Of a DNA stretch of 64,000 bases, positions 1-64,000 are shown in pieces. The first letter of the stretch is position 1. Every line of letters begins with the position of its first letter. This DNA is from Candidatus Latescibacterota bacterium (GTDB lineage Bacteria; Latescibacterota; UBA2968; UBA8231), in contig OZ244561.1 of the NCBI GenBank assembly GCA_965217585.1, positions 3,904,001 to 3,968,000 of the forward strand, read 5' to 3'. The position numbers and the translations under genes are program-made. The notes below the pieces were generated by a model that worked only from the letters and a program-made list of their open reading frames with translations, did not search any database and was not told the origin of the DNA.

Positions 1-1998
1 CCCTTTCTGGAAATTCCCAGCGAATTCGGCCCACGCGTCGAGCGAGCCGATCCCATCTCGGGTGACTATTTCAAATCCGGGTCGGGTGGCGGCATCAACC
101 GGATTGACTACGGCAAGATGGTTGACGGCGATCTCTCCACTGCCTTCGGCACGACCAGCACCGACTATCGCGTCGCCGGCATCTACGGCATCCATGGGGG
201 GGGAGCATCCCTCAACCTGATGGGCTTTTACCACATCAATCGCCTTATCTTCCAACCGCGGCCCACCCTGCCCGTCACAACCATCGCCAACTACTTCGTT
301 GTCTACGGCGACCCTACAACCGTCAACTCCACTTTGGCGACCCTCGAAGTAAAGAAGATCCTCGTCCCTGTGACGCGAGAACATACCGATCCAGTCAAGG
401 ACCTGCACTTCGACCCGCCGGTGCTCATAGGCCGACTGGATGTCGCTTCACTCGATTCCAATGGTGATTACAAGGAAACGGCAGAGATAGGCCTCTTCGG
501 CGAGGGCTTCCCCAGCGACGCCTCCTTTACCTCCGAGATCATCGATGTCGGCACCTCCACGCCGCGCGCACGGCGCTACAGCCAACTGCTCGAACTCTTC
601 GATGACGCCGGGTCGGTCGAGGCCGAGTTCCCCGACCGACCCGGCTCGACGGTCAACTGGGGCAAAGTTCGCTGGCGGGGACGCAAAACGGGTTTCGCTG
701 GCGATGTACGCATCCAGTTCCGCGCCGGCGATGCACCCAACATGCACATCTACGCTCGCGATAGCGGTGCCAATGAGATCGATACCCGCGGCGAGGACGA
801 TCAGCCGCTCGACGCCTTCTCCTGGCTCAAACTGCGCCAAGGCCGCATCCCCGAGGCCAAACTTCGCTACAATGAACTCGGTGCAGATTTGGGCAGCGAC
901 GGCCCGAAGGGTTGGAGTTTCTGGTCGGCCCCCTTCAGTTTCGAGGACGGGCTCATCGACGAGCGCCTCCCCGAAGAGCGCTGGTCCGAGGCGGGCGTGT
1001 CCCTGCCGCTACCTACTGGCACCCGCTATCTGCAGTTCCGCATCCTCTTCGACAGCACTATCGAGAGCGCAGTTGCGCTCGACTATATCGAATTCGACTA
1101 CGACGAGCCCCTAGTCTCGGGCGGCGTGGTCGCCGAGGTCTTTCCGCCGCGCGTCGCGCTGGGCGAGGAAGCGTCCTTGCGCTACTTCCTGCGGCCTTTT
1201 TTCGCCGATGAAGAAGAAGGGGGGTTCAATCGCATCGAACTGACGGTACCCGACGCTTCAACCCGGATCGACACTTTCAAGTTCGATGGCCGCGCTTGGG
1301 AAGAAGTCGCCGTACCCACCGGAACTAACGCCGAAGACCCACTGCTCCAAGTCGAGCCGCTGCGTCTGGAGCCCGAACCGGACAGTCCTTTCGTCGTCGG
1401 CCAGTTCGCTCAGACCATCGTCTCGGACCCCCGGACCGGCGAGACTCGGCTGTTGGTCAAGTTCCCGTTGCTAGGGGCCTCCGACTTCAAGGCCCGTCAG
1501 AGCATCGAGATCGACTTGCGGACGCGGCTCTTTCGCGGCTCGGCTCGCTTTGAAGGATCGGTGTGGAACGACCGCCTCGCCACGCGGGAGGCGACGATTC
1601 CCCAGCTAGTGCGCGACGGCGACGCGGTACAGCAAGTGGCTACCAACGCGACGCTGGTCGTCGTCGACGATATCCAGGCGCACCGCCTGCAGGTTCAGGC
1701 CACCCCCAACCCCTTTACGCCCAATGGCGACGGCATAAACGACGCGATCGAATTCGCCTTCGACCTCTTTCTGGTCTTAGACCAAGTCGAAGTCGCGGTG
1801 GAAATACTCGACCTGTCGGGGCGCAGGATGCACCGCGTCGGGCCGGTATCGCGCACGGCAGGTCAGACGAAACTCGAGTGGGACGGTCGCAACGCGGCGG
1901 GCCATCTTCTAATGCCGGGCCTCTACCTCTATCGCCTGCAAGTCGCCGCCGACCAAACAGCTGCCGAGGCCCTCGGCGTCCTCTCGCTGGTGTACTAA
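1..1998 (+). CDS. Large secreted protein with C-terminal FlgD Ig-like domain (5'-partial; frame open from base 1)
   Basis: No stop upstream of 118 in frame 1; C-terminus PNPFTPNGDGIND...WDGRN...PGLYLY; shares FTSEIIDVG / WSFWS / EVFP / DGDA blocks with paralogs in window. Confidence 0.8.
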   Translation, partial: PFLEIPSEFGPRVERADPISGDYFKSGSGGGINRIDYGKMVDGDLSTAFGTTSTDYRVAGIYGIHGGGASLNLMGFYHINRLIFQPRPTLPVTTIANYFVVYGDPTTVNSTLATLEVKKILVPVTREHTDPVKDLHFDPPVLIGRLDVASLDSNGDYKETAEIGLFGEGFPSDASFTSEIIDVGTSTPRARRYSQLLELFDDAGSVEAEFPDRPGSTVNWGKVRWRGRKTGFAGDVRIQFRAGDAPNMHIYARDSGANEIDTRGEDDQPLDAFSWLKLRQGRIPEAKLRYNELGADLGSDGPKGWSFWSAPFSFEDGLIDERLPEERWSEAGVSLPLPTGTRYLQFRILFDSTIESAVALDYIEFDYDEPLVSGGVVAEVFPPRVALGEEASLRYFLRPFFADEEEGGFNRIELTVPDASTRIDTFKFDGRAWEEVAVPTGTNAEDPLLQVEPLRLEPEPDSPFVVGQFAQTIVSDPRTGETRLLVKFPLLGASDFKARQSIEIDLRTRLFRGSARFEGSVWNDRLATREATIPQLVRDGDAVQQVATNATLVVVDDIQAHRLQVQATPNPFTPNGDGINDAIEFAFDLFLVLDQVEVAVEILDLSGRRMHRVGPVSRTAGQTKLEWDGRNAAGHLLMPGLYLYRLQVAADQTAAEALGVLSLVY

Positions 1999-2002
1999 CG
2001 TG

Positions 2003-5000
2003 ATGCGCCCGATCCTCGCCGTCCTGATCCTCACCACGGCCGTCTGCGGCCAGGGATACCGCCTAACCGCAGACGCCATCCGCGTTGACCGCAGCGAGCA
2101 CTGGCGCGAGTGGATATTCCAAAACGACGTAGTGCGCACCCTCAACGAGCGGGCTGACTCCACCGGCCTGTTCTTGTTGTCGGACGACGGTGTGCAACCC
2201 CGACTCGTCGCGAAAGTGGCCAACGCCGCGCTCGCCGCCGGGCAGTTCCGTTACCTCGATGCCGTGCGCACTGACGGTGAGACCGTACGGGGAGGAGCCA
2301 CAGCGCTGAGCAACGACCGGATCGCGTCGCGGCTCATTGACGGCGACCTAGACACCTTCTGGGAGCCCGCTGCCGCGGACTTTTCCGCCGAAGGGCTGCG
2401 CAATTGGGAATTGCTAGTCGACCTCGGCCGTCTAGCCTTCATCGACAGCATCACGGTCTCCTTTCCCGCCGGGGACGCGCCCAAGGCTTTCTCGCTCCTC
2501 GTCTCCCTCGGAGAGCCATTTCCCTTTCCCGACGGCAATAGTCTCAGTTTCTCACTAGTGGCCGAGACCAAAGCGACGGACTTGGCCCCTCCCGGAGCCG
2601 ATGGCCTCGTGCGGCAGTCCTATCCTATAGAGCCTCTTTTGCGCGCCGACTTCAATCTGGACGGACAGCCAGATTTGCGAGGATCTTTTCTTCAGTACAT
2701 ACGCCTGAAGATTACCGAGTCCGATCTCGAACGCCACCGCTTCGTCGGCGAGGGGGACTCCGGCTTCGGCACCTATCAGGCGTTATCGCCTGAGCGGTGG
2801 GGCGCGGTGGTCCACCAGCGTCTGACGGCGGGGGGCTTTCTCATCGAGATCGACGAGGACACCTATTTCAACGACGTGCCCGAAGCGCAGCGGGGACCTA
2901 TCCGCTACTTCGAGCGCGAAGTGCCGCGCGTTGCCGAAATACAGGTCTGGACCAAGGGGGACAACCTAGCCCTCAACCCTCGACAGCGCGCCGGGGACTC
3001 CTACGAAATAGGCGGTCGGGGCACGCCCAATCAAGCCACCGATGGGCTCTACCAGACCGAGTGGACGGCTTGGGGCTACAATCCGACCATCGTTCGCGGC
3101 ACCATGTGGCTGGACCTAGGTGCAACCTTCTGGATCGATGGGCTCTACGTGGTGACGCGCCGTCAGCGCAACAACACGGCCTTCTCTGGTCATGGATTCC
3201 TCGTCTCCGACGGCACCCAAGTCAAACCCGTGCAACTGGCCACCGCCGAGGACTTCGACCAACTCGAAGAGGCGTTGCTGTGGCACGATATCATCAGCGA
3301 GGATAAGTTCGACAACCGCCAGGCTAGGGTGCTGATGTTCGGCGAGGAGTTCGCGCCGCGCAAGATTCGCTTTATGCAGGTCCGCAACCTCTTTGGCGGC
3401 GAAGGCGGCGACGGCGGCCGCCTCGCCGAAATGCAGCTCTACGGCGTCGGCTACCCAGTCGATATCTCGCTGCACTCGCCGCCGATCCGCCTCACCGATG
3501 CCCGCGGCAACTTCGTGCGCAAGACGCTGCCGCGGATCGCATGGAGCGCCGCTGCCGTCGTACGAGACGAAGACCCCCTCACCGGCCAAATCGTCGAGCG
3601 CATCGAGCCGTTGGATCAGCACCCCGAAATCCGCCTCGATATTCAGACCCGCACTTCCGACCATACCGATACCAACTTCACCTATTTTGAGGTAGTCGAG
3701 ATTGGCGGTACTGAAGAGCGAAGCGAAGTAAGCAGGGAAGCCTACGACGTCCTAGCGCTGCAATGGGCAGCGTGGGAGTACTGGCAGACCCTACCAGCCA
3801 GTCGACAGCACGTCTCGCGCGAAGACGACGACGCAGACGGTAGCACCGACGAGGATCCCATCGACTTCATCGACAACGACGGCGACGGTCTCATCGACGA
3901 GGACGGCCGCAAACTGCGCCGGGCACCGCGCTCTAGTTTTGCCAAAGACGGCGAACTGGCCTTTGTCGGCTGGAGCGAATGGAGCGAGAACTACCAGCCC
4001 ACGGACGGCCGCAGCGAAGCCACCATCACTTCGCCTAGCCCGCGCAAATTTGTCCAGATTCGCTTCAAGATCTCTTCTAAAGATCCGTTTAAGACGGCGA
4101 GAATTCGCTCGTTCCACATCGATCTGGCCCCGCCGCTGGCGCTGGAACTGGCCGGCGAACTGGCGCTTGTGAGTCCACAGGGCACGGCGCGGCCCATTGG
4201 CGACCTCGGTGCCGAGCCTGGGGACTACGGTCCGCCGCGGGGCATTAACCCGCTGGCCCCGCAGCGCTTTTCATATTTCGCACGCCTCGCCGCGCCCGAT
4301 CCCGACGACCCGACCGTTCGCGACGGCGTTAACGAGATATTGATCATCGCCCCCCAAGCGGCCGAGCCGCTGGGAGTGCGCATTGGCTGGGTCGAGGTCG
4401 AGCGGCAGGCCTCTGATTTCGACCCGGCGGTTTTCTCGACCCGCGTCCTCAAAACCCGCTTCGACCGAGTCTTTGCGCCCGATTCCGACGGCCGCTTACA
4501 GGACGCCGATGGCCGGACCATAGCGATTCTGCCGACCGGCCCCGACTCGCTTTATTTGCGCTTCCCCGCCTCGCTCAACGCCGATCTGCCCCTGGACGTC
4601 CACTCCCTAGTCGAGGTGCAATTCGCCTCGCGTGCCTTCCGCGAGGGGGCACTCTTTCCTGCCTTCGCCCGTTCTTCGACTGATCCTGCGGGCTTTTTCC
4701 AGCGCGTCGATGCGGAAGCGCAGGACGCCACAGAGCTAGTCGCCAGCGGCACGGCACGCGTCTCGTTGCAAACGGTCGGTCGCCGGTTAATAAACGATGT
4801 GCAGGTAGCCCGCGTTTTTACTCCGAACGGCGATGGGGTCAACGACCTGCTCCAGGGCCGTTTCGTGCTTTTGCGGATATTGGCAGAGCGGCGGCTGGAC
4901 ATCGCCTTCTACGATTTGGCAGGGACGTTGCGAGGACGCGCCGGAAGCGACCTAGGGCAGGCCGGTCAGTGGAATTTCGCTTGGGACGGCCGCGACGAGC

Positions 5001-5101
5001 ACGGACAGTTGGTGCCGCCGGGGATCTACCTGTGCCGGATCAAGATCGCGGCGGACCGGGGTGCCGAAGAGGCGCTCTTTCCGGTTCACGTGGCTTATTA
5101 A
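2003..5101 (+). CDS. Large secreted protein, discoidin-like N-terminal part, Asp-rich Ca-binding repeat, C-terminal FlgD Ig-like domain
   Basis: Signal peptide MRPILAVLILTTAVCG; LIDGDLDTFW; DDDADGSTDED..DNDGDGLIDED; FTPNGDGVND..WDGRD..PGIY. Confidence 0.8.
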   Translation: MRPILAVLILTTAVCGQGYRLTADAIRVDRSEHWREWIFQNDVVRTLNERADSTGLFLLSDDGVQPRLVAKVANAALAAGQFRYLDAVRTDGETVRGGATALSNDRIASRLIDGDLDTFWEPAAADFSAEGLRNWELLVDLGRLAFIDSITVSFPAGDAPKAFSLLVSLGEPFPFPDGNSLSFSLVAETKATDLAPPGADGLVRQSYPIEPLLRADFNLDGQPDLRGSFLQYIRLKITESDLERHRFVGEGDSGFGTYQALSPERWGAVVHQRLTAGGFLIEIDEDTYFNDVPEAQRGPIRYFEREVPRVAEIQVWTKGDNLALNPRQRAGDSYEIGGRGTPNQATDGLYQTEWTAWGYNPTIVRGTMWLDLGATFWIDGLYVVTRRQRNNTAFSGHGFLVSDGTQVKPVQLATAEDFDQLEEALLWHDIISEDKFDNRQARVLMFGEEFAPRKIRFMQVRNLFGGEGGDGGRLAEMQLYGVGYPVDISLHSPPIRLTDARGNFVRKTLPRIAWSAAAVVRDEDPLTGQIVERIEPLDQHPEIRLDIQTRTSDHTDTNFTYFEVVEIGGTEERSEVSREAYDVLALQWAAWEYWQTLPASRQHVSREDDDADGSTDEDPIDFIDNDGDGLIDEDGRKLRRAPRSSFAKDGELAFVGWSEWSENYQPTDGRSEATITSPSPRKFVQIRFKISSKDPFKTARIRSFHIDLAPPLALELAGELALVSPQGTARPIGDLGAEPGDYGPPRGINPLAPQRFSYFARLAAPDPDDPTVRDGVNEILIIAPQAAEPLGVRIGWVEVERQASDFDPAVFSTRVLKTRFDRVFAPDSDGRLQDADGRTIAILPTGPDSLYLRFPASLNADLPLDVHSLVEVQFASRAFREGALFPAFARSSTDPAGFFQRVDAEAQDATELVASGTARVSLQTVGRRLINDVQVARVFTPNGDGVNDLLQGRFVLLRILAERRLDIAFYDLAGTLRGRAGSDLGQAGQWNFAWDGRDEHGQLVPPGIYLCRIKIAADRGAEEALFPVHVAY

Positions 5102-5131
5102 CCGAGCAATGTCGCGGCGATTTCGCTCGTC

Positions 5132-5611
5132 TTACCCTTCTTCCCGCACCCAAGTTCCGCTCCGCCCTCCCCGCTTCTCCATTAGCCGCAATTCGGAAAT
5201 CACCATCCCCCGATCGACGCCCTTGCACATGTCGTAAATGGTCAAAAGCGCCGTGCTCGCCGCCACTAGCGCCTCCATTTCCACGCCCGTGCGATCGTCA
5301 ATTTTGGCCTCTGCCTCGACCTCGACCCGATCCTCGCCGATGTGCAAATCTACGCTGACCGCAGTGAGGTTGAGCGGGTGGCACAAGGGAATTAACTCCC
5401 CCGTCCGTTTGGCGGCCATGATCCCGGCCAGCCGCGCCGCTTCCAAGACGTTGCCCTTGGCGACTTTATTCTCAGCGATCAGCCGCGCCGTCGCGCGGTC
5501 CATGCGGATCTCGCCGCGCACCCGCGCCAGCCGCGCCGTCGGCTCCTTGCCGCCTATATCGACCATTTTGAGGCGGCCCTGCTCGTCGAGGTGGGTCAGC
5601 GCGTCGGCCAC
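5132..5611 (-). CDS. moaC: Cyclic pyranopterin monophosphate synthase MoaC
   Basis: LTHLDEQGRLKMVD, LIPLCHP, TGVEMEAL, TIYDMCK motifs; GTG start at 5611 overlaps icd stop. Confidence 0.95.
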   Translation of the reverse strand: MADALTHLDEQGRLKMVDIGGKEPTARLARVRGEIRMDRATARLIAENKVAKGNVLEAARLAGIMAAKRTGELIPLCHPLNLTAVSVDLHIGEDRVEVEAEAKIDDRTGVEMEALVAASTALLTIYDMCKGVDRGMVISELRLMEKRGGRSGTWVREEG

Positions 5612-6864
5612 TACATGTTCTCGATAATTGCTGCGCCGAACTCCGAGCACTTGACCTCGGTCGGCTCGTCCATTAATCGCGCAAAGTCGTAGGTGACGAC
5701 CCGGTTCGCAATCGCCTGCTCTAGCCCCTTGACGATCAGGTCGGCCGCCTCGGTCCAGCCTAAGTGGCGGAGCATCATGTCGCCCGACAGGATCACCGAA
5801 CCGGGGTTGACCTTGTCTTGGCCGGCGTATTTGGGAGCGGTGCCGTGGGTGGCCTCAAAGATGGCGTGGCCAGTGGTGTAGTTGATGTTGCCGCCTGGCG
5901 CGATGCCGATGCCGCCGACGCAGGCGGCCAGCGCGTCGCTGATGTAATCGCCGTTGAGGTTCATCGTGGCGATGACCGAGTACTCGGCCGGGCGCGTGAG
6001 GATCTGCTGTAAAAAGGCGTCGGCGATCACGTCCTTGACGGTGATCTGGGTACCGTCAACGACGATGCTAGTCCAAGGGCCGCCGTCGATCTCTGCGCCG
6101 CCATAAGCCTTTTGCGCCACCTCGTAGCCCCAGTCGCGGAAGGCCCCTTCGGTGAACTTCATGATGTTGCCTTTGTGTACCAAGGTGACGCTATCGCGGC
6201 CTTGGGCGGCGGCGTAGTCAATGGCGGCGTGGACCAGACGCTCAGTACCCTCCTGTGAGATCGGCTTGACGCCCAAGCCAGCGGTATCTGGAAAGCGAAT
6301 CTTGCCGTAGCGATCGGCAAAGTGCTCTGCAAGCAGAGCCTTAAAGCGCGCGTTGTCGTCCGTGCCTTCCTCGAACTCGATCCCGGCGTAGATATCTTCG
6401 GTGTTTTCGCGGAAGATGACCATATCCACCAGTTCTGGTTGCCGCACCGGCGAGGGCACGCCGCTGAAGTAGCGCACGGGGCGCAGACACACATAGAGGT
6501 CGAGTATCTGGCGCAAAGCCACGTTGAGGCTGCGGATCCCGCCGCCGACCGGCGTCGTCAGCGGCCCTTTGATGCCGACCAGATAGGTATTGAAGGCCTC
6601 CACCGTGGCGTCGGGCAGCCAGCTAGCGGTCTGCTCGAATGCCTTCCCACCGGCCAAGACCTCCATCCAGGCGATCCTCCGCTGACCGCCAGAAGCCTTT
6701 TCGACGGCTGCGTCGAAAACGCGCACGGCCGCCGCCCAGATATCCGGCCCAGTGCCGTCGCCTTCGATAAAGGGGATGATGGGCTGGTCTGGAACGCTGA
6801 GCGCGCCATCCACTAAGGTTATTTTTTCGCCGTTTGCGGGGGCCTTGGGCTGCCAATCGGCCAT
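5611..6864 (-). CDS. icd: NADP-dependent isocitrate dehydrogenase
   Basis: [59 protein letters not shown]. Confidence 0.97.
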
Positions 6865-6963
6865 AGGATAAAACTCCTCGTGTCTTTTATTTGTGTAAGG
6901 AATAATCGGCCCGATTCGACCGCTGTGGCTGCGCTCGGGGCCTGCCTGTTGTGGCTTTTGAAT

Positions 6964-7641
6964 CTAAGGATTTCGCTCGAGACGGCCAATGCAAGACGCC
7001 AAGGCACTGCGCTCGACCTCGACCAGCTCGCAGGCGAATACATCGGCGTAGGCGCGTAGCAGTTCAGACTCGACTTCGCTCCGATCCAACGCGCGCCCCA
7101 AGAGCGCGGCCATCGTAGTTATCTCCTCGCTCCCCAAGCCGCAGGGCTTGATCGCCGCAAAGTAGCGCAAGTCGGTAGCCACATTCAGGGCCAGACCGTG
7201 CGCCGTGATCCAGTGCCGCACATGGACGCCGATCGACGCTACCTTGGACGAGCCGACCCAAGCGCCCGTCAAGCCGCGCCGAGCCTCTCCCTCCAAGCCA
7301 TAGGCACCCAAGGTGCGGATCAGCACAGTCTCCAAATCGCGCAAGTACTGATGTACATCCCGACCGCGCTGACGCAGATCGACGATCGGATAGCCCACGA
7401 TCTGGCCCGGCCCGTGAAACGTCACGCTGCCCCCGCGATCAATCGCGACCACATCTAGCCCTTGGGTTAGGAGATGCTCGGGCAGCGTCGCTCGTCCGCC
7501 GGTATAGGTTGGCGGGTGTTCGACCAGCATCAGCGTATCCGGAATTTGCTCGGCTCGCCGCAATTGGCGCAGCGCCTCTTGCCAAGCCCAAGCCCGAGCG
7601 AATTCGATCCGCCCGACACGGCAAACGCGCGTTTCATTCAT
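6964..7641 (-). CDS. lipB: Lipoyl(octanoyl) transferase LipB
   Basis: EHPPTYTGGR, DRGGSVTFHGPGQIVGYPI, KVASIG, HGLALN, IKPCGL; start moved to ATG 7641. Confidence 0.93.
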   Translation of the reverse strand: MNETRVCRVGRIEFARAWAWQEALRQLRRAEQIPDTLMLVEHPPTYTGGRATLPEHLLTQGLDVVAIDRGGSVTFHGPGQIVGYPIVDLRQRGRDVHQYLRDLETVLIRTLGAYGLEGEARRGLTGAWVGSSKVASIGVHVRHWITAHGLALNVATDLRYFAAIKPCGLGSEEITTMAALLGRALDRSEVESELLRAYADVFACELVEVERSALASCIGRLERNP

Positions 7642-7816
7642 GGGTGGTTTCTTTTTTCGCAGAACGCCGACTAGGGAATGGCCCGGAGTCATAAAGCCAC
7701 TTCCCCCATCGTCCTTCACAATATACTTTCTTCGCAAAGGAACCGCTCATGCTCGTCAGATAACTGCTGGATTCCTTTCGTTAGACCGGTTCCTGAGAAA
7801 TAGGAAGACTTCGACC

Positions 7817-8620
7817 ATGGAAAACGACGCCTATCCCGAGTTGACTGATCTCAACATCCGGTTGCAGGAGCTGGAGAGCCAAGGGTACACCGTGTTCCCC
7901 GATTATCTCGACCATGACACTACAGCCGCAGTGCGCGCCCATATCGACAGCCTCGTCGGACCCATTGTGTCCGCCGATCACAACACCGCTAGGCACGGTC
8001 TGCGGCATCCCATTCCAGGGGCGATCATGTCCCGCTTAGTGAACAATCCCGCGACCCTTGAACTCGCTGCAACATTGATCGGGTCGCGGGAGCTTCGCAT
8101 GCGCGAACAAGTTTTCATCCGCAGCGATCCTTCGCCGCCGCCATACCAAGCTCCGCAATGGCACATCGATGCGGCCTTTTGCCGCGCAGAGTTTGCAGCT
8201 AAGCCGCGACAGGTCTATTACCAGATGCTGCATTACTGCAGTACGGTTTCTGCCGGAGGGGCTGCGTTTATGATCGTGCCCGGCTCACACAAGTTGTCTC
8301 TCGCAGCCAGCGATAAAGCAGAGCAGGAGCAGGGACGGCAACCCATTCCCAGTCACACCGCCTCAGTCCCCGACGCAAATGACGACGACGGCATCGAAAT
8401 TTGCGCCAACGATGGCGATCTCATCGTCTTCAATCCCCTGTGTTATCACTCCAGTTCTCCCAACCGAACGGATCAGCCCCGCTTCGTATATTTTACTTCG
8501 TTTTATCACCCCTCAGCGGCTCGCTTAGTGGAACTAGTGCGCAGGACCAAGTATCGCGATAACTTTCCCGACTCACTGCGCCAAGGCTTGCCACCCGAAC
8601 TTCAGAGCTTGCTCGATTAG
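7817..8620 (+). CDS. Phytanoyl-CoA dioxygenase (PhyH)-family Fe/2OG dioxygenase
   Basis: GYTVFPDYL, WHID (HxD), IVPGSH, GDLIVFNPLCYH..N...PR; ATG 7817 with AGGAAG upstream. Confidence 0.85.
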   Translation: MENDAYPELTDLNIRLQELESQGYTVFPDYLDHDTTAAVRAHIDSLVGPIVSADHNTARHGLRHPIPGAIMSRLVNNPATLELAATLIGSRELRMREQVFIRSDPSPPPYQAPQWHIDAAFCRAEFAAKPRQVYYQMLHYCSTVSAGGAAFMIVPGSHKLSLAASDKAEQEQGRQPIPSHTASVPDANDDDGIEICANDGDLIVFNPLCYHSSSPNRTDQPRFVYFTSFYHPSAARLVELVRRTKYRDNFPDSLRQGLPPELQSLLD

Positions 8621-8678
8621 TATTCAATACGCCACCTGCACGACTCCTTTGGGTGTGGACAACAAGGAGCTAGAAGCT

Positions 8679-11600
8679 ATGAGCGCATGGAGCCGGCAAG
8701 TTGTGAAATTGGTGACCGGAGGTCTCCTCGGGCTGGTGTTGTTGAGCGGGCGGAGTGGGGCGATAGCATCCGAGCCGCAGCTTGAGGGCTGGGTGCGGCT
8801 GGCCTCCGGGCAGCCGGCGGCCGGAGTGCAGGTGCGGCTTTTCAATCTGACCGATCCGCGCCGCTCGGTCGGCACCATTTCGGATGAGGAAGGGTACTTC
8901 GCGCTAGCCGCTCCCCGCTCAGCCAATGCTCGCCCTCAAGGCTTCGCGCTGCTACAGAACTATCCCAATCCGTTCAATCCTTCCACAATTATTCCCTACC
9001 AACTACCGGCACCGACTCACGTGCGGCTGGAGGTCTTCAATGTGCTTGGGCAACACGTCGCCACTTTGATAGATCGGGAACAAGTAGCCGGCTGGCACAC
9101 GGCGACTTGGCACGGTACAGATGCAGCCGGTCGCGCTATGGCAGCGGGGCTTTATCTCTATCGCATCCGTGGGACCGGGCCTAGTGAAACCCGGCGGATG
9201 GTGCTCGTCGATGGACCGGTCAATGCTCCGAGAGCGGCGGTCGCCGCCGAGCCTCCGACGAGATCGGCGGCACCCGAGCCGACCTACGGGCTGACCGTCT
9301 CGGGCCGCGATGTGGTCACCCATGTGGACCCGGACTTCCGGGCCGGCGTCGGACCGGTGGAGATCGTGGTCGAAGCACAGACCAGCGCCACCGGACTGGC
9401 CGCGATGAAGGTGACCACAAAGGACAGGATCTGGGGCGACGTAGATGCCAATGGCCAAGTTGACATTTTTGACGCGCTTCTAGTGGGGTTGTACAGCCTT
9501 GATCCCTCAATTTCCATCCCCAACGATGGCGATATCTCTCTAGGCGATGTGAACCGCGACGGCCTCATAGACATCACTGATGCTTACCTCATCGCCACCT
9601 ATAGCGTCAATCCGACCGACCCCTCGTTGCCGGCGGGGATCGGCACCCCGGTGGTCGTTGTCGCCGAGGGCAAGATGTACTGGGTGGACGCGAGTCGGAT
9701 TGGGGCTAAAATTCAGCGGGCAAACCTCGACGGATCACAAATCGAAACCCTCGTCTCCACCGGGTTGCAGGAGCCGACAGACCTAGCCTTGGATCTAGTC
9801 GGAGACAAGATGTACTGGGTGGATCAGGGTACGGGTAAGATTCAGCGGGCAAACCTCGACGGATCACAAATCGAAACCCTCCTCGCCGAGCGATTCGATA
9901 TACGGAGCTTGGTCCTAGACGTCGCCGGGGGTAAGATGTATTGGATAGACGCGGTCATCGGGGGGCCTAAAATTCAGCGGGCTAATCTCGACGGATCACA
10001 AATCGAAACCCTTCTCGCCGCTGGATTGCGCACTCCACGAGCTCTGGCTATAGACGTCGCCGGGGGTAAGATGTATTGGATAGACGCGGTCATCGGGGGG
10101 CCTAAAATTCAGCGGGCAAACCTCGACGGATCACAAGCCGAAGCCTTCGTCGTCTCCGGATTGGATAGTCCAGAGAGCTTGGTCCTGGACCTTGCCAAGA
10201 GCAAGATGTACTGGACGGATTCATTCACGAATAAGATTCAGCGAGCCAACCTCGATGGATCACAAATCGAAGACCTCGTCTCCACTGGACTAGACGCTCC
10301 AAGCGGCCTAGCGCTGGATGTCGTTGGGGGTAAGATATATTGGACTGATGTGGTAAAGGACAAGATTCAGCGAGCCAACCTCGACGGATCACAAATCGAA
10401 GACCTCGTCTCCACTGGACTGCGAGTTCCATGGGATCTAGCTCTGGAGTTGGCCTACATGCCCTCCGAAGTCAGTGTGAATCGTCCGCCGGTATTGGACG
10501 GCATCCGCAAGCAGAGTGTTGCAGAGGGAGACCTCCTTCGCATCGACTTAGTCGCCCGCGACCCAGAGGGGGCTGAGGTCACCTATGAGGCGCAGTCCAA
10601 CGCTCCCGGCGTGGCGACGGTGAGCGTGTCCGGTCGCCAGATGACGATCACCCCAGTAGAGCTTGGCGTTGCCACGGTAGCGGTGATGGCGAGCGATGCT
10701 AGCGGCGCGACCACCACGCAGACCTTTACGGTGAAAGTGACGGCACCCGCACCCGAGAGCCGGGGTAAAATGTATTGGACTGATGTGGGCACGAACAAGA
10801 TTCAGCGCGCTAACCTCGACGGTTCCCAAATCGAAGACCTCGTCACAGCCGGATTGGATTTTCCAAGCGGCCTCGCGCTGGATGCCGCTAGGGGTAAGAT
10901 GTACTGGATAGACACGGGCACGAACAAGATTCAGCGCGCTAACCTCGACGGTTCCCAAATCGAAGACCTCCTCTCCACCGAATTGAACTTTCGACAGGCT
11001 CTGGCTCTCGACCTGGACGGCGGCAAGATGTACTGGACGGACGAGTGGACCACAAGAAAGATTCAGCGCGCTAACCTCGACGGATCACAAGTCGAAGACC
11101 TCCTCTCCGATAGGAGTAATCCGGCGGGTCTTGCTCTCGACTTGGCTACAGGCAAGATGTACTGGACGGACACCGGTCGCTCTCGCATAGTGCGGACCAA
11201 CCTCGACGGTTCCCAAATCGAAGACCTCGTCACCCGATCATTGAACATTCCACAAGCCCTAGCCCTCGATTTGGCGAGAGGCAAGATGTACTGGATGGAT
11301 CCAGGCACGATAAGGATTCAGCGCGCTAACCTCGACGGATCGCAGGTCGAAGACCTCGTCGTCACCGGATTGGATTATCCAGATGGCCTAGCCCTCGATT
11401 TGGCTGGGAGTAAGATGTACTGGACAGACGCGGGCACAAACAAAATTCAGCGCGCCAACCTCGACGGGACTCGAATCGAAGACCTCGTCATCGGCTTGAG
11501 CGATCCAGTGGGCTTGGCCTTAGACATCCTCACCCCAGATCTGGTAGCCGCGTCGCCTTCGGCGAACCCGCCCAACCCGGCCCCAAGTCAATCCTTCACC

Positions 11601-11885
11601 TTGTCGGTCGCGATCCACAACCGAGGTAACGCACCGGCACCACCGACAACGGTGCGCTACTATCTCTCTACCGACTCGACGATCACCAACGACGACACCG
11701 AGGTGGGTACGGGCACGGTGAGCGGATTGGCCGCCCCAAGCACCATTTTCAAATTGATCCGGCTGACAGCACCGCCGAGTCCAGGGACCTACTACTACGG
11801 TGCCTGTGTACAGCCCGTCAGCGGCGAAAGCGATACTCAGAACAACTGCTCTTCAGCTAGCGAGGTCGTTGTAATTTCTCGATGA
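8679..11885 (+). CDS. Secreted multidomain protein: FlgD/secretion-tail-like Ig domain, dockerin-like, two 6-bladed YWTD (LDL-receptor class B) propellers, cadherin-like, CARDB-like
   Basis: Signal peptide; QNYPNPFNP; GDVDANGQVDIFD/GDVNRDGLIDITD; 12 x K(M/I)YWxD...IQRANLDG; NRPPVL..DPEG; C-terminal N.G...YY.ACV..E.DTQNN; AAGGAG before ATG 8679. Confidence 0.85.
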   Translation: MSAWSRQVVKLVTGGLLGLVLLSGRSGAIASEPQLEGWVRLASGQPAAGVQVRLFNLTDPRRSVGTISDEEGYFALAAPRSANARPQGFALLQNYPNPFNPSTIIPYQLPAPTHVRLEVFNVLGQHVATLIDREQVAGWHTATWHGTDAAGRAMAAGLYLYRIRGTGPSETRRMVLVDGPVNAPRAAVAAEPPTRSAAPEPTYGLTVSGRDVVTHVDPDFRAGVGPVEIVVEAQTSATGLAAMKVTTKDRIWGDVDANGQVDIFDALLVGLYSLDPSISIPNDGDISLGDVNRDGLIDITDAYLIATYSVNPTDPSLPAGIGTPVVVVAEGKMYWVDASRIGAKIQRANLDGSQIETLVSTGLQEPTDLALDLVGDKMYWVDQGTGKIQRANLDGSQIETLLAERFDIRSLVLDVAGGKMYWIDAVIGGPKIQRANLDGSQIETLLAAGLRTPRALAIDVAGGKMYWIDAVIGGPKIQRANLDGSQAEAFVVSGLDSPESLVLDLAKSKMYWTDSFTNKIQRANLDGSQIEDLVSTGLDAPSGLALDVVGGKIYWTDVVKDKIQRANLDGSQIEDLVSTGLRVPWDLALELAYMPSEVSVNRPPVLDGIRKQSVAEGDLLRIDLVARDPEGAEVTYEAQSNAPGVATVSVSGRQMTITPVELGVATVAVMASDASGATTTQTFTVKVTAPAPESRGKMYWTDVGTNKIQRANLDGSQIEDLVTAGLDFPSGLALDAARGKMYWIDTGTNKIQRANLDGSQIEDLLSTELNFRQALALDLDGGKMYWTDEWTTRKIQRANLDGSQVEDLLSDRSNPAGLALDLATGKMYWTDTGRSRIVRTNLDGSQIEDLVTRSLNIPQALALDLARGKMYWMDPGTIRIQRANLDGSQVEDLVVTGLDYPDGLALDLAGSKMYWTDAGTNKIQRANLDGTRIEDLVIGLSDPVGLALDILTPDLVAASPSANPPNPAPSQSFTLSVAIHNRGNAPAPPTTVRYYLSTDSTITNDDTEVGTGTVSGLAAPSTIFKLIRLTAPPSPGTYYYGACVQPVSGESDTQNNCSSASEVVVISR
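9670..11525 (+). repeat. Tandem YWTD-coding repeats (about 126-135 bp units, two blocks of six)
   Basis: Recurrent AAGATGTA(C/T)TGG...ATTCAGCG.GC.AACCTCGACGG; 9916-9982 is identical to 10051-10117. Confidence 0.9.
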
Positions 11886-12038
11886 CCATGGCGACACCCG
11901 CTTTGGCTACTGGACATCTATCGACCGGCGATACGGATCACTTCCGCCCTCAATAGACCACCCCATCCTGCCGATCCTCATCCGTACGTTCGGCCAAACG
12001 TGCGTCTCACTCATGCACGAGCTAGACAGAGGTTATTC

Positions 12039-12067
12039 TTGCACAAAAATGATGCGATTTTTATATT
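12039..12067 (+). promoter_or_regulatory. Sigma70-type promoter of groEL
   Basis: TTGCAC-17 bp-TATATT immediately upstream of CIRCE. Confidence 0.65.
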
Positions 12068-12087
12068 CTACTGCTCAGCTTTGTTTT

Positions 12088-12114
12088 TTAGCACTCTCTT
12101 TTTTTGAGTGCCAG
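12088..12114 (+). promoter_or_regulatory. CIRCE element (HrcA operator)
   Basis: TTAGCACTC-N9-GAGTGCCAG versus consensus TTAGCACTC-N9-GAGTGCTAA, upstream of groEL. Confidence 0.92.
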
Positions 12115-12125
12115 CTTTTTTGTAA

Positions 12126-13820
<1,695 letters not shown>

Positions 13821-13839
13821 CCCATTCTCTCGCAAATAG

Positions 13840-13879
13840 AAAAGGCTCGCTGCTTCTTTGGCAGCGAGCCTTTTTTTTT
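13840..13879 (+). terminator. Intrinsic terminator (probably bidirectional) after groEL
   Basis: AAAGGCTCGCTGC-TTCTTTG-GCAGCGAGCCTTT followed by T run. Confidence 0.9.
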
Positions 13880-13889
13880 CTACCCCTTC

Positions 13890-14642
13890 TCACATCCACA
13901 ATCTGTAGAGCAAGGGGTCGCGGAACTGCCCATCTTCTTGGACGGCGTAGTGCAACCCCGGTCTCCGAGATCCACGTCCCTCGTCCAAGAGCGCGATGGA
14001 CTGCCCCTTGAGCACATAGTCCCCCACATCGACGAGCAGGTGAGCGTTGTATCCGTATTGGGTCAGCAGACCATTGCCGTGGTCGAGAATCACTACGTAG
14101 CCGAGGTCTTCTTCGTAGCCCGCTTGCATCACTTGACCCGCAGCACTAGCCCTTACCAAGCTGCCCGCGGCCGCAGCAATAACAACCGAGGGGTGCTCCT
14201 CGCTAAAGGGCCTATACACTGGCCCGCGCAACGGCCACAAGGTGGGGACGGTATGCACATGGCCCCAACACAGCCGCTGCATGGAGGAGATATAAGGGGA
14301 AGCGGCGCGGCGCTGCACCGCCGCCTCGTCTAAGGCCTCGGGCTTGCCTAAGATGGCGCGCAACTGATCGTTGCCGCGCTTGAGCCGGACCAGCATTTCT
14401 TCGAGCTGATCTATCTGGCCTACTTGCTCTTCGAGCAGGGCCTTGTCCTGCTCGAGCTGTGCCGCCTTCTGCGTTAGCTCGCGCCTGTCGAGATAGGAGC
14501 TAAGCCCCACGGGTATGAACACAAGCAAGGCGACGCAGCACAACCCCAACAACCACACGCGTGTGCCGGAGATCTTAAACTCAAAGGTCTTGCGACCCTT
14601 TTCCGGAATGATGATTACGGTAATGTTACTGCGCTTGAACAT
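13890..14642 (-). CDS. Membrane-anchored coiled-coil M23/LytM-domain protein, probably catalytically inactive
   Basis: TM helix, coiled coil, PTLWPLRG, V.A.A.G.V, VILDHGNG, VGDYV.KGQ.I, LHY. Confidence 0.8.
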   Translation of the reverse strand: MFKRSNITVIIIPEKGRKTFEFKISGTRVWLLGLCCVALLVFIPVGLSSYLDRRELTQKAAQLEQDKALLEEQVGQIDQLEEMLVRLKRGNDQLRAILGKPEALDEAAVQRRAASPYISSMQRLCWGHVHTVPTLWPLRGPVYRPFSEEHPSVVIAAAAGSLVRASAAGQVMQAGYEEDLGYVVILDHGNGLLTQYGYNAHLLVDVGDYVLKGQSIALLDEGRGSRRPGLHYAVQEDGQFRDPLLYRLWM

Positions 14643-14860
14643 CTGTGTCTTCGCCCGCGACAAAACTTCGGCTATTTTTCCAAGTCAATATATCCTCGAC
14701 AACCATAAATAATAATAATACCAATAGTTCCTCCACGCGCTCCCATAAAGCCGAAGCGCGCCGGTCCGTTTTCGCTTGTAGGGTGAAGCAACCCTAAATT
14801 CAATATATTTTATATCCGACGCTTAAGCCGCGCTTTTCCCTTAAAAAAAACAGATCGCCC

Positions 14861-17170
14861 GTGTCGCCATTCCGCCTCTTGCCCTTAGCACTGTGCATGC
14901 TCGTGCCATTCAGCAGCCCCGTTCGTTCCGAGCGGCTAGTTATGACTTCGGCAGATATATGGGAAAACTGGGTGTATCCCGCCGGCGCCCTGCGCCTAGA
15001 CGAAGCAGGCTTGTTGCGGCCGGTGCGGGTCGGCAAAGACATTGATCCGCTCTCTGAGGCTGCTGTTCGTGGGGCCGGAGCGGCACAATCCACTGCTGCC
15101 CGCGCCTTTGACGGCGATCTCGCCACTAGCTGGAATCCACCGCCGGGCACGGCCCCAAAGGACTGGTGGCTCGAGATCGACTTGGGGCAGGTGTTTCCCG
15201 TCCAACAGATTCGCCTGCGCTTTGCCGACAGCGCGCCGCCCTTGCCCTTTTTTACCCTCTCACTCTCCAAGGGCGAGCGCTTTATCAACAGCGCCAACGT
15301 CGTCGTCGAAGGAACCCTAATCTACAGCCACAGCAGGCGCTTTGCCTTCAACGAGGAGCGCGACGTGACGATTGACCTCGACGACGAACTCGTTCAAAGT
15401 CTCCGCATCGAGGCCACTCGCGAAATGACCGGTGCGCCTGCGCTCGCCGAAATCCAAATCAAGGCCTTTGGCGACAATATCGCCTTTGACCTGATTGCCA
15501 AAGGCGGCAGCGCCGATGTCGAGGCTGCCGTCGTCGCCGTGGCTGGCGTTCCTTCCGTCATGTTCGACGGCGACCTCTCGACCATGTGGCGCGTCAACCC
15601 CCTTGCCAAAGGCTACAGCGGCAGCAGCGCGACCTTCGGCGATTACCGCATTGATCTAGGGGCGACCTACTGGATCGATGCGGTCTGGCTCTTGGGTGAG
15701 CCGCTGGGCATTCCGCCGCGGGTGCGGCATCACTACGCCAACTTCCTCTCCTATCAGATGCAGTACTCCGACGGCTCGCTGGCACCCGACGGCTCGCTGG
15801 CCTGGCAGGCGTTGGCCTCCATTCCCTTCGACCCCCGCAACCTCTTCGATGTACGCAACTTTCGCCACGATGTCCCCCTACTCGCCGCCCGCTACCTGCG
15901 TTTGATCTATCCCACTAGCCATGGTGGCAACATCATCGGCGGCGGCCGATCTGGCAGCGATCTCGCCAACACCGGTCGCTTGGATGGGCTGGGCCTAGTT
16001 AGCGAGTTCCAAGTGTACGGCGAGGGATATCCAGCCCGCGTCGTCCTGCGCTCGCCTGTTATCGACCTCGGCACCAATTGGAATATTACGGCGATCGAGT
16101 GGAAAATTGACGCGCCGCTCGGGGCCCAATTCGCCTTGCGCAGCCGCACCGGCGACCACGTCGTCGAGGAGATGCGCTATTTCGACAAAAACGGCAAAGA
16201 GATTACCAAAAGGCGCTACGAAAAGCTGATCGCCTCGTTCCGCGGCCCCATCGAAACCACGCTCCAACCCGGCGATGGCTGGAGCGTGTGGAGCGAGGAG
16301 TACATCCATACAGGCACCCGCTTCCGCTCGCCGTCGCCTCGACGCTACGTCCAGCTCGAAGCCGAACTGCGCGCCGACAACCCGCAGTCTGGCATTGCCC
16401 TCGACGCGCTTATGTTGATCTACTCCCGTCCTTTGGCGCGCACCGCCGTCGGCGAAGTCCACCCGACGCGAGTTGAGCCAGGAGAGCAAACCGACTTCAC
16501 GTACTTCCTCCGCCCAGAATTCGCCCGCGACAGCCAAGGCTTTGAGGCCATCGCCCTCGAAGCCTCGGTGCCTCTTGCGTTCCGCGCCCTGCAAATCGAC
16601 GGCGCGGCAATCAACGCCGAGGTGGAAAAGACGAATGCGGGCCTCCGCCTGCACTTGCCCAAGCGGATCGCAGCCGCCGAGCGCGTCGAGCTAGGTTTCG
16701 CCGCCACGGTCTTCCAAAACAATACCCGCTTCCGCGCCTTTCTAGAGCGCGAAAGCGGGCTTGACACGCTGCGTCAGCAGGTCGATCCAGGCGATGCAGT
16801 TCCTGATTTAGAGGGAGCAGGCGATGCGGTCTCACTGCCCGTGGACGGCAGCTTACTCACGCGCCTAGACCTAGGCGCGGGGATTTTTACCCCCAACGGC
16901 GACGGCGTCAACGACGCGCTCGCCATCTCTTTCGACGTGCTCAAGGTCCTAGACGCCCGCCCCATTGAAGCCCGCATCTACGACCTGCGCGGCCGGCTAG
17001 TCCGCACGCTGCGAGACGCCGCCGGCGTGGCAGGCCACTACCAGCTAACTTGGGACGGCCGCCGCGACTCCGGCGCGATGGCCCGGCCCGGCCTCTACCT
17101 CTTCCGCGTGCAGATCGCTGGCGACTCCGCCACCCACACCTTGGTCCGCAGCATCGGCCTGAGCTACTAA
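14861..17170 (+). CDS. Large secreted protein, discoidin-like domains plus C-terminal FlgD Ig-like domain
   Basis: Signal peptide; AFDGDLATSW, WWLEIDLG; FTPNGDGVND..WDGR..PGLY. Confidence 0.82.
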   Translation: MSPFRLLPLALCMLVPFSSPVRSERLVMTSADIWENWVYPAGALRLDEAGLLRPVRVGKDIDPLSEAAVRGAGAAQSTAARAFDGDLATSWNPPPGTAPKDWWLEIDLGQVFPVQQIRLRFADSAPPLPFFTLSLSKGERFINSANVVVEGTLIYSHSRRFAFNEERDVTIDLDDELVQSLRIEATREMTGAPALAEIQIKAFGDNIAFDLIAKGGSADVEAAVVAVAGVPSVMFDGDLSTMWRVNPLAKGYSGSSATFGDYRIDLGATYWIDAVWLLGEPLGIPPRVRHHYANFLSYQMQYSDGSLAPDGSLAWQALASIPFDPRNLFDVRNFRHDVPLLAARYLRLIYPTSHGGNIIGGGRSGSDLANTGRLDGLGLVSEFQVYGEGYPARVVLRSPVIDLGTNWNITAIEWKIDAPLGAQFALRSRTGDHVVEEMRYFDKNGKEITKRRYEKLIASFRGPIETTLQPGDGWSVWSEEYIHTGTRFRSPSPRRYVQLEAELRADNPQSGIALDALMLIYSRPLARTAVGEVHPTRVEPGEQTDFTYFLRPEFARDSQGFEAIALEASVPLAFRALQIDGAAINAEVEKTNAGLRLHLPKRIAAAERVELGFAATVFQNNTRFRAFLERESGLDTLRQQVDPGDAVPDLEGAGDAVSLPVDGSLLTRLDLGAGIFTPNGDGVNDALAISFDVLKVLDARPIEARIYDLRGRLVRTLRDAAGVAGHYQLTWDGRRDSGAMARPGLYLFRVQIAGDSATHTLVRSIGLSY

Positions 17171-17727
17171 ATGCCTAGCTGGCGCATCAGCGCCCCGTGC
17201 GAGCCACCATGTAGTTCGGGCCGCATATAGACCTTGCGCACGTAGTCGAGCCCGCCGGACAAATGCTCGAATTGCTCCTCTAAGGCACCAAAGAGCCGCG
17301 CTTGCGACACGGAACCGAGCTGCGCCAGTTCGGCTGCTGCCCCATAAGCCCTTCTTCCCTGCTCCAAGTAGTAGCCACCAAGTCCCTGCCGCTCGACCCA
17401 TGTGCGGAAAAGCCCGCTGGTAAAAAGCGCGTAGTCGCCCACGTGCCGGCGGATATCCATCTCGCGGTCGAAGGACCAACGCCGCTCTGGTTGCCGCTGA
17501 CGCCCGAGTTCCACCAGCATCTCGGCGATGGTTTCAAGTGGTTGGCCACGCAAATCGCGGATGCGGTAGAGCTGATCGGTCCGGGCAAAGCTCGTTAGCA
17601 AATCAACGACGTATTCGACCACTTCGCGGTCGGCAATGCCCAACGAAGTAAACCCGGGGAAGACTAGGCGCTGGAAGAAAGATCGCAGCCCGGACGGAGA
17701 GATCGGCTTTGTGATGCGAGGCGGCAT
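17167..17727 (-). CDS. Hypothetical protein (186 aa)
   Basis: Clean ORF with globular helical composition (YVVDLL..F, RHVGDYALF.SG.F, YYLEQGRRAY). Confidence 0.7.
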   Translation of the reverse strand: MPPRITKPISPSGLRSFFQRLVFPGFTSLGIADREVVEYVVDLLTSFARTDQLYRIRDLRGQPLETIAEMLVELGRQRQPERRWSFDREMDIRRHVGDYALFTSGLFRTWVERQGLGGYYLEQGRRAYGAAAELAQLGSVSQARLFGALEEQFEHLSGGLDYVRKVYMRPELHGGSHGALMRQLGI

Positions 17728-17760
17728 ATCGTATTAAAGACGTTCAGTTCAGAATGTACT

Positions 17761-18290
17761 TTAGAAGGTTGTATTGGTCATAAGGTAAGCAAAGGTCATA
17801 TCCCCGTTCCAGTCCTCAATCGAATCCTTGTAACGAGTAACGCTGGTCATGCTGTCGTCGGCTATCACTCGCGAAAGTCCGGCGACTACGGCAAAGCCGG
17901 GACGGTATTTGTAGGTAAGCGTCAAATCGACTTCCTCGCCCAAATGGCTCGATTCCAAGTCCCCCTTTTGCGCTGTGAGGAAAGAGTGCCCGTGGATTCC
18001 AAGGGATGCCTGGTCACTCAACGGCAACGCCGCCTTGAAGGCCAAGTCCTGCAGCCCCAGCCCTCCAGTGTGGACCAGGATATTGAGAAACGGTAGGAGA
18101 ACGCCATCTTTTTGCCCGCTAGACGCACGCCCATAGTGACCTGATCGGTGTCCTTGGCTCCGTCCTTGTTGTAGAGCGCGTAGAGGTCCAAGCTGCCGGA
18201 CGGCAGTTGGTCTAAGGTCGCGTACGCACCCGTCAAATAGGCGTCGTCGGAAAACTGCGTCGAATCCGCCTCGGTCACTTGAATCGCCGG
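17761..18290 (-). pseudogene. Remnant of outer-membrane beta-barrel (alginate-export family-like), 5'-truncated with internal deletion/frameshift near 18088
   Basis: One frame gives YLTGAYATL..LDLYALY..TMGVRLAG; another gives GLQDL..LGEEVDLTLTYKY..AYLMTNTTF* (C-terminal Phe); no signal peptide. Confidence 0.6.
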
Positions 18291-18427
18291 CGGAATAGAT
18301 TGCAAGACGCACGGCGTTCCCCCAACGTAAAGGTGGCATAGATACGGATAAGTTAAACCGCGAATCTCGATCAAGCTACTTGCTTTTTATGGGTGGTTGC
18401 GTCTAGATAATGCAGCGCACCCAGCGC

Positions 18428-18745
18428 TTAGCGCAGCAGCCGTTCGCTAAACAGCGTCCGCGCTAGAGCGCGCACGTCCCGCTCACCAGCCAAATGGGTC
18501 TGCCCCACCGACACCAGCACCACCTCGACCTCCCCAAGCCCTACCCGATAGACGATGCGGAACCAGCCGCCCGGCGGACGCAGGCAGCGATAATCCCTTA
18601 ACTCGCCGACCAAGGGCCAGCCCTGTTCCTCGGGGTCAATTGCCAGCCCGGTGATGTATTGGTCCACTTGCTCGGCGATCCGCCGGTTGAGCAAACCTTG
18701 CCGCGACTCTAAGGCGCGCTGCGCCAAGACGACGCGAAACATCAT
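18428..18745 (-). CDS. RelE/ParE-family toxin
   Basis: L..DPEEQG.PL.GELRDYR.LR...FRIVYRV...VEVVLV; ATG overlaps antitoxin stop (ATGA). Confidence 0.8.
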   Translation of the reverse strand: MMFRVVLAQRALESRQGLLNRRIAEQVDQYITGLAIDPEEQGWPLVGELRDYRCLRPPGGWFRIVYRVGLGEVEVVLVSVGQTHLAGERDVRALARTLFSERLLR

Positions 18746-18999
18746 TGCGCCTCCCAAACAGCGCGCTCGCCCGCCTCAATCTGGCGGATGCCTTCGCGCA
18801 GCGCGGCACATTGGGCCTCGTCGCCGAGCACCTCTAAGGTTTCGACAATGCCCTGGTAAAGCGACCACGGCATCAGCGCGAGTATCGGCTGGCCGCGGCG
18901 CGTTACAGCGAGGGCACTCGCTTCGGGTTCGGCGGCGAAGCGATCAGGCAATTGATTCAGGACTTTGCGGGCTTCGGCGATGGGCATGGATTGGAGCAT
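18742..18999 (-). CDS. Phd/YefM-family antitoxin
   Basis: IAEARKVL..L, AVTRRGQP...LM...Y..IVETLEVL; GAGG RBS. Confidence 0.88.
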   Translation of the reverse strand: MLQSMPIAEARKVLNQLPDRFAAEPEASALAVTRRGQPILALMPWSLYQGIVETLEVLGDEAQCAALREGIRQIEAGERAVWEAQ

Positions 19000-19011
19000 A
19001 TTTCCTCTCTT

Positions 19012-19039
19012 GTACCGTATAGGGTACTAAATTGAGTAC
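19012..19039. promoter_or_regulatory. Probable TA operator: GTAC-N8-GTAC-N8-GTAC
   Basis: GTAC at 19012, 19024, 19036 (12-bp period) directly upstream of antitoxin. Confidence 0.65.
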
Positions 19040-19172
19040 TCTTGGCGACGGTCTGGTTGGCCCATAATTGTAGAATTTCTCCGTGAATCTGCAAGAGCGT
19101 GGAAATTGCCAATGAATAACCTATTGATAATACTCTGCATATGAGAATCTTGAAAAAGGCACGCAATTGTGC

Positions 19173-19200
19173 GTACATTTAACGGTACTAAAAAGCGTAC
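19173..19200. promoter_or_regulatory. Second GTAC-N8-GTAC-N8-GTAC array
   Basis: GTAC at 19173, 19185, 19197; shares GGTACTAAA core with first array. Confidence 0.5.
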
Positions 19201-19343
19201 TTTAATGCAAAGCTAAATTTTCAATCAGACGCGACGGGATTCCGGCTGCGATCTGCTGCGATGTGGGCCGCTTTTTTGGCTGCAATAATAGTGCGTTTAC
19301 TTCCCCGTTGGCATTCCCTTTTCCCGCGCTTATATTTCCGCGC

Positions 19344-20207
19344 ATGTCCGACGGCGAATTCATCCGGCCCTTTCCCGCGCTCACCTCCGCCCAGCGCTAT
19401 CACCTCGAAGTCTATGGCTATGTGGTGATTGAAAACGCGCTCGAGCAAGACCTGACGGATCGCCTGCTAGAGGCCATGCTCCGGCTCAAAAGCGATCTCC
19501 TGTCCTCCACGGATCCAGCTAAAGCCCGCGTCCGCAATTGCCGTCTCGCCGCCTATCGGCCTCACTACCTGCACTTTGCTCATATCCTCGAAGCCGATCC
19601 TGCGATCTTCGAATACCTGACTCATCCTCGCTTGGTCGGCATGGCCGAGGAGCTAGTTGGCGGCAGCGTGCGCCTCGAAGAATCCGAGGCCGTCGTCAAC
19701 GAGCGAGACCCGGAAATCGACCTCGCTGCCGCGCCGCGCTACGGCTTCCACACCGGCACCACCCCAGACGTGGGCACGTACGTCGAAAACGGCCTCTACC
19801 ACTGCACCTTTGTCAAAACCCTGACCAACCTCACGGAGCTAGGCCCAGACGACGGCGGCACCGTGGTCATCGCCGGCAGCCACAAGGTCAAAAGCGACCG
19901 CGAGCCCATCATCGCGGCGGCTTACGAGGATCCCACGCTGATCCACCAAGTGATCGCGCCCGCCGGATCAACCCTGCTCTTTGGCGAAGCTCTGATCCAC
20001 GCCACCGGCCAGATCCGCTCCGACCGCGAGCGCGTCATCGTCATCGGTGGCTATACCCCGCCGATGTTCCAAGCTTGGAACGGCCAAGAGCCGAGCGCTG
20101 AATTCATCGCCCAAACGCCCGAACCCCTCAAGCCGCTCCTTTCCGGCAGCGACAAGTGGAGCTGGCAGCAGCGCCGTCGCCGCCTCGACATGCCGGTCGC
20201 CTCGTGA
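19344..20207 (+). CDS. PhyH-family Fe/2OG enzyme with HxG in place of HxD
   Basis: GYVVIENAL, FHTG, DGGTVVIAGSHK, AGSTLLF.EALIH..R; start at ATG 19344. Confidence 0.85.
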   Translation: MSDGEFIRPFPALTSAQRYHLEVYGYVVIENALEQDLTDRLLEAMLRLKSDLLSSTDPAKARVRNCRLAAYRPHYLHFAHILEADPAIFEYLTHPRLVGMAEELVGGSVRLEESEAVVNERDPEIDLAAAPRYGFHTGTTPDVGTYVENGLYHCTFVKTLTNLTELGPDDGGTVVIAGSHKVKSDREPIIAAAYEDPTLIHQVIAPAGSTLLFGEALIHATGQIRSDRERVIVIGGYTPPMFQAWNGQEPSAEFIAQTPEPLKPLLSGSDKWSWQQRRRRLDMPVAS

Positions 20208-20458
20208 GTCTTTGCTGGCCGTGACCCAACTCGCCTTTGGGTTAGCCAAAATTGGTCGGTAAAAGGGAACAACGCCAAGACAATATCGCCGAAACTAAAT
20301 TATCCCAGACTCGACTAACGCTGGCCTTAGCAGTAGAAAAATCTGAGCGGGAGAGCGTCTCTCCCATCTTCCCAGCGGCACCATCGGACCGCGTGGGTTT
20401 TAGCTGCTAAGTGCGCTTGAATTCCAACTTTACTTGGACCCCGTCTCGCCGTGGGGCA

Positions 20459-21358
20459 TCAGCGAGCATCAACAGGCTTTGCGCCGCCTTCGGAATTGCC
20501 CTGCTCCAAGACCTGCGAGCTGACAAGCTCGATAATCTGCGGCAGTGTCATAGCGCCAATACGTCGGGCCTCGCGCAACAAGAGTAGCGCGGCGACGGTC
20601 GCATCCGCGCTCGCCGCAACCCGTTGCAAGTTCTCCCGGATGGTTCGAGGCAGGGTATCCCCAATGGCTTCCAGAAGATCGGACTCGATTCGTTGTTCAA
20701 GGACGCGCTCTCGTTCGTTTTCGTCGGCTTCGGACAGGACTCTGCGCCATTCCTCGAGATGCTTTGAGCGGATTTCCAGCAGGTCAAGCCCTGGATTGCC
20801 CAACCGAGCGGCACACTCCTCAACTATCGGATCGAACCGATGAGCTTCCCAGACTAGATCAATGCGCCCCCTGAGGTCGGCGACGAGCCTTGGGCCATCC
20901 TCCGGGTCGTCGAGTAGGTCGCAGGCTTCAATTGCGCCATTGAGTGCCTCTTGAAGTCTGCCGGCAAGATAGATGCAGCAATCGCAGTAGTGAGCGGCAC
21001 TGTCTGGCGAGCCTCGCCCGCACGCCTCCTTGAACCAACGATGAACAAAGGCATACGTTTTCTGATCCCGTTTCTTGCTAATGTCTAAGTTGTGAGCCAC
21101 GTAGGTTCGCAAAGTGGACATTTCGTTGCGGAGTGAACTATTGGCCTTTAGCGGCGGCAACTTCGTGAGAAACGCGAGCGTGATCTTTGCCGCTTCGTTG
21201 ACAAGCGCATATCCCCAGATGACTAAGCGATAGAATGCCAGTTCGTCGCTAAAATCGGATGGCAACGGCAGCGAGATTTCGGCACAACCGTTTGGCGAGT
21301 GGATGGAGACGCGAGTGCGGAGTGTTTGGTACAGGTTGCTGAGTTCAATCGGAGTCAT
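20459..21358 (-). CDS. Hypothetical helical protein with HEPN-like R-x4-H motif
   Basis: 299-aa ORF; N-E-x3-L-R-T-Y-V-A-H-N; start overlaps upstream stop (ATGA 21355-21358). Confidence 0.7.
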   Translation of the reverse strand: MTPIELSNLYQTLRTRVSIHSPNGCAEISLPLPSDFSDELAFYRLVIWGYALVNEAAKITLAFLTKLPPLKANSSLRNEMSTLRTYVAHNLDISKKRDQKTYAFVHRWFKEACGRGSPDSAAHYCDCCIYLAGRLQEALNGAIEACDLLDDPEDGPRLVADLRGRIDLVWEAHRFDPIVEECAARLGNPGLDLLEIRSKHLEEWRRVLSEADENERERVLEQRIESDLLEAIGDTLPRTIRENLQRVAASADATVAALLLLREARRIGAMTLPQIIELVSSQVLEQGNSEGGAKPVDAR

Positions 21359-24300
21359 CGTCTCCGCCCCAAGCGTGAGAGCGGATCGGCAATGGGGCCA
21401 ATGTAGTTAAATGCAATGCCAAAGTTTCGCAGTTCGCGACCATGGGCGAAATCGTCGTTTGGGAAATCGCGCGCTAGCACCCTGATTGGCCTTTCGATAC
21501 CCTCTACTCGAATCCAGTCAGTTTCACCCCTTTTCTCGACGCGTCCCCGGAATTGACGCGTGGAACCGCTCTCATCCTTCGCCACGAGCCACCGTACCAC
21601 CCGTGATCGATCCTCATATTCGGTGTCGTGTGACAGCGACCGCCAGAGTTCGATGGCACGGTTCGTGTCTTTGAGTAGCCAGCACAGCACCGCTTCAAGG
21701 AACCGTTCCCGGTTGCGTGCGTCATCACCGGCCTGCTCATTGAGGGCACTCACGATCGCACGAAGCTCCAAAATTTGGCCGGTGTCCACAGGTGTGCGGC
21801 CATGCTGATTGAACATCAGGCGATCTCCTGTCGCTTGCGTCCAGCGCAATCTGAGCAAAAGCCGTTGGCAGCGGTCGTCCAGTGCTATTCCTGTATTGAC
21901 CCGATTAGATATGTAGTCCGCCGCTTCCGCTGCGATTCTGCGAGTCTTGTCGTCGAAGGGCGGCTCGCTCATATAGACATGCTCCGCTCGACGCTTTGCG
22001 ATAAGGAAGGTTGCTGCCGCAGGAGCGACGCTTTCCAACTTGGCAAGCGTCTCGTCACTCAGCTTCGCATCGCCCATAACGTATGCGGCGCGGCTTCGAC
22101 TCTCAAGATATCTCGTTTTTTGATCTATGGAGACCAAATCTTCGTCCAGATCACTGTCTTTGTGCAAATAGCTCGACGTCTCGGTACTCTGTTCCTTCAC
22201 CCTAAAAATATCATCTGCAACGTCGACAGTTGCGTATAGGTCGGCTAATAGTTCCGCACATTGCACATCTGACAGTTCGTCCTTTTTTGAGTTGAGAACA
22301 TCGCGTCCCGTCCATAGGGCGATATCAATTGGGTAGTAGTCTCTGCCAAGCCCAATGGCTTTCTCACTTGCCACCCTGGCGGCGAGATAATCTGACCAAA
22401 AGGCTTCTCCTGTGCCGACCCGCGCGCGCTCGACGGCAAGATATCCGTATATCGCCGCACGTTCCGCAACAAGGCTTTGTTTTGTCTTTCTGGATACTGG
22501 AATTTTCTCGTCGTCAATTTGATGTAGTGTTTTTTCGACCGTATCGCGAGCCTCATCCAGGATTGCAAATCTTTCGTCGTCGGTCCTATTTGTATCACAA
22601 TCACTTTGCAACTGGAAGACTGCCCGTCGACGAAACACACACTCGCGCAAAACGAGGTCTGGGTCGGACATTCTATTGTGCTCCCGTAACTCTTTTAGTG
22701 TGTCGGCAAACCGCAGATAACCAGAGCGGTACGCCTCTTTACGCGGCCCGTTCCGATCAATTTTGAACAGCAGGTCAAGCAGGAACGAACGTTCGGCGCT
22801 TTTATCTACTCCAGGTCTGACACAGCTAATAAGATCGAGGAGTCGCTCGATTTCCTGACCTGGAGTAAGCCTTCCTCTGCATATGAGCTCTGCCTCAAGC
22901 TGTATGCGTGGCGAAATCAGGAAATCCGATCCTTCTTCATCCTCTCGCCAGCGGAACAGATCAAGATCGGCAAGGAGATAGGTGATTTGATCCAAATGCA
23001 GTCCACCTGTCTGGCCAAGCACTCGAAAAAGAAGATTAACGGGCACTGCACAATTCAGTCGGCCGGCCACCATGACGTAGTCAATTAGCCGGCCCGACTC
23101 ATCCAAGCCCAAAGCCGCGAGTTTTTCATCCTCCTCGAATATCTGCGAGGAGGGACTGGCAATGCCTAAATCAATTAACTGCTCCGCTAGGGGAGAGATC
23201 CCAGTAGATGGTTGCGGTACATCCCGTGCCCGATCCCGCACCACACCTTCGGTAGCTCTCGCTTCCGATGACACGCCTGTGGCAAGGCGCTCGCGTGAGG
23301 CAGGCAAACTGCGGTACAGCATGGCGAAGATCGAGTCAGTATTAGGCAGGCTATAGTGTAGCTGGAGACGGAATTCGTTCTGTAGCTCCTTGAACGCAGA
23401 CAACTCTGCCGGCGAAACGTGGTCAGGGGCCTCGACGAACCGATCCGACTTGCGAGCAGTACGGCTCTCCATTCGATAGCAAGTGCCGACTATGAGCAAG
23501 TGCCGACCCCGACTTCGCAACGCGGAGGCTACATCGTCGTAGCGGGGCGGGGCCTGGCTGGAGTCACAGATTAAGACTGTTGCCATCGCCCCCAAACGCT
23601 CAGACTCTAGACAGAACGCTTCGATGTCTGCATGATTTGGTATTCGGTTTGTTGCAACGACAACAGGCAAACGCAATTCACGACGTATCTTTCGAGTTAA
23701 CCGTGCAAGTGCAATGCTTTTTCCGGTGCCCGACTGCCCATGTAGGATAACCACATCGTCGGAGTCGGCTTGCCCAAGCCGTTTTAGTTTGTTTTTTACC
23801 GTCTTCCAAAGGGTCTGCTCGAATTCGCGTTCCACTGCAAATCCGCGTGCCACACCCTCTATCAGCAATCTGAAGTTACCAAGCGTACCGTGGAATCGGC
23901 GGAATGCATCGTCTAATTCGGATTCGCCTAATGACTCGGGATCTTCTGTCCATCCATCGTCAACAATAGCCGCAGACGCCTCCACTCGCAGACGCAGGGC
24001 CGGAGTGATGTCCAGTGCCCTTTCCCCGGAGATCGACACCATGCCCGGCTCGTCCGGGGCAGCGGACCCTGAAACATCAAGCACACCGCGGAGTTCAAGT
24101 TGGCTTATTGCGCTTGCAAGGGTCGTTGTGGTTTCAATGAGTGCGCCTTGCTCAATCATCTCGTCGGCGAAGATCGAGTCCGGCTTGCCCGAGGAGCCAA
24201 ACCATAAAACCTTGGGGCCGAATTGGCCGGATAGAGGTGCCAATAGCGAGTCTATCGGCATCCAATCCTTGCTTGAATCGTAGCCTGCTATGACCACCAA

Positions 24301-24849
24301 GCCGCGCACTGTCGCGGTTTCCGCGATGCGGTTTAGCAATTCCGTCGCGTGCCCGCTGAGGCGGCGCTGCAGATCGCTTTGCTTTCTAGGTGCTCGTGCC
24401 TCCTCGACGGTTTCATTGGACTTTCCAAGGAGATAGTGAATCGGCGGTCTTGATCGGCTACGCGGCACTCTCGCATAGGTATCTCTGGAAAGCACCGACT
24501 CGGGCTGTCGCCCTCTGGTCTCGAAACGCCGCGCAAACTGGGGATCTATGGACGAGGTGAACACCGCACTCCAAGCGACATCAAAGATGAGAGCAACGGC
24601 ATCAGAGGGCACACTTCGTTCAAACCGCTCGGAAAGCCAATCCATGTCGACCGCACTCATGCCCTGCTTGAGCGCGGCGCACCATCCCGAATTGCAATCT
24701 GTGCATCCAGAGCGATCGAGGAGAGCACCAAGTATGGCATCATGGGCCGAGTCGAGACTCTGGCCTGCTAATAGCACCAGCGGCCGCTTCTCCTTATTCT
24801 GAAGTGCGTCGCTAAGTATTTCAATAGGATCAGTCGATGAGCTTAGCAT
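21355..24849 (-). CDS. STAND-like P-loop NTPase: degenerate SIR2-like N-terminus, helical repeats, C-terminal OB fold (SAMD9/Avs-like); putative defence protein
   Basis: LVLLAGQ..WSAVFTSSID..IHYLLG..VVIAGYD; Walker A GQSGTGKS; Walker B VLICD; C-terminal FRGRV..WIRV..FGIAFNYIGPIA. Confidence 0.75.
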   Translation of the reverse strand: MLSSSTDPIEILSDALQNKEKRPLVLLAGQSLDSAHDAILGALLDRSGCTDCNSGWCAALKQGMSAVDMDWLSERFERSVPSDAVALIFDVAWSAVFTSSIDPQFARRFETRGRQPESVLSRDTYARVPRSRSRPPIHYLLGKSNETVEEARAPRKQSDLQRRLSGHATELLNRIAETATVRGLVVIAGYDSSKDWMPIDSLLAPLSGQFGPKVLWFGSSGKPDSIFADEMIEQGALIETTTTLASAISQLELRGVLDVSGSAAPDEPGMVSISGERALDITPALRLRVEASAAIVDDGWTEDPESLGESELDDAFRRFHGTLGNFRLLIEGVARGFAVEREFEQTLWKTVKNKLKRLGQADSDDVVILHGQSGTGKSIALARLTRKIRRELRLPVVVATNRIPNHADIEAFCLESERLGAMATVLICDSSQAPPRYDDVASALRSRGRHLLIVGTCYRMESRTARKSDRFVEAPDHVSPAELSAFKELQNEFRLQLHYSLPNTDSIFAMLYRSLPASRERLATGVSSEARATEGVVRDRARDVPQPSTGISPLAEQLIDLGIASPSSQIFEEDEKLAALGLDESGRLIDYVMVAGRLNCAVPVNLLFRVLGQTGGLHLDQITYLLADLDLFRWREDEEGSDFLISPRIQLEAELICRGRLTPGQEIERLLDLISCVRPGVDKSAERSFLLDLLFKIDRNGPRKEAYRSGYLRFADTLKELREHNRMSDPDLVLRECVFRRRAVFQLQSDCDTNRTDDERFAILDEARDTVEKTLHQIDDEKIPVSRKTKQSLVAERAAIYGYLAVERARVGTGEAFWSDYLAARVASEKAIGLGRDYYPIDIALWTGRDVLNSKKDELSDVQCAELLADLYATVDVADDIFRVKEQSTETSSYLHKDSDLDEDLVSIDQKTRYLESRSRAAYVMGDAKLSDETLAKLESVAPAAATFLIAKRRAEHVYMSEPPFDDKTRRIAAEAADYISNRVNTGIALDDRCQRLLLRLRWTQATGDRLMFNQHGRTPVDTGQILELRAIVSALNEQAGDDARNRERFLEAVLCWLLKDTNRAIELWRSLSHDTEYEDRSRVVRWLVAKDESGSTRQFRGRVEKRGETDWIRVEGIERPIRVLARDFPNDDFAHGRELRNFGIAFNYIGPIADPLSRLGRRR

Positions 24850-24965
24850 GGTCTATTATCATTCATTACGTAGTGGGTCTTGACGATGCGGAAAAACCGC
24901 ATCAGGCGAATACCCCATGCGCTCGAATATGGGGAAAATCTACCCTGCTCTTGTTAATAAGGTAC

Positions 24966-24995
24966 ACTCTGCGAAAACTCTGCGAAAACTCCGCG
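24966..24995 (+). repeat. Short tandem repeat ACTCTGCGAAA x2 plus ACTCCGCG
   Basis: Direct inspection; lies at right edge of the low-GC cassette. Confidence 0.7.
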
Positions 24996-25033
24996 CTATC
25001 CGCGTTTTGCCGCAATTCCTATCTTAATTTTCT

Positions 25034-26032
25034 ATGCCCCAGCTCGCGCACCCATACCTATTGTTCCTCGGCGACGCCTCCGACCAGCTAGCCGCCAAAA
25101 CAGCCGTTGGCGTCGCCCACTGGCGGCCCGAACAGTGCATTGGTCAGCTCCGCCTTCCCGACTGCCACGCCGACCTCGGACTGCCCGACCAAACCCTCGC
25201 CGAAGCCCGCGCCGCCGGTGCCCGCACCCTCATCATCGGCGTCGCCAATCGCGGCGGCACCATCTCCGATCTTTGGCGCGAGACCTTCCTGCAGGCCATC
25301 GACCTCGGCTACGACCTCGCTAGTGGCCTGCACACGCGCCTTGGCACCATCCCCGGCTTGGCCGACCGCGCCCGCGCAAAGGGCAAACGCCTCGTGGATG
25401 CGCGCTTTCCCGACCGCGCTTTTCCCATTGCAACCGGCGTCAAACGCCCGGGCAAACGCCTGCTCACCGTCGGTACCGATTGCTCGGTCGGCAAGATGTT
25501 CACCGCGCTGGCCATTGAGCGCGAGATGCAGGCGCGAGGCATGGCCTGCACCTTCCGCGCCACTGGCCAAACCGGCATCTTCATCGCCGGGACGGGCGTT
25601 TCCGTTGACGCCGTGGTTTCCGACTTCCTCGCTGGGGCCGTCGAGGTCCTGATCCCGGCCAACCACCCCGAGCACTGGGACCTAATCGAAGGCCAAGGTT
25701 CGCTGTTCCACGCCTCCTATGCCGGCGTATCGCTGGGCCTCATGCACGGTGCCCAGCCCGACGCGCTCGTCCTCTGCCACGATCCCAATCGCCCTCATAT
25801 GCGCGGCCTACCCGAATACCGGCTGCCCGATCTGCTCGACTGCATTCGCCTCAACGAGCAGTGCGGCCGGCTCACCAACCCGGCCTGCCGCACCGTTGGC
25901 ATTGCGGTCAACACTTCGCACCTGCCGGAAAACCGCGCCTCCGAACTGCTCAGTACTATAGAACGCCAAGCCGGCCTGCCCGCAGTCGATCCTCTGCGCC
26001 AAGGAGCCGCGCGCTTGGTCGATGCCCTGTGA
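25034..26032 (+). CDS. dgcN: DUF1611-family D-glutamate N-acetyltransferase DgcN
   Basis: PYLLFLGD..AAKTA, ASGLH, VGTDCSVGKM, ATGQTG, EGQGSLFH, HGAQPD. Confidence 0.88.
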   Translation: MPQLAHPYLLFLGDASDQLAAKTAVGVAHWRPEQCIGQLRLPDCHADLGLPDQTLAEARAAGARTLIIGVANRGGTISDLWRETFLQAIDLGYDLASGLHTRLGTIPGLADRARAKGKRLVDARFPDRAFPIATGVKRPGKRLLTVGTDCSVGKMFTALAIEREMQARGMACTFRATGQTGIFIAGTGVSVDAVVSDFLAGAVEVLIPANHPEHWDLIEGQGSLFHASYAGVSLGLMHGAQPDALVLCHDPNRPHMRGLPEYRLPDLLDCIRLNEQCGRLTNPACRTVGIAVNTSHLPENRASELLSTIERQAGLPAVDPLRQGAARLVDAL

Positions 26033-27009
26033 CTGGATTCTCCATTCGCGGTAAGAGCTTTCCACTCGCCCAGACCTTCACCATTTCGCGCGGTGCCAAG
26101 ACCACCGCCGACGTCGTTGTCGTCGAACTGAGCCGCGATGGCTGTATTGGCCGCGGCGAGTGCGTCCCTTATCCCCGCTACAACGAAAGCATGGCCGGGA
26201 CCATAGGCGCGCTAGAATCGCTGCGCCCACAGGTCGAAGCCGACCTCGACCGGGCGGCATTGCAACGCGCTCTGCCGCCCGGCGCCGCCCGCAACGCCTT
26301 GGACTGCGCCCTCTGGGATCTGGAAGCCAAACTCAGCGACCGCCCGGTCTATGAGCTGGCCGGCCTAGCGGCACCGCGCCCAGTGGCGACGGCCTACACC
26401 CTCTCGCTCGACGACCCAGAGGCCATGGGTCGGGCCGCTGCCCTGCACGCCGACCGCCCTCTGCTCAAGATTAAACTCGCCGGGCGCGACGACCTCGACC
26501 GCGTCGCCGCGATCCGCGCCAACGCCCCAGACTCGACCCTGATCGTCGATGCCAACGAAGGCTGGTCTCCCGCCCAAGTCGAACCGCTCTCAGTCGCATT
26601 GGCTCGCTTGGGCGTCGCACTCATCGAACAGCCTTTACCCGCCACCCAAGACGCCTTGCTCGCCGAACTCGAACACCCGGTCCCCTTCTGCGCCGACGAA
26701 TCCTGCCACACTGCCGCCGATCTCGCGGAACTGGCCTCCCGCTACGAATGCGTCAACCTCAAGCTCGACAAGACCGGCGGCTTCAGCGAGGGCCTGCGCT
26801 TGGCAGCCGAGGCGCGCACGTGCGGATTGGACTTGATGGTCGGCTGCATGATCGCCACCTCGCTGGCCATGGCACCGGCTGTCCTGCTGGCGCAACAAGC
26901 CCGCTTCGTCGATCTCGACGGTCCCTTGCTCCTGCAAAAAGATCGGGAGCACGGGCTGCGCTACGAAGGCAGCCTCCTCCATCCGCCCCACTCTCAACTC
27001 TGGGGATAG
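26029..27009 (+). CDS. dgcA: N-acetyl-D-Glu racemase DgcA / L-Ala-D/L-Glu epimerase
   Basis: FTISRGAKT, GECVPYPRY, ARNALDCALWD, KIKL, DANE, EQP, ADES, KLDKTGG, DLDG; GTG overlaps dgcN stop. Confidence 0.88.
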   Translation: MTGFSIRGKSFPLAQTFTISRGAKTTADVVVVELSRDGCIGRGECVPYPRYNESMAGTIGALESLRPQVEADLDRAALQRALPPGAARNALDCALWDLEAKLSDRPVYELAGLAAPRPVATAYTLSLDDPEAMGRAAALHADRPLLKIKLAGRDDLDRVAAIRANAPDSTLIVDANEGWSPAQVEPLSVALARLGVALIEQPLPATQDALLAELEHPVPFCADESCHTAADLAELASRYECVNLKLDKTGGFSEGLRLAAEARTCGLDLMVGCMIATSLAMAPAVLLAQQARFVDLDGPLLLQKDREHGLRYEGSLLHPPHSQLWG

Positions 27010-27105
27010 GCGACTCGCGCGTCAGCAAACCCTGCAGGGGTTGTTTGCTGGACGCAGGTAGCGATTGAGTGTATTCTTCCAAAACGAACCGCAGATTTCA
27101 ATCTA

Positions 27106-28074
27106 ATGAGCAACGCATTCCTATTATTTGCCCAAGGACTGGACGAGGCCGCGCTGCAACGCGCCGTACCGCCGTCCATCCGGCCAAAGCAGATCGAGTC
27201 GTTGGCATGGCACGGCGACGCGCGCTCGGTAGGCTTGTCACCTGCAGTGCTAGAAGGCGCGCTAGAAATCCTGCCGTGCCTCTCGGTCGTCCACGACGGC
27301 GCGTGGGGCTATCAGTTCGCAATGGAATGCGAAACCAAAACTGGCAATAGCAGCCGAGCTGTCCTCGACCCGGTCGGCTCGTTTATCGGGGCTGAAGCGG
27401 GCGCGACAAACGAGGCGGTGGAAGCGGATATCGACCTCCTGCGCATCCGCACCCCCTTGCAAGCGGCCACCCTACACCTGCGCGTCCAAGGCATCGCTCC
27501 CGAGGCCCCGGCCTTGCTCTCGGTCTCGGTGCGCCGCAAGGGCGCCGTGCCCGCTCCGACCCTCGCCAGCCGAGATACGGCTCTCGCGGTGCCGCCGCAA
27601 AGCCAGATGACTCTGCGGCCCGAGCTAGCTTCCCGCGTCTGCTCGCCGACCAGCGTCGCCATGCTCCTCGCCTATTACGGCCATAGCGCGGACATCTACG
27701 ACGTGATCTCAGAAGCGCGCCACCAGCCCAGCGGACTATACGGCGTGTGGCCGGCCAATATCCATGCCGCTGCTCGCCGGGGCCTCTTGGGCTATCTATT
27801 GCACTTTCCCTCTTGGGAGGCAGTGCGCACGCTGCTCGACGCGGGCTTTCCCATTATTGCCTCCGTGCGCTACGAGGTGGGCGAGTTGAGCCGGGCGGCC
27901 ATTGAGCGGACGGCTGGGCATTTGCTGGTCGTGCGGGGTTGCGCCGGGGATACCGTGCTGGTCAACGACCCGGCCGCGGCCACCGAGGTCGCACGGGCGT
28001 ACGACCTAGCGGAATTCTGCAAAATCTGGTTGGAGCGCAGCGCCGTGGGCTACGTGCTCTTTCCGCCGTTGTAA
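27106..28074 (+). CDS. C39-like (C39_2) cysteine peptidase family protein
   Basis: VP..SQ, CSPTSVAM, YGVWP.N, GHLLVVRG, VNDP. Confidence 0.8.
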   Translation: MSNAFLLFAQGLDEAALQRAVPPSIRPKQIESLAWHGDARSVGLSPAVLEGALEILPCLSVVHDGAWGYQFAMECETKTGNSSRAVLDPVGSFIGAEAGATNEAVEADIDLLRIRTPLQAATLHLRVQGIAPEAPALLSVSVRRKGAVPAPTLASRDTALAVPPQSQMTLRPELASRVCSPTSVAMLLAYYGHSADIYDVISEARHQPSGLYGVWPANIHAAARRGLLGYLLHFPSWEAVRTLLDAGFPIIASVRYEVGELSRAAIERTAGHLLVVRGCAGDTVLVNDPAAATEVARAYDLAEFCKIWLERSAVGYVLFPPL

Positions 28075-28081
28075 ATGTATT

Positions 28082-28939
28082 ATGGACAAAGCGAACTTCA
28101 CTAGCATCGTCTTCGGCGAGATCCTCTACGACTGCTTCCCCGACCGCACCTGCTTGGGGGGTGCCTCCCTAAACTTCGCTTGGAACCTGCGCCAACTCGG
28201 CTTTCCCGTGGCCATGGTCAGCGCCGTGGGGCGGGACGAACTGGGACAGCAGGCGCGGGGCTTTCTCCGGCTCGCTGATATCGATCAGCAATGGGTCGCC
28301 GATCGGCCCGAGCCTACGGGCACGGTCGATGTATTGCTCGCGGATGGCCAGCCTTCCTACACCATCCGCGCCGGCGTGGCTTGGGACTATATCGAAACTA
28401 AGCCGACGTTGGACCGGCCCCCCGACTTGATCTACTATGGTACTGCCGCGCAGCGCAGCCCGGCCAATCGTCCGGGGCTAGAACACTTGCTGGCAGCCAA
28501 TCCCCGGCATCGGTTTTTCGATGTCAACCTGCGCGAGGAGTGCTATACGCCGCAAACCGTGCGCTTTGGCCTCGAAGCGGCGACCATTGTCAAACTCAAC
28601 GGCGAAGAATGGGAGGCCGTGCAGGACATCGCCGCGGTCGCCGCGCCTGCCGATTTGCTCGCCCGCTACGCGCTGGATAGCCTAGCGATTACTTTCGGTG
28701 GCGACGGCGCTCAACTCCATATTCCGGGGGCCTCATTCGCCGCACGGCCCGCGCCCGTGTCCGTCGTTGATGCGGTCGGGGCTGGCGACGCCTTCAGCGG
28801 GGTCCTGGCCGCCAGCGCCCTGCTCGGCACCGATTCGCAACAGGCCCTAGACTTAGCTTGCGCCGCCGGTGCCAGCGCAGTGCAGCACCGAGGGGCCCAT
28901 TGCCCGCTGCCCGAAGCCGTGAAGGCGGCGTTTGCTTAA
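28082..28939 (+). CDS. PfkB-family carbohydrate kinase (fructokinase-like)
   Basis: FGEILYD, GGASLN, DVNLR, KLN.EE, VDAVGAGDAF. Confidence 0.9.
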   Translation: MDKANFTSIVFGEILYDCFPDRTCLGGASLNFAWNLRQLGFPVAMVSAVGRDELGQQARGFLRLADIDQQWVADRPEPTGTVDVLLADGQPSYTIRAGVAWDYIETKPTLDRPPDLIYYGTAAQRSPANRPGLEHLLAANPRHRFFDVNLREECYTPQTVRFGLEAATIVKLNGEEWEAVQDIAAVAAPADLLARYALDSLAITFGGDGAQLHIPGASFAARPAPVSVVDAVGAGDAFSGVLAASALLGTDSQQALDLACAAGASAVQHRGAHCPLPEAVKAAFA

Positions 28940-28965
28940 CCCTTATCAGCGAAAGGCTTTTCTCC

Positions 28966-29907
28966 ATGCAGACCCCTATCCCCCTGTGCGACCCCCACTT
29001 CCACCTCTGGGATCTAGCCGAGCGGGCCAACCCCAACCTCGGTCCCGTCATGCCGGCGTACCGAGCCGCCGATTACTCCCAAGACATGAACGAGCTGCCC
29101 CCTCAATTGCGGCGGGTCAGCGGAGTCCACGTCGAAACCGTCGTCGGCCAAGTCGCTGGCGGCGTTCCCGTCGATACCGTAGAAGAAACCCGCTGGGTGC
29201 GCGACCAACTCGAACCAACCAAACAGCCCTTTAGCATCGTCGCGTACGTGCATCTGGAGCGCGACATCGCCGCGGCCGAGCGCACCATTGAACAGCACCT
29301 AGAAGCTGCTGGAGACCGTCTGCGCGGCGTGCGCATGATCCTCAATCACCATCCCGACAATCCCGATCTGACTTGGCCGCAGGTAGAGGACGGCGTGTTG
29401 CAGAGCGACCGCTTCCGCACCGGCTTGGCCCTCCTAGAACGCCACAACCTCGCCTTCGACCTCTCCTGCAACCCCCATCAAGTGGCCGATGCGGTCGCGG
29501 TTTTCCGCGATTTCCCCGGCCTCCGCGTCGTCGTCAACCACCTCGGCTTCCTCCACGACGGCGAGGACCAAGCGCACGAGGACCTCTGGCGCGAAGGCAT
29601 GGCCTCTTTGGCCGCATTGCCCAATGTCTATATGAAGCTGTCTATGGCGTGGTTTGCACGGGACGCCTTCCACGAGGATGCGGCCAAAGAAGCCAAAATC
29701 GCCGCGGTCGTCCAAGAGCTGATCGAACGCTTTGGCTGTAGCCGCTGCATGTTTGCCAGCAACTATCCCGTCGATAAACTGCGGGGCATTAGCATCGGCT
29801 ATCTCTACGCCAAGTTCCTCGAGTGGAGTGCCGGCTTTTCGGACGACGAGCGCCGGGCGCTTTTCCACGACACGGCTCTCAGCGCCTATGGGCCGCTTTC
29901 GCAATAG
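28966..29907 (+). CDS. Amidohydrolase family (sugar lactonase-like)
   Basis: DPHFHLWD, RGVR, VNHLG, YMKLS, RCMFASNYP. Confidence 0.85.
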   Translation: MQTPIPLCDPHFHLWDLAERANPNLGPVMPAYRAADYSQDMNELPPQLRRVSGVHVETVVGQVAGGVPVDTVEETRWVRDQLEPTKQPFSIVAYVHLERDIAAAERTIEQHLEAAGDRLRGVRMILNHHPDNPDLTWPQVEDGVLQSDRFRTGLALLERHNLAFDLSCNPHQVADAVAVFRDFPGLRVVVNHLGFLHDGEDQAHEDLWREGMASLAALPNVYMKLSMAWFARDAFHEDAAKEAKIAAVVQELIERFGCSRCMFASNYPVDKLRGISIGYLYAKFLEWSAGFSDDERRALFHDTALSAYGPLSQ

Positions 29908-29909
29908 CC

Positions 29910-30407
29910 ATGAGTGCAGAAAAATTCGACTATACCCAATGGTGTGACAGTACGGGCACGCCGCTGACGAAAATGCCCGACCGGCTCGGCGTGGCGGCCA
30001 ATGGCTTTATCCGCGACAAGACCGGCAAAATCCTGCTGCAACAGCGCGCGGACAACGGCTTTTGGGGCATGCCCGGCGGCCAAGTCGAACTCGGCGAATC
30101 CGTCGAGCAGAGCGCGGTGCGCGAAGTCTATGAGGAAACGGGCTTAGAGGTGGACATCGAGCGGCTGATTGGGATTTACTCCGGGCCGGAGAGCTACCCG
30201 TTTATGCGCTATCCCAACGGCACCGTCGTCCACTACGTCACCCACGTCTTTATCTGCGACCCCGTGACCAGCGCCTTGCGGATCTCCTCAGAGAGCACGG
30301 ACATCGGCTATTTTGCCGCCGATGCCCTGCCCGCACAGACCTTGCTCTCGCACCGCATCCGCATCGAGGACGCGCTGACCGGCCTAGTGTACCCATTTAT
30401 TCGCTGA
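29910..30407 (+). CDS. NUDIX hydrolase
   Basis: Nudix box [23 protein letters not shown]. Confidence 0.9.
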
Positions 30408-30490
30408 ACTATGTTGACCTCACCTCGCCTAACAGCAAATATTTCTTTTTTCTAAGTCCCAACATTCAACTCACCAAGAAGAGGAACGAC

Positions 30491-31468
30491 ATGATCAAGA
30501 TTGCCGAAGTCCTGCCCGATCATCCCACGCCGCTGTGGCGGATGGTCAAGCAATGCGGCGTTGACCACGTGGTCGGCGGCTTCTCCACATCCGGCAACCC
30601 CGCCGACATCCGCCCCGAGCAACGACCTTGGAGCTTCACCAACCTCGTGCGGATGAAGACCGCGTTTAACGACGGCGGCTTCTCCCTCGACGTCATTGAG
30701 GCCCGCCCGCCGCTCAACAAGGCCAAGCTCGGCCTGTCGGACCGCGACGAGGAGATCGAATACGCCTGCGAGCTGATTCGCAACATGGGCAGGGTCGGCA
30801 TTCCGGTCTGGTGCCCCGAGTGGATGCCCGTGATCAACTGGACTCGCACCTCAATGGCTGCGCCTGGGCGCGGCGGTGCCATGGTCACCGGCTTTGACAA
30901 CGAGCTAATGAAGAATGCGCCTCTGACCGACGCCGGCGTCGTCACCGAAGAGCAGCTTTGGGATAACCTGAAGTACTTCCTCGAAAAGGTCGTGCCGGTC
31001 GCCGAGGAAGCCGACGTCAAACTCGCCATGCACCCCGACGACCCGCCGCTGTCGCCCCTCCGAGGCATGGGGAGGATCATGCGCAGCGTCGAAAACTATC
31101 AGAAGCTCATCGACCTAGTGCCCAGCCCGGCCAATGGCATCTGCCTGTGCCAAGGCAACTTCACCCTGATGACCGACGATTTGCCCGAGGTCATCCGCCA
31201 CTTTGGCAACCGCATCTACTTCGTCCACTTCCGCGACGTGCGCGGCACGCCTGAAAAATTCGTCGAGACCTTCCACGACGAAGGCAAGACCGACATGCGC
31301 GCCTGCATGGAAGCCTACCGCGACATTGGTTTTGAAGGCGTCCTGCGCCCCGACCACGTGCCAACGATGGAGGGCGACCGAAACGACCAGCCGGGCTACT
31401 CGTCGATCGGGCGCTTGTTTGCCATCGGCTATATCAAAGGGCTGCGCGAGGCCGTGTACGCGAATTAA
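30491..31468 (+). CDS. uxuA: Mannonate dehydratase family protein
   Basis: [51 protein letters not shown]. Confidence 0.85.
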
Positions 31469-31499
31469 AGCCTGCTGCTGGATCAGCGCGTTCAATGCG

Positions 31500-41358: not shown

Positions 41359-41526
41359 TCACTCATCACCCTTCTTCCTCAATCCCCGCCAAAAAGACCC
41401 CAGCAGCCGCAAACATATACGGCATACGTCCCGCAGGATATACAGCCCCAAGCAGACGCTAAAGAAGGCGGCGACTCGGTGATCGGCGGCTAGTTCGACA
41501 ATGCGGTCGAGCAGGGCGGGAATCAC
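41359..41526 (-). CDS. 55-aa hydrophobic small protein
   Basis: GTG overlaps stop of upstream small ORF; hydrophobic stretch then basic tail; fills the intergenic gap. Confidence 0.4.
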   Translation of the reverse strand: MIPALLDRIVELAADHRVAAFFSVCLGLYILRDVCRICLRLLGSFWRGLRKKGDE

Positions 41527-41705
41527 GTTGTATCCGCCTGCTCATAGCAGGGACAGGCGCGCACCGGTAGGCGGGGATACTTGTCCAAGCGCGGGTCGGT
41601 GGCAGCGCGGCGACACAGGTAGAACACCGAGCCGCGCCCAGACTCGACTGAGCGCACGTGGCGGCAGCGGGCGCACAATCCGATCTCAGGCGGCAATTCT
41701 ACCAA
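41523..41705 (-). CDS. Small Cys-rich putative metal-binding protein
   Basis: GLCARC..SVFYLC..KYPRLPV..C; overlaps purM 3' end. Confidence 0.65.
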   Translation of the reverse strand: MVELPPEIGLCARCRHVRSVESGRGSVFYLCRRAATDPRLDKYPRLPVRACPCYEQADTT

Positions 41706-42736
41706 GCGAGCGCCCCCTGCAATGCAACCTCTTGCTCACCAGAGACGATTTCCCCGAGCCGATAGGCTCGGCAATCTTGGGCCGCTGAGTGGGCCAGCAC
41801 CTGTTCCACTGCCTCGGGCGCAACCACCAGCGCCATGCCCACACCCATATTAAACGTGCGCAGCATGTCCGCGTCCTCTAGGTCTCCGGCTGCGCGCAAG
41901 GTGCGGAAGACCGGCGGGATCTGTAGGGCTGCCAAGTCGAGCTGGGCGTTGAGGCCCGGCGGCAAGATGCGGCTGAGGTTGTCGCGGAGGCCGCCGCCGG
42001 TGATGTGGGCCATGCCGTGGAGGCCAGAGTCGGCGAAAAGACCGCGGACGGCATGCAAGTAGCAGGTATGGGGCTTGAGCACCGCTTCGAGGAAGGATTC
42101 GCCGACCACGTCTGCGGCGAGCAGATCGGGTTGCCGGTCTAGGAGGGCGCGGACCAAGGTGTAGCCATTGGTGTGCAGACCGTTGGAAGCGAGCGCCACA
42201 ACCTGATCGCCGGCCTCGATCGCCCGGCCGTCGATGATGCTGTCCTTATCGACGACGCCGATGACGCTGGCGGTCAGCACGTAGAGGCCGTCGGGAACCA
42301 CGCCGGGCTGCACCGAGGTCTCGCCGCCAGTCAAGGTGCAGCCCTGTTGGCGACAGGCGTCGGCCAAGGCGTCCACGAGGTCGTTGACGATGGCTCCCTC
42401 CATAGTGCCGCACACGATGACGTCTTGGATCGAAATCGGCTCGGCACCCATGACGATAATATCGTCGATGAGATGGTTGACCATGTCGTAGCAGACCCCG
42501 CGATGGCGGCCGTGGGCAAAGGCCAACTTCTGCTTGGACCCAGGCTCCTCGCTCTTGTGGACCAGCACCGGGTGTGCGTATCCAGGGAAGCGGGCGTCGA
42601 GCAGGGTGGCAAACGCGCCAATCCGGTTGAGCACGCGCGGATCCGCGGTTTCCATGCTCGCGGCCATGGCGCGCTTGGCCGCATCAGTCTGATCTATATC
42701 GACGCCCGCGCTGGCATAGGAGAGGCGTTGGCTCAT
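41699..42736 (-). CDS. purM: Phosphoribosylformylglycinamidine cyclo-ligase PurM
   Basis: SYASAGVDID, GGET, SNGLHTNGYTL, AHITGGG, RTFNMGVG. Confidence 0.93.
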   Translation of the reverse strand: MSQRLSYASAGVDIDQTDAAKRAMAASMETADPRVLNRIGAFATLLDARFPGYAHPVLVHKSEEPGSKQKLAFAHGRHRGVCYDMVNHLIDDIIVMGAEPISIQDVIVCGTMEGAIVNDLVDALADACRQQGCTLTGGETSVQPGVVPDGLYVLTASVIGVVDKDSIIDGRAIEAGDQVVALASNGLHTNGYTLVRALLDRQPDLLAADVVGESFLEAVLKPHTCYLHAVRGLFADSGLHGMAHITGGGLRDNLSRILPPGLNAQLDLAALQIPPVFRTLRAAGDLEDADMLRTFNMGVGMALVVAPEAVEQVLAHSAAQDCRAYRLGEIVSGEQEVALQGALAW

Positions 42737-43905
42737 GAAGTTCCTTTCTGTTCCATCAGCTCGGGGATCAACTCGACGCCCAACCCCGGCCCAGGCGGAG
42801 CGTGCAGACAACCCTGATGATAGGCCAAGCGCGGTGTGACAACATCGCTCGCCAACAAGCCCGGGCCGACCAAATCCGATGGCGCGCAAACGGCTTTAGT
42901 GGCCACGCCGAGATGCACGGCCGCGGCCGTGCCAATGCCGAGTTCGACCGTGCTGCCGAGCAGGACGGGTACGCCAGCGGCCGCGGCGAGCTGGCTCAGC
43001 CGTTGGGCGCGGTGCAGGCTGCCGGCCTGAACAGGCGCGACGTTGAAGGCATCCACCGCCCGGTGGTGCAAGAGGGCGAAAGCAAACGAGTCGTCAAAGT
43101 CGGCGACATGTTCGATGAGGGCCGCGGGCACGGCCGCGCGCACCCTCGCCAAGGCCAAGGCCGCGGCGTCCGGGTCGGCATTGACCTGTTCGGGGTGGTC
43201 CTTGGCCACTTTGCGCGCAACGCATTGGATCGGCGTCTCAACCGCATCTACGCCCAGCGCGGCCAGTTCGCGGATCCGCTCAATGGCCTCTTCTTCTTCC
43301 CACGCGCCCGAAGCATCGGCCTTGAGGTACGCATCCGGACCGACAATCCGGCGGCAGACGCGGACGCGCTCGCAGTCGAGGTCAAAGTCGGCCCCCACCT
43401 TGAGCTTGAAGGCCCTAAAGCCCGCGGCGACTTTTTCCTGAATTTCTTCTGCCATCTCATCTGCACTGCGGATGTACGCGACCCAGGAGATGGGTAGCGC
43501 GTCCCGGTACTGGCCGCCTAAAAGCGCGTGGGCCGGGGCGTTGTAATACTTGCCCGCGAGGTCGATCAGGGCCATTTCCACGGCTGCACAGACGAGCCGG
43601 CGGAATTCCGGGTGGTCGCTAGCGGGCAGCGCCTCGGCGACGCGCTCCCAAGCGACGAGGCGTTTGCGCGGATCAGCACCGACCAGTAAGGGCGTCAGGG
43701 TGTCGCACAGGGCCGCCGGCGACGGCGCTTGCCACGTATCCTCTAGGTCCGAGATTTCGCCGAGCCCGCGTAGGCCGGTATTGGTCTCGATTTCCAGCAC
43801 GTAGTAGCGCGAGGCATTCTTGCTGTGGCCGCCCGTGGGGGCTACGTGGGTGTGGTACACGCGGGCTACGGCGACCGAGTAAACGCGGATGTGGCAGATG
43901 TGCAT
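42733..43905 (-). CDS. Mandelate racemase/muconate lactonizing enzyme family protein
   Basis: GLGE, EMALIDLAGK, LLGG, FKLKVG, P.GPGLGVE. Confidence 0.88.
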   Translation of the reverse strand: MHICHIRVYSVAVARVYHTHVAPTGGHSKNASRYYVLEIETNTGLRGLGEISDLEDTWQAPSPAALCDTLTPLLVGADPRKRLVAWERVAEALPASDHPEFRRLVCAAVEMALIDLAGKYYNAPAHALLGGQYRDALPISWVAYIRSADEMAEEIQEKVAAGFRAFKLKVGADFDLDCERVRVCRRIVGPDAYLKADASGAWEEEEAIERIRELAALGVDAVETPIQCVARKVAKDHPEQVNADPDAAALALARVRAAVPAALIEHVADFDDSFAFALLHHRAVDAFNVAPVQAGSLHRAQRLSQLAAAAGVPVLLGSTVELGIGTAAAVHLGVATKAVCAPSDLVGPGLLASDVVTPRLAYHQGCLHAPPGPGLGVELIPELMEQKGTS

Positions 43906-43998
43906 AAGGCGACTCGGGAAAGGTGAATGGCCGGATTGTACGGCTGGCCCTCGGCGGAGTCAACCGTATATTATTGACCATTTTAACAGGAGTGCCGG

Positions 43999-44721
43999 AT
44001 GACGGCCACCGAAGAAATCCTCGTGCTGAGCGCGACGGCCTTTGAGCAGCTTGCCCTCAGGGAGGCCGTGGCCGAGCGCGTGCAGCGCAAAGTCGCCGAG
44101 CGCGAATGGGTGAGCGGGAAAATTGGCACTCAGCCGGTGACCTTGGTAGCAACCGGGATCGGCGCGGTGAACACAGCGCATGCGCTCACCTGCTACTTGC
44201 AGGGGCAGCGGCCGCGGCGGGTCGTCCAGATCGGCGTGGGCGGGGCGTATCCACAGAGCGGCGCAAGCGTCGGGGACTTGGCCTTGGCCAGCGCGGAATA
44301 CTATGGGGATCTGGGGGTGCGGACGCCGGATGGCTGGCAGGGGGGAGAGCTGATTGGCATTCCGGTGCTGGAGAAAGAACGCTCTTATTACAATTGCTTT
44401 CCCATCGACGAGCAGTGGGTGCAGCGGGCGGCAGCGGTTTTGCCGGAAGCCTATATCGGCCCCTTCGTCACCGTGCAGGAATGCACGGGCACCGACGAAT
44501 TGGGGGTGGAAAGAGGGCGGCGCTTTGGGGCCTTGTGCGAGAACATGGAAGGGGCGGCCGCCGCACACATATGTGCCCTGTACGGGGTGCCTTTTGCCGA
44601 ACTGCGCGCCATGAGCAACATCGTCGAGCAGCGGGCGCGGGAGCAATGGGATTTGCCGCGAGCTGCCGCTAGGGCGCAAGCTGCGGCTCAGAAGCTCTTG
44701 GAGGAGGGACTATGCGCGTGA
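43999..44721 (+). CDS. mqnB: Futalosine hydrolase MqnB
   Basis: TGIGAVNTA, GVGGAY, ENMEGAAAA, ELRAMSN.V..R...W; adjacent to mqnD. Confidence 0.9.
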   Translation: MTATEEILVLSATAFEQLALREAVAERVQRKVAEREWVSGKIGTQPVTLVATGIGAVNTAHALTCYLQGQRPRRVVQIGVGGAYPQSGASVGDLALASAEYYGDLGVRTPDGWQGGELIGIPVLEKERSYYNCFPIDEQWVQRAAAVLPEAYIGPFVTVQECTGTDELGVERGRRFGALCENMEGAAAAHICALYGVPFAELRAMSNIVEQRAREQWDLPRAAARAQAAAQKLLEEGLCA

Positions 44722-45539
44722 CCTTGGGCTATTCGCCCTGTCCCAACGATACGTTTGTCTTTTGCGGCTTGGTCCATGGGCATATCGCCGGCGCACCGGT
44801 ATGCGAGGAGGTGCTAGCGGACATTGAGACGCTCAATGAGATGGCGCTACGGGGGCAACTCGACGCGACCAAAATATCCTTCCACGCGCTGGCGCACTTG
44901 CGGGAGCAGTACTGCCTTCTGCACTCGGGTGGTGCCTTGGGGAGGGGGTGCGGGCCGCTGTTGGTAGCGCGGGAGCGGCTGACGCGGGAAGACCTCAAGC
45001 ACAAGCGGATCGCCATCCCCGGGCGACTGACCACCGCAGCCCTGCTGCTGAGGCTCTTTGACCCCAGCATTGAGCAGCTAGCGGTCATGCCGTTCGACCA
45101 GATCGTGGACGCGACCGCGCAAGGTGTAGTCGATGCGGGCGTCATCATCCACGAGAGCCGCTTCACCTATGCCCAACACGGGCTAGCAGCAATCATCGAC
45201 CTTGGCCAGTGGTGGGAGGAAAGCACCGGGCATCCGATTCCCCTCGGCGGCATCCTCGCGCGGCGCAGCCTCGGGGCCGAACTCATTGGCCGACTCGATC
45301 GCGCGCTCGTGCAGAGTGTGGAGTACGCCTATGCCCATCCGGACGCGGTGCGGGGCTACATCCGCCAGCACGCCCAAGAGATGGACGACAGCGTCATGCA
45401 GGCGCACATCGACCTGTACGTCAATCAGCACACGCTCGACTACGGAGCCGACGGCGAGGCCGCCATATTCGACCTGATCGAGCGGGCCGAGCGGGCCGGC
45501 ATCGCGCCCAAGTCCGAGGCCCCGCTCTTTATCTCTTAA
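44712..45539 (+). CDS. mqnD: 1,4-dihydroxy-6-naphthoate synthase MqnD
   Basis: SPCPNDTF, GGALGRGCGPL, IIHESRFTY, DLG.WW, PIPLGG, HIDLYVN. Confidence 0.95.
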   Translation: MRVTLGYSPCPNDTFVFCGLVHGHIAGAPVCEEVLADIETLNEMALRGQLDATKISFHALAHLREQYCLLHSGGALGRGCGPLLVARERLTREDLKHKRIAIPGRLTTAALLLRLFDPSIEQLAVMPFDQIVDATAQGVVDAGVIIHESRFTYAQHGLAAIIDLGQWWEESTGHPIPLGGILARRSLGAELIGRLDRALVQSVEYAYAHPDAVRGYIRQHAQEMDDSVMQAHIDLYVNQHTLDYGADGEAAIFDLIERAERAGIAPKSEAPLFIS

Positions 45540-45561
45540 CAATCATCAGGGAGTAATACGT

Positions 45562-46584
45562 GTGAAACTAGTGCAATTCATCGAGCCGGGCGACGGCATG
45601 CGCTTGGGCCTCGTCGCCGGTGACGAGGTCTTAGACCTGACGAGCGCAGAACAGGGACCGCGCACCGTGCATCAACTCTACTACGACGGCGGTGGCGACG
45701 AGATCGGGCTGGTGGCTGCCGCTCAGAACCTGCAAAAACAGGCTACGCGCCGCTTGCCGTTAGACGCGCTGTTGGCCAACCGCAGCACCCGCGACCCGTA
45801 CCTCACCAAGCCAGTCAGCGGCCCGCCCGGCCATCCCCACGCCCTGCGCGTGTGGCTAGCCGGAGTCACTCACCAAGTCAGCGCCAAATTGCGCGAAATT
45901 GAGGCCCAGCAGGCCACTGGCGAGGCGGTCAACGTGTACGACCAGAAATACCGCGAAGTGTCTGGCGGCGGCCGACCCGAGCTGTTCGCCAAGGGCGAGC
46001 CGGACGCCGTCGTCGGGCACGGCCAGCCCATCACCCGACCCGGCGATACCCAGCGCTTGGTACCCGAGACCGAGCTGGTGTCGGTCTATGGCTTGACGCG
46101 CCAGGGCCGCTTAGAGAGACTGGGCTACACCGGCGGCAACGACGCCACCGACAATGGCATTGAGGCCGCCAATCCCCTCAACTTGCCCCAAGCCAAAAAC
46201 TGGGCCGGTGGGTGTGCTTCCCTAGGGCCGGTGTTAGTCACGGCCGACGAGTACGACGACGCCGAGGTCGAGGTCTCGTGCCGCATCCTGCGCGATGGAC
46301 AATCCATAGCCTACAAAAAGGGCTCGACCGGCCAGAACAACCTGAACATGCCCGGGCAGCTCCTGCACTTAGAGCGCCACCTTTTCAGGCGGCTGCCCCT
46401 AGCCCCGCGCACTTTAATGGCGTTTTATTGGGGGACGCCCATCGTCTTTGCCGAGGCGGACTTGGCGACGGGGCTTTTGGATGGGGACGTGATGCAGTTG
46501 GAGTTTTCCGGCGGGATCGGGGTTTTGGAAAATCCAGTGGTGCCGCTCGAAGAGACAACGCAACTACAGGGGTTAGGAGGATAG
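45562..46584 (+). CDS. Fumarylacetoacetate hydrolase-family protein (keto-deoxy sugar acid dehydratase-like)
   Basis: VWLAGVT, RPELFAKG, VPETEL, GYT.GND, IEAANPL.LPQAK, LGP. Confidence 0.8.
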   Translation: MKLVQFIEPGDGMRLGLVAGDEVLDLTSAEQGPRTVHQLYYDGGGDEIGLVAAAQNLQKQATRRLPLDALLANRSTRDPYLTKPVSGPPGHPHALRVWLAGVTHQVSAKLREIEAQQATGEAVNVYDQKYREVSGGGRPELFAKGEPDAVVGHGQPITRPGDTQRLVPETELVSVYGLTRQGRLERLGYTGGNDATDNGIEAANPLNLPQAKNWAGGCASLGPVLVTADEYDDAEVEVSCRILRDGQSIAYKKGSTGQNNLNMPGQLLHLERHLFRRLPLAPRTLMAFYWGTPIVFAEADLATGLLDGDVMQLEFSGGIGVLENPVVPLEETTQLQGLGG

Positions 46585-46586
46585 CG

Positions 46587-47183
46587 TTAGTTCTCCACTC
46601 TTTCGAACAGATCCAAGTGCTCGCCTATGCCAACGAGTTTTCCATGTAGATGCCGAACGTCAACGACCGCCCCAAAGCGAATGAATATCTTTTTAAAGTG
46701 CTCGTACTGCGGGCCCCAATAGACCATCGCGCAGGACATTGGAGCACCCTTGCCACCGTCCCTCCCATTTACGAGGAAGCGCAGCCGAGTGTCGTAGAGA
46801 AACGCGACCGCAGTGGCAGCGCCGAACACGTATTGTTTCCAGTGGCGAGTATTCGTAGCGACAGGCACAAGGGCGAGCACCTCAACACCATGTTGTACGT
46901 GAGCCTCGGTGCATTTTCGGAGCCAATCTCGAATCGTGGTGCCTCTCTCGCGGTCTCTGCCGTATGGAGGATTGACGAAGATGGTGGGATAATTCCACGA
47001 TGCCGATAATCCGTCAATCTCAGGCAGAGAGTACTCTACAGTCGCCCCCACGATAGAATGGCGATTGGAGCATGGGTCCAGCGCGACTGATTCGGCGAAA
47101 AACTCTCGTATTGCGTTAACGTACTTTAGCGGAGTGCACCAATGTTGGCTTAGCACCTCGGCATTGTTACGTCCTGCAGTCAT
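46587..47183 (-). CDS. DNA N6-adenine methyltransferase (phage Dam-like), orphan
   Basis: W.TP, LDPCS, DGL, FVNPPYG, LVP.AT.T, RLRF. Confidence 0.85.
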   Translation of the reverse strand: MTAGRNNAEVLSQHWCTPLKYVNAIREFFAESVALDPCSNRHSIVGATVEYSLPEIDGLSASWNYPTIFVNPPYGRDRERGTTIRDWLRKCTEAHVQHGVEVLALVPVATNTRHWKQYVFGAATAVAFLYDTRLRFLVNGRDGGKGAPMSCAMVYWGPQYEHFKKIFIRFGAVVDVRHLHGKLVGIGEHLDLFERVEN

Positions 47184-47320
47184 GCCTAGTCTTCCTCCTA
47201 CCAGCTTTTTGCAGCGAGTTTCCGCAGATCAGTCTGTAGATTCTCAATCGTACCGTCACGGGGAGATATGATTTAAGCCACGGCTTGTCCTCGTCGTCTG
47301 CCCAGGCGCAACGTGCTCAC

Positions 47321-48805
47321 CTAACGGCGATACTGGTCGAGCGCCCCTCGCCTCGGATCGAAGGTCGTAGCGTGGTTCCACGAGGCGTCGTGCTTGTACA
47401 TCACATCCCGGATTAGGCGGCGGCGGTAGAGGCTGTCGAGGTTGTCGGCGGCCATTTTATCGGGGTCGAAGCGGTCGAGGATCAGCTCGCGCAAGCGCGT
47501 TTCAGTTGCGGCGTGCTCGGCTGTACCGGCGAGGTTGTTCCACTCGCCGGGATCGCTCTCCAAGTCAAAAAGCTGCGGCTGGTGGCCGTGGATGTAATTG
47601 TATTTGAATCGGCCTTGGCGAGCCATGATACAGGGCGCGCCCACCGCCTCGTGGGCTTGGGCGAAGATGTGGCGGTCGGCGCTGCGGCCCTCAATAATCG
47701 GCAGGAGGCTGGTGCCATCGTGGGGCAAGCTCGCCTCTGTACCGGCTAGCTCGCAAAAAGTCGGCAGCAGGTCGAGAAGCGATGTCGGCGTCTCGACGGT
47801 GGTGCCTGCCTGCCACTGGTCGGGGAAGCGGACGATGAGGGGGACGCGACAAGACCACTCGTAAAAACAGCGCTTCTGCACCATCTCCTTTTCGCACAGC
47901 ATGTCGCCGTGGTCGGAGGTAAAGACCACAACCGTATTGTCGAGCAGACCCGTTCCCTCCAGCGTCTCCAGTAAGCCGCCAACCTTGTCGTCGAGGTACG
48001 TCACCAAGCCATAGTACGCGCGGCGCAAGCGGCGCAGGCTCTCGGGATCGCGCAAGTTGAAGCGGCGGGTGCCGTGGTAGGCGTTGAGCCAGCGATCCAT
48101 CGCCGAGTAGGTCTCATCGAGGTGGTCAGGAAATTCGGGGATGGCAATTTCGGCGGCTGCGTAGCGGTCCCAGTACGCCTGCGGCGGGTGAAACGGCTCG
48201 TGCGGGTGGTGGAAGGAGGCACAGAGCAAGAAGGGGGTATCGCCGCGTTGGGCGCGCAGGTATTCAACGGCGCGGAATTGCGTCTCTTCGTCGTAGCTGA
48301 GGGCGTTGTGCCAGAAGTTGACCCGTACGGCTTGGCCGGTGTAGCCACCGGCGTTGTATGTGGGTCGGTCGCTCATGACCTCTTCGTAATGGTCCCCCTT
48401 GGTCTCCTTGATGCGGATCCACTCTTCCTTTACCCAAGAAAAGTCGGGCGGATAGATATCGGTCGTCAGCCGGCGGTGGAAGCCGTGTACCTGGTCGGGG
48501 CCGACGAAGTGCATCTTGCCCGAAAGCACGGTGTCGTAGCCAGCGTTGCTGAGGTAGTGGGCGTATGATGGCACATCCGCGGGCAAGAGCGCGCCGTTGT
48601 CCCAGGCACCGATCTCGGATGCGTGACGTCCACTGGTGATGCAGGCGCGGCCCGGAGCGCACATATAGGCCGAGTCAAAGCGGACGCCTTCGGCAGCGAG
48701 GCGATTCAAGTGCGGCGTTTGGACGACTGGATGGCCGTAGGCACCGGTCAGGGCGGCAATGAGCTGATCGGAGATGACGAAGAGGATATTGGGGCGGTCG
48801 GACAT
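47321..48805 (-). CDS. Choline-sulfatase-like sulfatase
   Basis: RPNIL...DQ, CAPGR (CxPxR), SGKMHFVGPDQ.HGF, HPH.P, SDHG. Confidence 0.88.
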   Translation of the reverse strand: MSDRPNILFVISDQLIAALTGAYGHPVVQTPHLNRLAAEGVRFDSAYMCAPGRACITSGRHASEIGAWDNGALLPADVPSYAHYLSNAGYDTVLSGKMHFVGPDQVHGFHRRLTTDIYPPDFSWVKEEWIRIKETKGDHYEEVMSDRPTYNAGGYTGQAVRVNFWHNALSYDEETQFRAVEYLRAQRGDTPFLLCASFHHPHEPFHPPQAYWDRYAAAEIAIPEFPDHLDETYSAMDRWLNAYHGTRRFNLRDPESLRRLRRAYYGLVTYLDDKVGGLLETLEGTGLLDNTVVVFTSDHGDMLCEKEMVQKRCFYEWSCRVPLIVRFPDQWQAGTTVETPTSLLDLLPTFCELAGTEASLPHDGTSLLPIIEGRSADRHIFAQAHEAVGAPCIMARQGRFKYNYIHGHQPQLFDLESDPGEWNNLAGTAEHAATETRLRELILDRFDPDKMAADNLDSLYRRRLIRDVMYKHDASWNHATTFDPRRGALDQYRR

Positions 48806-48947
48806 GGTTTAGCTCCAGCTAAAATGGGAAAGGACTTTCCTTTGCGAAGGTGCAGAGGCCCTATACTTACGTTCTAAACAAGACCGAGTTTCCGGCGAAG
48901 CTCCTCTGTACGGCTAGGGCTCGCACGCTCCGGTTTATTCCTGCACT

Positions 48948-49073
48948 CTACAGGGTCTTTGGGACGGGGAGAGGCTTCAGACGGTGGGCTAAGCCGAAGA
49001 CATGGCCGTCGATGCGGACGGTGTAGTATCCTTCCATGTGCTCATTGGGAACGACAGCGAGGCGCTTGGTCAT
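48948..49073 (-). CDS. 41-aa ORF coupled to HNH gene (possibly truncated gene)
   Basis: GGAGG RBS; ATG overlaps HNH stop (ATGA); MTKRLAVVPNEHMEGYYTVRIDGHVFG... Confidence 0.4.
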   Translation of the reverse strand: MTKRLAVVPNEHMEGYYTVRIDGHVFGLAHRLKPLPVPKTL

Positions 49074-49723
49074 CTCTTCCTCCATAGGTTTGCCCATTGC
49101 GCTTTGCGTCGGGACATGCTTTGGGTATGGGGCGATGAGGAAGGCGCGGGCGTCTGGAACTTTTCCGGGTCTATGGGCGGTTGGGCCGGCGTCCTCTCCC
49201 GCTGCGGTAAGTAGGAGGCGTATTTTTTTCTAAACTCAATGTCGGTCATCGTGCCTTTGGCTTGGTTGCAATGGCAGCAGGCTAACTGGCAGTTTCGGAT
49301 GTGGTCCGAGCCACCTAGGGCCTTCGGAATCATATGCTCGATTTGGAGTTCGTCGTACTGGTACACGTTACCGCAATAAACACACTTGCCTTGCTGCTTG
49401 TCGAACAACAGGCGTTTGTCCTCGGCCTTCGGGTCATCTTCCAGTAAAGCGGCGCGTTCGTCGAAGGTGTCGGCCCTGACCGGGTCGTACCTGCGGGTCT
49501 TCTGCTTGTCTTCCGCCGATTTCGGCTTTTTCTTGCACGCCGCGTTGGCTTTCTTGTTGCACTCGATGCAGAAAGGATACTTTGTGTCTTTGTACACGCC
49601 GCATTGTGGGCATTCGTTAATAGCGCCTTTCCGTTTTCTCCACCAGTGTTCACGGCACAAGTAATGGCCTTCCTGTACTTCCTCGTTGCAGGATTGCTCT
49701 TTGCAGATGTTCGGTCTCGTCAT
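49070..49723 (-). CDS. HNH endonuclease with N-terminal Cys/His zinc-binding region
   Basis: CVYCG..IEHMIP...GG....N...AC..CN..K; N-terminal C-x4-C, C-x2-H, CPQC, CIEC. Confidence 0.87.
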   Translation of the reverse strand: MTRPNICKEQSCNEEVQEGHYLCREHWWRKRKGAINECPQCGVYKDTKYPFCIECNKKANAACKKKPKSAEDKQKTRRYDPVRADTFDERAALLEDDPKAEDKRLLFDKQQGKCVYCGNVYQYDELQIEHMIPKALGGSDHIRNCQLACCHCNQAKGTMTDIEFRKKYASYLPQRERTPAQPPIDPEKFQTPAPSSSPHTQSMSRRKAQWANLWRKR

Positions 49724-49802
49724 GGGGATTTTGTCTTTTTTATGATTTAACAGATAGGCTTCCCGCCAGCGTCACGGACGCGAGTTTCGTTATAGGAGAA
49801 TC

Positions 49803-50294
49803 TCATCCCCTCCAGCCAGTCGTGAAGTTTAGCTGCCGGGTGAAGGCGAACGCGTCACAGCAATGTACATTAAGGTTGCCGCACACATCGGGAATATGTC
49901 GGTTTGCCCGTTGCATACTCGGTTTGGACACTTCGGTTGTGACGATGCACCGTCGTTTTGTGTCGGCGAGGGCATACGCAATGAGAAACGGGTCGCTGCC
50001 GAGTTTCATGATCTCTGCGTCGTCCAGATCTGGCGCGTAGCCTTTGTTGACCACACGCCTTACGAGTTCTGCCTGAACGGATTCGTCGAGCACCAAGGTG
50101 TCCTTGTTGGCTTTCGACCACTCCGTAAGTCCGTCATTGCCTTTGGCGACCTCCTCATATATCTCCTGCGGAACCTTGGCCTGTTGGCTCCTACAGACAT
50201 GGAGGAGCCAATCCCAGAACTCTGGAACTCGCTCAATAGGATAGTAATCGCGGTTCGCATCAATAAGGACATTAGCGTCGAGCAAATAGAGCAT
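49803..50294 (-). CDS. DUF4411-family PIN-domain protein
   Basis: YLLDANVLI, FWDW, EE, DPFLIAYA, VTTE, IPDVC. Confidence 0.88.
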   Translation of the reverse strand: MLYLLDANVLIDANRDYYPIERVPEFWDWLLHVCRSQQAKVPQEIYEEVAKGNDGLTEWSKANKDTLVLDESVQAELVRRVVNKGYAPDLDDAEIMKLGSDPFLIAYALADTKRRCIVTTEVSKPSMQRANRHIPDVCGNLNVHCCDAFAFTRQLNFTTGWRG

Positions 50295-50304
50295 GCGCCG
50301 ACAC

Positions 50305-51552
50305 CTAAGACGAGCCGCCGAGGCGGAGCAGCGCAGCGACGTTCCCAGGCTTAACGCCCAAAATTAGGGCCGCTTTGGTCGTCGTTAGTGCACCGGAGGC
50401 GGTCATGCGCTGGGCAAAGCCGATCAGGGGCTTTCCGAGGCGGTGTCGGCGGACAACGTAATACGATGGCCCACCCGGCGATGTACTCACTCGTTGCTGT
50501 CGCCGGGTATGTGCCTGCTGCCACTCTCGACTGAACGCCGAGTACAGACGATTGAAGGTTTCCTGAGCAATGCGCCTGGCGCGCAGGAGCCTGTAGGCCA
50601 CCATGGTACGGCTCAGATTACGTGCTGCGGCGAACTCGCCAATTCGCTCCTGCTGGGTGGCGAGATCCGACTCGTGGCCGAGATCGAGCCGGTCGAGTTC
50701 ATGTGCGGGTAATAGCCATGCTCCGGCGACGTCATTGCAGAATCGCTCAATCTCGTTCCCAACGCTAGCACCGCTGATGCCGGTTTGGCCTAGCAGCAAA
50801 TGGACCAGTTCGTGCAGCAGGGTGAACGACCACGCGGACGGGGCGTCCCGGTCGTTGATGACGACGAACGGCGCTACGTCGGCCGCGATGGCGAAACCGC
50901 GGAAGACCTCCGTGTCAATGGCCGAGTGGTGGCTTCCCAAGTCGCCTTGGAGCAGAACGAACACGCCCGAGTGCTCGGCCCGCGACCGCAGCCACTCGAA
51001 CGCACTCTGTGCGTCGCGTTGTGCGTAATAGTGCGTGTGGTCCAGCTCTCGTCCGAGCAGGTGCCGCAGCGCGTCGAGTGCGGATGCCTCTCCTGCGGCT
51101 ATCGTCAGGGAGCCAACGAACGGCACCGGCGTAGCTTCGGCTTCGGCTTTTAGAACTGCCTGGACCATGCCTTGCCGCGCCCGTATGGCCCGGATCAGGG
51201 CATCGAGCAATCCGTCCGCCGCTCCGATGTGCTGGCCGGTCCGCGTGCGGAAATCGGCACCGCGATCACCGGATGGCGGAGGTGCCGCCAGATAGAACGC
51301 GATTAGGGGCCGGTGGTAGCATCGCGCCATTCTGACGAGGAGAGGCCGCGTCGGCTCCTGCTCGCCTCGTTCGAGCGCAAGTAGGCGGTCGACACCTGCC
51401 ACGCCACGGGCGTCCTTGAGGGGGAGTTTCCTGGCGGCCGCCTCGGGCGTCAGGCCAGCGGTCCGGCGAGCCCAGACCAGAATCTCAGGATTGACCGCAC
51501 TCGCCACATCGGCTTTACCCGGAGTCTGCTTACTACTATCGCTCAGTTCCAT
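50305..51552 (-). CDS. XRE-HTH plus ImmA/IrrE metallopeptidase
   Basis: VNPEIL.WAR..AGL, E.GE..PT, FRGF, FTLLHELVH (HExxH), E.FCN. Confidence 0.9.
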   Translation of the reverse strand: MELSDSSKQTPGKADVASAVNPEILVWARRTAGLTPEAAARKLPLKDARGVAGVDRLLALERGEQEPTRPLLVRMARCYHRPLIAFYLAAPPPSGDRGADFRTRTGQHIGAADGLLDALIRAIRARQGMVQAVLKAEAEATPVPFVGSLTIAAGEASALDALRHLLGRELDHTHYYAQRDAQSAFEWLRSRAEHSGVFVLLQGDLGSHHSAIDTEVFRGFAIAADVAPFVVINDRDAPSAWSFTLLHELVHLLLGQTGISGASVGNEIERFCNDVAGAWLLPAHELDRLDLGHESDLATQQERIGEFAAARNLSRTMVAYRLLRARRIAQETFNRLYSAFSREWQQAHTRRQQRVSTSPGGPSYYVVRRHRLGKPLIGFAQRMTASGALTTTKAALILGVKPGNVAALLRLGGSS

Positions 51553-51629
51553 AATCTTCTATTGTCCCTAAAACGATAAGGGCCTCTGTGCTTTCCTTAT
51601 TCGGCTTATGGGTTTCGCGTTCGTTCCCA

Positions 51630-52601
51630 TCACAGGAATTTCTTTATAAAGGCGGCCGAGCGTTCAAACTGCTCCAGTTCATAAGCAACCCGCACATCCG
51701 CACTATCCCCGCGCTCGTGCGGCGTCTGCCAGTCGTCTGGATCTCCAGCCGTCTGATGCAGGGTGCGGATAGCATTTATCGCCTCGTGGAGAGGTCGCTC
51801 GGGAAAGGTCGCCCACCACTCCTCTTCCAAAAGGCGAATGTGCCGGGCGACGCTCGCGCCGAGTTCAATGCAGCCTTGAACCTGCGGTACCTCGCGGTCG
51901 AATAGCGCAATCATCTCCGGCCAATCGACGACCCCGTCGCCGATGGCACAGCGCTTGAGGCGATAGCCCGAGGGCGTGGGGTGGACCGTATAGTCCTTGA
52001 TGTGGACGTGTTTGAGGATCGGCAAGATGCGCTCGGCAAACGCTAGGGGATGCTCGCCGACGGCAAAGGCATTGCCTACGTCCATAGTGACGCCGAGCTG
52101 AGGGCTGCCGACCTTTTCGCACAGCGACAGCAATTCCCAAGAACACAGATCTTGGTGGTTTTCAATGCCCACTGGGATGCCGTATTCTTCGGCGAGCGGC
52201 ATGACTTCTTTGAAGGGCTGTACCAAGGCTTCGATGTAGTCTCGCATCCCCTCGGCACCGTACTCGGTGCGGTTGCCTTCGACGAGACGGCTGACGGTCG
52301 TGCGCACGGCGCGGGCACCGGTTTGGTGTGCCGTCTCAATGGCTTGGCGCAGCGGCGCAATGTCTTCGGCGTAGTTGTCGCCGCCCGTGTCCAAGAATAG
52401 GTCGAGATCGGCGCGAGTCTCGGCAAAGGCTGCCCGCTCCTCGGGCGAGCAGTCGCCCAGCCATTGAGATGCGAATTCGACACTGTGGAGGCCGTTGTCG
52501 CGGGCCAAGCGCGTCAGGCCCTCGGGGGTGTGGGGGTCAATGGTGCGGCCGGCTTCTTTGTGAGCGCCGGTAAAGCTCCAAGCGCAGAGTCCGATGTTCA
52601 C
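51630..52601 (-). CDS. Sugar phosphate isomerase/epimerase family
   Basis: IENHQD, D.GN, HVHIKDY, G.G.VD, IE. Confidence 0.85.
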   Translation of the reverse strand: MNIGLCAWSFTGAHKEAGRTIDPHTPEGLTRLARDNGLHSVEFASQWLGDCSPEERAAFAETRADLDLFLDTGGDNYAEDIAPLRQAIETAHQTGARAVRTTVSRLVEGNRTEYGAEGMRDYIEALVQPFKEVMPLAEEYGIPVGIENHQDLCSWELLSLCEKVGSPQLGVTMDVGNAFAVGEHPLAFAERILPILKHVHIKDYTVHPTPSGYRLKRCAIGDGVVDWPEMIALFDREVPQVQGCIELGASVARHIRLLEEEWWATFPERPLHEAINAIRTLHQTAGDPDDWQTPHERGDSADVRVAYELEQFERSAAFIKKFL

Positions 52602-52638
52602 AGCATTCCTCTTTTGATTGTGTGCAAGTAGCGGGGTC

Positions 52639-53985
52639 TTACAGCTTCGCCTGCAAGTAGGTCACCAAGTCGCCGTCTTTCACGTCAGCACTCGATCCAT
52701 CGCGCATGTCCTTCACCTGCCAGACGCCTTTCTTCAATTCGTCCGGGCCGCCAATTAGGGCCAGCGGGAAGCCCTTGCGGTCGGCGTATTTGAGCTGCCG
52801 GCCCATGCCCTTGGACTCTGGATACAGTTCGATGCGGAGGCCAGCTTGCCGCAGACGGCGCGCAAGGGCTATGTAGGTTTTTAAGTATTCGGCGGAAAAC
52901 TGGACGATGAAGACGTCGGCGGATGTAGCGGCGTCCTGCAAAAGCCCCAGCGCCTCCATCGCAGCCATCAGCCGATCTAAACCCAGCGAGGCACCGACGC
53001 CGGGCAGGTGCTGCTTAGTGTAGAGGCCGGCCAAATCGTCGTAGCGCCCGCCGCTACAGACCGAGCCGATTGCCGGCAGATCGCCGAGCAAGGTCTCATA
53101 GACGGTTCCAGTGTAGTAATCGAGCCCACGGGCGATGGACAGGTCAATCACCAAGCGATCTTGGGGAAAACCAGCACCCTCAAAGGCGTCCACGAGCTGG
53201 CGTAGGTTGGCGATCCCCCCCTCGGCGACGTGGTCGTGACCTCCGAAGGCTTCCTTGAGCCGATCGAGCGTCTTGACATTCGTCGGCTCCTTAATCTGCA
53301 CCATCGAGAGGATGTACTTAGCTGTATCGCTGGGAACTGAAGCCGTCGCAGCCATCTCAGCGATGACCTTTTCATCGCCGATTTTTTGCCGCTTGTCGAG
53401 GGCACGGAGGACGACTGGCGACGCCTCGGCTAAGCCGAGCGGTTCGAGCGCGCTTTCGAGCAGGCCATTGAGGATCAGGCGGTTGTTGACGTGGATGGCA
53501 AAGCGCTCAAAGCCCAAGGCCGCGAGCAGGTCGTGGATGACGAGCACTGTTTCAATATCCGCGGCGTTGGCGTCGGTGCCGATGGTGTCGAAGTCGCACT
53601 GGTAGAACTCGCGGTAGCGCCCGTGCTGGGTGTTCTCGCCGCGCCAGACCGGGCCGATGTGGTAGCGCTTGAAGGGGGTGCCGAGCTGGCCGATGTGCTG
53701 GGCGGCAAAGCGGGCAAAGGGCACGGTCAAATCAAAGCGCAGAGCCACGTCGCGGCCCCCGTGATCCGCGAAGCGATACATCTGCTTGTCGCTCTCGTCG
53801 CCACCTTTGCCTGTGAGTATCTCGCTGTATTCAAGGGCGGGCGTGTCGATGGGGGCAAAGCCGTAGGAGCGAAAGACCGCGCGGGCCTTGTCGATCAGTT
53901 CCTCGCGCGGCATGGCCAAGGCGGGGGGGAAGTCGCGGAAGCCCTTAAGGGTCCGCGGCGGGATCAGGTCTTTTTTGTTGGACAT
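52639..53985 (-). CDS. hisS: Histidine--tRNA ligase
   Basis: KGFRDF, LRFDLTVP, RYREFYQCD.D, RGLDYYTG, GGRYD, G.DR. Confidence 0.97.
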   Translation of the reverse strand: MSNKKDLIPPRTLKGFRDFPPALAMPREELIDKARAVFRSYGFAPIDTPALEYSEILTGKGGDESDKQMYRFADHGGRDVALRFDLTVPFARFAAQHIGQLGTPFKRYHIGPVWRGENTQHGRYREFYQCDFDTIGTDANAADIETVLVIHDLLAALGFERFAIHVNNRLILNGLLESALEPLGLAEASPVVLRALDKRQKIGDEKVIAEMAATASVPSDTAKYILSMVQIKEPTNVKTLDRLKEAFGGHDHVAEGGIANLRQLVDAFEGAGFPQDRLVIDLSIARGLDYYTGTVYETLLGDLPAIGSVCSGGRYDDLAGLYTKQHLPGVGASLGLDRLMAAMEALGLLQDAATSADVFIVQFSAEYLKTYIALARRLRQAGLRIELYPESKGMGRQLKYADRKGFPLALIGGPDELKKGVWQVKDMRDGSSADVKDGDLVTYLQAKL

Positions 53986-53989
53986 AGGT

Positions 53990-55123
53990 TTACCAGTTGG
54001 TGAACGAGCCGTCTTCGCGGCGCAGAATCGGGCCGCCGAGCCATTTGAATTCGTAGTGCCCGGCAGCTTCTTCGTTGAATTCTATCCCCAAGCCCGGACG
54101 CTCCGGCGGCAACAGGCAACCCGCCTCGTAGGGCAGTTGCACTGGAAAGAGATCTTCCATCACGGTGTGGCCGACGAGGCCGCCCTCTTGCACGGCGAAA
54201 TTGTCGCAGGCGATGTCGAGGTGGGCGCAGGCTGCGGCCGAAACCGGGCCGAGGGGATTGTGCGGGACGATCTTGATGTAGTGGGTCTCGCACCAGTTGG
54301 CCACTTTGCGCGCCTCGGTCAGCCCGCCGACGATGCACAAGTCAATCCGCGCATAGTCCATCAATTCCTCTTCGATCATCTGCCGGAACTCCCACTTGGT
54401 CGCATAGTGCTCGCCGACGGCCAGCGGACAGCTAACGTGCTGGCGCACCTGGCGATAGGTCTGGGGGTTTTCGCAGCGCAGCGGATCCTCGATGAAGAAA
54501 GGATCGTATTCCTCAAGCTGGCGGCCGAGGCGGATGGTGTCGGGCGGGTCGAGGCGAGTGTGGACGTCAATGCAGATTTCGATTTCCGGCCCGACGGCCT
54601 CGCGCACGGCGGCGAAGTGGGCGATTGAATCGCGAACGGCGGTGCGCGGTTCGAGGATTCCGTCGCGGTCAAAGACCGACATCCGCAGGTACTTCCAGCC
54701 CTCGGCGACCCGTTCCTGGGCCGCGCGGGCAGTGTCTGCGGGCGTCTTGCCGCCGATACCAGTGTAGCAGAAGACGCGCTCGCGCATCTTGCCGCCCAGG
54801 AGCATGTACACGGGTTGCCCGAGGGCCTTGCCTTTGATGTCCCACAGCGCGATGTCAATGGCCGACATGGCAGCCGCGTTGATCCGACCGCCGGGGAAGA
54901 AATCGACGCGGAACAGCAGTTGCCAGATGTACTCGGTATTGAGCGGATCCAGGCCGATGATGTGGCGCTTCATGTGTTCGATGGCGCCAATGCCGGCCTG
55001 CTCCTTCCAAGTAATGCCAAACTCGCCGACGCCGTACAAGCCAGCGTCGGTCTCGACTTTGACGAAGAGGTAATTGCGCGATCCGTGGCAGATGGGAAAG
55101 GTTTTGACGTCAGTAATTTTCAT
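53990..55123 (-). CDS. Mandelate racemase family acid-sugar dehydratase (galactonate dehydratase-like)
   Basis: FVKVETD.G, DIALWDIKGK, D.H, IEDP, GE, PHN, PGLG. Confidence 0.88.
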   Translation of the reverse strand: MKITDVKTFPICHGSRNYLFVKVETDAGLYGVGEFGITWKEQAGIGAIEHMKRHIIGLDPLNTEYIWQLLFRVDFFPGGRINAAAMSAIDIALWDIKGKALGQPVYMLLGGKMRERVFCYTGIGGKTPADTARAAQERVAEGWKYLRMSVFDRDGILEPRTAVRDSIAHFAAVREAVGPEIEICIDVHTRLDPPDTIRLGRQLEEYDPFFIEDPLRCENPQTYRQVRQHVSCPLAVGEHYATKWEFRQMIEEELMDYARIDLCIVGGLTEARKVANWCETHYIKIVPHNPLGPVSAAACAHLDIACDNFAVQEGGLVGHTVMEDLFPVQLPYEAGCLLPPERPGLGIEFNEEAAGHYEFKWLGGPILRREDGSFTNW

Positions 55124-55162
55124 GCTCGGCTCCTTTGGTGGCTTCATAATATCAGGCCGCGA

Positions 55163-56035
55163 CTAACCCAAAGCAAAGACGGCCTCGCCGACGACGATGG
55201 CCACCAGCCCCAAGAACATGCCGACTTTGAGCAAGCGGCCGAGGCGGTCGTCGGCCAGCACTGCGCGTTGGCGATACAATTGCCAGAGGACGTAGCCGAC
55301 CAAGGCATGGACCGGCAGCAATGCGAGCGCGTAGAGCGCGCCGTAGAAGCCCATGAAAAACGGCATCCAAGTAAACCCTACCAAGAGCAAATAAACGAGA
55401 GCCGCCAGCACCGCAGCTTGGGCGCGTCCCCAAGCAAGGGGCAGGGTGCGGTCGCCGCGGATCTGATCGCCGGCGACGTCCTCGATGTCCTTGACGATTT
55501 CTCGTCCCAAGTGAAAGAGGAAAGCAAAGAGCGCCGGAATCCACGAGCGCCCGATATCGCCGGCGGCCAAGGCACCGTAGGGAAAGGCGATAGCCCCGAC
55601 AAAGGCGACGAGTACATTGCCCCACAGAAGGCTGTTTTTTAAGGCGATACTATAGACGGCGAGCAGGACGACAACGGCTAGAGCGATCAGCCCATGCCAA
55701 GGGCTGAGCCAGAACGCAAGTGCGCTGCCGGCTAGGGCGAGAAGCAAACTTTGCATTCGGGCCGCGCTCGGGCTAAGGCGACCGGCAGGCAGCGGGCGCA
55801 GCGGGCGGTTGATGCGGTCAATGTCTATGTCCATCAAGTCGTTGAAGGCATTACCGGCACCGTTGATTAACGCGGCAGAAAGGGCGGCGAGCAGAAGGGC
55901 AGGCCAAGCGGGGGCTTGGTCTGCGGTCAAAGCGCCAATGCCGACCGAGAGGGCGGTAATCAGGCCGTTGAGCGGCCGAGGTAGGAGGAAAAAAGCGCTG
56001 AACTGCGACAAGGGTTTCCGTTTGTGGGTTAGCAA
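55163..56035 (-). CDS. UbiA-family prenyltransferase, digeranylgeranylglyceryl-phosphate synthase-like
   Basis: RPLN, GNAFND..D...DRINRP.RPLP.G, YS..LK...GN, REIVKDIED..GD...G..TLP. Confidence 0.82.
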   Translation of the reverse strand: MLTHKRKPLSQFSAFFLLPRPLNGLITALSVGIGALTADQAPAWPALLLAALSAALINGAGNAFNDLMDIDIDRINRPLRPLPAGRLSPSAARMQSLLLALAGSALAFWLSPWHGLIALAVVVLLAVYSIALKNSLLWGNVLVAFVGAIAFPYGALAAGDIGRSWIPALFAFLFHLGREIVKDIEDVAGDQIRGDRTLPLAWGRAQAAVLAALVYLLLVGFTWMPFFMGFYGALYALALLPVHALVGYVLWQLYRQRAVLADDRLGRLLKVGMFLGLVAIVVGEAVFALG

Positions 56036-56114
56036 AAGTCCCTATATAAAAGCAACGCAAGAAGGTTGCCGCCAAGAGACTTTTTGCAGCCAAAGCGCGC
56101 GGGTAAATTTATTC

Positions 56115-56143
56115 TTGACAGCGCCTGACGCGCAAAGTAGGTT
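56115..56143 (+). promoter_or_regulatory. Sigma70-type promoter of M28 peptidase gene
   Basis: TTGACA-17 bp-TAGGTT. Confidence 0.55.
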
Positions 56144-56178
56144 CCCTAACGTTTTGTTTCTCAACAAGTAAGCTAGCC

Positions 56179-58242
56179 ATGAACTCAGTTAAAGGGGCGT
56201 TGTGCGCCTCTCTTTTTTTTGTTGGCTCCGTCTTGGCCGAGCTATCCTTGGTCGGCGTGTCTTGGAAATCGCCAGCCGAGCTAACCGCAATCGCCGCGCT
56301 GAGCGAGCAGGTGCGCTACGTGGCGCGGGGCGTGGCTTTTGTCGAGGCCAGCGAAAGCGCGGTCGAAGAGTTCACAAAGCGGGGATTTGTCATCCTCTGC
56401 CTCGACAGGCCGCGAGCGGGCGACCGCTATTTTGTCGCCGATCACCTCAACCTTCCCCTCCCCCAAGGCGTTGAGCTGGTCTTTGCTGGGGGGGGCGAAT
56501 GGGTGCTCTTGCGGGTGGGGTCGACCGCCCGCTTGCACGAGGCTCCTCATTTCCTCTGGCCGCTGCCTAACAACTACAGCCTAGAAGGGTGGTTAGGTGC
56601 GCCGAGGCGCGCGCCCAAGGCCCTGCAAACGGCCTCGCCGGCTGTAGCCGCCCTCATCGAGGAAGTCGCAGCCGCGCGCTTGCAAGCCCACGTCGAAGCC
56701 CTCGCGCTGAAAGACCCGGCGTTGGGCAGCGTCCCCGGCAACATCCGCAGCCGTTTTGCCGTGCATCCAGAGATCCTCGAGTCAACCGAGTACATCCGCT
56801 CGCAATTGGCCGCGGCCCTCAGCGACGAAGCGGTCGCACTGCATTCCTTCCCCATTGACTCGCGGCGCGTCATCTCCCATACCTCGCGTCGAGGCAACCC
56901 AGTGCAAGCACCGAGCGACACCACTGCGTACAACGTCATCGGCACACTGGCGGGCACCAATCCGGATGCCGGGTACTACATCGTCTGCGCCCACTACGAC
57001 GCCACGGGTACGCGCTCGGCCGGGGGTTGGAACTGGCAACGCGACCCCGCGCCTGGGGCCGACGACAATGCCAGCGGCGTGGCCTTGGTCCTAGAGAGCG
57101 CAAAGCTGCTGGCCGGGCAGCGCTTCCCCTGGTCCGTCCTATTTATCGCTTGGTCGGGCGAGGAGTTGGGGCTGCTGGGTAGCCAAGCGTATGTCGCCTT
57201 AGCTGCTGACCGCGACGACCCGATCCTCGGCGTCCTCAACTTCGACATGATCGGCTTCAACGACTTGCAACAGCGGCTGGAGCTGGTGACGAATCCAGGC
57301 TCGCGCTGGCTGGGCGATCAAATGGCGTCCGTGGCCGAGCGCTATGAGATCGATCTCAAGGTCGACTTGCTCGAAGACGGAGGAGCGCGCCTCAGCGATC
57401 ACGCGCCGTTCTGGTCGCGGGGCTACGACGCCATCCTCGGCATTGAAAACTACCTGCCCACAGACTCGACGACGTACGGGGTCCGCGAGGGCCGCTATCG
57501 CATCAACTCGCAATACCACTCGGTCGTTGACCTGCCCGACAGCATCAACTGGGAGCTGGTGCGCCGTACCACCCAGCTAACCGTGGCGACGTTGGCCGAG
57601 TACGGATTGGGAGAAGGCACGCCGAACTTGGCGGTCTTCACCGGCGACCTACGCGGCGACCGCGACGACAATCTCCGCGTCCGCGTTAGCAACATCGGGC
57701 TAGGTGCGGTCGCCAACAGCTTCTCAGTGCAGGTCTCGCAATGCGCGCTGGATTCCAGCCGGTGCGAGGTCATCCACCGCGCACAGACTCCAGAGGGATT
57801 GGCTCCGGGCGCGAGCGCGGAATTGCGCATTCCCTGGCAGCGATTTGGCGAGCTGGTCTTTTTGATTGAGGTCGATGCAGAAGGGCAAATCGGTGAGGTC
57901 AGCGAGGCGGACAACCGCGTCTTCCAGCGCCTGCGCCTAGTGCCGCAATCGAAGATCGCGGTCTTTCCCAATCCCTTCCGCATCGGCGGCGGCGGCGTGC
58001 TCCACTTCAGTGGCGTGCCCCTCAAATCCGCAGTGCGGGTCTTTGGGCCAGCGGGCGATCTAGTGTGGGAAGCAATTGAAGACGACGACGCGCAACGGCG
58101 CTTGGGGGCCGTTGCCAATGAGGTGCTGTGGTATGGAGTCAACCGCGCTGATCTACCGGTCGGCAACGGCGTCTATATCTATACGATCCACTCCCCCGAA
58201 GGCACCCGACTGATGAGAGACAAGATCGCAGTCGTACGCTAA
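56179..58242 (+). CDS. Secreted M28 metallopeptidase with CARDB-like and C-terminal secretion-tail/FlgD-like domain
   Basis: Signal peptide; AHYD, GADDNASG, GEE.GL.GS, DMIG, SDH, YH; E..E.DN; FPNPF..W.G.N..GVY. Confidence 0.88.
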   Translation: MNSVKGALCASLFFVGSVLAELSLVGVSWKSPAELTAIAALSEQVRYVARGVAFVEASESAVEEFTKRGFVILCLDRPRAGDRYFVADHLNLPLPQGVELVFAGGGEWVLLRVGSTARLHEAPHFLWPLPNNYSLEGWLGAPRRAPKALQTASPAVAALIEEVAAARLQAHVEALALKDPALGSVPGNIRSRFAVHPEILESTEYIRSQLAAALSDEAVALHSFPIDSRRVISHTSRRGNPVQAPSDTTAYNVIGTLAGTNPDAGYYIVCAHYDATGTRSAGGWNWQRDPAPGADDNASGVALVLESAKLLAGQRFPWSVLFIAWSGEELGLLGSQAYVALAADRDDPILGVLNFDMIGFNDLQQRLELVTNPGSRWLGDQMASVAERYEIDLKVDLLEDGGARLSDHAPFWSRGYDAILGIENYLPTDSTTYGVREGRYRINSQYHSVVDLPDSINWELVRRTTQLTVATLAEYGLGEGTPNLAVFTGDLRGDRDDNLRVRVSNIGLGAVANSFSVQVSQCALDSSRCEVIHRAQTPEGLAPGASAELRIPWQRFGELVFLIEVDAEGQIGEVSEADNRVFQRLRLVPQSKIAVFPNPFRIGGGGVLHFSGVPLKSAVRVFGPAGDLVWEAIEDDDAQRRLGAVANEVLWYGVNRADLPVGNGVYIYTIHSPEGTRLMRDKIAVVR

Positions 58243-58248
58243 GAGATT

Positions 58249-58336
58249 CTAACAAAACCTGCTAGGCGATCCTCGGAACGCGGGCATCCCGCCCACCCAT
58301 GTCATTCCCGCAAAAGCGGGAATCCAGTTTTGTTAG
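58249..58336. repeat. Composite REP-like palindromic element
   Basis: CTAACAAAAC...GTTTTGTTAG terminal inverted repeat enclosing GCGGGCATCCCGC and ATTCCCGC-AAAA-GCGGGAAT palindromes. Confidence 0.72.
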
Positions 58337-58381
58337 GGCCTCTAAAAACATAACCTTTGGTGTTAAAATGAAAAGGAACTT

Positions 58382-59020
58382 GTGATTCACGCCATTTTGT
58401 GGGATAACGATGGCGTGCTGGTAGATACCGAGGGGCTGTACTTTCAGGCGGGGCGGGAGGTCATGGCAACACAAGGTATTGAGCTGACGCAGGAGGATTT
58501 TGTTGAACAGTCGTTGCAAAAGGGGCGAAGTGTATTTGACCTATTGCCCAACCAAGATGCTGAATTAATTGATCGGTTGCGCTTGCAGCGCAATGCGCGA
58601 TACAGTGCGTTGTTGCGGGAACGCGTGCGGATCTTGGATGGGGTAGTGGAGACGCTCAGGACATTACACGGGCGCGTACTTATGGGGGTAGTAACGGGGT
58701 CGCGCAAAGATCACTTTGACATTATTCACGCCCAGACGAATCTGCTCCAATTTTTCGAGTTTGTGGTCACAAAGGAAGATTACAAAGAAGCCAAGCCGCA
58801 TCCAGATGCGTACTTAACGGCCATGCGACTACATGGGTTAAAACCCGATTCATGTGTTGTCGTGGAGGATTCTGAGCGGGGATGCGCCGCGGCAGTAAAG
58901 GCTGGGTTGCGCGTGCTGGTCGTGCCGAATGAGTTGTCGCAACACGGGGATTTTTCGCCTGCGTACAAAGTGCTAGGATCAGTGCGCGAGGTGGTGGATG
59001 AAGTGGAGAAGTTGCACTGA
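58382..59020 (+). CDS. HAD-family phosphatase
   Basis: WDNDGVLVDTE, KPHPD.Y, EDS..G. Confidence 0.92.
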   Translation: MIHAILWDNDGVLVDTEGLYFQAGREVMATQGIELTQEDFVEQSLQKGRSVFDLLPNQDAELIDRLRLQRNARYSALLRERVRILDGVVETLRTLHGRVLMGVVTGSRKDHFDIIHAQTNLLQFFEFVVTKEDYKEAKPHPDAYLTAMRLHGLKPDSCVVVEDSERGCAAAVKAGLRVLVVPNELSQHGDFSPAYKVLGSVREVVDEVEKLH

Positions 59021-59029
59021 CTTCCCAAC

Positions 59030-59725
59030 TCAGCTTCCCAACGGACAATCCACACACCGCTCCTCCGTCCCGCAAGATTCCATTTCACACGTCAGCAGCG
59101 CGTCCACGTGCCGCTTCCAGTCGGCTGGATAGCGCAGCGTCCCTTCCAAGCAGAAGCCGCTGACCAAAGAGCGCAGCAGGGCAAAGCGCGTCTCGCGGTC
59201 GGCGACTTTGGCGCGCACCCGCTGGCGCGCCTCGGCCAAGCAGTCGAGGTACGCAGCAAATTCCCCGGCGAAAATTTCTTCGAGATCTTGCCGCAAGCGA
59301 CTGGATAGTGCAGGGCTGGCGTTGGAGGTGGAGATGCTTAGCCGCAAGTGGCCCGGATGCACCAAGGCCACCATGCCAAAGTTGGAATAGGCCGGGTTGT
59401 CGTAGGAGTTGATCAGGACCTTGCGCGCCAGGGCGAGTTCGTACACCCGCGCCGTCAGCGCGCTGTCGCGCACAGTGTTCAGCACCAAGAAGACGCCATC
59501 GAGGTCGCGCTCCGCAAAGCAGCGCGGGTGATGTGTGAGGCGGCCGGCCGCAGCCCATTCGACGAGCGCGGGCGTCGCACTTGGACTTACCACCGTCAAC
59601 CGCGCCCCGGCGGTTAGCAAGCGACCGGTCTTGTCTTCGGCCTCGCGTCCCCCGCCAATGACCAAGCAGGGCTGCTCCATCACGTCGAGCCCCACCTGAA
59701 AATAGGGATTGAGCAACTTGCTCAC
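59030..59725 (-). CDS. Precorrin-2 dehydrogenase/sirohydrochlorin ferrochelatase (CysG N-terminal-like)
   Basis: CLVIGGG, VVSP, IN..D, ISTS..SP.L...LR. Confidence 0.82.
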   Translation of the reverse strand: MSKLLNPYFQVGLDVMEQPCLVIGGGREAEDKTGRLLTAGARLTVVSPSATPALVEWAAAGRLTHHPRCFAERDLDGVFLVLNTVRDSALTARVYELALARKVLINSYDNPAYSNFGMVALVHPGHLRLSISTSNASPALSSRLRQDLEEIFAGEFAAYLDCLAEARQRVRAKVADRETRFALLRSLVSGFCLEGTLRYPADWKRHVDALLTCEMESCGTEERCVDCPLGS

Positions 59726-60144
59726 GCGCCCGAATCGTCGCTCAGGGCCGCGTAGCCTTTGTCGTCGCTGGCGCCGAATTCGACCGGAAAGCCGAGGTCC
59801 AGCCAGCCGCGCTCGGTGCGCGACCCGCCAAAGCCGGCGGTGACGTTGGCCACATCCGTAAAGCCAGCGGCGACGAGGGCCTCACAAGCACGCATGGAGC
59901 GCGCACCCGACTGACAGCCGACGAGCAGCTTGACATCCGTGGCAAAATGGGCTTGGACGACCTGAACGAAATCGAGGTTGGGAACCATGCCCACGGCGTG
60001 GCGTTGCATGATCGGGATGTTGAACGCGCCAGCCGGATGGCCGCCCTCGTATTCGGGGATGGAGCGGACGTCGATATAGACCGCACCCGCATCGCCTTCG
60101 AGCCGTTCCTTCGCCTCACTGGGACTAACGTTTTGATAGCTCAC
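59722..60144 (-). CDS. Rhodanese-like domain protein
   Basis: IDVRS..EY..GH..GA.NIP, CQSGARS. Confidence 0.9.
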   Translation of the reverse strand: MSYQNVSPSEAKERLEGDAGAVYIDVRSIPEYEGGHPAGAFNIPIMQRHAVGMVPNLDFVQVVQAHFATDVKLLVGCQSGARSMRACEALVAAGFTDVANVTAGFGGSRTERGWLDLGFPVEFGASDDKGYAALSDDSGA

Positions 60145-60252
60145 GATACCTCATCTCCATTTGACAATGTCCACTTTGCAGGGTTGAATAACTGTTAAGT
60201 AATGCACTACTTTCGCCACTTACAAGCCCACAAAACCCGGAGAAAGACGATT

Positions 60253-61374
60253 TTGAACGCATGGCACAGGACAAGCGTACTATTGTTGGCGGCAGCTTTG
60301 GGGGCTTGCAGTGTGCAAGTGGGCGGGCAAGACGAGGGCGACAGCTCAGATCCAGCCGCCCAAGCCGACAGCACGGCCGCCGATAGCCTATCCAAGCTCA
60401 TAGAAGCAGTGCCCGTCGAAGTCGTCCTCGCACACACGGGCGAAATTTCCGCGCATCTGCGCTTCAACTCAACCATCGAAACCGAGGCAGCCGTCGAGAT
60501 TTACCCCCAAATCAGCGGCCTCATCAAACAGCTTAGAGTCGAGGAGGGCGAGCGCGTCGAAATGGGCGACACCCTCCTCCGCATCGAGGACAAGCAGTTG
60601 CGCATCGCCGCGGAGGAAGCCCAAGCCAACTACCACTATCAGCAGACCGGCTTCAAGCGCACCGAGGCCATGTTTGAGCGCAACCTCATCAGCGACCAAG
60701 AATTCGAAACCACCAAATACAACTTTGAACAATCCCGCCTTCGGCTAGAGCGCGCTCGCCTAGAGTTGGAATACGCAGAAGTCATCGCGCCGTTTTCCGG
60801 CGTGATCACCGAGCGCTACGTGCAAGTCGGCGCTCGGGTGGGGCCGAGTAGCAAGCTCTACGACCTAATCAAGCTCGACGACCTGATCGCCCGCGTCTTT
60901 GCACCCGGCCAGTACCTCACCACCGTCGGCAACGGCCAGCAGGCCCTCATCACCTCGGATTTTTTGCCCGACAAGCAGTTCCACGGCTGGGTCAAGCGCA
61001 TCAGCCCCGTAGTCGATCCGAGGAGCGGCACCTTCAAGGTCACGGTGGGCTTGCGCGACCGCTGGCAGTACTTGCGGCCCGGCCTCTTCGTCAACGTGCG
61101 CATCGTCACTGCCACGCACACCGACGCCGTGTTAATACCCAAGCAGGCGATCGTGTACGACGGCGGCGACCGGTTCGTGTTCGCCGTCAAGGACACCACG
61201 GCCGCGCGGATCAAGTTGCAGCCTGGATTCGAGGACGCCGACTTTATCGAGGCACTCGCCGACATCGACTCCGGCACCCCGATCATCGTCGTCGGGCAAA
61301 ACGGCCTCAAGGACAGCACGCGGGTGCGCGTGATCAACTCAGCCGACGACACGGGTGACACGGGCCAAGGCTAG
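60253..61374 (+). CDS. RND efflux periplasmic adaptor (lipoprotein)
   Basis: Lipobox LGAC; V.EG..V..GD.L, APFSG, ISP.VD, LRPG, IP..A; start uncertain (60202 or TTG 60253). Confidence 0.9.
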   Translation: MNAWHRTSVLLLAAALGACSVQVGGQDEGDSSDPAAQADSTAADSLSKLIEAVPVEVVLAHTGEISAHLRFNSTIETEAAVEIYPQISGLIKQLRVEEGERVEMGDTLLRIEDKQLRIAAEEAQANYHYQQTGFKRTEAMFERNLISDQEFETTKYNFEQSRLRLERARLELEYAEVIAPFSGVITERYVQVGARVGPSSKLYDLIKLDDLIARVFAPGQYLTTVGNGQQALITSDFLPDKQFHGWVKRISPVVDPRSGTFKVTVGLRDRWQYLRPGLFVNVRIVTATHTDAVLIPKQAIVYDGGDRFVFAVKDTTAARIKLQPGFEDADFIEALADIDSGTPIIVVGQNGLKDSTRVRVINSADDTGDTGQG

Positions 61375-61378
61375 GCCC

Positions 61379-64000
61379 GTGCAGCAGCCTATTAGCACAT
61401 CTCGCTTCGCTATTGCAACCCGGCGGCCAGTCGCCATTCTCATGGTGGTGCTGGCCGTCTGCGTTTTCGGCTGGGTCTCCTATCAGCGGCTCTCGCTGAA
61501 CCTGATGCCCGACATTTCCTACCCAACCCTGACGGTACGCACCGAATATCCGGGCACGGCACCGGAGGAAGTCGAGACCCTGCTCTCCCGCCCTTTGGAG
61601 CAGGAACTGGGCATTGTGCCTCATCTCGTCAACATCAGTTCAATCTCCAAGGCCGGGCAGTCGGACATCATCCTCGAATTTGAATGGGACACCGACATGA
61701 ACGCGATGTCCCAAGAGATCCGCGAGAAGGCCGACCGCGTCTGGTTGCCCCAAGACGCCGAGAAACCCCTCCTGCTGCGCTACGATCCTTCCCTAGACCC
61801 GATCATGCGCATCGGCCTGCACGGCCCGCAGGACCTCTACGCGCTGCGCTACCTCGCCGAACACGAAATCAAGCGCGAGCTAGAGGCGCTGGCCGGAGTG
61901 GCGGCGGTCAAGATCAAGGGTGGCTTGGAGGAGGAGATCCACGTCGCGCTCAACGAGCGCCAGATCTCGGTGATGGGCTTGGACATCAACCAGATAAACA
62001 ACCGCCTAGCCCAGAACAACGTCAATTTGCCCGGCGGCAACTTGCGCGAGGGCCAAGTCGAATATCTGATCCGCACGCTCAACGAGTTCGCCACAGTCGA
62101 TGAGATCGCCGAGTTGATCGTGGCGCGGCAGGGCGACGCCGATGTTTATCTGCGCGATATCGCCGAGGTCGTCCGCTCGCACAAGGACCGCGAGATCATC
62201 ACCCGGGTCAACGGCAAAGAGAGCGTCGAGATCGAGATCTACAAGGAAGGCGACGCCAATATCGTCGCCGTCGCCGAAAGGGTTCGCAATACGCTCTTCG
62301 GCTTGCCACAGCAGCGCGAGTACGTGGAGCGGAAGACCCGAGAAGCCCAAGAAATGGCGCAGCGTAGCGAGGCGCAAAAAAAGCAAGAGAGAGAAGAGGC
62401 GCGAAAAAAACAAGAGGCTGAAAAAGCCGCTGCAAAAAAGACCAAGGAGGAGCAACAAAAGGAGGAACTACAGGCGAAGAAGCAGGAGGCGGCCCGCAAG
62501 GCGATGGAGCATTTGCGGATGACCGACTTCATCAGCCACCGCCTGCCCCCGGGAGCCAAGCTGGAGCTGTTGTCCGACCAGTCGGGTTTTATCAAAAATT
62601 CGATCACCGAGGTCCAACTCAATGCGATCATCGGCGGAACGATGGCAGTGCTAGTGCTCTTTGTGTTCTTGCGCAACGTGGTCCACACGCTGATCGTCGG
62701 CCTGACGATTCCGGTGTCGATCATGGCGACCTTTGCGCCGATGTACATGTTCGACGTGTCGCTCAATATCATGTCGCTCGGCGGGTTGGCCCTCGGGATC
62801 GGGATGCTGGTCGATAACTCGATCGTGGTGCTGGAGAGTATCTTCCGCTGTCGAGAGGAAGGCGACGATCTGGTCCAGGCCACCGTCCGCGGCACTCGCG
62901 AGGTCGGCACCGCGGTGTTCGCCTCGACGCTGACGACGATCACGGTGTTTTTTCCCATCGTCTTCGTCGAGGGCGTGGCCGGGCAGATCTTCGGCGATAT
63001 GGCGCTGACGGTCGTATTCTCGCTGTTGGCCTCGTTGGGGGTGGCGCTGTTTTTCATTCCCATGCTAGCCTCGCGCCAAATCGACCGCCAAGGTGGGCTA
63101 GCCGAGCAGATCGATCGCAGCGACTTTCTGCGCCTACAGGCCCTAAGCCGGGCCCGCGCGATATTCGGCGAGTCGGGAAGCCGGTGGCACAAGGCGGCGC
63201 AGGTAGCCCTCTCGCTGCCCTACTTAATCGGCGAGGTGCTGTTGAAGGTGGGGCTGGCCGCGGCAACCCTTGTGGCAGCGGTGCTCAAAGGAGCCTTCCT
63301 CCTCGTCGCCGAGCTGTTATGGTGGCTGATCAAACCCATCGAGTACTTCTGGCTCAAGCGCGAGCGGACCTTTCAGGGCTGGGTTGGTGCTTGGGCCGCG
63401 GAAAGCCGCATTGGCAAGTGGACCTTCTTCGAGCGCGTCTGGCCGGGCATCCTCGGCTTTGAGTCGCCGCGCAGCCTCGGCGAGACCGTGCAGCGCTCCT
63501 GGCACTGGATGAACAGGTCCGAACACCTCGTGTGGAAGGCACTCAAATTCTTGTCGCTACCGCTGGCGCTGGTCTATCTGGCAGTAGTGCGCTTCGTCTT
63601 TGGCACGGTGCTCAGGCTGGTAGGCATCGTCCTCCATGTGGCTCTGATGCTCGTCGGGCTGGTGCTGGTGCTGGTGCTGGTGCTGCTAGGCATCCTGCTG
63701 ATGCCGGTCTTTTTGCCGTTGCTCTTTGTGTTTGAACGCGGCTTCGGGCTGGTGCAGCAGACCTATCCGGCCCTGTTGGGCTGGGCGCTCAGGCAGCGCT
63801 TGCTGATTATCGGCGGTGCCCTAGCCGCCCTGTTGGTCTGCTGGTACAAGCTCCTGCCCGAGCTGGGCACCGAGCTGATTCCCCAGGTCCACCAAGCTGA
63901 ATTCAACCTCGACCTCAGACTGCCGGTGGGTACGCCGCTGGAAGGGACCGCCGAGATCGTGCGCCAGATCGAAGAGATCACCGCCAAACAGCCCCAAGTC
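61379..64000 (+). CDS. AcrB/AcrD/AcrF-family RND permease (3'-partial)
   Basis: RRPVA, P...YP, YPG..PEEVE, N.MSLGGLALG.GMLVDNSIVVLE, ASTLTT..VF.P; runs off window so absent from ORF track. Confidence 0.93.
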   Translation, partial: MQQPISTSRFAIATRRPVAILMVVLAVCVFGWVSYQRLSLNLMPDISYPTLTVRTEYPGTAPEEVETLLSRPLEQELGIVPHLVNISSISKAGQSDIILEFEWDTDMNAMSQEIREKADRVWLPQDAEKPLLLRYDPSLDPIMRIGLHGPQDLYALRYLAEHEIKRELEALAGVAAVKIKGGLEEEIHVALNERQISVMGLDINQINNRLAQNNVNLPGGNLREGQVEYLIRTLNEFATVDEIAELIVARQGDADVYLRDIAEVVRSHKDREIITRVNGKESVEIEIYKEGDANIVAVAERVRNTLFGLPQQREYVERKTREAQEMAQRSEAQKKQEREEARKKQEAEKAAAKKTKEEQQKEELQAKKQEAARKAMEHLRMTDFISHRLPPGAKLELLSDQSGFIKNSITEVQLNAIIGGTMAVLVLFVFLRNVVHTLIVGLTIPVSIMATFAPMYMFDVSLNIMSLGGLALGIGMLVDNSIVVLESIFRCREEGDDLVQATVRGTREVGTAVFASTLTTITVFFPIVFVEGVAGQIFGDMALTVVFSLLASLGVALFFIPMLASRQIDRQGGLAEQIDRSDFLRLQALSRARAIFGESGSRWHKAAQVALSLPYLIGEVLLKVGLAAATLVAAVLKGAFLLVAELLWWLIKPIEYFWLKRERTFQGWVGAWAAESRIGKWTFFERVWPGILGFESPRSLGETVQRSWHWMNRSEHLVWKALKFLSLPLALVYLAVVRFVFGTVLRLVGIVLHVALMLVGLVLVLVLVLLGILLMPVFLPLLFVFERGFGLVQQTYPALLGWALRQRLLIIGGALAALLVCWYKLLPELGTELIPQVHQAEFNLDLRLPVGTPLEGTAEIVRQIEEITAKQPQV

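What the first reader, a model, noticed from the sequence alone, without database searches (positions are those of the whole stretch)
20459..24849. Candidate new anti-phage system: SAMD9/Avs-like STAND sensor with dead SIR2 fold plus trans-encoded HEPN-like effector
Seen: two genes coupled by an ATGA overlap, visibly more AT-rich than the flanks, inserted antisense between metabolic genes. The 1164-aa protein has SIR2-fold landmarks in order but degenerate (GQ for GAG, TSSID for TTNYD, YLLG for KLHG, so no catalytic Asn/His), then Walker A GQSGTGKS, Walker B VLICD, a long helical region, and a beta-rich end FGIAFNYIGPIA. The 299-aa partner is helical with an R-x4-H motif (LRTYVAHN). Known: SIR2-like/STAND/TPR/OB is the core of animal SAMD9/9L and related bacterial Avs-type proteins, which normally carry a fused N-terminal effector; R-x4-6-H is the HEPN RNase signature. 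Inference: a split sensor-effector system in which the NTPase senses phage protein or nucleic acid and activates a separate RNase, causing abortive infection.
Basis: partly seen in the sequence, partly recalled or inferred. Interest (0 to 1): 0.85.

Follow-up and report, generated by a model that had tools for sequence, protein, structure and literature searches.

The report
SAMD9-like sensor with separate partner gene
A mobile two-gene cassette encodes a bacterial look-alike of the human antiviral protein SAMD9 that has lost its own enzyme site and is always followed by a small uncharacterised helper protein, most likely an undescribed anti-phage system.

Summary
Two minus-strand ORFs (1164 aa, 299 aa) overlap by ATGA and are more AT-rich than their flanks. 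They form a 4.8-kb insertion that 5 of 5 same-genus genomes lack at exactly this site.

The small gene follows the large one in 25 of 25 loci, from 94% down to about 22% identity, in at least 13 genomic contexts. E39, E55, R84 and H89 (LRTxxxHN) are invariant in 60 of 60 relatives. Rare relatives add TIR or PNP domains.

HEPN membership is not supported: Pfam E 0.14, hhalign at most 3.9%, no HEPN fold match. PADLOC finds neither protein.

Verdict: probably a new split variant of Avs/SAMD9-type immunity. The partner's chemistry is untested, and an RNA or tRNA nuclease is my leading guess.

The parts
20235..25038 (.). 4.8-kb accessory cassette: two genes plus about 225 nt of 3' and about 190 nt of 5' non-coding DNA. 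It is absent as a clean indel from related genomes.
   Evidence: In 5 of 5 same-genus genomes without the pair, the flanks abut (query 3208-3235 joins 8040). Contigs joining 20224 to 25038 occur in runs X1 and X5 next to the filled form. The junction 9-mers are ccaactcgc and ccagctcgc.
21355..24849 (-). Large subunit, 1164 aa: a SAMD9/Avs5-like STAND NTPase.
24070..24834 (-). SIR2-fold domain (aa 6-260) with degenerate catalytic motifs: A28-G29-Q30-S31, T98-S99-S100-I101-D102, Y139-L140-L141-G142.
23440..23853 (-). P-loop NTPase core (aa 333-470), Pfam nSTAND_NTPase5. Walker A G371-S378 lies at nt 23716-23739; Walker B is D429.
   Evidence: PF25199 scores E 5.2e-6 for this protein (26.8 bits, below the 34-bit cut-off) and hits 33 of 33 relatives, best 6.7e-12. 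G371, G376 and K377 are invariant in 59 sequences.
22870..23412 (-). Helical and winged-helix-like STAND arm (aa 480-660).
21625..22863 (-). TPR-like and helical repeat region (aa 663-1075), the presumed sensor arm.
21370..21597 (-). Beta-rich C-terminal domain (aa 1085-1160) with the conserved FxIAFNYIGPIADP motif; possibly OB or S1/CSD-like.
   Evidence: Strands 1100-1156 in the model. F1143 is invariant; A1146, F1147, N1148, G1151 and P1152 are nearly so. It falls within the SAMD9 alignment, which ends at SAMD9 residue 1589. The Atlas points only weakly to S1/CSD of TOTE systems, score 0.77.
20459..21358 (-). Small subunit, 299 aa, all-helical, with no Pfam, NCBIfam or PADLOC family.
   Evidence: AF2 model with pLDDT 91.1. 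423 representative clusters at E<=1e-3. It lies directly downstream of the large gene in 25 of 25 loci.
21089..21109 (-). Invariant R84-x4-H89-N90 motif (LRTYVAHN) at the end of helix 75-88.
   Evidence: E39, E55, R84 and H89 are invariant in 60 sequences down to 18% identity. R84 and H89 are kept in 7 of 7 fused or extended relatives.
20489..20650 (-). C-terminal helical tail (aa 237-290). In distant relatives it carries LPITGxD...PGPxVG, which resembles the end of the CCA-enzyme domain tRNA_NucTran2_2.
   Evidence: PF13735 hits 26 of 60 family members, best E 7.2e-7. The single hits are short (model positions 101-145 of 149) at E 2e-4 to 0.013. P0002 itself gives no hit.
24966..24987 (.). 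Two tandem copies of an 11-nt unit (actctgcgaaa), about 120-140 nt upstream of the large gene's ATG; possibly a regulatory site.
   Evidence: Read directly. One contig of run X5 lacks exactly 11 nt at 24966 (table 4).

Best explanation
This is a horizontally mobile, two-gene STAND-type immune cassette, most likely anti-phage. The large subunit has the SAMD9 core: a SIR2-fold domain, a P-loop STAND NTPase, TPR and helical repeats, and a beta-rich end. Its SIR2 site has lost the catalytic Asn and His. I therefore read that domain as a scaffold for oligomerisation or docking, which is how the Sir2-like domain of SAMD9L is read. The C-terminal repeats and beta domain would sense an infection cue, and NTP binding would drive assembly. 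That assembly would then recruit or switch on the separately encoded 299-aa partner, which takes the place of the fused N-terminal effector of Avs5, Avs6 and Avs9. The partner's invariant E39/E55/R84-x4-H89-N90 cluster is its probable active site. Its tail resembles the tRNA-binding end of CCA-adding enzymes, which points to RNA, perhaps tRNA, as the target, with translation arrest as the outcome. Shown here: the folds, the dead SIR2 motifs, the intact Walker A, the strict gene pairing, the invariant motif, the mobility and the patchy distribution. Inferred: the defence role, sensing by the C-terminal half, activation in trans, and the nuclease chemistry and its target.

For: Pairing: the small gene lies directly downstream in 22 of 22 genome loci, 2 of 2 metagenome loci of a clade only about 22-28% identical, and a second divergent copy in one genome.

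Partner: E39, E55, R84 and H89 are invariant in 60 of 60 sequences. Relatives that add TIR_2 or PNP_UDP_1, both classical defence effectors that hit PADLOC TIR and PN effector models, place the partner family on the output side. tRNA_NucTran2_2-like tails occur in 26 of 60 members.

Accessory nature: strong matches in 12 of 168 genomes of the phylum. Empty sites in 5 of 5 congeners. Filled and empty alleles occur together in two metagenome runs. At least 13 different neighbourhoods among 21 loci.

Defence neighbours: a type III restriction-modification pair in L015, and a Septu-type PtuA (E 1e-201) with PDC-M01B in L023, which also has a D5-type primase upstream.

Literature: the SAMD9L Sir2-like domain is read as a scaffold and dimer interface (preprint 10.64898/2026.02.01.703102, passages seen). 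Avs5, Avs6 and Avs9 share this chassis with fused SIR2, PNP or AlbA_2 effectors (PMC12680541, passages seen).
Confidence: 0.5

Rival explanations
1. It is a defence system, but the small protein is an adaptor, regulator or co-sensor and not the killing enzyme. It would dock on the STAND protein, and its R/H/E cluster would bind a ligand or the STAND surface. The toxic output would come from something else: an appended domain in some relatives, a host factor, or a non-canonical activity of the SIR2-like domain, which keeps AGQS and GYD nucleotide-binding-like motifs.
For: P0287 and P0360 keep the entire module, tail included, and add TIR or PNP after it. This is the pattern expected of a carrier or adaptor domain. 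P0362 and P0390 place the module behind a roughly 300-aa N-terminal region with weak AAA+ lid hits. No nuclease fold was found. The SIR2-like domain has its own invariant residues: G29, R114, P154, G183 and D195.
Against: Only 2 of the 150 listed representatives carry such added effectors. In the stand-alone majority the system would then have no recognisable effector, because the SIR2 Asn and His positions are substituted across the family. Four polar residues invariant down to 18% identity are more typical of catalysis than of docking.
Confidence: 0.22
2. It is a non-immune signalling module, for example a MalT-like STAND regulator working with a sigma-like or RNA-binding partner to control host gene expression or RNA metabolism.
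Confidence: 0.1
3. It is an ordinary member of an already named family (Avs5 or Avs9), and the downstream gene is incidental.
For: The same chassis as EfAvs5 and SAMD9. nSTAND-type NTPase and SIR2 fold.
Against: The PADLOC Avs5 model does not hit. The catalytic Asn and His that define the Avs5 NADase are replaced. No AlbA_2 domain is present, since the protein starts with the SIR2 fold at residue 6. The downstream gene is conserved in 25 of 25 loci, usually with a 4-nt overlap or a short gap, so it is not incidental.
Confidence: 0.05

Closest known systems
Human SAMD9/SAMD9L and their bacterial look-alikes Avs9
   Different: There is no SAM domain and no AlbA_2 tRNase domain. The output function is apparently moved to a separate gene of an unrelated, unnamed family. 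Walker A is the canonical GKS, not the GGT/S of SAMD9. Sequence identity is only about 10%, and sequence searches of the PDB find nothing.
Avs5 (AVAST type 5, SIR2-STAND), e.g. EfAvs5 and PaAvs5
   Different: The Avs5 SIR2 is the NADase effector. Here the Asn and His positions are Ser and Leu. Avs5 is a single gene, whereas this is an obligate pair. The extra C-terminal helical and beta domain is matched only by SAMD9. The PADLOC Avs5 model gives no hit.
SIR2_2-nSTAND5-TPR proteins (represented by P0480, 986 aa)
   Same: A true full-length homologue (hhalign 99.6%, E 1e-24, 917 columns), with the same Pfam NTPase family PF25199.
   Different: P0480 keeps TTNYD and passes Pfam SIR2_2 (E 3.4e-19). 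It is shorter and carries canonical TPR Pfam hits. Whether it has a partner gene could not be checked.
HEPN RNases (Swt1-like, RnlA/LsoA, PrrC-type anticodon nucleases)
   Same: An all-helical protein with an invariant R-x4-H followed by a polar residue at a helix end, plus conserved upstream acidic residues. Pfam's only hint is HEPN_Swt1, residues 72-110. The nearest named cluster in the Atlas is RnlA-DBD/HEPN_RnaseLS at 0.75.
   Different: None of these signals is significant: E 0.14, hhalign 0.3-3.9%, and an Atlas score below its lead threshold. No HEPN structure appears among the fold matches shown.
Two-gene STAND conflict systems with trans-encoded effectors (Aravind-lab EAD/Death-like adaptor systems; nSTAND2 pairs)
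   Same: The logic of a STAND NTPase with its effector on a neighbouring gene (PMC8195603, passages seen).
   Different: Those systems couple the two proteins through a shared homotypic adaptor domain, or pair two STAND proteins. No shared adaptor domain is evident between these two proteins.

Membership tests
Avs5 (SIR2-STAND) | N-terminal SIR2 domain with the catalytic Asn (TTNYD) and His (KLHG) for NAD+ hydrolysis. The motif names are recalled; the Asn position was checked against P0480. | tested here: not met
Avs5 (SIR2-STAND) | Match to the curated Avs5 profile | tested here: not met
   PADLOC 2.0.0 gives 0 hits for P0001 at E<=1 and none for the two divergent homologues tested.
Avs5 (SIR2-STAND) | Central STAND NTPase with intact Walker A | tested here: met
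   GQSGTGKS is present, and G371, G376 and K377 are invariant. NLR, CED-4 and Avs structures align.
SAMD9 / Avs9 | AlbA_2 nuclease effector N-terminal to the Sir2-like domain | tested here: not met
   The SIR2 fold starts at residue 6, and SAMD9 aligns only from its residue 389. There is no AlbA_2 Pfam hit.
SAMD9 / Avs9 | Core order: Sir2-like, P-loop NTPase, TPR, C-terminal OB | tested here: met
Pfam nSTAND_NTPase5 (PF25199) | Score above the curated cut-off of 34 bits | tested here: inconclusive
   P0001 scores 26.8 bits, E 5.2e-6, below the cut-off. However, 33 of 33 aligned relatives hit the family (best 6.7e-12), the precomputed Pfam column lists PF25199 for most homologues, and P0480 scores 79.3 bits.
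HEPN superfamily (partner) | Conserved R-x4-6-H motif | tested here: met
   R84 and H89 are invariant in 60 of 60 sequences and in 7 of 7 fused or extended forms.
HEPN superfamily (partner) | Significant profile match to a HEPN family | tested here: not met
   HEPN_Swt1 scores E 0.14 (12.8 bits against a 27.5 cut-off) and hits 3 of 30 close relatives at E>=0.066. hhalign against 26 Swt1-HEPN sequences gives 3.9% for the whole protein and 0.3% for the N-domain. Only the Swt1-like family was tested by hhalign.
HEPN superfamily (partner) | HEPN four-helix fold | tested here: inconclusive
tRNA_NucTran2_2 (PF13735) tail | Pfam match over the domain | tested here: inconclusive
   26 of 60 family members hit, best E 7.2e-7. 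The matches cover only model positions about 101-145 of 149, at 16-22 bits, in the 7 of 10 members scanned singly that hit. P0002 itself gives no hit.

The most novel reading that the evidence does not exclude
The partner founds a new class of RNA- or tRNA-targeting nuclease: a non-HEPN fold or a very divergent one, with an E/E/R-x4-H-N site and a CCA-enzyme-like tRNA-binding tail. A SAMD9-type STAND switches it on in trans, and the dead SIR2 domain of that STAND serves only as the assembly platform. This would be a bacterial system that reproduces SAMD9's logic, a STAND chassis with a tRNA-cleaving output, but with a swappable effector encoded on its own gene. It would show that the SAMD9 chassis is effector-agnostic and predates any particular effector.
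Probability: 0.25. Interest if true: 0.8.

Novelty: new variant of a known kind. Interest (0 to 1): 0.62.

Why it matters
SAMD9 and SAMD9L are human antiviral and disease genes, and how they are activated is still being worked out. Bacterial relatives (Avs5, Avs6, Avs9) are used as tractable models. In all of those the effector is fused to the chassis.

This family separates chassis and output into two genes and retires the SIR2 enzyme. That offers a natural split system for asking three things: what the Sir2-like domain does when it is not an enzyme, how a STAND assembly activates a protein it is not fused to, and whether tRNA or RNA attack is a recurrent output of this chassis.

It also adds a protein family of 423 clusters at 50% identity, with four invariant polar residues and no annotation. 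The hosts are poorly studied uncultured phyla, including Latescibacterota and Binatia; some of the record names suggest sponge-associated samples.

Tried and rejected
HEPN assignment of the partner. I tested it by Pfam, by my own hhalign against 26 Swt1-like HEPN domains collected from genomes of the same phylum, by three fold searches and by the ESM Atlas. None reached significance, so I do not file the partner as HEPN.

Co-folding of the large subunit (residues 1-700) with the partner (complex prediction) returned 'no answer' (score 0.00). The controls were not run. This says nothing either way about binding. The C-terminal half of the large subunit was not tried.

Sequence searches of the PDB with either protein, or with the profile of the large one, gave only generic P-loop (FtsY/SRP) hits at E>=0.03.

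Terminal repeats, integrase or other mobility genes inside the cassette: none found. The repeat scan gave only short matches that look like chance. The promoter and terminator scans did not exceed shuffled controls. No Rfam family scored above noise; the one hit, sR53 at E 0.044, lies outside the cassette and I take it as chance.

Carriage on phages or plasmids: no relative in IMG/VR with alignment A1, and none in phage or plasmid records with P0001 at E<=1e-10. A sample of 400 genomes of the class of G168 held the small protein only in G168 itself.

Expression: one metatranscriptome-library run (X23) has contigs at 90-95% identity over 20913-21305 and 24356-24856. They come from a related strain, and DNA carry-over cannot be excluded, so I do not count this as evidence of transcription. 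Parts of the stretch without cover in X23 mean nothing.

Literature. I searched 'nSTAND5 / nSTAND-5 / novel STAND NTPase 5' (0 papers), 'TOTE + conflict systems + STAND' (0), 'nSTAND / STAND NTPase / SIR2', 'SAMD9 / Avs / two-gene / effector in trans / inactive SIR2', and 'TOTE / SAMD9 / tRNA nucleotidyltransferase / conflict system / Aravind'. I also ran term look-ups inside PMC12803255, its later versions 10.64898/2026.01.04.697583 and PMC13581612, PMC12680541, PMC8195603 and eLife 52696. I found no description of this pair.

The cysteines conserved in close relatives (C25, C113, C128, C146, C182) are mostly not conserved in the wider family, where only C113 is nearly invariant. I therefore dropped the idea of a zinc site.

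Full report
**1. The observation**

The window has two minus-strand ORFs, 21355..24849 (1164 aa, P0001) and 20459..21358 (299 aa, P0002). The stop of the first overlaps the start of the second in ATGA. GC is 0.49-0.59 over the pair and 0.61-0.69 on the right flank. The neighbours are on the other strand and are metabolic: a PhyH dioxygenase, then DUF1611, an MR_MLE epimerase-like gene, a C39-like peptidase and a PfkB kinase. Both ORFs are real genes with large families: 384 and 170 relatives at E<=1e-3 in the word-indexed search, and 423 clusters at 50% identity for the small protein in the exhaustive profile search.

**2. The cassette is a mobile accessory unit**

A BLAST of window 17000-28000 against five complete same-genus genomes that lack the pair shows the two flanks abutting in 5 of 5. 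Query 3208-3235 joins directly to 8040. So window ~20235-25038 is a clean 4.8-kb indel between the PhyH stop and the DUF1611 start. The junction carries an imperfect 9-mer, ccaactcgc / ccagctcgc.

Contigs of two coded metagenome runs contain a joint from 20224 to 25038 alongside the filled form. Both alleles therefore coexist in natural populations.

In the phylum, strong matches to the small protein occur in 12 of 168 genomes, 6 of them in the window's own genus counting G000. By kinship to record L002 the phylum is Latescibacterota.

Among 21 genome loci whose flanks I clustered (L021 was dropped because its large gene is broken), there are two recurrent contexts and 11 unique ones, so at least 13 neighbourhoods in all. 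Record titles place the pair in Latescibacterota, Gemmatimonadota, Acidobacteriota, Binatia, Spirochaetia, and Alpha- and Gammaproteobacteria.

No integrase, terminal repeat or RNA gene lies in the cassette.

**3. The large subunit**

Pfam sees only the NTPase: nSTAND_NTPase5, E 5e-6 and below cut-off for this protein, but present in 33 of 33 aligned relatives. An AlphaFold2 model built on a 59-sequence alignment that includes a sister clade at ~27% identity has mean pLDDT 85.9.

Foldseek against the PDB ranks the hits as follows:
- human SAMD9 cryo-EM chains first, E 6.3e-19 to 2e-17;
- then EfAvs5, E 4.9e-14, and the AVAST5 filament;
- then Avs3, a STAND-TPR protein, DSR2 and ThsA.

The Foldseek-independent aligner gives:
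- NLR and CED-4 type ATPases over ~270-700;
- TPR proteins over ~700-940.

Only SAMD9 covers the last 220 residues, which end in a beta-rich domain (strands 1100-1156) bearing the nearly invariant FxIAFNYIGPIADP motif. The Atlas gives only a weak S1/CSD lead for that part.

**4. The SIR2 site is dead**

One distant relative, P0480, passes Pfam SIR2_2 (E 3.4e-19) and nSTAND5 (79 bits), and also has TPR hits. hhalign of the family profile against it gives 99.6% and E 1e-24 over 917 columns. It pairs VFTSSID with IYTTNYD and YLLG with KING.

So the Asn of TTNYD is Ser100, and the position of the catalytic His (KLHG in typical SIR2_2; that motif is recalled, not taken from a call) is Leu141. Both substitutions are conserved across the family, and the neighbouring His138 is not.

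The Gly-rich AGQS and GYD elements persist, and the domain has its own invariant residues (G29, R114, P154, G183, D195). It is therefore under selection for something other than NAD+ hydrolysis. The SAMD9L cryo-EM preprint reads that protein's Sir2-like domain as a dimerisation and scaffolding element (passages seen).

**5. The small subunit**

There is no Pfam, NCBIfam or PADLOC family. A 60-sequence alignment reaching 18% identity leaves four invariant residues: E39, E55, R84 and H89. L83, T85 and N90 are nearly invariant, giving the motif LRTxxxHN. The AF2 model (pLDDT 91.1) is all-helical: a long bundle at 1-160, a three-helix unit at ~169-245, and a helical tail.

- HEPN_Swt1 at E 0.14 only, and in 3 of 30 close relatives at E>=0.066;
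- hhalign against 26 Swt1-like HEPN domains that I collected from this phylum gives 3.9% for the whole protein and 0.3% for the N-domain, although in the latter the motifs do line up;

What the wider family does show is a C-terminal LPITGxD...PGPxVG tail. It hits the end of Pfam tRNA_NucTran2_2, the tail of CCA-adding enzymes, in 26 of 60 members (best E 7.2e-7). The single hits are short and mostly below cut-off, and P0002's own tail has diverged.

**6. The pair is obligate**

The small gene lies directly downstream of the large one in:
- 22 of 22 genome loci found through the small protein, including Rhodovulum (45% and 52% identity) and Methylomicrobium (28% and 27%);
- 2 of 2 metagenome loci found with a distant family member, P0300 (~22% identity to P0002);
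- a second, divergent copy within one Spirochaetia genome.

That makes 25 of 25. One copy (L021) is degraded by frameshifts and a deletion, and one small gene (L022) is truncated.

**7. Is it defence?**

*For:*
- The closest folds are immune proteins.
- Distribution is accessory and patchy, with population-level presence/absence.
- Rare relatives of the small protein add TIR_2 (P0287) or PNP_UDP_1 (P0360). These hit PADLOC TIR and PN effector models, and the whole module with its R/H site is kept.
- Two loci have defence neighbours: type III restriction-modification genes in L015, and a Septu-type PtuA (E 1e-201) with PDC-M01B next to the pair in L023, with a D5-type primase upstream.

*Against:*
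- Here and in the other loci I sampled, the neighbours are metabolic genes.
- Nothing was found on phages or plasmids.
- There is no functional test.

**8. Mechanism**

The best-supported reading, at about 0.5, runs as follows. The C-terminal TPR/helical/beta region senses an infection cue. The intact P-loop drives assembly, and the enzymatically dead SIR2 domains serve as the platform. The partner is then recruited or allosterically activated. Its E/E/R-x4-H-N cluster is the active site of a metal-independent nuclease, probably on RNA or tRNA.

The first step is by analogy with Avs and SAMD9. The nuclease chemistry and its target are inferred from the motif and the tail alone.

The main rival, at about 0.22, keeps the defence role but makes the partner an adaptor or regulator. 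The argument is that TIR and PNP are appended to the complete module. A non-immune signalling role (~0.1) and 'just Avs5' (~0.05) fit poorly.

**9. Comparison and novelty**

It works like Avs5, Avs9 and SAMD9, but it fails the defining features of each: there is no catalytic SIR2, no AlbA_2, and it is not a single gene. PADLOC 2.0.0 recognises none of the three divergent pairs I tested. My literature searches found no description (and in-paper look-ups). Supplementary tables of the 2026 STAND survey, which I could not open, may list the clade.

I rate it a new variant of a known kind, namely STAND/Avs-type immunity on the SAMD9 chassis with a split effector that is so far unclassified. Interest is 0.62. 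The chassis result is solid and the parallel with SAMD9's tRNA-cleaving output is attractive, but both the function and the partner's chemistry remain untested.

Noticed in passing
window 24966-24987: Two tandem copies of an 11-nt unit (actctgcgaaa), with a partial third, lie about 120-140 nt upstream of the large gene. One metagenome contig (run X5) lacks exactly 11 nt here, so the copy number varies in the population. This may be an operator or a slippage site.
   Followed up: partly
L023:9540-11929 and L023:907-2583: In the Methylomicrobium MAG the pair is followed directly by a Septu-type PtuA (PADLOC E 1.3e-201) and a PDC-M01B partner (E 4e-114). It is preceded by a D5_N/DUF5906 primase-helicase. 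This looks like a small defence island on a mobile element.
   Followed up: partly
L015:9020-15362: In one Binatia MAG the pair is followed by a type III restriction enzyme (ResIII plus an endonuclease domain) and an N6/N4 DNA methylase.
   Followed up: no
G000:C1:883444-886782 (outside the window): The same genome encodes a 1113-aa protein with an N-terminal Swt1-like HEPN domain (E 3.4e-36, motif RNKWAH) followed by a region with a GGGKTH P-loop-like motif. Similar ORFs of about 1110-1130 aa with this HEPN occur in many genomes of the phylum; 49 of 168 genomes have a HEPN_Swt1 match.
   Followed up: partly
L073 (G170:C1:3254000-3266000) and L016: One Spirochaetia MAG carries two divergent copies of the pair. 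Identities to P0001/P0002 are 61%/63% for one copy and 37%/29% for the other.
   Followed up: partly
L021:4525-8564 and L022:7998-8507: These are decayed copies. In L021 the large gene is in three frames and the small gene has an internal deletion. In L022 the small gene stops after about 166 residues.
   Followed up: no
L020:4142-4462 and L020:8947-9405: The pair is bracketed by two paralogous small coiled-coil genes (76% identical over 117 aligned positions). Either it inserted into a tandem array or the flanks were duplicated.
   Followed up: no
window 21355-24849 (protein P0123): The public gene call for this protein is 1096 aa and starts 68 residues downstream. It cuts off the conserved first strand and the AGQS motif of the SIR2 fold.
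   Followed up: yes
window 24445-24465 (aa 129-135 of P0001): An almost invariant, arginine-rich loop PRSRSRPP lies between the two degenerate SIR2 motifs, where sirtuins carry their small zinc or helical module. It may be a phosphate or nucleic-acid contact.
   Followed up: no
P0362, P0390 (proteins from the representative library): Two relatives place the small-protein module behind a roughly 300-aa N-terminal region with weak AAA+ lid (AAA_lid_14) hits. This suggests an alternative, fused NTPase-like partner.
   Followed up: no
window 14861-17170: A 769-aa protein with an F5/8 type C (discoidin) domain and a C-terminal CHU_C/FlgD-Ig type IX secretion sorting signal.
   Followed up: no
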